In this document: one piece after another, positions 1 through 64,000 of the stretch
Numbering within the stretch: position 1 is the stretch's first letter
Layout: every line of letters begins with the position of its first letter
Translations under genes and position numbers: made by a program
Assembly (NCBI GenBank): GCA_009103225.1
Contig: RHPI01000193.1
Location: 688,386-752,385, forward strand
Length of the DNA stretch: 64,000 nucleotides
Direction of reading: 5' to 3'
DNA from: Chlorokybus atmophyticus
Lineage: Eukaryota > Plantae > Mesostigma and Chlorokybus algae
Notes under the pieces: model-generated
Databases searched by the model: none
What the model was told of the DNA's origin: nothing
What the model saw: only the letters and a program-made list of their open reading frames with translations

Positions 1-57
1 TGCACACCCACGCACACCCATGTGCACGCGCGCTGTGAGACAGCGACTACTACTCAC

Positions 58-1141
58 ATCGCTCTTCAATCCATCCAGCACTTTATCCCTCATCGTCCTC
101 TCCGCCTCCATGGTCTTGCTGAGGTTGATATCCGTACGGAGATTGATATCCGCCTCATCCTCCCCTCCATGCGTCCTATACTTGAATCCCACATCGTTCT
201 CGCGGAGCCAACGCTCGCGCTCGGCTGCGAGCTGAAGCACCCGCGCCAGCTTGAGCAAGTCGTGGTTGTTGTTGTTGTTGTTGTTGTTGATGCTGGGTGA
301 GGTGGAGGACGGGAGGGAGGAGGGGAGGTGAGAGGGGAGGAGGGAGCGGGTGAGGGCGTCGAGGGAGGCGAGGGAGCGGGGGGTCGGGGACTGTGTGGGT
401 GGGAGGGAGAGAGTGAGTGAGTGGGGTAAGAGTGCGCGCGTGCATGCAAGCGTGAATGTAAGTGTGTCTGCGCATGTGTATATGAGAGCGACTAACGCTG
501 ATAACTTTGTATACAAACTCACAGGCGTGCGCGCATGCGGGGGCATGTTTGATCACACTTGACGAGCGCATATAATTCCGCATAACTGCATACCGTCATC
601 TTCAATGCATGTGTTTGTGTGTGCCAGTGGAATGCATGCGTGACGACGTGCGATCAAGTGACACTCATGATTGTCATACCACCCAATCGACACCACAGCA
701 ACCTTATGGATGTGAGTGATTGAGCGGGTGCTCCATCTCATCTCAATGCACACGTGTTTGTATAGGCACTTTATCCCGTTTGCTAGATGGCATGCTTAAG
801 CGAGCTGTGTCGAAAAGCTCTAATGTGCACATGATGTGCGTGAAGTGCTGTGCTGTGCTCACAAAATGATGGTTGGCATGATATGTAACTTGTTGGGTTG
901 CCGACACTTGATCTGACACTGATTTGCACGATATTTCGAATCACACACACTACGTTCACCATCACGCACGCATGTGAACACACACAATTCATCTCACCTC
1001 CTGCAGGGCGTCCACATCCACCGCCCGCACCATTCGCCAGTCCACCCTCGCCACCTTGGGGCAGAACCTGAACCCCGTCATCGCGGTCACCGTCCCCATC
1101 CCTCCAACCCCACCGGTCTCGCCGCCCCTGTCCCTACCCAT
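58..1141 (-). CDS. 5' part of a multi-exon gene running off the left edge of the window; possible DZIP1/Iguana-like N-terminal motif
   Basis: Exon 1141-998 (ATG to GAG|gtgag, 48 codons): MGRDRGG...FRFCPKVARVDWRMVRAVDVDALQE. Exon 390-58 (cag| ... GAT|gtgagt, 111 codons, no stop): SPTPRSL...NNNN...LQLAAERERWLREND...KVLDGLKSD. Internal exons unresolved. The family call rests only on resemblance to the remembered FxF..VDWR...vDvD motif. Confidence 0.5.
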
Positions 1142-2218
1142 GACGACCACACGCACCCCACTGACTCACACCACCACCCACACCACCGCCGCGGCTGCGG
1201 CCGCCGCCAGGCCGCCAGGCGTTTTCTATATTTAGCGCACGCACGTGCTGCATCGGTACGGTACCAGCACAGGTGCGCCGGGTTCGGTACTCGTACTGCT
1301 CTCAACCTGGGACCCCAAGTTGGGGTCCCACCCCTACTGCTGGTAATAATAATTCATGAGTCATGAGTCATGTATCCTGCGCGGTATTCATGACTGGTAT
1401 GACTGTAACAAGCATCATGAATGTTACCGTTTTGTTGCCGCGTATCGTGCGCGCCGGATGTAGCGCGCTGACGCATCTCCCCTCTACCGCGTCGATAAAT
1501 ACGGATATATATACGGAAATCGTCAAACCCGCGGCTGTCATGATTCAACAGGAGAGTGTGCGTAACACCCTACCAACGTTAGAAACAACCTTTGTTGGGG
1601 TCAGTCCCATGTGCTGTTCCCCAAGTTTGGGGACCCGATCTGGACACGTGGTGGGCTCCGCCATTATACTCTGCCTGTTGTTGTGTTGTGGGCTAGGCTG
1701 CTATCATGCCTATCAGATCAGTGCAGCAAGCGTGTGTGTGACTTAGCTTGTCAGCGAGCTCCTGTTATTTACACTTCTCGCTGCTTGCTGTAGCACTGTA
1801 GTTGTGTGACCTTTTCTCTTGTGGTTTGGTGTGTTGTGTGTGCTTGCGCCTGTGTGATTGTGTGCGGGTGCGTGATACTAGTTGGTGTATCTGCGAGAGG
1901 GGCGACTGAAGCGAAGCCAAGGGGAGGAACATTAGCGGCTGTGTGCATGCGTGCATGCAACTAGCTTGTTTGGGCCAAGCAAAGGAAGGCAAGTTAAGGA
2001 GGAGCAGGGAGGACCTGTGGAGCGTGGTGTTGTTGTTCTGGGTTTGACTTGGACTTGCCCTGAGAACTGGTAAGTGACAGTTTCACAACAGTTGTCTCCC
2101 ACTTCATCATCATCTCAACAACACACATCCACCCATCCACACCCAAGCCCACCCATCCACCCCACCCACACCCTTCGACATGTGCAGAGAGTCACACATA
2201 ACCGCGCAATCCAACACA

Positions 2219-5091
2219 ATGAAGAAGGAGTCCTTCTTCCGTCTCAAGTACTGGCCTCGTCTAGGCTCCCTGCGCGACCTCACGGGACCCAACAAGATCC
2301 GGACCATCTTGTCCGAGTTCATCTGCACGCTCATACTGGGTAAGAGATACGTAAGGGAGTATATATGTGTGTTTACGTGTGTACATGTGCTCATGCATGT
2401 GTGCGCAATTGTGCAGATGTGAGTTTATGCAAACGCGCACGCGCACCCAGACGCACATACACACGCGTGTGACACCGATACACATGCTGTCTACATGTCA
2501 CACACAGCATGTCTGCATGCGCGTGGGTATGCACACATTTCGTGTTGTGTTTTTTACTTGCAAAGTAGTCCTGACTCACCCTTTCTTCATCAGTCTTCTT
2601 CGGTACGGGTGCTGTTGTTGCCACGGGTCTCCCCGAGTTCCATGGCAACGGCGCTGGTTCGGGCGCATTGCCTGCCGTGATCGATCCCGCGCGCACCGTT
2701 GCCATCGCTCTCGCTTTCGGCCTGGTGAGTGTATGTTGGGGTGTTTAATACAGCGTGTTGGCTTGTTGTGTCGGCACAACAACCCAACATTTTTCGTTAT
2801 AGTTGTACACTGCCACACACCACAGCTTGCGCTGCATGCGGCACACTTACAAGCATACATTGGCAGGTGCTCGTGTGTTTGGTTGCCATGACTTCGAGTG
2901 TGTCGGGAGGATGCCACGCCAACCCTTCTGTCACCCTAGCATTCTTGATATTAGGTAGTGTGCACAATTGATTGCAGTTGAACTGTGACTTGCTAGCTCA
3001 ACCAATGACTCAACATGTGGGTGCAGGGTACATGCCGGTGTTGCAGGCGATAGGCTACGTGCTCGCGCAGCTTGGTGGTGCCTTGTGTGCGTCGCTGTTG
3101 CTTAAAGCGTCCACACGTTCAGAGGTGCACATGCTTGGTTACATGCGTGTGTGCATCTGTCTGTACGTACATATGGGCATGTGTGGCTGGCCTCATGCGT
3201 GTCTGCGTATGAACACGCGTACATCCAAGGCATGTGGGTCTTTGTACATGCACAAGTGCATATGCATGTGCGTACAGGATATGCTGCCAGTAGTTGTAGA
3301 CACGCATGACATCACTCACAGCATGCCAAACAGCATGCAAGCACCTCCCCGTCAAACATGCATACATGCGTATGTGTGTACCTCGCGCCTCTGTTGGCAC
3401 GTTCAAGTGCAAATGGAACTTGTGTGAACATGCGATATGCGGTATGCTTACATATGTTGGCATGTATGTGCCTTTGCATTTGATTACTTTGTCTGCGCCC
3501 TTGCACATTTTTGTGTGCCTGTGTGCATATGTGTGTTGCATTCAGCTTGTGCCACTTCTGCCGAGTGAAACGTTCGAACATTGCCCTGTCTCACTCATCT
3601 CCTTCCTCCTTTCAGTGGCGGCAATCCCTTGGCGCTAACAGCGTCCACGCGGGACTGAGCGCCTGGAACGCGTTCGAGGTTGAAGCCATCGTCACGTTCT
3701 TCTTCGTGCTTGGTAAGATACAAAGTTGTGGTTATTGGTGTGATGCTGTCTATAATTGCAAATTGGGGATGAGTGCATCAGAGCCATATGCACAGACACG
3801 CACGCACGCACGCACGCACACACAAGCATACACCCTGATGCATACGCACTCTCACGCTCACACTCGCATTTCATTCACACGCACACTCCTGCACTGTCAC
3901 GAACACGTTCTCACACTCTTGCACTTCCACTCCCTCAGTTTTCTCAGTGTCAAACAATCTCCCCCACACCAACACCCACACCCTCACTCACTCACTCACT
4001 CACTGACCCCTTCTCCCCTCTGATCCGCAGTCATTCTTGGCACGGCCTGCGCCCCGACGGACCGCAACCAGCGCGCTCTCGCCCCCGTCCCGATCGGCTT
4101 CGCGCTCGCGGTTGGAAATCTTGTGCTGATTGCCTTCGATGGGGCGAGCATCAACCCCGCACGCAGCTTCGGGCCGGCGGTGGTGGCGGACAAATGGTCG
4201 AATCACTGGGTGAGTGTGTGTGTGTGTGTATGTGGATGTGCGTACGCACATGTGTGGGTGTGCATGTGTACACTCTGAGATCCTGCTGATTTGGTAATTC
4301 GTGGAGGAGCCAGGCGCTTATGCACATGCGTGTGTTGGCATGCCATGGGCAGTGCACTGTCCGTGCTTGCGTGCGTGTACGCCTGTGCACATGTATTTGA
4401 GTGTGCGTGTGTGTGGGTGTATAATACAGTATGCAAGGATGCAAGGATTGTGTTTGTATGTCCGCGTGCATGCACAAGTGTACATCAAATGCAGGACATG
4501 CATGTGTGTATGATACAGATAATCACTTTATTGGAGCAGCGTCGCGCACATTCCAATTCATTCATCGACACTAGCTCAATTATGATTACATGGCTTCACT
4601 TGAGCAACACTTTACAGTCACTGACCAACCTCTTGTTGCCCTGACAGGTGTTTTGGGCTGGGCCGTTGTTGGGTTCGTGCTTGGCGTCGCTCGTGCACGC
4701 GTTCGTGATGACTCCCTCGCACGCGAAAGGCACCCTCAACATGGACTCTGCATCGGTGAGTCAGCAATACACTCTGTGTTTGGTGCACAATCACACGACC
4801 TTCGCGCGTCCACATCTCTGTGGTTGTGCATACACATGCGCACGCACGCACGCACGTGCAGGTTACTTACATGCTGTCTGTTCTTTGTCACAGGCACCTC
4901 CGGTAACGGATGAAAAGAGGCAATCCGTTGAAGAGGGTAGACCCAACAACAACAACACCACCACCAACAACAACAATATCTACGCTGTTGGAGCTTACAC
5001 AGCTGAAGGGCTGCATCGACCTCCCGCAGGACCGCCTCCGCGCAAAGGTGGCTTGCTTGGACACACTGTTGGGACGGACATCAACGTGTAG
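2219..5091 (+). CDS. Aquaporin / major intrinsic protein, copy 1 (8 coding exons, apparently intact; NPS-NPA)
   Basis: Spliced product MKKESFFRLKYWPRLGSLRDLTGPNKIRTILSEFICTLIL..IALAFGL..SGGCHANPSVT..YVLAQLGGALCASLLL..LGANAVH..AFEVEAIVTFFFV..IGFALAVGNLVLIAFDGASINPARSFGPAV..HWVFWAGPLLG..GTDINV*. All donors and acceptors are GT-AG. A putative 5'UTR intron donor lies at 2070. Confidence 0.92.
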
Positions 5092-5545
5092 ATGATGTGT
5101 TGGCATTCGCGGGTATGCATGTGTAAATAGTGTGCATACATATGTTGGCGTGCAGGCGGGAGCAGTTGCTTGTTGTAGTTAGTGCAGGTCTTTACAGGCA
5201 TTGCACGCAAGGCAGTTGTCTTCATGTTGTAAAGTGCATAGGCGAAACAAGCAGACTATAGTTGCTTTGTAGAGAACTTTGTAGACAAATTGTCGTCATT
5301 TACTCTGTTGGTGCGCATTTTGTTACTGTGTAAGATGTTGTATGCTGTTGCTACAGCATCCTGTACCTAAGGTGTAATTATGCAAGCTGAAACCAGTAAG
5401 CATTTTCAATACATATCACAACACTACGTCAGCTTCATGCAGAACAAACCTCTCGCAAACAATACATCGCGTGCGCACAAACCCCAATCAACATAGTGAA
5501 CTAAATTAGTTCACTAGTTCAGTTGCGAACATGAACTAAAATAGT

Positions 5546-7353
5546 CATACCTCTTTGGTAGGAACCAGGGTTATGCTAGTGTAAGAGGAGCATCCAGTAG
5601 CCTTTGAGAGTTTCAAGTATAAGCCCGCGGCGAAGAATTACTCGACCACCTATCACGAATTATCAGGTGTTGTGAAAGCGTTGCATAGATGGAGGTATTA
5701 CTTAGAGGGGAGGCATTTTAAGGTGATAACTGATCACAACCCCTTAGTGCACCTAAATACGCAACCTAATTTGTAGCGACGCCAAGTAAGGTGGCATGAG
5801 TATTTGATGCGATATGATTTTGATTGGGAATATAGGCCAGGTAGGAAAAAGGCGGCAGATCCTTTAAGTAGGCATCCCGCATTATCCGAGGATTTGGCGT
5901 TACTTGCATTGGATTATGTGAGTGACATTCCTAACCAAATAATCGCAAGTTATACTAATTGCCCGGAGTTCCTTTTGGAATTCAACCAAGTGTTAAAACC
6001 ACATGGGGCATTTTGGTATAAAGATGAAGAAAAGATTGCGGTTCCAATGAATGGGTCACCTAGGTCAAAGGTGATTGAAGAATCACATAATCCCCCTTAC
6101 CATGGCCATTTTGGTATAAGGAAAACTACCGAGCTTTTGGCTAGGAGGTATTGGTGGCCGACCTTAAGAATTGATGTCGAAAGCTTTGTAAAGAATTGTG
6201 ACTCATGCCAAAGGAATAAATCCGTAAGGATAAAACCGGCCGGAAAATTACAACCTTTGCCCATACCAGAGGGGGCTTAGAAGTCTATGTCTGTTGACTT
6301 CATAGTCCAATTACCTAAAACGGTAAAAGGGAATAACGAAATGGTTGTATTTGTAGACCGGTTTAGTAAGGTTGTTCACTTAGAACCAACTCCTCCAAAA
6401 TTTACGGGCGAGGATTTGCCCATGCCTTTTTCAGGATATGGTACTCACAACATGGGATGCCCGTGGATATGATTTCGGATAGGGATTCGCGGTTCACTTC
6501 CGCCTTTTGGCGTGAAGTATGTGATACATTAAATTGAGATAATAAGTTATCCACCGCGTTTCATCCTCAACCAGATGGGCAAACCGAGCATGTGAATCAG
6601 ACAGTGGAACAACTATTGAGGCATTACTCACTAAAGAATATTAGAGATTGGGATACATATCTCCCTTTCGTTGAGTATGCCATCAATGATTCGGTGAATG
6701 AGTCAACGGGGATGACACCATTTGATATTGGTTATGGCCGCCATTTATTAAGTCCAGTTGAGGCTTTAATGGAGAATATGGGGGCTAGAAAAAGAGTCAA
6801 CCCCTCGACTCAAATTTTGGCTCAACGATTAGGGCAGGTGCAAAATGAGGCCAAGAGGGCCTTATTAGCAACCCAAAATCGTATGCGTCAATATGCCGAT
6901 GCCAAGAGGGCAGAGGCCGTGTTTGAAGTGGGACAAGAAGTCCTACTTAGCACAAAGAATGTGAGGATGGAGTTTCTCGATGGGGCCCGAAAACTATTAC
7001 CCCGATGGCTTGGACCATTTAAGGTAATAGAAAAGATAGGGGCTATGGCATTCAAGTTAGAATTGCCACCGAGTCTTAAGATACATAATGTATTTCATGC
7101 CTCGCTATTGAGAACCTATCACTCAGATGGGTCGGTGCAGCCACCACCACCCCCAATGTTTATAGAAGGAGATTGGGAGTATGAAGTTGAGGGTATAATA
7201 ACCCACAAAGGCCGGAAAGGCAGATCTCCCAGTTACTTTGTGAAATGGAAGGGTCATCCGTTCGAAGCATGTGAATGGGTTGACGAACCTAACATGCGAT
7301 CACCGCTTCTGATAAAGAAATATTGGAGGGAGCTAACGGTTGCCCAAAGATGA
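5546..7353 (+). mobile_element. 5'-truncated, decayed Ty3/gypsy (chromovirus) pol: RNase H, integrase, chromodomain
   Basis: RNase H HPVAFES..NYSTTYHELSGVVKALHRWRYYLEG..VITDHNPL; integrase zinc finger SHNPPYHGHFG..CDSCQR; core SMSVDFIVQLP..FVDRFSK..HPQPDGQTE; GPF(K) motif; chromodomain EYEVEGII..YFVKWKGHP..EW. Several in-frame stops and frameshifts. Confidence 0.93.
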
Positions 7354-7499
7354 AGTCCAGGTAGGTCCATTTCTGAAAATATATATTTTCCGCCTTTAGA
7401 AGTAGTTCCACGTTTTGACCTATCAAGTCACTGATCATGGCTTGTTTTCCTAGGTTGGAAAGCGTGGAGAAAGAAATTGAGCAGAGACGCTCAATAACT

Positions 7500-7659
7500 A
7501 AAGGGGGGGCATTGTTACGGCCTAGCTACTACAGCTGGTCATGTACAGTGTATATATAAGTTTAATTAGCGAGAGACAAAAGTTTAATGAACCTTGGTTG
7601 GATTATCTTGGTTTGTTATACAAGCTTTGAATGCGTGTGTTTGTGTTTGAGCTTTAACA
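7500..7659 (+). mobile_element. Polypurine tract and short 3' LTR (7513-7659, 147 bp) of the gypsy element
   Basis: PPT aagggggggc is followed by TGTTA...TAACA inverted termini, with an internal TATATATAA. No 5' LTR is seen in the window. Confidence 0.75.
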
Positions 7660-8006
7660 CGAATGCAATGCATCGCTAATTATAGGCCTGGCTAGTTAGA
7701 GCATTTGCATGCATCTAATTAGAAGTGGTTGACTAGGAATTACCCTATTCATGAATGTATGGGCGTCTTGAGTAGGAAGATAAAAGCACATGGCTTTAGT
7801 ATAATGATTTATTAACGCGCTGTGGGCTTATGGGGCCAATCGCGTGAAACATCATAGGAAAAAGCATGTGTAATTATAAGGTTCATTTAGGCCAATCCAA
7901 GGCGGCTTATTTGGATCAGATGAATAGAACGAAGTAGCCTACCTAGGGTGAACAAAAAGGACTTCGCGAAATGAGTTCGCGAAGGGGTTGATTCACCTGC
8001 GAAGTG

Positions 8007-8335
8007 AATCAACATAGTGAACTAAATTAGTTCACTAGTTCAGTTGCGAACATGAACTAAAATAGTTCACTGAATCAATTACGAACATGAACTAAACTAG
8101 TTCACTAGGGGTTCGTAAGTGAACTAAAATAGTTCACTGATTCAGTTACGAACATGAACTAAAATAGTTCACTAGGGGTTCGTAAATGGACTAAGAGAAT
8201 CACCCTAATATGAGGGGACTAATAGTTGGGAGAGCCAAAAGTGAATCACTGGTGAACTAAAGTAGTTCACTAGTAAAGTGATTCATAAAGCCGACAAGGT
8301 AGTGAACTAAAGTTGATTCACTAGTGAATCAACTA
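8007..8335. repeat. Array of 17-bp palindromes TGAACTA-AAN-TAGTTCA, about 35-bp period
   Basis: Motif starts at 8018, 8053, 8088, 8120, 8155 and 8253. Positions 8007-8066 are identical to 5486-5545. Confidence 0.88.
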
Positions 8336-8840
8336 TTAGATCACTTCGCGAGTCCTGCTGGTCAATTGCATGTGGTGCCGAACAAAGACCCGAGCTGACT
8401 GTGTGCGACCGTGTGGACGCAGGTGATTTGACAACATGCATGCTTGTATGGCTAACGGGGGCGGGTAGTAGTGTAGAAGATGTAGTGGCTAGCCCGGTGG
8501 TCAAGTTGAATAAAGGTTAGTTGCGGATGCACTTGCATGCGTTATGCATGACACCCTATGCATGCGGACTACCTAGCATACTATCTCTTGTACACATCGT
8601 GGCCTTCAGTTGTGGTTATGTGTGGGGTGGGGTTTGGGGAATGGTTGAGAATGTGGGTGTATTAGTATGTATGGACGTGACATGTGCAATGCTTGCAATA
8701 TATGCCACCCGCAGCCACTACTTTGGCAAACAGGTGGCGATTGGTGTACATGCCATGTGCGCTTCTGAGAGGATTGTGTGCATACAGAGTAGAACGGATT
8801 GCGTGTGTATACATATCTGTTTATGGTCATATAAACGTAT

Positions 8841-9784
8841 CGGATACGATGCAGTTTACAATGGATAGATCTGTGGCATGTACTGTTGCATCAACTTGAA
8901 AGGTTTGATTGCCCTGGACCCTGACGTTCAATGTGTAACATATATGCAATGTTATGCATGTGACCCCATTGTGTTGTTTGCTGAATGACTTGGCTGTTTC
9001 GTGAGCATGCAAGTTAGCCTTTGGTTAGGAAACAGACCCCAATGAGGTAAAACAGCCAACAACCTGTGAAATTGACACATCAGCTCTGGCGTAACTCATG
9101 ATCAGCAGGTTTTCATCATTGCAGATTGCAAAACCGCCCCGTCGCATTGCTCCGCGTAAGAAGAACGGTATGCTGAGTACGCAGTCTGCGTAACTGCCGA
9201 ACAACTGCTTAGCCTCATGGAGAACTGATGCGGTCATTGAGGGTTGTGTAAACAGTACTTGTGAGCTCACCTGATGAACTTGTAACTGAGTTAGACACGC
9301 ATACATCGCCGGCGTTGAACGGCGCAGTTGTGTTCGCCCAGCTCTGACAATGTGAGTGCGTGTGTAAGCGCGCATGCATCTGTGTGCATGCGTGCGTGCG
9401 TGCGCACACGTACATGTCCGTGCTTATGTCTGTGCTCATTGCAACGAGCACTTGTCTGTGTACACCTGCACGCGCATGCACATGTGTGTGTGCGTGCGCA
9501 TGTGCGTCTGCGTGGCTGACAACCATTCCCTCCCATAACAAGTTGAAGCAAGGACTTTGCACCACGCGCCATCAACACATCTGGTACTGCTCGTGGTCTG
9601 GTTCTGGGTTCATGACTGCGGAGGGAGGTGCCTAGCCAGCGTCATCCGGCCTCGGGCCGGTAGAGGTCGGCAACCTCTACCACCCAAGCAGCCGCGCCGG
9701 CAGGGTGCAGCAGGAGAAGCAAGCTCACCGCTGTCGTTGTGAGCACAGCACTGCTGCAGCTGCTTGATGGAGACGCTGCTTCAT
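8841..9784 (-). pseudogene. Phytocyanin pseudogene (paralog of 16032-17351)
   Basis: Recognisable exons: LTTTAVSLLLLLHPAGAAA (2-nt insertion after ATG, stop), SWANTTAPFNAGD, HTVLLTRSNATGRFCNLQ*, VQGNQTFQVDATVHATDLSIVNCIVS (1 nt shorter than its paralog exon). Donors read AT instead of GT at about 9580, 9099 and 8840. The last exon was not found. Confidence 0.8.
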
Positions 9785-11646
9785 GGCTGCGGAGAAGGTC
9801 GCAACAAGCAATGAGACAGAGAGACTGCGCGAGCAGTGTGTGCGTTATGCCTGCACAAATATGCATGCATGTGCAGAGGGAGGCCAAGTGTAGATGTCAT
9901 GACTGGTCTGACACGATTGCTGAGCTGGTGTAGGCCTTAACCCAGCGCAAGCCAGAGTGATAGCCTGTTCACTGTTACGGTCTGTCGCTTGGCTCGGACT
10001 GTGTCGGACACAAAGCGTATGCTTGTTGACTACTTGCATTGCGCTTGCAAATGCACAAGGAGCCAAGTACACATCGAGTGGTCGACTTGACTGCACGTAA
10101 GCAACCTTGCTTGCAATCTCAACACACAAACAGCGTCGTTTTTGTGTTGCAGTGCACTGCCTGCACAAGAAGCAAACAAGAAACCAAGCGTCAACCATGC
10201 TTGCGACCTGGAAACCACACGCATGCATGCGCTTCTCAGCAGTTTTGGTCAGCGAGAACTATCCGGCACCTGCATGGCTGCAAGCTGGCACCCAACGCAA
10301 CGCAGTGCTTCGCAGACTGCCCTGACTCAAGCCACAGAGTGCACCAAGCAAGCAAGCTAGCACCTCACCTCGACCTGATCCTTCGTCTTTGCCTCCCGCA
10401 GAATCGTCACCACCTGCCGCCTAATGATTCCAAGCCAAGCTAAGCTCAGCTTAAGCTTAGCGAAAGAGCGAAGCGCAGGTCACCTAAGCTAAGGCATTAA
10501 GGCACTGAACGTATGCGTTTCAGGCAGTTGATGCTGTCATGTAGCAAGTTGACGCGCGCGCAAAGCGCATTAAAATACTGATTGCGCTTATTCATTGCGC
10601 GCGCAAAGCGCTTGCGTTAAGTGCCTTGATTGGTTTGAAACCTCCGCACAGTCACACAGTCTCTCGACTCAGCTTTGCCATAGCTGCCAGTGGCTTTGAC
10701 ATGGGTTCGCGATGGGTGAGTGGAGAGAGTGTCTCCACGCCTTGCAGGCGGTTGGTCGGCTTGATTGGTCTGAAAGCTCAACTCAGCACAGCTCGACTCA
10801 CCTCAGCAAAGTTTGCCTTTTCAAGCATAGCTGAGGCAATGCAGTGCCATACTTGCGAGTGGCTTGTAGAACATGGTTGTTCATTGGATGACTGGAGACA
10901 ATGCCCAAGTCTTGAAGGCGGCTAGTGCTCGGCTTTGCCGAAGTCGACAGAAAACAAGGAGGTTGAGGTGAGCTTAAGCTACAGCCCCTCAGCTGAGCTG
11001 GCTCAAGTTTCACATATGTTCAGCAAAGCTTTACAGAAGCATTCATGCATGCGCCTGGAAAACTGTCGCTCAAGCAGCGTTACAAGCAGTGTAGCAAGCT
11101 TGTGTAGGCAGCGCGCTTGAAAGCAAACAGCACTAATGCTAACCGTGCAAGCCATTTCGCCAGCGTTCCTTATGCGTTTGGTGCAGTTTGTTACTGCGTG
11201 CGCATAGATTCAGCGAGTGGTGTCCACAGTCTGTCGTTGTGCAGCTCTTTGCACTAGTGTAGTCTTGGTGTGTTGTATGTGTTTTGCCGGTGTGTATATC
11301 TTAGCGCATGTGTGTGATAAAATTGTGCGTATCACTGGTTCGTGTCTGGCGAGGGGTAAATGAAGCGCAAGGGAACACCAGGAGCTGTGTGGATGTGTGC
11401 ACGGGTGCATGCAACTAGCTTTGATTGAGACAAACAGAGGGAAAGCAAGCTACGCAGGTGGAAGAAGGAGGATCTAGTGGATTGGTGTTGGGCTGGGGTT
11501 TATCTTTCTCAATGAATTGCCCTGAGCTCTGGCAAGTAGTGTTCTACAGTGGTTGTTTCAACTCTTTCTTCCCACCGACAACCACACACCCATGGCCACA
11601 CACCCATGGCCGCGCCCACACTCAACCAACATTCCTTGTGCAGAGA

Positions 11647-13881
11647 ATGACAAATACACAGTCCAACGCAGTGAAGGTCTGGTCCTTCCGGCTTAAGTAC
11701 CGGCCGCGCCTGGGCTCCGTGCGCGGCGACGTCTTTGGCCCCAACAAGATCCGCACCATCATCTCTGAGTACATATCCACTCTCATACTGGGTGAGAGAG
11801 TATGTATGTGTCTATGTGTATGCGTGTTCAATGGTAAGATCATGCGCACACGCATACGGCTGCAGTGCATGCGCATGCACTGTGTGTGCACGTGTATGTA
11901 TATATACGCACGTGTCTACGTGTGCGAGTGTGTCGTGCACACGGATGCACACTTTGTGGGTGTCACACTGAGCACGTGTGCATGCATGTGTGCGCACATG
12001 CTGGTGCATCTTGTTCACTCAGTAAACTTCGCCTGACTCGCATGTTCTTCTCCAGTCTTTGTCGGTACGGGTGCTGTGGTCGCGACGGGTATCCCTGCGT
12101 TCCATGGCAGCGGCGCGGGTGCGGATGCATTGCCTGCCGTGATTGATCCCGCGCGCACCGTCGCCATAGCTCTTGCCTTCGGCCTGGTGAGTGCATGTTG
12201 GGTGATGGCAGAGGATCATGTTGGTTAGTGTCGTGCCGACAGAACCAAGGAAAGCAATCGCAGGTGCTCGTGTGTTTGGTCGCCATGACTTCAAGCGTGT
12301 CGGGCGGATGCCACGCCAATCCTGCTGTCACCACCGCGTTCTTGATATTGGGTAATGTGTACAACTTGATTGTCGGTACCGATGATACGCTACCTCTCAA
12401 GCGCATCCCCAAAGTATGTTCCTCTGTTGCAGGGTACATGCCGGTGATACAGGCAATATGTTACGTGCTCGCGCAGCTTGGGGGAGCCCTTTGTGCGTCG
12501 CTCCTGCTCAAAGCATCCGTACGCTCGCAGGTGTGCATGTGTGCGTGTGTGCATGCGTGTAAACAATTGTGGGCATCTGCGCGCACATATGCACATGTGC
12601 ATGTGCCAAGTAAGGTTTCTCTTCTCTTTCAGTGGCGCCAATCGCTTGGTGCCAACGCCGTCCATGCGGGACTGAGCGCCTGGAACGCGTTCGAGGTCGA
12701 GGCCATCGTTACGTTCTTTTTCGTGCTTGGTAAGAGATACAAGCGACAGCAGTTTGCCAAATCACGCGGCGTGATGCATAATCAATGCTAATTAGTTTCA
12801 AGGCAAGAAGTGTATCCGTAACCCACGCACGCACACGCACAAGTATGCACACTCACACCCTCACGCATACACTCTCACACTCTCACACTTACCGTGACAC
12901 AAACACAGACACACACACACACACACACACTCGCACTCGCTGTTGTTATGTTCCAGTCATCCTGGGCACCGCGTGCGCTCCCACCGACCGCAACCAGCGC
13001 GCCCTGGCCCCCGTCCCGATCGGCTTCGCGCTCGCAGTTGGAAACCTTGTACTGATTGCCTATGACGGGGCAAGCATCAACCCCGCCCGCAGCTTTGGAC
13101 CAGCCGTGGTGGCAGATAAGTGGGCCGATCACTGGGTAAGTTGGGGTGTGGGTATGTGTGCGTGTGCGTGTGCGTGTTGGCTCGCGCGTGTGCTCGTGCG
13201 TCCAGTTTGTGGATTTGTCCGTGCACCACGCACATGCAGGGTGTCGACAACAGTTAGCGACACACTAGCCTATGTGTTGTGGAATGACTTTAACTTGCTT
13301 GCTCACGCAAGACTGCACTTACAAACACTCTGTTTGAATTTTGGTCACTGGTACAATCACTGGTAAGACAATTACTGATTGGCTCTCGTTGCTCTTAAAG
13401 GTGTTCTGGTGCGGCCCGTTGTTGGGTGCCTGTTTGGCCTCGCTCGTGCACGCTTTTGTCATGACTCCCTCGCACGTGAAAGGCACCGTTGACATGCCCT
13501 CAGCACAGGTGCGAAAGTAGCGACACTCCGTATTCAACAACCAACATACAACACAGTCACAGGCTCACACCTCTGTGGCTGTCTTGATGCATGCACGCTT
13601 ACTGTGTGAGCGTGTGCGCTTGCGCGTGCAGGTGTGTGTACCAAGTGGCGTGCATACGTATCAAATGTTGTTTACACTTCTAACTACAGGGACCTCCAGT
13701 ACAAGACGATAAACAGAAGTCGCTTGAAGAGGGTACACCCAACAACAGCGACAACGACATGAAAAAACCCAACAATGTTGGGGCTCATACGGCGGAAGGG
13801 CTGCATCGTCCTCCTATGCAAACGCAGCCGCGCAAGCAGGGCTTTCTTGGATACACTGTCGGGACGGACATCAACGTATAG
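11647..13881 (+). CDS. Aquaporin / MIP, copy 2 (8 coding exons, intact; NPA-NPA)
   Basis: MTNTQSNAVKVWSFRLKYRPRLGSVRGDVFGPNKIRTIISEY..VFVGTGAVVATG..IALAFGL|VLVCLVAMTSSVSGGCHANPAVT..GASINPARSFGPAVVADKWADHW|VFWCGPLLG..GTDINV* (TAG 13879-81). Frame is kept across all GT-AG introns. Confidence 0.92.
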
Positions 13882-16031
13882 ATAGTGTGGGTGATGCGGG
13901 TATGTATGTGTAAATAGTGTGTCTTGATTTGCGGGCAGGAGCAGCTGAAGGCTGCTGTAAGTAGTGCACATTTGTGTTGATGATAGGGAAAGATGAAGAC
14001 ACTGGGGGGGAAACAGAGCGAGTAACTGCTTCACAAACCGTTTGTTGTTGAGTTGCTATCAGTCTAGTTTGGTTCAGTACTGTCACATATGAAATGGTAG
14101 TGAAAGCAGAATTATCCCAATTTAGTCTGCTTTCGTGATGGGTAAACCAGCATGACGTCAACGCTTGTGTAAGACCGCATACAACCTCCTCAGACAAAGC
14201 ACTGGAGTCCAAGTGTGTCCTGCGTTTTGTGCACATTGCGATAATCTTAAAAGGTGTATGACAGTTGCCTTTATACGACATGCTGGCTTGCAGCAATGGC
14301 ACCGTGAGTTGAACTCTCACATGATGGTTGTCACTGCCATCACGTTTTGCCAAATACTGTATGGTACGCAGGCAATCAAACCGCTGTAGCGTAGGAAACC
14401 AGCCACTCGTCGCTATTTCTTCAAACTGTAAATACACATGTACATGGTACAAAGGTCGTATGCCACTTATACCGCATGCATGTCACACAAGGCGTACGGA
14501 GGTTATAATTTGCAAGAATTTTGTACGTAAGCAATTCATACGGGCATGTCTGCACAGGATCAACTGCATGCAGCCAGCGACACGCACCTGCTTGCTGCAT
14601 ACAGGTCCACCGGGCTGAGTTTACCCTCTACCCTACCTCTACTCCTACCGGCCCCTAGCCATGCATGCATGCATTCACAGCAGTCCTTGTAACTTGCAAG
14701 ATATGTACGAAAGAGTTGACTAGAGTGCTGCATATGCTGCAGCTGTGTAGCGTGCTATGCTGCTCTACCTCACACACGGTCATGCACCCACACCCACGCC
14801 AGTATCGACGACGGCAGTTGTGACGATGGCGGAGGGTGGGAGAGCGGTGGCGGGGGGGGTCTCTGCTGGTCGTCGGTGTGGTCGTCGACGTGGTCCTGTT
14901 GAAGACCGATGCTGCTGGTGGTGTGACAGGTAATTGAGTCTGCCTGCATGCAGAGCTAACGGGGTACGAGCTGTAGTGAAGGCAGGTAGCTAGGTTTGTA
15001 TAGATAGCCCGGTGGTAATCAAGATTTTGTTAGTCAGTATGTGGATGGCTGGTGCATGTGTCGTGTGTGTATATAAGGGGTATGGTACGGTGTGTAACAT
15101 ATATGCAATGTTATGCATGTGACCCCATTGCATTGTGAACATGACATGCACAGTGTGTTGGTCACATGCACAGCATTGCATATATCATGCACATCACGCA
15201 CATCGCAGCGCACGCACACCACAAACGCCTCAGCACCACGTCCCCCGTCACGTGCAGCGTCACGCCGTCATCCTCATCATCAGGAAGCCGCCCTTCCGTC
15301 CATTCATAAGAAGCAAACGCATTTGAAGTCGCAGCAATGCAAACAGTCCTTCTTGCATCTTTTGTACACTTCATGCATATTGACAATTCAACTGAACGCA
15401 ACTCGCACACTGCGCGCATGGCCGATGCGCGCAGTGTGCACGCATGCCGCATGCGTGCACAAACTAGCACACTCGATTGTTGTACAGATATTCACTTGCA
15501 TACATCCTAGATGCCTTAAACCTTGTACCTACGCACGCACATTTGCATGTAGGCTATAAGCCTTGAGCCTTCTGATAATGCTGATGTTGATGGTGGCATG
15601 CTGTGATTGTTGGCAATGATGGTAAATTGCATGCATGTTATGTGCAAGCATGAGACAATGAACTGCACATATGCAACGCCATGCTAGCATGCGTAGCTGC
15701 CTACCCAATACACAAACACACACCCACTTATATGTATACGCAAGTGTACAGGGTTGGGTTGCCAGTATGGTGCCGGCAGTACCGCTACTATACCTGGTCA
15801 CGCACGCCATACCGTCCCACAGGCACTCACACAGCTATACGGTCTCTTGCACATAGCCACAGCTCCGCACTACACACCGCACACACGGGCACTCACAGTC
15901 CTCTCCCCCCTCCCCCACCCACTTGGATGCATCTTTTGTAGACACTTTCGCACATACTGAACCATCCTAGCTGACAGCCTAAAAGGATGTTTATGGCGAA
16001 GTTCTTTGGTCAGCCCGGACCGGAGTAGAAG

Positions 16032-17351
16032 TTACTTTCCGTGCTTGCCATATCCGTGACCGGAACTAGCAGGAATGGGAGGAGCGCGTGCGGGACCTAG
16101 AGCAGGGGCAGGACCGTGACCAATCTGTGGCGGGAGGACGATGAACCAGAAGCGCAAGCCGGCGGGGCAGTGTCCTGCATATAGAGAGAAAGGTGGTGTT
16201 GTTAAGTTTCAGCTAGTTTCAGCTGTTAGATGCAATACTCATGGTGTAATTACAGCTGCGTGCGCGTGTCCTGACACAAGAGAGATGCATGTAGCACCTC
16301 ATGTCTTTTTTACGCATGCAACACGCATGAAAGAGTACAAGAACCTTGATAACAAACAGGACCGGCACTGCTCAGCAGAGGCAGCATGTGTGTGCGTATG
16401 ACTGCGCTATAACACAAGCGTACCTGGCACAATGCATGTTACATTCCATTGGCCTCTTGCGGGTACAGTCCAGTTGAACTGGAAGGGACTGGTGGCCTGG
16501 GATCCTGTCATTGAGCGTGTGTTTGGTATTTGGTTGGCTAAATGTCTCAGCAATAGCATGAGAACATGCACTATGTGTGTCGGAAAAGAGACACAATCAG
16601 CTGGATAGTTGAATCCTTGTGGTTTTGAGAAATCACAACTACGCCAGGATTTGATTACCAAAACTATACTCACCGTTCAGCAGGTTGCCATTTCCAGCAT
16701 TGCAAAACTCCTGCACCGTTGCATTGCTTTGGGCAAGGAAAACGGTATGCGGGATACCTTATGAACACAAGGGTTTGTAAGCGAACAAATGCCTAGCGTC
16801 ATGCAGATGTTGAGAATCTAGACACAGCACTTGCCAATTACTCAGTGTGCACAGTGTGCTTTTACCTGGTGGTTGGTAGTTGAACACAAATATGTCGCCA
16901 ACGTTGAACGAACCATTCGTATTCGCCCAAGTCTGCCATTGTCAGTACATGTGGATGAGCACATGCTTCTGCGTGCTCGCACGCGCGTGTGCACACCGTT
17001 TGTACGCGCGTGCGCACACCTTTTGTTGTTGTGCGGGTGCTTGTAAATGTGGATTTCTGCGTGCATGCGTGTGTGTGGGGGGGCATGTGCATGCGTGCTT
17101 ATGTGTATATGCGTCTGCGTGCCTGCAACCACTGCCCACCATGACAAGTTGCAAAAAGCAACTTTTATCATGCGCCATCAACACACCTGGTAGTCTGGTT
17201 CAGGGTTGATGAGTGCCCAGCCAGAATTGTCCGGACCGACGACCACCACCCGAGCAGCCGCGCCGGGAGGATGCATCAACAGGAGAAAGAGGCTCACTAC
17301 TGTCGTTGTGAGCACAGCAAGGCCGCAGCCAAGCAATGGAGACTGCTTCAT
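16032..17351 (-). CDS. Secreted phytocyanin (plastocyanin-like Cu-binding domain), 179 aa, 5 exons
   Basis: Exons 17351-17187, 16932-16866, 16757-16674, 16504-16424 and 16174-16032 are all GT-AG and in frame: MKQSPLLGCGLAVLTTTVVSLFLLLMHPPGAAARVVVVGPDNSGWALINPEPDYQTWANTNGSFNVGDIFVFNYQPPGIPHTVFLAQSNATVQEFCNAGNGNLLNGSQATSPFQFNWTVPARGQWNVTCIVPGHCPAGLRFWFIVLPPQIGHGPAPALGPARAPPIPASSGHGYGKHGK*. Shows a signal peptide, the VG..GW, WA..F.VGD..VF.Y and H.V motifs, and C-x4-HC-x3-L. Confidence 0.9.
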
Positions 17352-19259
17352 GGCTGCGGAGAAGGTGGCAACAAACAGTCGGACAGGAACAGAGACACAC
17401 AGACTACGGGCGTTGTGTGCGTAGTGCACGCACACCTGCATGCATGCCAAGGGAGCCAAGTTTACATGTTATAACACGCTTGCGGAGCAGCCAGCTAGTG
17501 TTTCCAGCTAGGCTAGCAGCTACTTCGATGGCGGCATTTGCTGTGGGATGTTGCTAGCTAGCAGTCGTACTGCTGTAAACCTTGTCGCAAGGCGGGGTCC
17601 CCAGTCCAGAGCAGGGTAACAGCGTGCTCAATGGCACGTCTTTGGCTTGGCTCAGACACAAAGCATACTGTTGATGACCACTCGCAGTTACACAAGGAAA
17701 CAGGCCTGTCTCCATGTCACAAGTGAAGCTGCCTTGCCACGGTAGCAAGGCAGCTTAACTTGCAAGCTTAACACACAACCAGCGTTACTGGACATTGTGT
17801 GCTTTCACGTGCACAAGGAAGGTTTGCACAAGGAACCATAACTGCAACAATGGTTGCGACCTGGAGACCTAGAGGCACATGCATGCATGGATGCGCTGGT
17901 CAGCAACTTTGCTTAGATAAGGGGAAGGCAGCTAAGGATCTGCGAGCTGGCACCAATGCAACGAGTGCTTGACAGACTGCAGCTGAAGCCACATGCGACA
18001 TCGCAAGCAAGCTCACCTGATTTTCCTTCTCTGCCGCGCCCCCAAAACAGTCGCTACCTGCCGCCTCCTTCACCTAAAGCTCAGCTTAGCTCAGCGCTGA
18101 GCTAGCTTGAACGACAGTGCAAGCAGCATGCATTTAAGGCACCGAATGCATGCATTTAGACTGTTAACTCTATCGTCTTAACAACCTTAGCGCGCTCGTA
18201 AATCGCCTGCATTAAGTGCCCTAGTTGATGTGAAAGCTACAGTCACCACAGTTCTGTGCTCAGCTTTGCTGTGCTTTGCCCTTACTTGCCAGTGACCTTG
18301 ACGTGAGTCTGCGATGGGTCTCGCCTTGGAGGCGGCTGCGCTGGCTTCCTTGATTGATGTGAAAGCTCAACTCAGCACAGCTGGACGCAGCTTTGCTTTG
18401 GCATACTTGCCAGTGCCAGTGGCTGTGACGTGGAACAGGGTGAGCGGAGCATGTGTGTGTTCACGCCTTGGAAGCGGCTGGTGCTGTTTTCTTGAGATTG
18501 GCAGAGAATATGAAGCTTGAGGCGAGCAGTCAATTGGGCTTGAGCCACAGACCCTACAGCTGTCTGGTTGCCGGCTCAGATCGCACTCAGCGAAGCTGCA
18601 CAGAAGCATGCATGCATGCGCTTGGCAAGTATTCGCTCAAGATGCTGCGTTACAACCAGTGTTGCAAGATTGTGTCGGCAGCGTCCTACACTGCAAACAG
18701 CATTAATGCTGTCCGTATATGCGTGCAAGCCACGCTAGCGTTCCTAACGCGCTTTGTGCAGAGCTGCCAGTGTGTTACTGCGTGTGCCTAGGCAATGCGA
18801 GTGGTGTAATTAGGCTGTAGTTGTGTATGCTTTTCCTTGTACGTTGTGTGTGGCTTGCACGTGTGTGGTTTTGCGCATGTGCGAGAGATATAAGTTCTGC
18901 ATGCTATTAGTGGGTGTCTGGTGGCAAGAGGGGTACCTAAAGCTAAAAGGGGAATACTAGAGGCTGCATTTATGGATGCATGCGTGCATACAAGTAGCTT
19001 GTTGGGACATACAGAGGGTAAGCTAAATAGGAGGAAAGAACAGAGGGAGGATCTGTTGTGTTTGTGTCAGGTTGGGTTTCAACTTGGAATAATCCTGAGC
19101 TTTGGTAAGTAATGTTTCTACAGTGGTTGTCTCACCTGTTCCCACCCCCCAAAAACACGCACAAAACATTTACATGGACGCTGACATCCATGCCCACGCC
19201 CACGCGCGCGTGCACACGTTCCTTGTGCAGATAGTGACACGAACATACAGTCCAACGCA

Positions 19260-21835
19260 ATGAAGAAGGAGTCCTTCTTCCGGCTCAAGTACTGGCCGCG
19301 CCTGGGCTCCGTGCGCGGCGATCTCTCGGGCCCCAACAAGATCCGCACCATCATCTCTGAGTTCATGTGCACCCTCATACTGGGTAAGAGATATATGTGG
19401 GTGCGTGCCTGCGTGTGTGCGTGTGTGCATGTGTGAGTTCATGCAAGCACGCGCACATTTGGCTGCGGGTGCACTGTGTGTGCCACATATACTGTGTGCG
19501 CGTATGCATGTGAGTGCTTGACACGTACACGCTGTGTCGTGTCACAAGGAGCATGTGTGCATGCGTGTGTGCACGCGCACACATGCTGGTGTCTTGTTTG
19601 CTCACTCGAGTTCTGCAAACTCACATGCCAATCTCCAGTCCTTTTCGGCACGGGAGCTGTCATTGCAACGGGTCTTCCCGCATCCCATGGCAGCGGCGCT
19701 GGCACGGACGCCTTGCCTGCCGTGATCGATGCCGCGCGCACTGTTGCCATTTCTCTCTCCTTTGGCCTGGTGAGTGCACACATGTTGATAACAGGGAAAC
19801 CTTCCCTATGTTCCCTGACTATGTTGAACGTAGTTGGACTATGTTGGTTTGTCGCGCCGACACAATCAACCAGTGCAATGGCAAGCTCTCACTTGTTTGG
19901 TCGCCATGGCTTCAAGCGTGTCAGGCGGATGCCACGCCAATCCTGCTGTCACCACCGCATTCTTTATGTCGGTTGTACAATTTGGTTGTCGGTGTTGATG
20001 ATACGCTATCTGTCAAGCATTCAGCACATCCCCAACATATGTTTCTCTATTTGCAGGGTACGTACCAGTGATACAGGCGGTAGAATACGTGCTCGCGCAG
20101 CTTCGGGGAGCCCTGTGTGCATCGCTCCTGCCCAAAGCAGCCGTACGCGCGCCGGTGTGCATGTGTGTAGATGTGATTGTGGGCATCTGCGCGCGCATAT
20201 GCATACATGTGCGTGTATGTACGTGTTTGTACGTGTATACGCATGCGTTCACGCATAGGCATGCACATGCGCATGTGTGCCTGTCGTATGCCTAAGTGTG
20301 CGCACTTACACGCACATGTGTCTGTGTGTGCTCACTTGCACGCATATGTGCATCTGTACACGCCTGCGAGCCTGCCTACCTGTCTGTGTGTGCTTGTGAG
20401 TGCATGTGTGTGTCTGCTCACTTTCGTGCATGCACATGTACATGCCTGTATCACAATCGGCTAATCCAAGCAAGATAGTGGCCCTCTGTCTCAACTACCT
20501 CACGTCCCTCCTATTTCAGTGGCGGCAATCCCTTGGAGCCAACGCTGTCCACGGCGGACTGAGCGCCTGGAACGCGTTTGAGGTCGAAACCGTCGTCGCA
20601 TTCTTTACCGTGCTTGGTAAGGAGTAGGGAATCTTGTTTTGTGCTGCCAAGTGCAAGGCGCTGTATATTTGATGCACATGTACGCACACGCACACATACG
20701 CAGTCACACTTAAACTCCCATAAACACACACTTTCACACTCACACGCACAATCTACAAGAGTGTAAGCGTGAGCCATCTTACCTGCACGCACACTGTTAA
20801 CAGTGATAATGCAGGTCATGCACGCACGATTTTACTCTTTCAGACTTGTTATCTCTGTCTCTTAGTATTTCTCTCACTTACTCGCAAACACACATTTGCA
20901 CACTGTGGCATGCGTACATGCGCACACTCACGCACACACTCACACACACTAGTCATCCTCGGCACCGCGTGCGCTCCCACCGACCGCCACCAGAGCGCCT
21001 TGGCTCCGGTCTCGATCGGCTTTGCGCTCGCGGCGGGAAATCTCTTACTGATCGCCTTTGATGGCGCCAGCATCACTCCCCGCGCGAAGCTTTGGACCGG
21101 CCGTGGTGGCGGACATGTGGGCACATTACTGGGTGAGTGGGAAGGGTAGGTATGTGTCCGTGTGCATGTCAAAGCTCAGATGGTGCAGCCAGTCTGCAGC
21201 CTGCAGCGCACACGCACAGCGTGCGTGTATGCGCATGTAAATGCGAGCGTGTGTGCGCGTGTGTGTGTGGGCACATGTGTGTGCACACTCGCTTATCACT
21301 TGTACACCAATTCACTGAGCAGTCACCTGATCACTTACTTGGCTCTTGTTGCTTTGACAGGTGTTCTGGAGTGGGCCGTTGTTGGGTTCGTGTTTGGCCT
21401 CTCTCGTGTACGCGTTCATGACGACTCCCTCGCACGCCAGAGGCACCATCGACATGGGCGCCACAAAGATGAGATAACAAGGCAACCTTTGGTTGCGTAA
21501 CCAGAACATTCTCACGTGTTCACATCTCTGTGGTTGTGCACAGGTATAAGTGCACAGGCATGCACATGTGCACGCGGCACAAATGTGCGTCTGGGCGCAT
21601 GTGCATGTTGTGTGCATGTCGTGCAACAGATGTTGCTTACAATATGTTTACTGCAGGCACCTCCGATTGACAAAAAGGGCAGTCGATAGAAGAGGGCACA
21701 CCCACCAATGGCAACAACAACAGTCACGCTGAGGTTTATCACACGGCTGAAGGGTTGCACCGTGTTGCGGCCGGGTCGCAGCCGCGCAAACAGGGCTTGC
21801 TTGGATGCACTGTCGTGACAAACATCAATGTGTAG
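19260..21835 (+). pseudogene. Aquaporin / MIP copy 3, pseudogene
   Basis: Colinear with copies 1 and 2. A 1-nt insertion destroys the second NPA (atc actcccc gcg cga, about 21073-21085), the splice sites of the first-NPA exon are degraded (about 19880-19975), and the exon-7 donor reads AT (21469). Confidence 0.85.
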
Positions 21836-24717
21836 ATCGTGTGTTGTTTTCTGTGCGGGTTTGCATCTGTAAATAGTGTATACATGTGGTGGCTTGCAGT
21901 CAGGAGCAGCTGAAGGTTGTTGTAGTTTTCAGATCTTCAGAGTATAATCGTGTGCAGAAGGAAAATAAGAACATGGAAGTTGCTTAGTAGACACGTTAAT
22001 ACAATACTATTAATAGTCTGTTTTAGACACTGTCCCAGTTACGTGGAGTGTAATGTGGTGATAACTTGATGCCAGCATAGGTTGCTGCATGATGGGAGAC
22101 GAGTATGACATTACAATTCATAAGCTCGCATGTAACTTGCCACACACAGCATTGCAAGATATCATGACTTTCCGACAACATGTATGTAGTACTACTACAT
22201 AATATGCATGTATGTAGCATGCGGCTATCGGTTGGGTACTCTAATAATATCTCCATAATGTGGGTACTCTATTAATATCTCCATAATATCTCCATCTAAT
22301 AATGTGCTTCGCAGTTTGTTCTTGTCATTGAAGCTTCTCATAAACTGCTTAAACTGTCCGCTGCCCATAGCTACTAGCTGAAGCATTGCTATTTATCAAC
22401 CTGAGGCTACCTAAGGGTCTTAGCTCCAAGTCCTAGCGGTCTTAATTGAAGGGTCTGACTTCAAAATGGTCGTAAGTATTCCCATGCGCGCGGTGCTTAC
22501 CTTTGCCTTGGCCCCGTAACTCATGCTTATCGTTGTGCATGCTTGCATGGCTTAATACTATCATGATCATGATTGGCTATGCCTACAATACAATATTCTA
22601 AGATGCCATCATTTCGTTTGCGCACAAAGCCAGAACCCAATAGTTTATGTTGCAGTAAAAACCAATGCTGTTCACTACAACTTAAGAATGTAACTCTTAC
22701 TCGAATCTGATACAGCAGGCTGTAACCACTCCGTCGTACAAGTTGCGCATTTATATGCAACCATCCCCATCTAAAAAGCCAGCTATGTAAGCAAGTTCAC
22801 TCTCCTTAATTATATTCATATTTATTTTACTAATCTTCCCTCGGTATTACTATTTGGCTTTTTTATTCTTAAATGTCAAATCTTTCAAATGCAATGCAAC
22901 GCATTTAATAAGACTCGGCAATTATGAATCGTCAATTGTGCCGTGCGTTTGAAGCACTGAAATTGCAATTATTGCTGTAAATTACAATAATCACTTGTAG
23001 CATAATAACGAATGCATCCACCGTTCCTAACCAATCTGAAACGTTTTGTATATTGTAGATAAGCAACTCGTATTCTTTTGTTGTTACTTAAATCAACATG
23101 TATTGAGTGTTTACGAGAAATAATGATGCAATGACAATTGATTGCAGTTTATACAAATAATAATATCACAATACGGGATGGATATACCCTTATGATACAT
23201 AATTGCATGTAACACGCAATTGTTGTGCAGGTTTCCATATTAAATTGCGTCAACAACGACGTTATTACAACTACAATAAAACAAACATGCAGCACTTACA
23301 ATTTGTGAATATCAAAAGGATGATTATTGATAATAAGAGCAAGTACAATATCTAATTTAACAGCATACTCATAGGTATATTGTAACATATCAATGTGTAA
23401 AAAGGTGCGTTATGGTTCATGAAAAGAAAATGTCAATTTGGTACATGCTGTAAAGTGTCCTGCAAGTGTATGACCAACACGAGTTATGTATTATAACAGT
23501 ATACATATGCTTTGATTCACGCGCGGCCGAAACAATAACACATCACATTTCTTCAGTTGAAGGATTTATGTCGTTTTCCTCGCTACTATTGCTGAATACG
23601 CCTTGTCTACCATCAAATACTGAACATACTTGAACATTGGACACATTTCACACACAAATAATCATGAAACACACATTTCACACTCATTGTTGGTAGCTTT
23701 TCAGCTTATAGCCTTCCTCAGTGGTACTGCCGCGTGCATCATGCGATCGCAGGCGCAGACTCTGCGGTATAACGCGGTTCAAACGCGTATCACGCTGTTC
23801 GTTACAAATCTGTTCCGTCCTCGACACCGTTTGGTCGACGCGGCAATCCGCGTGCGCTTGTAAGTATAGGCCCAACGGGTGGGTCGTGCTGATCCGCAAA
23901 GTCTAGACCGGGTGTTGCTTGTTGACCCGGAAGCAGGGCGGGAAGATAACTGTGCCACTCGCAGCACGATGTGCGTTGACTCGACACCGACGACGCTCGT
24001 CCTCATCAGCTTGCGTCCCGTCGTCAGTGTCTATACCACTGCGCCCCTTGTCGTTACGCACAGAGGATCCACCGTGGCGGTGCTGGCGCTCAGCGCGTCA
24101 GGTCAATAGCTGCCACGGAGGCGGTCTTATCGACACGCGTAACCGGCTGCAGTCAGGTCGGTTGAGTTCTTGGCACCGGCTTTGGACAGCCGATTCCGCC
24201 TGTGTGCAGGCAGAAAGCGTCTGAGGACCTGCCTCTGACCATAGGCACGCTTGTAAGACCCAGAGCCCACGTCACCGTGACTGAGCACCAACCTCGGTTA
24301 GCGGACGCACGCGCGGAGGCAACCGACGCTTCGCGGCAGCACAGTTATACGCGTGCTGGTGGCTTTTTGGGTATCAACTGTATTGGCGCGGCGCCTCTTT
24401 TGGTATGAGCCCCTTTTGGTATGAGGGGGCCCTTTTTGTTACCAGGCGGCCCCCTTATGACGCCTAACGTCGTCAGCGAACGTGTCTAACCGGGTTCGGT
24501 CAGAAACAAACCACAAGGGGCCGCGAGCATACGACACAGCGGCATGCGTTGCAGTCATGGATGAGTATGCCGATGTGGCAAAGGTGGCAAGGGGCGAGAC
24601 GCACTCCCATCTCATGCTCATCCGCATTCTGGGCGGAGAGGATCGGCACGCAGTTGACGAACGTTAGTTTCTTAGCTAGGGGCGCAGCGCACTTGGCTCA
24701 CAGGCTCCGCATGGCTC

Positions 24718-27336
24718 ATGGCTATTAGGGGGTGCTGGGCAGGCAGGCAGAGGTCAGTGTTGTCGTCGGCGTCGTCGGCGTCGGGGTTGTCGTCCTCATC
24801 GTCTGTGCAAAGGGAGGGAGGCGGTGTCCTATGCTTCCCCTCGCGGGGCTCAGCGAAGAGGCAGGCGCGATCAGCTGTGACGAACCCCCCGAGGTGCTGT
24901 AACACCGGCGCTGAAGAGCGCGTTGTGCTGAGGGCTTCTTCATCCAAGGTGAAGGCAGGCGGGCACTACAGGCTTGAGCGGGAGCAGCAGCTGCAAGCAG
25001 TGTCGCACAAGCGGCGCCAGCATACCAACAACATGACGGCTAGCAGCAACCAGAACCAAAGCAGCACCAGCAACTCTGTCCTCACTGCCCACTCCATGGA
25101 CCTCAGCAAATACGGCATACGCTGCAAAAATGTCATGCGCAACCCCTGCGCTGGGAGGTGAGCCCGACTTGCACTGGTGCAATGTGTTGATGTTAGCCTG
25201 TTACTGTCTTGGCTATTGTGAGATTGAGGTGCTCGAGCAGATTTGCTTATGTTTTGCCTGTTTTCTGCAGCTTGTTAGTATAATTTTCGCATCGAGTCTT
25301 TGCTAGGTTGTGGTGCAATCTTTGTCATTATTGTACTCTGGGTTCAGTGTGGTAGAGATTGTCAGCTACTGAGCTTGGGTCTGACTTCACTGGTTGCTAG
25401 ACTGTACGAGGATGCGCTGCGCTACGATGGTGCCAGCGTCACCTCTACTGGAGCCTTGGCAACACTGTCATTTGCAAAGACTGGACGCAGTCCCAAGGAC
25501 AAGCGCATTGTTGATCACCCCGAGAGCCACGACGACATCTGGTAAGTTGTAGTCAGGAGCTGACGCCAGCTTATCAGGTCTCTGCAGCCCCATGTTGTCC
25601 TGCAAGTATTGGAACCAAGTGCTCACAGCACTTGGCTTGTGCAGGTGGGGGAATGTCAACATTCCGCTTGGCGATGAGTCTTTCCAAGTGAACAAGCGCA
25701 GGGCTTGTGACTACCTTAGCGTTTGCGAGAGGGTGTACGTTATCGATGGCTATGGCGGGTGGGATCCTGCCTACCGCGTCAAGGTACTGCGGCGGTACCC
25801 AGCAAATTATTTTGCTGGTGTGTAGTGAAGGTTGTGCTTACAGCCTCGCTTGCAGGTCCGCGTCATCTCCTCGCGGCCGTACCACGCGCTCTTCATGCAG
25901 AACATGATGATTCGTCCAAACCACCAAGAACTAATGGAGGACTTCTCGACTGTAGATTACGTGATCTACAATGCTGGCGAATTCTTCGCGGATCCCAGCA
26001 CCCCTGGCATGACCTCGGAAACCAGTGTCGCACTCAACTTGGAGGCTGGCGAGCTGGTCATCCTTGGCACACAGTACGCCGGGGAGATGAAGAAGGGCCT
26101 CTTTACGATCATGAACTACCTGATGCCCAAGTATGGTGTGCTTTCTATGCACGCCTCCGCCAATGAAGATCCCAACACCAAGGACATCGCTGTTTTCTTT
26201 GGTCTGTCTGGCACTGGCAAGACCACTCTGTCTGCCGATCCTCGCCGCATGCTGATCGGTGATGATGAGATCTGCTGGACGGACACTGGCGTCTTCAACA
26301 TCGAGGGCGGGTATGAAAGCGTTGTATAGTGAACTAGTTTGTTATCGCTGCTGTGCCATGTGCTGAACCAAATGTTGCGGTGCTGTGACAGATGTTATGC
26401 CAAGTGCATAGACCTGTCCGCTGAGAAGGAGCCTGAGATATTTGGAGCTGTGAAGTTTGGCACTGTTGTGGAGAATACTGTTCAAGATCCAGACACTGGT
26501 ATGACAGACTACCACGATACGTCCATCACTGAGAATACCAGGGCCAGCTATCCCATAGAGTTCATCCCCAATGCCAAGATTCCCTGCATTGGCGGTCACC
26601 CCAAGTAAGCAGTGCTTGCAGCGCGCATTTGCCTGCACTGTGTTGGAACGACACCTGATATTGACTTTACTGCAGGAACGTTGTCTTCCTGGCTTGTGAT
26701 GCCTTTGGTGTGTTGCCGCCTATCAGCAAGTTGACGGCAGAGCAGGCCATGTACCACTTTATCAGTGGCTACAGTGCCAAGGTTGCTGGCACAGAGGTCG
26801 GCGTCACTGAGCCCACTGCCACCTTCTCAGCATGCTTCGGTGCCCCCTTCATGGTCTGGCATCCAGCTGTGTATGCTGAGCTGCTTGCGAAGAAGATGAA
26901 GTTCCATGGTGCCAAGGCCTGGCTGGTGAACACTGGTTGGAGTGGTGGCTCCTATGGTGTTGGCTCGCGCATGAAGCTGGGCTACACGCGCGCCATTGTC
27001 AACGCCATCCATGCCGGTCTGCTGGATGATGTCGAGACTGTCATAGACCCTGTCTTTGGCGTGGAGGTGCCCACTTCCTGCCCTGGGGTCCCATCGGAGG
27101 TTCTCATTCCCCGCAATGCCTGGAAGGACAAGTCCGAGTACCAGCTGACTGCCACCAAGCTGGCCCGTCTGTTCATTGAGAACTTCCAGCAGTTCGCTGA
27201 AGGAGCCAGCTCCGCAGTGCGAGCGGCTGGGCCCAAGGCAGTACTGGAGAGCACATCTCCAAAGGACATCACCATCCCCAAGAAGTATTATGGCAGCCCG
27301 GTTCAGAAACCCATCCACGTCCGCGCTGCTGCGTGA
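24718..27336 (+). CDS. PCK: Phosphoenolpyruvate carboxykinase (ATP), 6 exons, long N-terminal extension
   Basis: Exons 24718-25157, 25401-25541, 25645-25783, 25856-26310, 26392-26604 and 26676-27336. Motifs [24 protein letters not shown]-loop [54 protein letters not shown]. Confidence 0.96.
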
Positions 27337-27802
27337 ACCCCCAAGCTCCTGGGGAATGTATGTTTGCGCATGCAAGGAGCAGTTGCCGCGCACGTTTAGA
27401 GAGCCTCAATTTTTTGCCCACAGCCTTCAGCTGTGTCTACCATAGGAAGTGTAGTCGCCCAGTGTCACACTATGCTACACTAGTTAGTGCCGTTAGTGCT
27501 GCGCTAGGGTAAGCCCCTAGTTTGTGCATTCTAAACCTTGTTAGCACAGCTGGACTAGATAACTAGTTGCTGTTGCTTTGCATGCTGTGCAGCATGCAGT
27601 ACTTTGATTGTTGGTGGTACTGCAATGCTGTTGATGTCTCAATCAATGCGGTCAACAACTTGGTAACCGAGTAGGGTAGTAGACATGCCATACAACACAA
27701 GTGCCGCAGCAAACAAACACTACTACCAGTAGGTAGATGCGCAGTGATTGTGCAGACAGTATTCATCATATGCAAGCGTTGCAACGAAGTGTACGAACAA
27801 TT

Positions 27803-27950
27803 ACTGTAAGCGTAGTAACTCTAAGTAGAGACAACTAACTCAAAAAGTTGGCATTAACACTGCTGGGGGAGAATCTTGTATACTGTAAGCGTAGTAACTT
27901 TGAGTAGAGACAACTGACTCGATTCAAAAGTTGGCAGTGTTACTGCTGGG
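27803..27950. repeat. Imperfect tandem duplication, about 79-bp unit x2
   Basis: actgtaagcgtagtaact..agtagagacaact..aaaagttggca..actgctggg starts at both 27803 and 27882. Confidence 0.75.
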
Positions 27951-28625
27951 CGAACTTTGTATGCTTTGCATCACTAGAAGTTTGTACTGGGTGAAGTGTG
28001 TGGCAAATTGAATTTCCTTGCAACCTCATGAAGCGCGCGTAGGTGTTTTGCATCATACCCTCTTCTGTACACTAACATGATAGTCACATCAACACTGTAA
28101 TGTCGTGCAGATGCTGTCGCTGCCTGGTTGGTGATCCTTAGCCAATACACCTCGACAACTGTTGCTGATGCCCTGCCAGTGCTGTTGCAACAGCATCGCT
28201 CAGATAGTCAGTTTGCCCTGATTGTAGGCAATAAGCCAGCCACTTCGGCAAATGCCTTCCTCACAATGTTGATAGCGCTGCATATCATCTGTCCACAGGC
28301 TTACGCAAGAAGAACACTCCAGCTCAAAACGCAAAAAAAAAGTGCAAGTTCTGTACCTGCTTGGCCAACACTGTACACGCAGCGTTGTGTTGTTGTTCCA
28401 CATCTGACCTACACTGTACACGATCTATCATATCAACAAACGTACTCAAACACATTATGAAAACACGCTATCGTCGTCTCTCAACGAGCCGGTGTCCTCC
28501 ACCGGTACAACGATAACAACGTCATCTTCACGCGCGCCAGGCAATTTGAACAACCGCCTGTGTCCAAAAGAAAACAACAGTCAGCACATACAACTGAAGA
28601 CAATGGCTTTGCTCCACTGGTCCAC

Positions 28626-31485
28626 TTACTTGATGCTATCCCATGTTTCTGAACAATCGCTGTCTTCATAAATCTGCAGCGCTTTTTGCATCAGCGCCGG
28701 GGAACTGAGCTGCTTTATACGAGCCCTGCGTGAATTCATGTAAGTGCATGCACGTGCATGTGTTTGCATGCACGAGTGTGTCTGCGTGCGTGTGTGCGTG
28801 GGCGTGCGCACATGCAAGCACGAATGTGCGCATGCGTTCTTGTTCATGTGAGCTTATGACTGCGTATGCATGTGCGTGAGCGCGTGTGTGCACGTGTGAG
28901 CACAAACATGTAAGGTATATGTGCATGCATATGTGCGCATGGCTCTGTGTGCCCACACATGCGCACATATGCATGCACATACACCTTACCATCAATGTCT
29001 CCTCATCCACCAAAGGTCCACTTACTCGTTGCTCGGGTGAGTGCTGAGGAAGTCCGGCATGTGGCCCCCGCCCGTCACTGCCCTCGACACCTTATCCAGC
29101 TTCACGAACACGTGCGGCGCCACGCGCGGGTCGTAACACGCCGCCGCCATCACTTGCACGCCGATCGCGTCCGCCTCCAACTCGCACCTTACGGCAATCA
29201 CCATGTAACGCATTGAGTGTAGGAAAGCCACTGTTATTGCCTTGAGCAACGGCAGAGTGTTGAGTGTCTACAATAGTGCGATACAGTGTAGCAAACTACA
29301 TATAGCTTCTGCTAAAGTCTCTTCATACGATCGGTGTGTTTGAGAATGATACATGGCAACAACAGACTCAACTATACAAGGTAACAAGGGATGTGATTAC
29401 GTGTGCGTCTCCGTTCTCCAAGTACAGTGCATTGAACTATTACATAGCACACTCTAGCATGCTGTTGGACGGCATGATACAATTGTGCATGGCAGCAAAG
29501 GGCTTACTGGCGTGAGAAGCGGAGTGAGCCAATGACGCCGAGCGTGTAGAGGTCAATGCCAAACACGACCCATATGAGCATGGAGAGGCCCGTTAGAAGG
29601 ATCCGCCACGAGGCGATCTCCACGTTGTGCCGCGCGATCACATGGGCCACCTGGAGTATGACATAGGGGCATTGATGTGATATACTTGTTGTGCTTGTGC
29701 TAACATTAACGCAAGTGCAATCCCCTCTTCCCCCCCCCCCCTCTCACTCTCACTGTGTCTCAACCGTGCCTTGCCTCGTGTGACATGATTGTCGCCAGCT
29801 CGTCATCCTCGGGAAAAACTTTGATCAGGCCGGTGAAGCAGCAGATCTGCGTTGCACACGTTCATGTATTTGTGAGTGCGCGCGTGCGCGGACGCATGCG
29901 ACGTAGAACCAATCAAGCTAGCCGGAAAAAAACAGTTCGCTGACATACCTTTCCACCAGGCAGGGCGAATGCGTTGATGACCGGCGAGTCCACAACAACA
30001 AATTCCCACTCCTGACACACCACTACATAACATCAACACACGCGTGCGTGCGCACGTGAGACATATGGCCGTGTGTACACATACCAGATTGCGCATGTGT
30101 GGCGGTACGGGCACATCACCCGCCCCCTTGCCTGTAGTGGCGGCCTGCGTGTAATGACATGAGATGGGTGCTAGCAGCAATGATGTCGCTCGCTCACCCA
30201 CATTATGACCCACCTTGGCTATGCGGGTCCCTATCACCGCCACACGCTTCGTCCACGGGTGTCCCGCCGGCAACAACGGCCCCATCTTGCCCGATTTGAC
30301 CTGCACAAAACCCAACACTTGTCACACATCCCACCTCGCTCACACTTGCGTGCATATACTCACACGCACGCACATACGCTCGTGCAAGTGCATGCGTCCA
30401 CACGTACACACACACGCACATACGCACGCAAGCATGCCCACCTACCCAACCACCCACAAACACGCGCACGCAAGCACGTGCGTACGCATACACACAAGGT
30501 CACGTACCCACGCACGCATGCACGCAGAGACGCACATTCTCTTTCACTCGCACACACTCCCACACTCACATTCATCTCCCACTCGTGCTGCGCCAGCTTG
30601 ACGTCCGTCTCCGGTCTGAACGCGACGAAGTGCTTGCGTCCCGTGTACGGCACGGGCTCCAGGTGCGTGTAGTAGTAGATGCCGCTGCCGGTCACGACCA
30701 CACCGAGGGTGATCAACGTGCGACGCATGCGCTCATCGCCCTGCAGACAGTAGTAGTGAGTTACTGCATGCTTGTACTTCTACACGTATGCTTTGCATAC
30801 ATGCAGATCCTACTTGCGTATACCAAGATGCGTATGCGCATTCTAATCAGCAAACATACATGTATATTTCTGTATACAGCGTGCATAAGCTGCCTTGTAC
30901 CAAGTGGCTCACAAGCGAGCTAAGTGAATGACTTGTATGAACATCGGAAGCTTCTTGCAACGTGTAGCTGCTATACTGTTTACGTGTTCTTGCATGGAGC
31001 GCATGCATACTCTTGCATGCGATCCATGCAAGAGTATGCATGCATGCATTCGCTTGCATGCATCGCATGCAACGCTGTGGGATTTTACTATACAACAACC
31101 GACACACACTCACGCCGGAGCCTTTACTGAAGTGTGTGTATCCTCTAGCGTCGGTATATTTACGCCTGATCTGGCTGCCAGGAACCCAGTTGGCGCCAGG
31201 CCAGAAGTGTCGGCGCAGCCTGACCGTGCCTCCCACCAGGCCGAAGTCCGTGCCATACTGCTCCCTCAGCACCGCCCTGACGGTGTTCTTGGGGTGGACA
31301 AGGGAGGTCAACACCTGGCAACGCCTAACGGAGGCGGCAGCGGCGGCAGCGGCGGCGGAGGAGGAGGAGAGGTGGTTGGCGGCGCCTGCCTGCGATGCCT
31401 CTGTGCCAAATACCCGCCGCAAGCTGGCGCTAGAGGCAAAGTTTGAGACCAGCTGGCCGAGACGCCCGCGGGCCGGCGCCGCCAT
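28626..31485 (-). CDS. M48 zinc metallopeptidase, OMA1-like (mitochondrial presequence-like N-terminus)
   Basis: Exons encode MAAPARGRLGQLVSNFASSASLRR.., LEPVPYTGRKHFV, WEFVVVDSPVINAFALPGGK, CFTGLI..DDELATIMSHE|VAHVIARH (HExxH), FSRQCELEADAIG, FLSTHPSNE, ARIKQL..SIK*. Confidence 0.9.
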
Positions 31486-31642
31486 GATGCTGGGCCGGCC
31501 TGGCCTGGCCTGGCGTTAACGCCCAGGCTAGAGTCTGGCCTGGGTGCCTTTCAGTCCAAAAATGCAGTAAACAAGAAAGAGGGTCACCGCATCCCAGCGC
31601 TAACAAAATATAATATATAACTTACCACCGTTAAGCCACGCT

Positions 31643-31714
31643 GGTTCCATGATCTAGTGGTTATGATGTCAGACTCTGAATCTGAATGCCCGAGTTCAAA
31701 CCTCGGTGGAACCT
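31643..31714 (+). tRNA. tRNA-Gln (anticodon CTG)
   Basis: GGTTCCATGATCTAGTGGTTATGATGTCAGACTCTGAATCTGAATGCCCGAGTTCAAACCTCGGTGGAACCT: acceptor stem GGTTCCA/TGGAACC, A-box TAGTGG, anticodon stem TCAGA/TCTGA with loop CT-CTG-AA, B-box GTTCAAA. Confidence 0.95.
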
Positions 31715-31810
31715 TGGAGATCATGCCCTCAAGATGAGGGTGCACACCTGATGCGGCTTTTGCTCTTGATGCTGGCAAGCCTTTACTTATTTCTTAGCAC
31801 ATTGTCCGCA

Positions 31811-32465
31811 CGTTGGGTGGCAACTTGCTTCTCGGCTTTCGGTTCACATTATCCAGAGCACATTATGAACGACAATGTTATGCCAACATGGCAGTGTCAA
31901 GTGCTTGTCAAGTTAACCAAAAAAGCACAAACAACACGTGCTACAATAAGCCGTAATTGATAAATGTTGATAAATGACGCAATTTCCTAACCACCTGTAT
32001 AGCGTGGATCTGAGGCATTATCACTTGAGATATTGACTTTTATCTATTACAATTAACATGCTTTATGATGTATGCAAGACAATGGCCACAACATCATATT
32101 ATGATGCCGTGTGAATGCTAAGCAAAACCCACATGTTTATTGGGTTCGTTGGGTGGCAACTTGCTTCTCGGCTTGCAATTCACATTATTCAAAGCACATT
32201 ATGAATGACAATGTTATACCAACATGGCAATGTCAAGTGCTTGTCAAGTCAACCAAAAAAACACAAGCAACACGTGCCACATGATAAGCCGTATTATAAA
32301 TGTTAGCAAATGGCGAGCAATTTCATAACCACTTGTATAGCGTGGATTTGCGGCATAATGAATTGAATCTATTACGATGACCATGCTTTATAATGTATAC
32401 AAGACAATAGCCACAATGACATCATATCATGATGCCGTGTAAATGCTGAGCAAAACCCATATGTT
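31811..32465. repeat. Tandem duplication, about 336-bp unit x2
   Basis: cgttgggtggcaacttgcttctcggct.. starts at 31811 and 32147. The units are colinear through ..gatgccgtgt(g/a)aatgct(a/g)agcaaaaccca. Confidence 0.9.
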
Positions 32466-32628
32466 CATTATAACATTATTTTGTATTATGTTGTGTTGCA
32501 AGTTTGCTTCCATGCATGATTGTGACATGATGTGCACTACATCATGTACAAAAATGCATGGAAGCAAACTTGCAACACAACATAATGTTATAATGAACAT
32601 ATGGGTTTTGCTCAGCATTTACACGGCA
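32433..32628. repeat. Long inverted repeat / hairpin
   Basis: Arms 32433-32517 and 32554-32628 give 75 paired bases, with one 10-nt bulge in the left arm and a 36-nt spacer. Confidence 0.92.
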
Positions 32629-33348
32629 CGGTGTGCACTACATCATGTACAAAAATGCCTTGCTGTCCATGCTAGTGAGTGCTTGCATGCGTACTTGCAT
32701 GCTCCGGCCCATATAAAAAGCCTATATACACAACGCTGTAGGGTAATTACATATCCCCCTTGTATAGATGAATGTTTTCGTGCATTCCCCAACGTTGCTA
32801 ATCAAGCTGTACTGATGTCGAGAGCATCCGTTGAGTACAACACACGCATATATCGCATTACGCTTGAGTTATAATGCAGTGGAGAGCGATGTCTAGAGGG
32901 CCCGACTCTGCGCAGTTGCAACCACCTTAAAATGTGCAATGCTTGTGTTAACAAGGATTTCACTATGCCTTGGTAGGATTGAATATGCTGGTAGTGACAC
33001 ATCTGACGATGACATCACCAATATACCTGGCCTCTTGAGTAATTGTGCTCGCTGATGCGGTGGGTATGTGCTTCTGAATGACTAGCTTGGCCTCATTGCA
33101 TAACAAGAGCTCCACCAACTGACATGCACAAGTGCAGTGGTTACGCAAAACCACTTTTGCAAATGACACAGTGCAAGAATTCTGGATGCAGCCTGCGGCA
33201 TGTTACAATCACCATGTAGTGACCTGACTTCCTAAGTAATGCCAGAGGGTTGCAACTGGACAAACAGTCTGTACATCAACCAATATGGTTACAGCAGTGT
33301 ACTGCCACATGTCATGCTTACATATATATTCAGCTCAAACGCACTTCA

Positions 33349-35907
33349 TCAGTTTGACACCATCGTCTCCGTCTGCTTGGTGAATGTATCGCCCGACCAG
33401 TCCTTGTCGTTGGCCAGACCAACGCGGTTCTTCCGCTTCTCGTCGATGGCCTTGCGTTGGCGCGCTACGAGATCCGTGTGCGTTGTAAAGTAGGGCAATG
33501 AAGTCCCACGGAAGGCGTCAAGCGAGTCAAAACCATGATGTTGCATGAATGCCTGTACCGAAGGTGAGGGTGAGCAGCATGTGCATTGCATGAGCGACAA
33601 TGATGCGTGTGCTAGTAATGTGCATGTGATACATTGCAGCATCGTACCTGAAGGCCACCACAAAGACGCTTTACAAGAGGGTAACCGTGCATCATGACAC
33701 CTGTACACACCTGTTGAAGGACACACGAACAGTATTAAACCGAGATTGTTGCCATGACACCACACTGAAAGAGCGACGCTTTAGTGAACAACTTGCTACC
33801 TGCACTGTGTGTGATCCCAACAATATGAACTCAGCTGCATGCCCGCCAGTCTCTACACCGCCAATGCCAGACACAGACCGCCCTTCACCAGGATAACTAT
33901 CCTCAATCATGCGGGATATGGCCATCACCCGGGCCAGAGCTATCGGTCGAACAGCTTTGCTCGAGTAACCACCCGGCGTGCTGTATCCTTCTACTGAGGG
34001 CTCGGGCCTCAGCGTATCTATAAAAAGAAGCCACAGATAGAGTCAGGTGGCTTTGTGTCTAACATAGCAATCATGTAAATGTCAGTATTTAGCAGTCTCT
34101 ATCAGTTCTTACCAAGGTTGATGCCCATGACACTTGTGATTGTGTTAATGGCAGACACGCCTTCGCAGCCCGCCTGTTAAGGTTTGTGTAAGCAACCACG
34201 TCAAGCGCCTATTGGCATGCCAGCACGAGCATTTGACTCACAACACAACACAACCAGCGCATACCCTCAAGGCCGATTTTGCTGGCAGGGTTATATCTGT
34301 GACGTTGGGCGTCATTTTTGCCCAGACAGGGACTGTGGCAACATTATTGATCCAACCACAAACTTCCTCAAGGAGATCACAGTCTTGCCCCATTGCCATA
34401 CCCATGCGTCGTTCAGGCATCCCTGCATCGCACAGGGCAGTTCATGCATGTAGGATACATGCGTACAGGGAAAAAACACTCAACAGGAAGCAGAGCCAAC
34501 ATGTACCATGTGGACATGAGAAGTTGATTTCAAAGGCATCTATGCCAGTCTCCTCGCAGCGGCCGATCAGCTCCTCCCAAGCATTGCGGTTGTACTCCTC
34601 CATGATGCTCGCAATCAGGATGCGATCTGGGTACTCCTCCTTCAACTGCCTAGCGCAGACAAGCGTACACATTATGTGTGATGCGTGCATCATGCACACA
34701 TGATGCACGCATCACCCTTGTACTTGAATCCAGGGTGTCTGTGGTTTGTGCCTCACAACCACATACCGAAATTCGCTAAGCATGGTTTCCAACGGTCGAT
34801 CGCTTATGAGCTCAATGTTCTCCCAGCCTATAACCTGCAAACCAAAAACATTTCCTGAAAACAATGCCGCTACAGTTTCTTGACAAATCTGTTGTGAAAC
34901 CAACTTCTTCATGACATTATATCAACAACATCTGCAAAAACATCTACCTCGCGCGAGTTGTTGCTGGCTTTGAGGCGTGCGTAGCGTGGAGTGACATTCA
35001 CCACCTTTGATGAATCCAGACTCACTGTCTTCGCAATGACCGCACCCCACCCCTCATCAAAGGCCTTTTTCATCACCACTCGGTTCGTGCCTGCATGGCA
35101 TACACAAAGTAAGTTGCCCTGTGATGATGTTCGCAATGAGAATACAGTTGACATGAATTAAAGATGAGTAGGTGTAAAGCAGTCTGGCCCCTTCGCAAAC
35201 TTCAGACCTTACTTGCTTACTTCTTGCTTCTATGACAGAAACTGACACAGCATGCAAACTCAACACTCAGAGCACATGCCTTGTAACAGATTGTCGCACG
35301 CACACATGCGCGCGCACATGAATGCACACACCGGGACGCTCGACGCCGATACCATACATAATGCTAACCACATTTTGGTACATGCGGATGCAATTCAGCG
35401 CAATGTAAGCCTATCGACAACAAAACAAAGCAACGCATGTGTGCCGAGTTGTATGCTTCAATCACAGCTTAACGAACGAAAGGAGTACGTGACAATTGTA
35501 CATAAGACATACCAGATCGCACACAGTGCAGCTAAGTTTGTGGGCTGCATTGCATACACACTGCGCCATATAGGACCAGCAGCTTTGTCAAGCAGGCACA
35601 AGCACTGACCAGGGGGACCAGATCCAATGACGAAGGGGTTGGGGAGGCGGAGGCCATTAACAGTGACGCTGAGGTCCGGTCCCGAAGCCGCCTTGCCATT
35701 AACAAGATCCGCCTCCGCCGCATTGTATCCAACGCCGTCCTCGCCGTCGCCGGACCCCAGCGCAGCGATAACACCTCTCCTCTGGCTCACTCCTCCGCCG
35801 CCACCTCGCCGCAAATTCAGCCTGCTGCTCCTACTCCTCCTACCCCTCCCCAGCTCACACCCCACCACCGACCCCGCCAACGACACCGCCGCCGACGCTG
35901 TCGCCAT
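33349..35907 (-). CDS. PYD1: Dihydropyrimidine dehydrogenase, plant PYD1 type, with plastid transit-peptide-like N-terminus
   Basis: MATASAAVSLAG..RRSRSSRLNLRR.. then PDLSVTVNGLRLPNPFVIGSGPP, GWGAVIAKTVSLD, IGWENIELISDRP, EINFSCPHGMPERRMG, WAKMTPNVTDIT, GGYSSKAVRPIAL, SGIGGVETG, FRGTSLPYFTTH..TETMVSN*. Confidence 0.94.
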
Positions 35908-36598
35908 CGCCGCTGACAACCACCGCAATGCTGACTTTACACTTTGCACACGTTGGCGTCAGCCTAACAAACTTTGCAATTTAGCAATGCCGACATCTTC
36001 GCACGCTAGCTTCTATGTCTTGGTTGGCGCAGATATCTCTGCTTGCTGACTGCCTCTGTTGGATCTCAGGTTGAGTCTTAACTTGGTTGTCACACTGATC
36101 GGAGGGTTACGGTGGGTTTTTTGTGAGTTCTGGCCGTTGGATTGACTGTGTCTGACGCTAACATCAGTTAGTGCTAGCCAAGTGCAGCCAACAGGCAGGC
36201 TGCAAGCTTGGCGGAGGAGGTGGAGGAGAAGGAGGACAAGGAGGAGGTGGACGAGGAGGAGGGGCGTTTGGTTTCTTGCGCTGTGCATTCAGGGCTTGTT
36301 TCACGGCATGGCAGTAGCTTAGGCTGCATAGCCTGATCTGCTTGTACGACTACTGTCTAGCATCGCACCTTGAAGTTGGTTGTGGCCTGGTGTGCTGCTG
36401 GCTTAGTGTGGTCTGGTCTGGTGTTGGCCTGATATCAGTGGCTACTGGTGAAGCCATTCCCGCCGCCGTTGCTCCTATGCGCATGCGTTGGGTTGACAGC
36501 ATGTGAGGGGCAGGCTGCCTTGGTTGTGATCTTAGAGGCTGCTTAGAGGACGAGAGAACAGTTTGGGGTTGAGCTTGAGTTCAGCTAGGGTTTTGGCC

Positions 36599-38953
<2,355 letters not shown>

Positions 38954-39637
38954 CCAAGTCCGCATGATTGGAGGCTCTATTTACCCTTGTATAGTTTTGC
39001 TGGTTGCTTGTGCATCGCTTCTTGCATTCCCTACTTTGTGTACAATAGTGTGTTTGTGCTGTGCTGCAGCTGGCAGCTTTAAAAGTGCGGCGATTTGGCT
39101 TTAAAATGTCAGATTGCCTTACCGTTGGCTATGTTGACATGTTGATTAACCGCTGCAGCTATGATGGTGATTCGTGTTAATGCAGCGCAGTTGCTTTGAC
39201 CAACTTGGAATGTCACTTGAGGCCATCAACCACTGTAATTGATACAGAATATTCTCTACTGTCAGTGAGTTGGCTTCCAGAAGAACCAGCCGAGATCATT
39301 GTACACCAAAGGGCAGTCGCAAGACTATGCAATTGCACTGCGCGTAGTGGGAAAGGCACAGCATATCGACCTCATCACGCAACATCATAAGTGAAGCCGT
39401 CCACCAGCTACATGCTTACGACAGGTACCACCACTGCATCCAGCAGGCATTGACAACTGCTAGCACATGCGTGTGCATGTGTCTTGGATCAGCAAAACAC
39501 TGCATCAACTGTAGTGTCCGGAAAGAAGTATCTGGCATTGCTGGCAGCCAACTGGAATGACACTAGCCATGTACACCAACAAAGATGCATACAATAACTA
39601 AAGATGTACAACGGATACAATCACCATAAGAGCGTGC

Positions 39638-41954
39638 CTAACTTAGGCACGTTGAACCTAAGGTAATAATAATAAATGTGGTACTACCACTCAGTGAGGG
39701 CGATGGCGGATGACGCGAATGGTGCCAGCAATATCTGCCGGTGCCTCCGAACACCAACAGCAGCAGCGCTAGGAACAGGGGCATAAGACACCATACAGCT
39801 CCCACCTTGTCTTTGTCCCAGCGGAGACGCTTTGCCTTGATAGCGACCTGCATGAGCACGCATTCACATGACAAACATACGTGTGTGCATGCATGCAGTT
39901 GTGCTGACTTAGAACTGCAAGAGAGATAGAGAACCCATGATGGAGATAATGCCAGCAAGTGTGATATTACCAGCAAGGCGCACGGGAGGGATATAATGTG
40001 CAGGCCAAGCAGGGCTGCCGCGACAATGATGGCCTTCTTGGGCTCATGTAACTGCCAAACCACAACAAGTCTAGTGTCAAGTACATAACACACGGCGGAT
40101 GAGTTGGGGCATGCATCTGTGCGGGTGCGTGCGAGCGCGTGTGTGTCTGCACATGTGCATGGTACGCAATCCTCACATGCATGCTGCTTACCGATGACCA
40201 GCATCTGAAAAGCTGTCCAGCTACAGTGAACATCCCACCCTCCCACACAGTGAAGAGCAAGGCCAGTATGCAAAAACCTTTGAGGCTGCATTGGGGGCAT
40301 ACTTATTTCCGTCAAGGGATGCGATACTGCGAGACGGGCGTGCCATTACTCGCACACATACGCACATGCATGTGAGCGTGCACGCACAGATGCACACACC
40401 AACACTCACACCACAACCATTACCGTTGTGCTATGGTAGAAGAAAATGGGTGAGCAATGTTGTTGTTCGCGCCTGCCGCGTTGGCGTTGGCGTTGGCGTT
40501 GGCGTTGACATTAAGGTGGGTGGCTTCTGGGGCAAAGAGGATTATATCGGCTGCGCGGATGTTGGCAACCATCTGCCCACATATCTCGCACTTGAGTGTT
40601 TTGCGCTTGGCGAGCCAGCCCAGCGCGCACACATAGTGCGCAACCGCCATGCCGCCACGGCAACCGCACCTGCATGCGCATGTGCCACATAACATGTGCT
40701 CCGGCGCATGTGCGTGTAGACATGTGTGCGTGCATGTGCGCTTGCAAAAGGGAAAAAGGGACACATGTGTGCACTTGCGCCCTGGAGTGCACACTCCAAA
40801 GCTGCGTGTACATGTGCTGCAAGCAGGCCCACTTACAAGCACACGGAGAACAGATACAGATACAGATACAGATACAGATACAGATACACAACGGATGCGC
40901 TCACCAGTGGGCATATGCACATACACATACACGTACACACATACACGCACGCACACACTGCTTACCTCAGCAGCGTCGGGCTTGTAGCGCATTCGCCCGC
41001 TGGCTTGGCGCAGTGCGGCCCACACGCCATGAAGTGACGCAGGTCGAGACCTTCCTCCTGTGTGTGTGAATGTCGTGTACAAATGACCTTGGCCACTAGC
41101 ACAACAACAACCACAACAACACTCCCACGCACCTGCAGGGACAGTATTGCTGCGTGCGGCATCAGCGAGGCGGGTTCGCACCCTTCAAGGTCAGCACTAA
41201 GGCATATGCGGCAAGGGAGGAGACAGGCCTGCACGGTGTTGTTGTTGTTGTGTCTCAAAGCTCAACGCTTTGAGCATGCAGTTCCTTAGCATGCAGCTGA
41301 ACAAGTTGCAGTCAGCATGTACCGATTCATGTCACGTGAAGCTTGCAACCCATGACACTAGACTGGGGTGCATGTACCAGTAGTGTGTTTGCTTTGCCAT
41401 TTGGTACCAACCTTGACTGACAGTCGTGTGGTAATAACAGTCCCCAACTTGGGAGAGTGTTATGACCACAAATACACACACACAAAACGGCTGATGCAGC
41501 CACATGACAGTGGAGGCATATTCAGCAAGGCATAAATTGCACAATGCAGTACCTTGAATGCATTATCTGCTGCTACGGTTGTGCCTGCGGGCATGTGAAC
41601 GTGTTTGTGCAATTACGCAGCTATGCACATATGCATAGCCACCTTGTTGACTTTGCTCTGCGCAGAGTCTTGGCCCTCCTCGATGCCCTCCTCTTTGCCG
41701 CTAGGAGCGGCAGCGGCGGCGGCCGCGGCGGCCTGGCCTTCATAAGTGTTGTTGTTGTTGTTGTTGTTGTCAATGATGGCAAACTGGCAAGCTGCAGGCC
41801 CCTGGGGGCAGACGGCGCTGCTGAGGGGGTCGTCGTCCTGCGTTGGCAGCATGTCGATGTGGTCGTAGTTGTTTGTGTCGCTGTGGTTGGCATTGTTGTT
41901 GTCAATGACAACAACCCTGTTGCTGCACCCCTCCGCCACTTCATCCTTGCCCAT
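39638..41954 (-). CDS. Membrane RING-CH (C4HC3, MARCH-like) E3 ligase, copy 1
   Basis: MGKDEVAEG.. low-complexity N-terminus; PCRICL-x-CGCRGGMAVAHYVCALGWLAKRKTLKCEIC; then three hydrophobic segments (FCILALLFTVW; AIIVAAALLGLHIISLPCALL; WCLMPLFLALLLLVFGG). Exons join in frame using the conserved tgcag and ggcag acceptors. Confidence 0.85.
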
Positions 41955-41972
41955 TATGATGTAAAGCACAAT

Positions 41973-42540
<568 letters not shown>

Positions 42541-43891
42541 ATCTGAGTCAGAGCTTTGCGGCGTGCTCCTTTGTTATTGGTCTGGCGGAGGAAGAATCTC
42601 TTTCTGTCCGTGCACTTATTCCGGTATCAAAGAGATTCATACTAGGAGAAAGCGGAACCTCTCTCTGATACAAGCACCCGCATGAAGATTCTTGTACATT
42701 CTGCTTGCCATGCATGAAGAATGGTACTTTTCTAAACAAAGGTAGTTGAACATAATGAAGGCACCAGCAATTACACCAAAATACGATGACAGTGGGAAAC
42801 CATGTGTATACGACCGATATATTGATATGGAAAACTATACATATAAATGATAATAATAAGCATGCAATTAAGTCATCTAACATTCATGCTATCATTAATA
42901 CTGACTGAAACGCATCAGAGCCAACGCATAAAAGCTTTACCTCAAGTGTGTCATGACATTATCGTTTAAACACAAATACTTGCATGCAAATGAAACATTT
43001 GTAATCACTCATGCTGAGTGTGCATTCTTGCACGTCCAATGGTGTGATAGTGGTGGTGGTGGCTTATGTCATAAGAGGTGAGCCCGATAGTCAAGATGAT
43101 TGTTGCTGCATGTATTACTATTGTGTATGCAATTGCCCATCTTATTTACCATATAACCATTCATCCCAAACTCGCATGTGCACAAAAGGTAGCAGTGTTG
43201 CGGGTTGCGTGCCGTGCAACATGTACTTAATATGTTATAAGTTATGATGGGTTGGAAGGGGGTACACAAACAATGCAATGCCATTATTAACAGCAAGCAA
43301 GCAGCAAACAGAATGCACTCGCACTCAACACCAAGCAAGCATACTTGCACGCCTGTACTGCAGGATTGTGTCATACATGGTTATTGCCCCAATGCAACCT
43401 TAATGCTCTTGTCGCGCCTGCCGGCCTCATGCCACCATGGTCACAAGGTACGCGACTTTTAGACCAATAGTACGCGTTTGGACGCGTACAGAGACCCCGC
43501 GTACCTAATACGCAGTCTGTACGCAGTCTGTACGCCAGTGTAACTGGGTTACGCTCCAGTTACGCTGAGATACAGCTTAGCACTGTATCTCAACCGTAAC
43601 TGGTCAGTCTAGTGTAACTAGGCGGCGGTGCAGGCAACATAGTTGGCGGCAGCGGCGGCGTTAGCGGCGGCAGGCAGGTGGGAACGGCGCTCCTTTAGCT
43701 GCAAGCTTCATCTCTCAAGCTACTGTAGCTGCGCCTGATAGCCATTAGCTACAAGGTGTGTGCGTGGGTATGCACTGGTTGCCTGCATGCTTGGCTATGC
43801 GCCCATCATACATCATGCAGCCTGCAAGTCATACCATCAACGTGCTATATGTGATTTGCATGTGTTCATAATAGTGTTTGTTTATGTTAGA

Positions 43892-46410
43892 ATGACGCAA
43901 AGTGCGCTGTGGAAGCACGTCGACATAATAGAGAAAAAGCCTCATGGCAACTTTCGTGTGAGGTGTGTTTATTGCGAGCACGAGTGGACAGGAAGTGTTT
44001 CACGTATTGGTGCCCATCTGAGTGGTGAACGTGGAGTCACCAAGTGCACAACCCCTCCCGAGGAGATCGTCTTGCAACTTACACAAGCCAAGAAAGACAA
44101 GGAGAAAGAGGGTGAGAAGAGGAGGAGGTTGGACTTGCTAGATCAACTCACATCCGCCATTGGGGATGCTGGTGCAGGTACTTGAATGCATGCGTGCATG
44201 CATTGAAGCTTGGCAAGCAGTGGTGCTGCTCATCACGCATCAAATCAATCACATTGTGCTATAGATTCAAGCGCCACCGTTCCTTCTAGTCAACAACAAA
44301 CTCTTGATGCAACTTTCAAGCGTGGGGATAAAGCGCATGTGGATGAAGCCATTGCTCGGTTTTTCTTCAGCAATGGCATCCCCTTCAACGTGGCAAGGTC
44401 CCCTTACTTTATCGCAGCAATGAAAGCGGTTGGCAAGTTTGGCGCTTCATATACCCCTCCCTCATCCGAGGCGCTTCGCACAACCTTGTTGGAAAAGGAG
44501 TATGCTAGGGTGAATGGCGAACTTGCAGTCATCAAGGACTCAACACGAGAAACCTCATGCACAATTGCTAGCGATGGATGGTCGGACACGTCCAACCGTC
44601 CATTGTTGAATGTGCTCATGGTGAGTCCTAAAGGAGAAGTTTTTCTTCAAGCAATCAACACGGAAGGGAAGGAGAAGACGGCGGAGTATGTATCCGAGCA
44701 GCTGATCTCCACCATTGATGAAGTAAGTGGTGCACTCGTTCATTGCCATTATAGATTGTGTACACAACCATGCTAAGTAACACATGCAAGCACTGACTGG
44801 CAGCACTTTATGAGCACATGCATCACACGCGCATGCTCATGCTCGCACCCGACACAAGTACGCATGCGTGTGACACATGCATGCACTGACTGGCAGCACT
44901 TTGTGAGCACATGCATTACACGCGCATGCTCATGCTCGCACACAACACAAGTACTTATGCGTGTGACACATGCACGCACTGACTGGCAGCACTTTGTGAG
45001 CACATGCATCACACACGCATGCTCATACACGCACACAACACAAGTACTTATGTGTGTAACTTGCAGGTGGGGTCCGCGAATGTGATACAAGTTGTCATGG
45101 ACAATGCAAGCGTGTGCGTAGCTGCTGCACGTCTGATCACTAGCGAATACCCGCACATCACATGGACGCCGTGCACCGCGCATTGCTTGGACTTATTGCT
45201 TGAGGATATAGGCAAGTTGGAGTGGGTTAAAAGCGTGGTGGCTGATGGCAAACGCATAGTGAAGTTCATTACCAACCACCATCGTTCCTTGGCCATCTTC
45301 CGCTCCAAAGCCAAGCTAGAGCTGCTCAAGCCAGGTGAAATAGCATGCGTGCATGTGTGTAGTTAGAGATCAACTTAGTACAAGCGCAAGATTAATGGTA
45401 GACAGCAACCATGTGAAATTGCAGCTGATTGCCCGCGCATGCATGCATGCTCATGTCATGCGCGTGCTTGTTTGCTCATAGCTACTTGTTGTGCAGGAGA
45501 TACTCGCTTCGCAACGTCATTCATAACTCTTGCAAGGCTAGTCGAGGTCAAAGACGCTCTCGACGAGGTGGTGGTGAGCAGGGACTGGAAGGCTTGGGCC
45601 GACAAGGGTGTGCATAAGCAAGAAGCTGCTGCAGTCAGAGCGTTGATCTTGGCACCAGATTTCTGGTCACAAGTGGCATTAGTGAATGCGGTGTCGGCCC
45701 CCATCGTGGATCTGCTGCGTTTGGTTGATGGGAACTTGCCCACCATAGGCAAAGTGTACGCCAAGATGTTTCGTGTTGGCGACCAGCTCAAGCATCTGAA
45801 GGGCATGACTGAACAACAACGACTTGATGTGCGCGCCTGTTGGAGGGACAGGTGGATCATGCTGCATAGTGACATGCATGCAGCAGGCTATGTGCTGGAT
45901 CCCGAATATTGGGGTCATGAGCAGCACACCAATGAGGAAGTTATGGAAGGCTTTGCAACGATGGTGGAGAGGGTCCTGCAGTCCCATGACAAGGTTGACT
46001 TGGCGTTGCAACAGCTACACATGTACCGAAGTAAGATGGGGCTGTTCGGCAAAGAGGCAGTGCAACGAGCGGCTCTCACAATGCCCGCGCATGCTTGGTG
46101 GCACATGTATGGTGGTAGTGTACCCGAGTTGCAGCAGCTAGCGATGCGCGTGTTGGCTCAACCATCATCAGCTTGTAGCTGTGAGAGATCCTGGAGCACG
46201 TACGACTTCATCCACTCAAAGAGAAGGAATCGGCTGCAAGCACGCAGGGCAGAGAAGTTGGTGTTTGTCTTCACCAACTTGAGGCAGCTGAAGAAGATCC
46301 ACAACCCACATTATGTGCAGGAGTTTGTTGAGTGGGAGGCAGACTCTGATGTGGACGTGTTGTCTAGTAATGATGATGAGGGGGGCGAGTCTGATGATTA
46401 CTCGGTGTAA
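43892..46410 (+). CDS. hAT transposase (BED finger, DUF659-like core, dimerisation domain), 641 aa, intact
   Basis: Exons 43892-44177, 44265-44722, 45067-45334 and 45497-46410 total 1926 nt with no stop. BED finger LWKH..CVYC..H..C; SDGW, MDNA, CTAHCLDL, TRF, LDP, WWHMYG and SCERSWS motifs. Confidence 0.94.
44790..45060. repeat. 93-bp minisatellite x3 in hAT transposase intron 2
   Basis: gcactgactggcagcacttt.. starts at 44790, 44883 and 44976. Confidence 0.9.
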
Positions 46411-47833
46411 CTAGGCAGACACATGTGATGGGCTATGTCTGCACACATGCTTCGCTGTAACATAGTGTTCTCTGCTCATTGTTTACTGTTGTGCACATGT
46501 ACGCAAGTAGCATGCTTGATGCTCGTGAAGCAACACGACAAAACTGCCACTGTAGCGTACTGCCACGTACTGGCATAAATGGGTACATGTATGTACGCGT
46601 ACACCACCGCTCACGTACTAAACGCGTACTGTGTACCATGTGACCATGCATGCCACTGGTATGATATGATGTCGTACACCCCTTGACTAAGCACATTATG
46701 TTTCATTGTATATGATTTATATAATATAAATCCTATACGTGTGCACATGTAACTGTCACCCTTCTCGCTCGTACACACGCGCTGTAAATTACAAGTTTTA
46801 TCACAAGCTTTGCTATTCCCATGATGGCTTTAAGAGTCTCTTACCAATACAAAGCCTAAGCAATTGTAAAAGAACCAACAAGTCAATCGAAACAAATGGA
46901 GCATATTTGACTTTACAATTGGTTCGCCTGCATATCATATACCATGGATAAGAGCAATAAAGGATGCTGCAAGAACTGATTCATCGATGGATAATAACCT
47001 ACTCAGCTAAGGTGTAGTGATTGCATAGTGCAAGCAGTCAAGCAATGGATGCGTAACACTTTGCACATGTACGTGGACTCGAGTGTATCGGCTACACTTG
47101 AGGAAAGCCATCGTGCATATGCAAGCATTGTGAGTCTGAGCTTATGTGACATAAGCTAAAACTCACAGTATGGTAGAATAGCTAAGTGACTCTAGTTTCA
47201 CTTCGACACTCACTGCCATACTATACAAATGTGTCTACCTAATTTGATCGTCGTGAAGCTACAACCTACAAACACAACATGAAATCGCGTCATTGTTGCG
47301 CTTGTCTTGCTGCTACGTGCCGAGCTTCCCATCATTATGTTTGCAATCACTTTGAACAGTCTGGTTGCTGGCAGCAATTGGTCTTCCGCCTACCACGTTG
47401 TGCAGACTAGTGCAATTTGCTGTCAAGCAATGTAATCGATAGAAGTTGGAGTCCATGATGTGTGTGGATTGGTAAGAAGAGTTGAAGGTCATTCATTCAT
47501 TGAGGGGCAGTCACATGAGAAAGGCTAGTGCACTGCGTGTAGTGGCAAACGCACAGCGTATTGCTATCATCACGCAACAACACAAGTGAAGCCCTCACAC
47601 AGCTACGTTCGACAGGTGCCATTGCAGTCAGCAAGGGAAAAGCTAGCATGTCCGTATGCGTGTGTTTTGGATCAGCAAAACACTGCAGCAACTGTACATG
47701 CAGTGGCCAGAGAAAGCAACATTTCGTGTTGGCTACTGCCAACGCGAGTGAATGAGTTAACTATGTACACCAAGGATTGGTGATTGGAAAAATGTGACAC
47801 AACGGATACAATCACCCTAAGAGCGCGCCTAAT

Positions 47834-50050
47834 TCACGTGGAACCTAGCATAACAATAATAGTAACGCCGCCCGCGACACTGCTTCTGGACGCGGGTGAT
47901 GACGACCCCGCTTGGTGCCAGCAGTAACTGCCGGTGCCCCCGAACAGTAACAGCATCAGCACCAGGCACAGAGGGGTAAGACACCACGTAAGTGCCATCT
48001 TGTCTTTGTCCCAGCGGGGCTTCTGTGCCTTGGCAGCGATCTGCATGAGCACACACGCGCGTTTACGTGAAACGTGTATGCCTGGATGCAGATGCATGCG
48101 GTTGCTACGGTGTGCTGGCACTCAGAGAGAACCCATGATGGATGGATGCCAGTCCATACCAGCATGGCGCATGGGAGCGAGATAATGTGCGGGCCAAGCA
48201 GGGACGCTGCGACGATGATGGCCTTCTTGAGCTCATGCAACTGCCAAACAACAACCCTGGTGGTGTCAAGTACACAACATCGTGGATGAGTTGGTGCATG
48301 CATCTGTGCAGGTGCGTGCGAGCGAGCGTGCATGCGTGTGCGGGTGTGTCTGCACTCACGCATGGTATGCAACCCTGCTGCACATGCATGATGCTTGTTA
48401 CCGATGACCAGCATCTGAAGAGCTGTCCAGCTGAAGTGAACATCCCGCCCTCATCCCACACAATGAAGAGGACGCAGAGTAACACGAGTGCGCCACAAGC
48501 TTTGAGGCAGCTGCACTGAGGGTATATCTTATTGCACAGCGGAACCCAATACTGCGAGATGGACGTGCCGCTGTACACACACCACAACCATCACCTTGGT
48601 GCTGCAAGATTCAGTTGAGCAGTGGTGTTGTTCGCGCCTGCCGCGGTGGCGTTGCTGCTGCCGGAACTCTCTTTCTTGCTTGAAGCGAACAGTGTTACGT
48701 CCACCGTGCCAATGTTGGCAACTATCTGCCCACATATGTCGCACTTGCGTGTTTTGCGCTTGGCGAGCCAGCCCAACGCGCACACGTAGTGCGCGTTGGG
48801 CTGGCTCGCCAACCGCCATGCTGCCACGGCACCGCACCTGCGCGTGTGCATACATCAACATGTGCTCCTGCGCGTGTGCATACATGTGCGCTCGCATGGA
48901 CTCGAGAAAAGGGACACATGTGTGCATATTCCACTGGTAGGCACATTTGCTTGTACGAGTGTGCCTGTTTGCAGGACATGTACGCACATGCGCAGCCTTG
49001 GAGTTTGCACACTACTTACCTCAGCTGCGTAGGGCTTGTAGCGCATTCGCCCGCTGGCTTGGCGCAGTGCGGCCCGCACGCCATGAAGTGCCTCAGGTCA
49101 AGCCCTTCCTCCTGCGCGTGTGTGTGAATGTCGTGTGTACACACTCACATGACCTTGGCCACAACAACAGCACTGCGGGCACCTGCAGGGACTGTATTGC
49201 TGCGTGCGGCATCAGCGAGGCAGGTTCGCACCCTTCGAGGTCCACACCAAGACATATGCGGCAAGGGAGGTAGTTGGCCTGCACGGTGTTGTGTTGTGTC
49301 TCGGTACTCAACAATGCACGCTTTAAGCATAATTTCATTTCGCATGCAGCTTAGCACGTTGCAGTCAGCAGGTGAAAAGTAATGCAACCCTTGACACACG
49401 CATGCATGCACACGCAAAAGCATCTGCGCATCACAATGCGTGTTACGGACATGGTGGTGTACGCTGCAAAGCTATGAGCATGACTTGTGTGTCTAGACTC
49501 TCGACGGGTGCATGTAGCTAGCATTGTCTTGCCCACATTTGGTTCAACCATGACATACGTCTTGTGGTAGTAAACAGTCTCAACTTGGGGACTGTGTGTG
49601 ACCACAAGAAGACATCACAAAAAACGGCTGATGCAGCCACACGGCAGTGGAGGCATAAGTCATCAGCAAGGCACAATGCACTGTCTGCTGCAGCCGTTGT
49701 GCCTGTGGACGGGCATGTGGACGTGTGTTTGTGCAATCATGCAGCTGTGTGTAGCTGTGCATATGCATCCCACCCTACCTTGTGTGCACCTTGCTCTGCT
49801 CAGAGTTTTCAGCCTCCTTGCTGTCCTGCGCCTCCTTGCCGCTGGAAGCAGCGGCGGCGGCAGTAGCGGCGGCGGCGTGCACCTCGCCAGCATGGATGTT
49901 GTCGCCTGCAGGCGTCTGGGGGCGGACGGCGGCGCTGCTGAGGGGTTCGTCCTGCGTTGGCAGCATGTCGATGGTGTCGTGGTTGTCGTGGTTGTCAATG
50001 ACGACAACAACGCTGTTGCTGCACCCCTCCGCCACTTCATCCTCGCCCAT
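47834..50050 (-). CDS. Membrane RING-CH E3 ligase copy 2, with an altered RING (4th Cys ligand lost)
   Basis: Colinear with copy 1. The RING exon reads RCGAVAAWRLASQPNAHYVCALGW..CDIC because of a 1-nt deletion plus a 16-nt insertion. The exon-1 donor is ambiguous. Confidence 0.72.
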
Positions 50051-50067
50051 GATGTTGGGGTATAGAC

Positions 50068-50120
<53 letters not shown>

Positions 50121-50702
50121 ATGTTGCGTGTCTGAGTGAGAGCTTAGCGGCGTGCTTTCTTATTGGTCTGACGGTGGAGGAATCTCTCCTTCTGTGCAGA
50201 TTCCCTGTGTCAGAGAGATCTCTCACTGACACAAGCGCCCACACACCCAGACTTTTGTTTAAACCGCTTGCCATGCGCATGGATAATTGATGGATACCGT
50301 TTCATTCTACATGAAGGCAGCTGCACACATTGCAGGCATCTACATACGCTCCAGGGCATAATGATATTGGAAAAGGAGAATGGAGCTTGGCCGAAATCAC
50401 TCATCCTCTATGCGGCTAAGATGCATAAAGCTATGTCGACAATAAACAGTTGTTGAGCGTCTTTCATTAACTATTCACGCAAAAACTTGCACTCGAGTTA
50501 TGCTACACGATTACTTGTATTTCGTATAACGAGTGCAAAGCATTTGCAATACCGACTTACAAAAGCAAGTTACATACCGACACATTTACAAAACCACACA
50601 AATACCTTGCATGTTGCATTTCCAATACAAAAGGCGTTTAGATATTATTTATCACCACACAGATTAAAGGCCCCACACGGGGGCGGAAGAGGGGGGGGGG
50701 GG

Positions 50703-50829
50703 NNNNNNNNNNNNNNNNNNNNNNNNNNNNNNNNNNNNNNNNNNNNNNNNNNNNNNNNNNNNNNNNNNNNNNNNNNNNNNNNNNNNNNNNNNNNNNNNNN
50801 NNNNNNNNNNNNNNNNNNNNNNNNNNNNN
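50703..50829. other. Assembly gap (N) flanked by poly-G; a second gap at 56704-57051 follows a poly-C run
   Basis: N runs in the sequence. Confidence 0.95.
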
Positions 50830-50861
<32 letters not shown>

Positions 50862-52699
50862 AGCAAGCCTATGTATATATGTATACTTACGGCGATAGTG
50901 ATAGTATCAGCCTGAACCCTATAACCAATAAAAGCCTTCAATTACAAGCTTGCAAATCTCGCAATGTTGATTTTATTGTTGCTTGTGTTTAAACATTGCT
51001 ACGTTGTAGACACAAAACAACGCATCAATATCGGCATCCATAAATAAAGTGTATAGATTTCAATGTCTTAAGTGCTTGCTTAGCACGTGTGTTACTTTGT
51101 GTATCACCTTTTTCATCTCTCCCTTCCTCGTTATTCTCTTCCTGGAGGAGATCGTAATGTTATAGAATTATATCTCATCATTAATTATAATGTAATAACG
51201 ACATTATAATGGTCATCTGCAACACATGCTCCCCGAATAAAAAACCCCGTAAACAAATACAGCCCCCCTTGGCTCACTTCCATTGAGAGACTTCTTTAGT
51301 GAAGAGGGGGTAACAGCACGCTCATATTGCAATCACATGACGGTGTCCACATAGCCAATTATGCCGCTACTATAGCCTTGTTTAGGGCCCTTGAAAGCTT
51401 TTTAAATACCGACATGGGCCTTGCACTTTTTCATTATGTGAGAAGTCGCCGCAATCGGGATGTTTACGCTAGTTGATCAGCTATTTACGTGCTAGCCATA
51501 AGCAAGCCTTACAACAACGGTATATGAGGGTTGCAAACCATGCACGTGCATGGTGCACACATACGCTCATGCACGTGCATGGTCGCTCGTGTACTCACAT
51601 GCATAGCTACATGAACTATCAACTGATGAGACTAACATGATCGTTGCCTACAGTTGCATGAGCCTATCATATTTGGCCCAAAACGCCTGCCAGATTTCGG
51701 GCCGCCCTCGCCCTTAAACACCCAACAGAATTGAGCTTGCAGGCAGCGTTGTAATCACTTATCAATCCATTGCAGGACTCATCCGGTGCAACGGGCATTT
51801 CAAAGACGGAAGTTGTTGAGAGTTGTCAAGTGTTTTTATTGGTAGATAGGCATGCGGCTTGGGTCACCCTAAGAAAGAAATACAATCACGGTGATTGTAT
51901 TTATCGTGCATCTGTAGATCAATCGTTTATACTTCTACCAATACGCGCGAGTGTCCGGATCACGCACTCCCAATGGCATGCGTGGCTATGACAAGGATAA
52001 AGACACCATATCTGTTTCCCAGCTAATCTGTCCAAAAAGTTCCGAGCTGTCCTCCTCAGGCATATCAATGTGAACTTGTATGACTTATGCATCGAATGCA
52101 CATAACCTAGCTTATGTGTGATTGTATAGCTGTTGTTGTCTTTTCGCGGGGTGTTGCATTAGGAAGTGGCATTCTCTATGTCTATGAGGTGTACATATAA
52201 TGCAAGATAATGGGAGATCATGCACGACACATGCAATCCACAACAACATGTGCAACATGCAGCTCACACCTTTGGCGCACCATACGTAGACCACAGGGCT
52301 ACTCTACCCATTTCGCTCAATTCCAACCTTCTTGTAATCACACTTGTGTTACGCACATCCTTGATGTAAGCACAAGTTTTCGGAGAATTAACGTGCACTA
52401 GGCAAATCACCCCCCTATTCAAGCACCATCACACCAAATGTAAGCACCATCTATAACTGCCTTTAGTGATTACAAAGAGGGCAACCAAGTTACAGTGCAT
52501 TAATCACACGTGCATTGCTGTGTACACAATTGCATATACATATGTACAATATACATGTTATGTGCACGAAGATCGTGCACATAACCCATATCTTCGTGCT
52601 ACGTACATGCATGTGCAAATACATACATACGTAAACAAGTATATACTCATAGTATATGTATATGTGCACATAGATTGTTAAATGTAACAAACCCTCAGG

Positions 52700-53080
52700 G
52701 CACACCTTACACACACACATATATATATAGAGAGAGAGAGAGACACACATACATACATACATACATATATTTATATGCATATATAAATGTATATATATAT
52801 ATGTATACATATACATAGACATAGACAAGTATGTGTATATATATATGTATTTGTATATGTATTAAAGTAGTGTATACATATATATATATGTATACAAGTA
52901 GTGTATATGTATATATACATGTGTATACATACATATGTGTGTGTACTATAATATCTATTCTATGTATACTGTAATATAGATTTGTATGCATATAAACACC
53001 TATATACATACCTGTGTACAGAGACATATATACAGATGTGCATATATATTTGTATGCATTGCTACATATAAGTATATAGT
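52700..53080. repeat. Compound AT-rich microsatellite mosaic ((CA)n, (TA)n, (GA)n, (TACA)n)
   Basis: Directly visible low-complexity tract. Confidence 0.85.
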
Positions 53081-53831
53081 CATGTAGCTGATTCTCTCGA
53101 CCTGAGCACAGGATGTGCTTAGAACGAGGTAAACCTCGCACCAGTCACAATGTGCCACACCTCGCTGTAAGCACAAAGTGTTGGGTAGTCCACGATGTGC
53201 TTAAATCAAGGGCAGGTTGTACTTACACTATTACTAACAACGTGAGGACCCGTTAGCCATGTCAATCAGTGCATGCATGCGGTACCTGCAATAGACACGA
53301 GCGTATGTCTGTTGGCTTATTGTGTTCTGACTTGCATGCGGCCTTGCTTTGAGTGTTTCTATGGCGCAGATCTATGCAACCTCGTGGGTGCGGTTTGCCA
53401 TAGTGTTGTTGCCCACATTGTTTGCAGGAGAGAAAGGCAACTGCATTGCGTCTTGGGAAAGGGATTGACTGCATTACGCACGCAACAACAGCAGAGGTGA
53501 AGCCTTCTATCAGCTACATATGACAGTTACCACCACGGTAGTCAACAGGTCTAATCTAGCAGCCGAGCGTATGCGTGTGTCTTGGATCAGCAAAACACTG
53601 CAGCAACTAGTAGTGTTCAACTGAATAACTATCAAGCGTCGGTAGTAGCCAACGCGAATGACTCCAACTCTATACACGAACAAAGATGAGTATATGTGTA
53701 CAATGTATACAATCACCCCGAGCGTGCCAAACTTAGGCACACTTTTGGGTTGAACCTAAGATGACAATAATAATGTGTGCGGCCTCGTCACTGTAGTTAT
53801 TTGATGAGGGCGACAACGACCCGCATTGGTG

Positions 53832-56001
53832 CTAGCAGTATTTGCTGGTGCCTGATAACATCATCAGCAGCACCACTAGGCACACAGGCATAACATTCCA
53901 CGCATTTACCATCCTGTCCTTGGTCCGGGGGAGACACTTTGCCTTGGCAGAAATCTGCATGAGCTCACACACATGGAAGGCGCTTGAGCACGCACGCACA
54001 CACGCACGCATGTTTTACGTGAGCATGTATGCATGCACGCAGATGCAGTTGTGCCGTTTTTGGTACTGCGAGATAGAGAACCCATGATGATGGATGCCAG
54101 CGCATACCAGAATGATGCAGGGGATGGAGATAATGTGCAGGCTTAGCAGGGACGCTGCGACGATGATAGCCTTCTTGGGCTCATGCAACTGCAAGCACAC
54201 AACGGCGGATGAACTGATTGGTCTCCCTGGCTTATTATTGTGCACGTATGCCCGTTTGCGAGCGTGCGTGTCTGCACCCGTGCATGGGTTGCAACCCTGG
54301 TAACCTGCTGCTTACCAATGACCAGCATGTCAAGAACCATTCAGCTAGAGTGAACACCCCGCCCTGCCACACTATGATGGGGACGTAAAACCATGCGAGT
54401 TCGCGCCAAGCTTTAAGGCGGCTGCATTGAGGTACTTCAATTTCAATGTAAGCCCCAATACGGCAAGGTGGGCGTGCCGTTGCACACACGCCCACACATA
54501 CATGCATGTGGGCGTGCACGCACAAATGCGCACACCCGCACACCACAACCATCACCTTTGTGCTATGAAAGGATGCGGTTGAGCAAGGTTGTCGACGACC
54601 GCGGCTGCCGCGTTGAAGTTGTTGTTGACATCAACAAGGTGGTTGGCTTCTCCGGCAAACAGGACGATATCGGCTGCGCGGATGCTGGCAACTATCTGCC
54701 CACATATCTCGCACTTGTGTGTTTTGCGCTTGGCGAGCCAGCCGATCATGCACACGTAGTGCGCAACCGCCATGCCGCCACGGCAACCACACCTGCGCGT
54801 GTGCCACAATAAGCAAGTGCTCCTGCACGCGCATGCGTGTGTGTGTCTGTGCGCGCGCGGGCGCCATGCAAAACAGACACATGTATGCACGCGCCTTGGA
54901 GTGGAGTACACACTCTGAGGCTATATGTGTGTGTACATGTCCAGCAGGCAGACGTGGGCAATCACATGCAGATGTGCCTACCGCACACGCACACGCACAC
55001 GCACACGCACACGCGTTATTAACCTTAGCGTCGTCGGGCTTGAAGTGCAATCGCCCGCAGGCTTGGTGCAATGCGGCCCGCACGCCATGAAGTGACGCAG
55101 GTCGAGACCCTCCTCCTGCGTGCATGTGCGTGTGTGAATGAATGTGCGTGTGCACATGACCTTGGCCACAACAACAACAACATCAACAATAACAAGACTC
55201 CACGCACCTGCAGGGACTGTATTGCTGCGAGCGGCATCAGCGAGGCAGGTTCGCACCCTTCGAGGTCCACACCAAGGCATATGCGGCAAGGGAGGAGATG
55301 GGCCTGCATGGTGTTATGTTGTGTGTGTGACTCAAGCTCTCTCAACAACGCTTTTGAGCATACTTCAGCTTGCTTCGCAGCTGAACAAGTTGCAGTCAGC
55401 ATGTCCCAAGTCATGCCGCGTAAGAAACCCAACCCATGACACACGCATACATGCACGCAAGAATTTCTTTGCTTTGCCATTTGGTTCAAGCATGCCAGTT
55501 GTTGTAATCACGATATAACTTGCGACTATCATAACCACCACAAGATCGCATGCAAAACGGCTGTTGATGCAGCCATGTGACAGTGTAGGCATTTCTCTAA
55601 CTATGCACTGTTTGCTATTTGCTGTAACGTTGCCTGTATTGTGCGATTACGCAGCTGTGCATATGCGTACATACCATTATGCTCTTGCTCTCAGAGTCTT
55701 CGCTGTCCTCCTCCTTCCCGCTGGAAGCAGCAGCAGCGGCGGCGGCAGTGGCGGCGTCGTGCACTTCGCCAGCATGGATGCTGTCGCCTGCAGGCGCCTG
55801 ATGGACGGCGCGGAGGGGGTCGTGCGGTACCAGCATGTTGACGTTGTTGTTGGTGGTGTCGTTGAAGTCTGTGTCGCTGTGGTGGTGGTCGCTGTCGTTG
55901 TCGTTGCTGTTGTCATTGTTGTTGTCGTTGTTGTCAGCGTTATCAACGACGACGACGATCAGGCTGTCTGCTGCTGCACCCGCCACTTCACCAATACCCA
56001 T
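53832..56001 (-). CDS. Membrane RING-CH E3 ligase copy 3 (RING intact, C-terminal tail truncated)
   Basis: MGIGEVAG..; PCRICL..; CGCRGGMAVAHYVCMIGWLAKRKTHKCEIC. The last exon has TAG (53834-32) where the paralogs have TGG (..YCW..), removing the tail after the last hydrophobic helix. Confidence 0.8.
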
Positions 56002-56015
56002 CATGATGCACAAGG

Positions 56016-56094
<79 letters not shown>

Positions 56095-59000
56095 CGCTCG
56101 CTCTCTGTAAAGATTCAAGGCAAGGAGCCTTTGATTGTGCGAACATGCAGTCCATATGTGTGTGTGAGTAAGCGCTCTGAGTGTCTGAGTAAGCGCTCAG
56201 CGGTGTACTCCCTCGTTATTGGACTGGAGGTGTGCGGAGTCCTGTGTCGATTACATTTCTTCAAGAAGGCGGAATCTCCCCTGTACAAGCACCCCGGCAC
56301 ATAGGTTCTATGATGTTCCGCTTGCCATGCGCATGAAGATGGGTACCACTACATTCTTACATGAAGGCATCTAACGGACGCTCTAAGACATATTGTCAAT
56401 CAGAGCGGCAAAAGGAAGATTGTTTGGAGTCATTGAACCTCTATGCGTTTTTATTGCATACTGGCAACGTAAAACTTGTCGAGCGTCTTTTTCGAACAAG
56501 GCATAGTTTTGTTTAACAATAAAACAGAATTCACATTATGTACAAACACCATTCATAATATTTTAACCGTAAACGATATGTTTACATTCAACCTCAGCAA
56601 TAAAATGTGGATGCAGCTTTGTATAATGACACAATCACAGTATATGTTGCACCGAAGAGAGCTTGATACAGCATTGCACATGAAAGCCCCCATGCCCCCC
56701 CCCNNNNNNNNNNNNNNNNNNNNNNNNNNNNNNNNNNNNNNNNNNNNNNNNNNNNNNNNNNNNNNNNNNNNNNNNNNNNNNNNNNNNNNNNNNNNNNNNN
56801 NNNNNNNNNNNNNNNNNNNNNNNNNNNNNNNNNNNNNNNNNNNNNNNNNNNNNNNNNNNNNNNNNNNNNNNNNNNNNNNNNNNNNNNNNNNNNNNNNNNN
56901 NNNNNNNNNNNNNNNNNNNNNNNNNNNNNNNNNNNNNNNNNNNNNNNNNNNNNNNNNNNNNNNNNNNNNNNNNNNNNNNNNNNNNNNNNNNNNNNNNNNN
57001 NNNNNNNNNNNNNNNNNNNNNNNNNNNNNNNNNNNNNNNNNNNNNNNNNNNCCGCTCTCGTCGCGGGAGCTTGTATATGTAGAAGGCAAATTATTTCAAA
57101 AAAAATATGCAGATATGTGTTGCCGCCAATGTGGCCACCAATCTTAAGCAATGCACCCTTATAACATGAGCAGTCTTTTTGGATACTTTATTTTATAATA
57201 AAAGGGTAAACGACAAATGACTTTTTTGAAAAGAATCTCGAGAAAGCACAGAGTTTATCTCTTATTTAAACATTTCGTTATTGTGATATATGAAGTTATA
57301 TGAGTCATTGCATGTTATGCTACATGCCACCCACCACTACCATTCTCTCATACATTGTTGAACATAAAACACCCAATGTCGTTGTACACATGGATGCATC
57401 ATGCTTCATGACATCCAATGAGTTACGAAAAGCACTTTTTCTTCTCCAATTATGGGGCCATGGTAGGAGAGAAGAGAAGTCTTGTTGAAAAGTGAAGGAG
57501 ATGGTGTTGAGTAGCTCTATCGTATATGACATTGTACAACTCTACGATATAATTGTACAGCCGCTGTATAACAATGATTGGTGAAAGGATACAATATTAA
57601 GCATACACGCGTGCAACGTATCATTAAGGAAAACACATGTGTGTTTAGCTTTGCTAGTTGAACAGCGTCATGCATAGTACGCCAACAACACGCGTGCGCA
57701 TTGTAATAAGACAATGATACCGCTGTTGTGTCCTGTTGATGTTACACAGCAAGATTCTCAGCTGATTAATGTATGACCTTGACTGTAGTAAACAAGCTCA
57801 GTGTGAGGCTGTCCTTTGTTATCAGAGGCTTCAAACCTTTACAAAAGCCCTCCACCCATACTACCGCAGAGGCTTTATTTTGTGTTGGACATCGATTGTT
57901 GATATATGGCAGCTTGTTTAAGACCATGCAAGATGCAAGGTATGTGTTTTTATAAGCCTACCATTGTCATTGATTGCTTAGGGTCAGCATTGCAGGTGCT
58001 TTACGTTATAACTACTGCGTTACTTTGCATGTTTGTAATGCATAGTCAATGAAATACATGTAACAAGCTTGCCAACACACACACACACACACACACACAC
58101 ATATGCATGTATATATATGTATGTGTTTATACATATAGATGCATATATATGTGTGTATGCGTAGATATATCTGTACACATATACATATATGTATTATTAT
58201 ACATATACTGGTCGCCATGCAACTCATGTGGAGGCGCACCGCAATGAGACAATAAACGTTGTAACCGGCATGGAATCTGATCCGGCGACGTTATGCAGGG
58301 TGTATCAGATCGAGATTCCCCCCTTCTCACCTTGAATGACTCGCTTCAACATAAGAATCCGTGGTGTATAGCTTTTGTATAAAATGATGAAAACCATTGA
58401 TGCTTATTGAGTCTACTCGTATAAAATGATGAGTATTGCAATAGTACCTATCGTACCTACCCCTATAGGAAGCCCTTTTTTGTACATAAGCCCCCCCCCT
58501 CCCCCNAATTGTTTCTCGGGTGGGCCTCTGATTGAGCCCGATTTTACCCATAACTGGCAATTACACAAGCCCCACCCGTTTTGGCCAAGGGGCCTTGCAA
58601 TGCAATCCATCCATAAAGTATAGTCGTAATGTATCACAGTATATTAATATAAGATATGCACATGTATGGTATAATACAATCAAACCTCGTTCTAAGCACA
58701 ACATCACTTCCAAGCAACAATGTGCTTGCATCGAGGTGCTTTCTTCGATGTATGCACACTGTGCATACCATGCATAAACCTCTCAATACGTCGCAAATTT
58801 TACACGGTGACTGACTAAGGACTGAGGGACTGACTGGTGCCTGAGCCTGCCTGAGCCTGCCTATTGCTGCCTGAAATATTACTTTTGGACTGTTGGGTTT
58901 GCCGTTGGCTTAAGTGGACTAACGCAGACGGCCGCGGGCCGAAAGTGGTTGTCAGTGGCACTAACCGGCCGAGAGTTGTCAACCAGTTACCCTTTGGTCG

Positions 59001-59351
59001 ATGTGCACAGACGGCCGTTGACCGGTAGTTACGGACAGCTGACAGCAATAGCCGGCAGTTTCTTTGCCGTTACACTGCTGTTAATATGTGACCCTTGCCA
59101 TTTGACAAAAGTTGGCAATTCTTGCCGTAAGCCAACACTAACATGCCATGCAGCTTGTACAAACCTTGGACTAATTGTTTGGTCTTGCACCTAAAAGCCC
59201 ACAATATATACAATGTACGGGCAGTGGTGAGAGTATGTCCACTTACAACTGAGCAGCCGACTTGCGCATGAAACTATCCTATAACATTGAGTCTAGCTGT
59301 CGGACTCATGCGCAGCTTGTCAACCCGTGGTGCCTGCCTAAGAACTCCTCC

Positions 59352-60286
59352 TCAAACCCCCTCCTCCTGTTCCTCCTCCGACGAGTCTTCTGCTTCAACG
59401 CCGGAGTCATCTTCATCCGCTGCCTCGCTCGCTGACAGTACAGCGGCTACTTCGTCCTTCAGCTTGAATGTCAGCGCCTCGCCGTGCACGCGCATGCGCT
59501 TGATGGTCGCTTTGAGAGTGACCACCTGCATTTGGTAATGCTGTAAGAGTGGCGTGCTGCCAGAGGACTAGCCCATCAGCATACACACGCTTACCTCGTC
59601 TTCCGCTTTGTTGCACTCCGCCAGGCAGACAGTCAGCCTGCCGCGCTGCTCTTGGTTCACTCTGACCAACATGGCAATCTGCAAGCATACTGCTTAATTA
59701 CCGCTGGAAACATTAAACTAGGTCATAGATTACCCGTTCGTTTGACTCCGCAGCTTCTCTTTTGCGACTTGTGAGCTCCCGCAAGTAGAAATAGGCTGTG
59801 CATTTGCGAGATTGGTCATGCTGTTCATGTGCATGACACTGGAGGTTGTGCATGAGGGTGTGCATGTCGTATTGACAATGTATGTCAAGTGCAAGATACT
59901 TGAGGCTGTGCATGTGCAAGATAAAAGAACCCTAGCATGTGGCATTGACAGTGCATCGTAACCCACCTTGGTTATGCCAGTCTTGTTTGGTCCCTTCAAT
60001 CATGTCGCCGTGGTCGCAGCTGCTGGTGGGTCGGATTTTCTTAGAGGCAGTATTGTGGTGTGCCTTTGCCCACTCGGAGGGGGAGCCCTGTAAGATATCG
60101 CCCGAGTCACTGTTGTCATTGGATGTGCCCTTGGTAGTCTTGGTGGGGTTTGACACCGAGGACACCCCTCCGGCACCCTGCCCGCCCTGTGCGAACATGG
60201 AATTCATCCCGGACCTCGACCACAATGCCCACTACGCCCCTGGCAGCGCCGCCAACGATCTTCCAAACGCCACATACCCTCGGCAT
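59352..60286 (-). CDS. Unknown 187-aa protein (helical core, acidic tail), divergent from the Plavaka-type transposase
   Basis: Exons 60286-60278, 60186-59967, 59795-59734, 59678-59595 and 59540-59352 are all GT-AG, total 564 nt, with no internal stop: MPRGGQGAGGVSSVSNPTKTTK..DWHNQAYFYLRELTSRKREAAESNERIAMLVRVNQEQRGRLTVCLAECNKAEDEHYQMQVVTLKATIKRMRVHGEALTFKLKDEVAAVLSASEAADEDDSGVEAEDSSEEEQEEGV*. The 9-nt first exon is the least certain part. Confidence 0.7.
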
Positions 60287-60366
60287 CACGCCCCTGTAAG
60301 GGCATAGCTTGGCGGAGCTATCAATGGTGTTTTCATGCGCAGGGGGACTGACATTGCCAGAGTTGT

Positions 60367-60559
60367 CAATGGTACGAACTGCCATTGCCATTGTACAAAG
60401 GTACCATTTCAATGGTACCTTTGTACAATGCCTATACCTTTTGGCAAAGGCATCTTCGTACCATTGAAACGGTTCAATCAGAATATATATGTATATAAAA
60501 ATATCCAGAGACTCACCCTGGACGTGCAATGGCTCGATCGTACCATTATAATGGTACGA
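60367..60559. promoter_or_regulatory. Nested inverted repeats built from AATGGTAC/GTACCATT between the two divergent genes
   Basis: Perfect 20-bp arms at 60389-60408 and 60411-60430; outer 12-bp arms from about 60367 to 60477; perfect 22-bp palindrome at 60538-60559. A regulatory role is inferred from position only. Confidence 0.6.
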
Positions 60560-60716
60560 CGGAGCCAGTGACTGGCGGCCAAGTTTCCCGCCTCTGGCAT
60601 GCAAGGGTAGCGGTAGCGGTGGCGGTGGCGGCGGCGGCGGCGGCGGCGGGTGTGCGTGTTGCTGGATATGATGCAGGTTACATTGGCGACACCTGTGTCG
60701 ACGTTAGTAGTGAGAT

Positions 60717-63700
60717 ATGGGAGTCCTTTGTCCGTATTGCCACATGCGCTTCGCCACACGCAGCTCGGTCTACATGCACATTATTAGCAGCAGGGTGTGC
60801 AAGCAGATCAAGCTGTATGTCGGCCAGCGTCCATTACAGTACGATGCGGGTCATGTTGAACCGGGGAGTTCGATCCAGGATGCTCACATGCTTGATGCTG
60901 AAGGATTCCTCCAGGAGACACACGCACAGCAGCAACAGGAGGAGGAGGAAGTGAACGAGGGCTTTCGATGTGTGCGTGTGCCTGAGAAACCTGTGGCACG
61001 CCAACATGGAAGTGGAGGCGTCCCTTCGCACGCGTCGGAATCCAGGTGGTATGGCTCGGAGCATGCTCTTGCAGTGGCATTCGTGCAGTGCAACAACGGC
61101 CAAGGCCTGTCGGCCTCCGACATGGGGCGGATCATCAAGTGCATCCGAAATGCACACTTCCTGACGGAAGAGCTCCAGTGGGAGACCGGTGTGCATGCGG
61201 CCAGCTACCTCCGGACCACGATTGCTTTCTCTCAGTCTGAGGTGTGTTCACGGTGTGCGGTGCATGTGCTTCAACCATCAGAGCCATGTCACATATGCAC
61301 ATGCGAGTGTGCTGCCGTATCAGAACTACGTGACGGCTGACCTGCGCAAGCCTGGAGACCCTGAGGATCAGGACATCTGCGTCACATATATGCCGGCCAA
61401 GGTCTGTGAAATGCAGTACCTAATGCAGTATCGATGCAGTATCTATTCTGAGGCCAGCATAGTAAGTAATGCTCTTGGTCGGAGCAGGTATGGCTCGCGC
61501 GGTTGTATGGCAATCCACATGCCGCCAATGGCTTCAATCTCCAGTACACTGGTGACGAGCACAGCTTTGGCCATCCTTCCACGGGCGATTGGTGGAAGGA
61601 TGTGGAGGTGGATTTGAGGAGAGAGGTGGGGGAAGCGTCCTACTTGGCGCCTGCCATTCTGTACAGTGACAAGACCACGCTGGACAGCGCGGGCAAGCGC
61701 TCTGGCTACCCTCTGATGGCATCGCTTGCCAACTACAGTTGGGACATGTATGCTAGCAACATGGGGGTTGTTATGATAGCGCTTCTGCCGGTGGTTCACG
61801 CAGTGGCCGGGCATCCCACCTGGGCGCAGGGCAAGGAATCGTTCTCCATTCGGAAACGTGAGATTTTTCATGACGCTTTGAATGTAGTGTTAGGGGATGT
61901 GAAGCGGGCGAGTTGGGAAGGTCTGCAGCTCATCGACCCGAATGGCATCGAGCGTCGTGTGTTTCCCGCGCTTGCCAACTACATCAGCGATTTGCAGGTA
62001 GTGGGCATGAATGGTTGTAACCGGATGCAGCCCGCCAGCAAACAGTGCATGGAGGATGTTGTCAGTAGAACATCTGAGTTTGTCGTGTTGTAGGAGACTG
62101 CCACACTCGCACGCACTGTGTCGGGCAACCAAACACGACATCCTTGCGATGTTTGTCTCGTCACCAAATCAGATCTGTTGGAGATGGATGAGGACCGGGA
62201 ATTGAGAACCGAGGCCTTCTACACACCAGCAATACGTCAGCTGCGGGCGGACCTGCATAGCGGTGTTAGGAATGCACGCCAGACAGCCAAGGCTTTCAAA
62301 GAGCAGCACTCCATGCATGTCGAGGAGGTAATGGTCAAATTACCGGCATTCGTGAGGATGAATGGCTTTCCGTGAAACCAGGCAATGTGGTTTGGCAACA
62401 GAATGCACTGTGGGGTTGGCGACAGTCGCGGGTGCCGGGAGCTGACTGCTACTCTCGTCTTGCCCCTGACGCAATGCATGTGCTGGGAGGCATCATTGAC
62501 CACCTGCTTGCTGCTGTGTACGACGCCGCGAAGGAACGAATGCGTCCATCCACGAGACAGATTCTGCAGGCCAGGCACGTCTTTGGTGTTGCTTTTGTGT
62601 TGAACACAAAAGCCAACAACACGTGCTCACGAGCAGATGTGCACAGGCTGAATGCATGCAAGGCGACTCTGCGGGTTTCGCACTTCAAGGCACCCACAAG
62701 CACAGTAGATTTCTTCCTGTCCGACCACTCCTTTCAGGTGGTGGAGAAAGTGGCGGTGCTGCAGCTGCTGCCGGTCCTCGCAGACGGTTTGCTGCTCGAC
62801 AGTGAGGGCAACGATTTCTTCACCATTGCTGCCGCATCGCTTGCCCAGTGGAACAAGAAGTTGCTGAAGGCGCATGAACACACAAGAGAGACCCTGACCA
62901 CAGCCGACAACGAGCTGGCTGCCTTCAAAGCTGCAGTGTTGCATCCGCTACTGTCGTCATATTCTGCACAGAAGTCAGGTTGGAAGATCGAGAAGATGCA
63001 TCAGCTCACTCATTTTGGGCCGGCAATTGTCAGCAGTGGACACCCAGATTGGTTCAGCGCCAACCGCATGGAGCAGACGCACGCCCAAAATATCAAACGG
63101 TGGGCGCGTGGTGGCAACAACCGGGACTACCAGGCACGTATCCTGAAGGCATGGAGCTGTGCGGAATATGTGAGAGAGGATGGCATGGTCGTGGATCCCG
63201 AGATGCGCTCGGTCATGGCGCAGGCGCGGCAGCAGTGCTGTAATGTCATGGAGAAGACGGACAAGTTGCTACGGATGGATGTGCTGACAAGGAGGGAGTC
63301 CAGCCCGTACTGGAGCGGATCTGCGCGTAGCCGCCAAGTCGCCTTGAAGACTCCATTTGCCGACAAGCTGCCTGCCACCCTGGACAGCTGGTTGAGGAGG
63401 GAACAACTGGAGTTGGCCGACGGGTGGCGTGCTGTTCGCGTGGTGAACGGAGGCGCAGCGGTGTACATGACATCAGGAGTCAGCATGGCGCGCGCAACTG
63501 GGATGTTCCATGGGCGGCCTTGGTTCTCTACACTTGAGTTGGAAGGTGATGAGGACGGTGTGAACGTGACGTGGTGGGCTCAGGCACTCCTTTTTCTGCG
63601 CGTGGTGGTGTGGGGTGGTAGCGGCGAACGCGTGTGAAAGGAGGTCGTGTTTGTCCGCTGGTACATGAAGCTGGATGTGACGAGCGACACAAAGTGCATC

Positions 63701-63868
63701 GCTCTGGAATGGGAAAAGCGTCGAGGCGGTCCACATCTCGATGTCGTGACTCTGGAGCAAGTAAAAGGCATTGTCCAGCTGCTCCCCATGTTTGACAAGG
63801 ACAGCGCCCGTGTATAAGAGGGCAAGTATTGNGGCTATTGGGTGAACGTTCACTGCACTTCCACGTGA
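60717..63868 (+). mobile_element. Plavaka-family transposase gene (N-terminal Zn finger; two premature stops near the 3' end)
   Basis: Exons 60717-61241, 61324-61401, 61488-61997, 62094-62327 and 62402 onward (probable 72-nt GC-AG intron 62575-62646). Motifs STGDWW, APAILYSDKTTL, GYPLMASLAN, REIFHDAL, GIERRVFPALANYISDLQE, PCDVC, APDAMH, KIEKMHQLTHF..G..FSANRMEQTH match the remembered Plavaka pattern. In-frame TGA at 63635 and TAA at 63815, with coding-like sequence continuing to 63868. Element termini not identified. Confidence 0.8.
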
Positions 63869-64000
63869 CACATGTAATTGTCTCACTACTCTCAGTTTGG
63901 AGCATATCAGTCAGCTAGGCATTGCTAATCGTATGCTAAGACTTTTGCATGTGGACGTGTACAATACCGGGCAGCTGTCACTGCACAACTGTCACCACAA

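Follow-up and report, generated by a model that had tools for sequence, protein, structure and literature searches.

A locus of Chlorokybus atmophyticus within the window, the 64,000-nucleotide stretch of contig RHPI01000193.1 that was analysed, consists of five genes derived from two local duplications, three of them tandem aquaporins and two phytocyanin-like. Its present coding content is two working aquaporins (A0 and A1) and one working phytocyanin-like protein (P2), function being the probable state of these three intact genes. The other two members, a phytocyanin-like gene (P1) and an aquaporin (A2), are pseudogenes. We consider it likely that the locus is a small tandem array that arose through local segmental duplication in two rounds, redundant copies being lost in the ordinary way after each.

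The initial annotation of this DNA described two homologous phytocyanin-aquaporin units in tandem, and the blastn comparison bears it out. Positions 10597-12604 match 18192-20216 (E-value reported as 0.0), 12955-13171 match 20951-21169 (E-value = 2e-58) and 9289-9903 match 16878-17475 (E-value = 7e-44), a homology far beyond chance that is collinear and includes the introns and the spacer. It is well supported for unit 1 at 8932..13959 and for unit 2 at 15091..21937. The proposed start of the stretch at 8440 is poorly founded, the homology to the left of 8932 being weak (E-value = 0.017). In each unit a minus-strand phytocyanin-like gene diverges head-to-head from a plus-strand MIP/aquaporin gene, with the start codons exactly where they had been placed, at 9784 and 11647 in unit 1 and at 17351 and 19260 in unit 2. 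The aquaporin exons of the two units are 83% identical, and their non-coding DNA 63-67%. Forty identical bases (8932-8971 and 15091-15130) form an island inside otherwise unalignable flanks, which simple duplication does not explain. A hairpin is present at 15089-15196. A third aquaporin copy, absent from the earlier two-unit description, lies upstream (homology 1796-5192).

The phytocyanin-like gene of unit 2, P2 (16032..17351, minus strand), gives an open, canonically spliced model of five exons (17351-17187, 16932-16866, 16757-16674, 16504-16424 and 16174-16032) coding for 179 aa, in agreement with the claim that this unit kept its phytocyanin. The N-terminus encoded by exon 1 is hydrophobic, and an Ala-rich stretch comes next. 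The Pfam and PDB queries were single exons. Exon 2 alone (22 aa) exhibits a weak match to positions 11-30 of the Cu_bind_like profile (PF02298; E-value = 0.0035), and its 17.8 bits, against a cut-off of 20.8, are a score for that exon and not for the joined protein. The sole PDB match of exon 2 is mavicyanin, a weak one (E-value = 1.2); exons 1, 3, 4 and 5, searched one by one, returned noise only. Like phytocyanins (PF02298; mavicyanin 1ws7), P2 begins with a hydrophobic leader, and its exon 2 carries the motif Trp-Ala...Val-Gly-Asp...Phe-Asn-Tyr. The putative copper ligands read from the gene model are His81, Cys129 and His134, with the C-x4-H-x4-axial spacing of the family. Phytocyanins carry two conserved disulfide-bridged cysteines (PMC4499708); in P2 a pair compared by eye with the family pattern, Cys96 after the first His and Cys135 adjoining the second, occupies the disulfide positions. 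Unlike phytocyanins, in which the axial ligand is Met or Gln, P2 exhibits Leu139 at this position, and its Gly/His/Lys-rich tail is not an AGP or GPI region.

Its counterpart in unit 1, P1 (9094..9784, minus strand), is dead, as had been recognised. The lesions were read by alignment. The ATG at 9784 is retained, and a 2-nt insertion at 9776-9775 (+2 frameshift) puts a stop in frame at 9727-9725, so that 19 codons are read. Further on, a conserved Trp codon is changed from TGG to TAG (9634-9632) and the exon-1 donor from GT to AT (9580-9579). Exon 2 is degenerate though open, the exon-3 remnant (9223-9094) contains indels and has lost both splice sites, and exons 4-5 are missing through a deletion of more than 1 kb. 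The identity of the P1 exons, 77%, is about the level expected under neutrality from the start.

The aquaporin of unit 1, A1 (11647..13881, plus strand), was indeed kept: its eight coding exons (11647-11791, 12056-12186, 12264-12351, 12433-12530, 12633-12729, 12957-13135, 13401-13508 and 13690-13881) form an open, canonically spliced model of 345 aa. Stretches containing these exons match the Pfam MIP profile (PF00230) with E-values of 7e-14, 4e-17 and 2e-15 (52.5, 63.1 and 57.8 bits; the cut-off is 25), and both NPA boxes of the family are present (NPA/NPA). The ATG at 11647 is not homologous with that of A2. The ancestral start codon is a GTG in A1 (11671), a new in-frame ATG eight codons upstream is used, and the donor of the 5'UTR intron is GC; these changes at the 5' end might have reduced or altered the expression of A1. 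A search of the sequence collection with the stretch holding exons 3-5 returned no match, and with the exon-6 part as query the matches were confined to nine MIPs, of which the best shared 58% identity across the exon. A1 and A0 are 42-43% identical over about 238 residues to P0001 and P0002, the closest MIPs retrieved, with which they share the MIP domain and the NPA boxes. Unlike these, they exhibit an extra residue (Cys) ahead of the first NPA box, a longer loop A and a C-terminal tail of about 63-65 aa, which has no Pfam match and is encoded by an eighth exon conserved across all three aquaporin copies; in A0, moreover, the first box is NPS.

In unit 2 the aquaporin A2 (19260..21835, plus strand) had been reported as dead, and at least five lesions confirm it. 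In exon 3 the acceptor is changed from AG to AA, and a deletion of 5 bp has removed the donor. The second NPA box is destroyed by one inserted nucleotide at 21076 (+1 frameshift), which falls within it. At exon 7 the donor reads AT in place of GT, and exon 8 lacks 4 nt. Pieces of A2 score about 20-21 bits against the Pfam MIP profile (cut-off 25). Since P1 and A2 retain introns, they are duplicated copies and not retrocopies. Both combine the introns and flanks of the parent with disabling lesions, as unprocessed pseudogenes do.

The third copy, A0 (2219..5091, plus strand), is an intact MIP/aquaporin paralogue: its eight coding exons have canonical splice sites, and the reading frame of 339 aa is free of internal stops. 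The first box reads NPS, the second NPA. The homology of A0 with A1 and A2 is confined to 1796-5192, so that no more than about 420 bp ahead of the ATG are shared. A tblastn search with P2 upstream of A0 revealed no phytocyanin partner or remnant. An intact aquaporin that has no phytocyanin neighbour and shares only these 420 bp argues that the aquaporin needs neither the pair nor the distal spacer. The Ka/Ks ratio between A0 and A1 is 0.13, thus both are under purifying selection. The stretches that follow A0, A1 and A2 exhibit no homology with each other past the common 100 bp or so. Between A0 and the P1 remnant lies a fragment of a Ty3/gypsy chromovirus (5804..7353, plus strand) with an integrase zinc-binding domain (Integrase_H2C2, E-value = 4e-22), SH3_Tf2-1 (2e-19) and a chromodomain (Chromo, 3e-10); it accounts for the wider A0-A1 spacing and for the low G+C content at 6-8 kb. 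Local duplication is common in the window, as a further three-copy tandem array at 39-56 kb shows.

Synonymous divergence is lowest between A1 and A2 (Ks = 0.42, compared with 0.59 for A0-A1 and 0.57 for A0-A2). In 1155 aligned non-coding columns, private changes number 248 in A0, 146 in A1 and 171 in A2 (p = 3e-7 and 2e-4). Under a clock, which gene conversion could distort and which has to be assumed for a tree unrooted at silent sites (the nearest proteins being 42-43% identical), these values would place the split of A0 first and the duplication of the phytocyanin-aquaporin unit later, in the order A0 then (A1, A2). The pseudogene A2 carries 38 private amino-acid changes, compared with 11-12 in A0 and A1, and exactly as many third-position changes as A1 (31 each), which fits a constraint relaxed part-way. 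The losses seem to differ in age: A2 would have remained constrained for about two thirds of the time since the duplication, and P1 appears to have been neutral from early on.

These observations can be arranged in a putative history. The first copying would have taken in an aquaporin together with flanking sequence, about 420 bp upstream and about 100 bp on the 3' side, giving rise to A0 and to the ancestor of A1 and A2, the latter sitting head-to-head with a phytocyanin-like gene. Later, a segment of about 6.9 kb comprising the phytocyanin gene, the spacer of about 1.9 kb and the aquaporin would have been duplicated in tandem. The extra phytocyanin P1 would then have decayed early, losing its 3' half, and the third aquaporin A2 would have been constrained for some time and decayed afterwards. 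A retrotransposon fragment lies between A0 and P1. The claim of the initial annotation that a two-gene unit was duplicated and that one copy of each gene was then lost in opposite units is supported.

That annotation went further and viewed the phytocyanin and the aquaporin as a co-regulated cell-surface module with a shared bidirectional regulatory region, complementary decay having left each survivor with its own copy. Both units do retain the head-to-head orientation and a similar distance between the start codons (1863 bp for P1-A1, 1909 bp for P2-A2). Spacer 1 (9785..11646, 1862 bp) and spacer 2 (17352..19259, 1908 bp) can be aligned from end to end, with a few blocks at 76-80% identity. 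The intergenic DNA described as conserved is 67% identical; however, this level is close to that of the introns (63-64%) and equal to that of the 3' flank (67%), and the best block, with 78 of 97 positions identical, exceeds the mean of the 21 windows compared by no more than about 2.7 SD. The aquaporin-proximal part of spacer 1, about 420 bp from position 11231, is common to A0 and contains a 5'UTR exon and a 5'UTR intron of about 115 nt. Spacer 1 exhibits no coding-like conservation. A hidden gene or RNA in the spacer was considered and rejected, with no significant Pfam match, no Rfam family, and tblastx matches containing stops and frame changes. Random neighbouring gene pairs are head-to-head in one quarter of cases, and if one copy of each gene is lost at random, the losses are expected to fall in opposite units half the time (a prior of 1/2). 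Bidirectional pairs are usually limited to less than 1 kb between transcription start sites, and most plant bidirectional promoters span 100-300 bp (PMC4035068), although experiments in plants are reported to have shown bidirectional promoters of 1.26 and 1.43 kb (PMC3834115, PMC6274729). The distances given here are measured between start codons and not start sites; when the aquaporin 5'UTR exon and intron are subtracted, at least about 1.4 kb is left, still above the usual limit. The intact A0, with no partner and without all but about 420 bp of the spacer, also argues against the module, which we regard as very unlikely. Very unlikely too, in our judgement, is the related proposal that the two genes form a real functional pair, acting for example at the cell surface in copper redox or in the handling of peroxide, and that shared elements of the 1.9 kb spacer drive their divergent transcription. 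Under that proposal the two genes would have been duplicated and then resolved jointly, A0 being a regulatory escapee with a different expression pattern. As far as the sequence goes, a shared promoter or co-regulated module is unsupported; we infer that regulatory coupling of the two genes is absent, and the head-to-head arrangement is most likely an incidental gene order. Among the papers searched, none joins Chlorokybus and phytocyanin, nor does any tie Chlorokybus aquaporins to this locus.

Two further readings concern the origin of the copies and the reality of the lesions. The array might have begun as three full phytocyanin-spacer-aquaporin units, A0 later losing its phytocyanin and the distal spacer by deletion. 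All three copies share a 3' boundary 80-100 bp past the stop, as would fit repeated unequal crossing-over of one unit, but the 650 bp between the start of the A0 homology (1796) and the neighbouring gene (1-1141) bear no trace of a phytocyanin or distal spacer, A0 is the most diverged copy, and one more event is required; we find this reading unlikely. It is extremely improbable that errors of assembly or sequencing account for the lesions and that none of the five genes is damaged. Some indels (+1 at 21076, +2 at 9776-9775) are of typical error kinds; yet each pseudogene carries at least five independent lesions of mixed kinds, among them splice-site substitutions, a nonsense codon and the deletion of more than 1 kb, and private amino-acid changes are threefold higher in A2. 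The two-step duplication with subsequent loss remains our preferred history.

This locus exhibits neither a new kind of cassette nor a new mechanism, and reflects ordinary gene-family turnover. It provides curated models, from an early-diverging streptophyte alga, of three divergent MIP genes and one phytocyanin-like gene, with P1 and A2, both of which automatic annotation could mis-call, flagged as pseudogenes. It is also a small, clean case in which losses in opposite units have made a two-gene segment single-copy again. The co-regulation idea is cheaply testable, A0, under selection with an upstream region of only about 420 bp, being a natural promoter-truncation control.

Compared with known plant bidirectional gene pairs (PMC4035068), the phytocyanin and the aquaporin are likewise divergent and head-to-head; in contrast to such pairs, their start codons are 1.86-1.91 kb apart and an intact aquaporin paralogue stands without a phytocyanin partner. 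The closer parallel is tandem and segmental duplication, by which phytocyanin families mainly expand, followed by non-functionalisation (PMC4499708). As in plant gene families, the copies are collinear, intron-containing and in direct orientation, the redundant ones have been disabled by frameshifts, nonsense codons and the loss of splice sites, and the survivors are under purifying selection. Unlike the typical case, the duplicated unit here consists of two unrelated genes with losses in opposite units, and three aquaporin copies are present, as an earlier and shorter duplication came before the two-gene one.

The window is eukaryotic in character, with spliced genes and a G+C content of about 50%. 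A blastn self-comparison bears out the two homologous tandem units, each with a minus-strand phytocyanin-like gene head-to-head with a plus-strand aquaporin gene: P1 and A1 in unit 1 (8932-13959), P2 and A2 in unit 2 (15091-21937). Collinear matches link 9289-13959 to 16878-21924 at offsets of 7.6-8.0 kb (E-value = 7e-44 and 2e-58, the third given as 0.0). The whole-window self-comparison also reveals a third homologous aquaporin segment at 1796-5192 (A0), absent from the initial annotation. Tandem duplications are frequent across this region, since a second, unrelated three-copy tandem array lies at 39311-42064, 47505-50104 and 53430-56106 (66-79% identity). A truncated Ty3/gypsy chromovirus (5804-7353; integrase H2C2, SH3_Tf2-1 and chromodomain) takes up a large share of the interval from A0 to P1; beyond it the DNA is A+T-rich and contains 2.6 copies of a 67-nt unit repeated in tandem (8018-8194). 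At 25300-26330, just downstream of a low-G+C stretch (22-24 kb), ORF pieces read as a putative ATP-dependent PEP carboxykinase, with the context of a Gly-Thr-Gly-Lys-Thr P-loop.

A1 exhibits seven canonical coding exons from position 11647, plus an eighth at 13690-13881; this eight-exon model is open and gives a product of 345 aa. As the exon-7 donor sits just ahead of an in-frame stop, short and long isoforms may both be possible. A0 (2219-5091) shares this architecture, open with canonical splice sites, and encodes 339 aa with 81% identity to the A1 protein. The exons match the Pfam MIP family well above the cut-off, and the closest proteins retrieved show just 42-43% identity. The eighth exon is conserved in all three copies (4894-5091 in A0, 21657-21835 in A2). 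It encodes a C-terminal tail of 63-65 aa that has no match in Pfam, and of which the last heptapeptide is identical in A0 and A1. A short 5'UTR intron is also common to the three copies, with an invariant acceptor and a donor that is GT in A0 and A2, and GC in A1. In A1 the start codon that A0 and A2 have in common reads GTG (11671), and a new in-frame ATG at 11647, eight codons upstream and four bases past the intron acceptor, provides a substitute start (region 11512-11680). The Ka/Ks ratio between A0 and A1 is 0.13, and both are therefore under purifying selection.

P2 consists of five canonical minus-strand exons (17351-16032) encoding 179 aa. Its assignment to the phytocyanins rests on one short exon match and on motifs read from the gene model, the database searches having been run exon by exon. 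Exon 2 alone matches Pfam Cu_bind_like (E-value = 0.0035), and its sole PDB match is mavicyanin, a phytocyanin. The model places His81, Cys129 and His134 at the family spacing, Leu139 rather than Met or Gln in the axial position and Cys96/Cys135 in the disulfide positions; features of this kind define phytocyanins (PMC4499708).

The other member of each unit is a pseudogene. P1 keeps its ATG at 9784, and a 2-nt insertion at 9776-9775 leads to a stop after 19 codons. The codon for the conserved Trp (9634-9632) now reads TAG instead of TGG, and the exon-1 donor AT instead of GT. What remains of exon 3 (9223-9094) carries indels and lacks both splice sites, and no trace of exons 4-5 was found. 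In A2, exon 3 lacks both its splice sites and exon 7 its donor, the second NPA box is interrupted by a 1-nt insertion (21076), and 4 nt are deleted from exon 8. At least five independent lesions of differing kinds per pseudogene cannot credibly be ascribed to sequencing error. Duplication followed by reciprocal decay, as initially proposed, is real, but ordinary.

A near-perfect hairpin of about 108 nt (15089-15196) lies some 850 nt beyond the end of the P2 coding sequence. Its predicted folding energy is -61 kcal/mol (z = -4.5), and none of 200 shuffled sequences was as stable. A 40-base part of one arm is repeated with no mismatch at 8932-8971 (region 8932-8977), next to the P1 remnant, with both flanks unalignable and the surrounding duplicated DNA only about 65% identical. 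The hairpin exhibits only generic, sub-threshold matches to miRNA hairpin families and no complementarity to the phytocyanin or aquaporin genes. Possible identities are a MITE remnant, a precursor of small RNAs, and filler copied at the junction of the deletion that took away P1 exons 4-5.

Silent-site divergence is 0.42 between A1 and A2, 0.59 between A0 and A1, and 0.57 between A0 and A2. Private changes in 1155 aligned non-coding columns number 248 in A0, 146 in A1 and 171 in A2, the A0 excess being significant (p = 3e-7 and 2e-4). Therefore, assuming a clock, A0 split first and the paired unit was duplicated later. A2 has 38 private amino-acid changes versus 11-12 in A0 and A1, with as many third-position changes as A1; a rough calculation puts its unconstrained phase at about a third of the period since the duplication. 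P1 is 77% identical to its counterpart in exons versus 64% in introns, about what would be expected under neutrality from the start. On these figures, the decay of P1 and that of A2 appear to have been separate events of different age.

It had also been proposed that the ancestral pair shared a bidirectional regulatory region and formed a co-regulated module. Head-to-head orientation is expected by chance in one of four adjacent gene pairs, and random loss of one copy per gene places the losses in opposite units half the time. Identity between the units in the spacer separating the two start codons (67%) is like that of the introns (63-64%) and the 3' flank (67%); its most conserved block of 100 columns (80%) does not reach significance once the 21 windows are accounted for. 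None of the ORFs in the spacer matches Pfam, its conservation is not coding-like, and it has no match in Rfam. Homology of A0 to the other copies reaches just about 420 bp beyond its ATG on the upstream side and ends about 100 bp past the stop codon, as in A1 and A2, and no phytocyanin remnant was found upstream. The intact A0 shows that an aquaporin copy lacking both the phytocyanin partner and the distal 1.4 kb of the spacer can stay under selection. The proposal is thus unsupported; co-regulation would not be disproved by these sequence comparisons, yet nothing was found in its favour. The spacing points the same way: the start codons lie 1.86-1.91 kb apart, whereas the usual definition of a bidirectional pair sets a limit of less than 1 kb from one transcription start site to the other, and most plant bidirectional promoters span 100-300 bp (PMC4035068). 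Longer working bidirectional promoters, of 1.26-1.43 kb, are known in plants (PMC3834115, PMC6274729).
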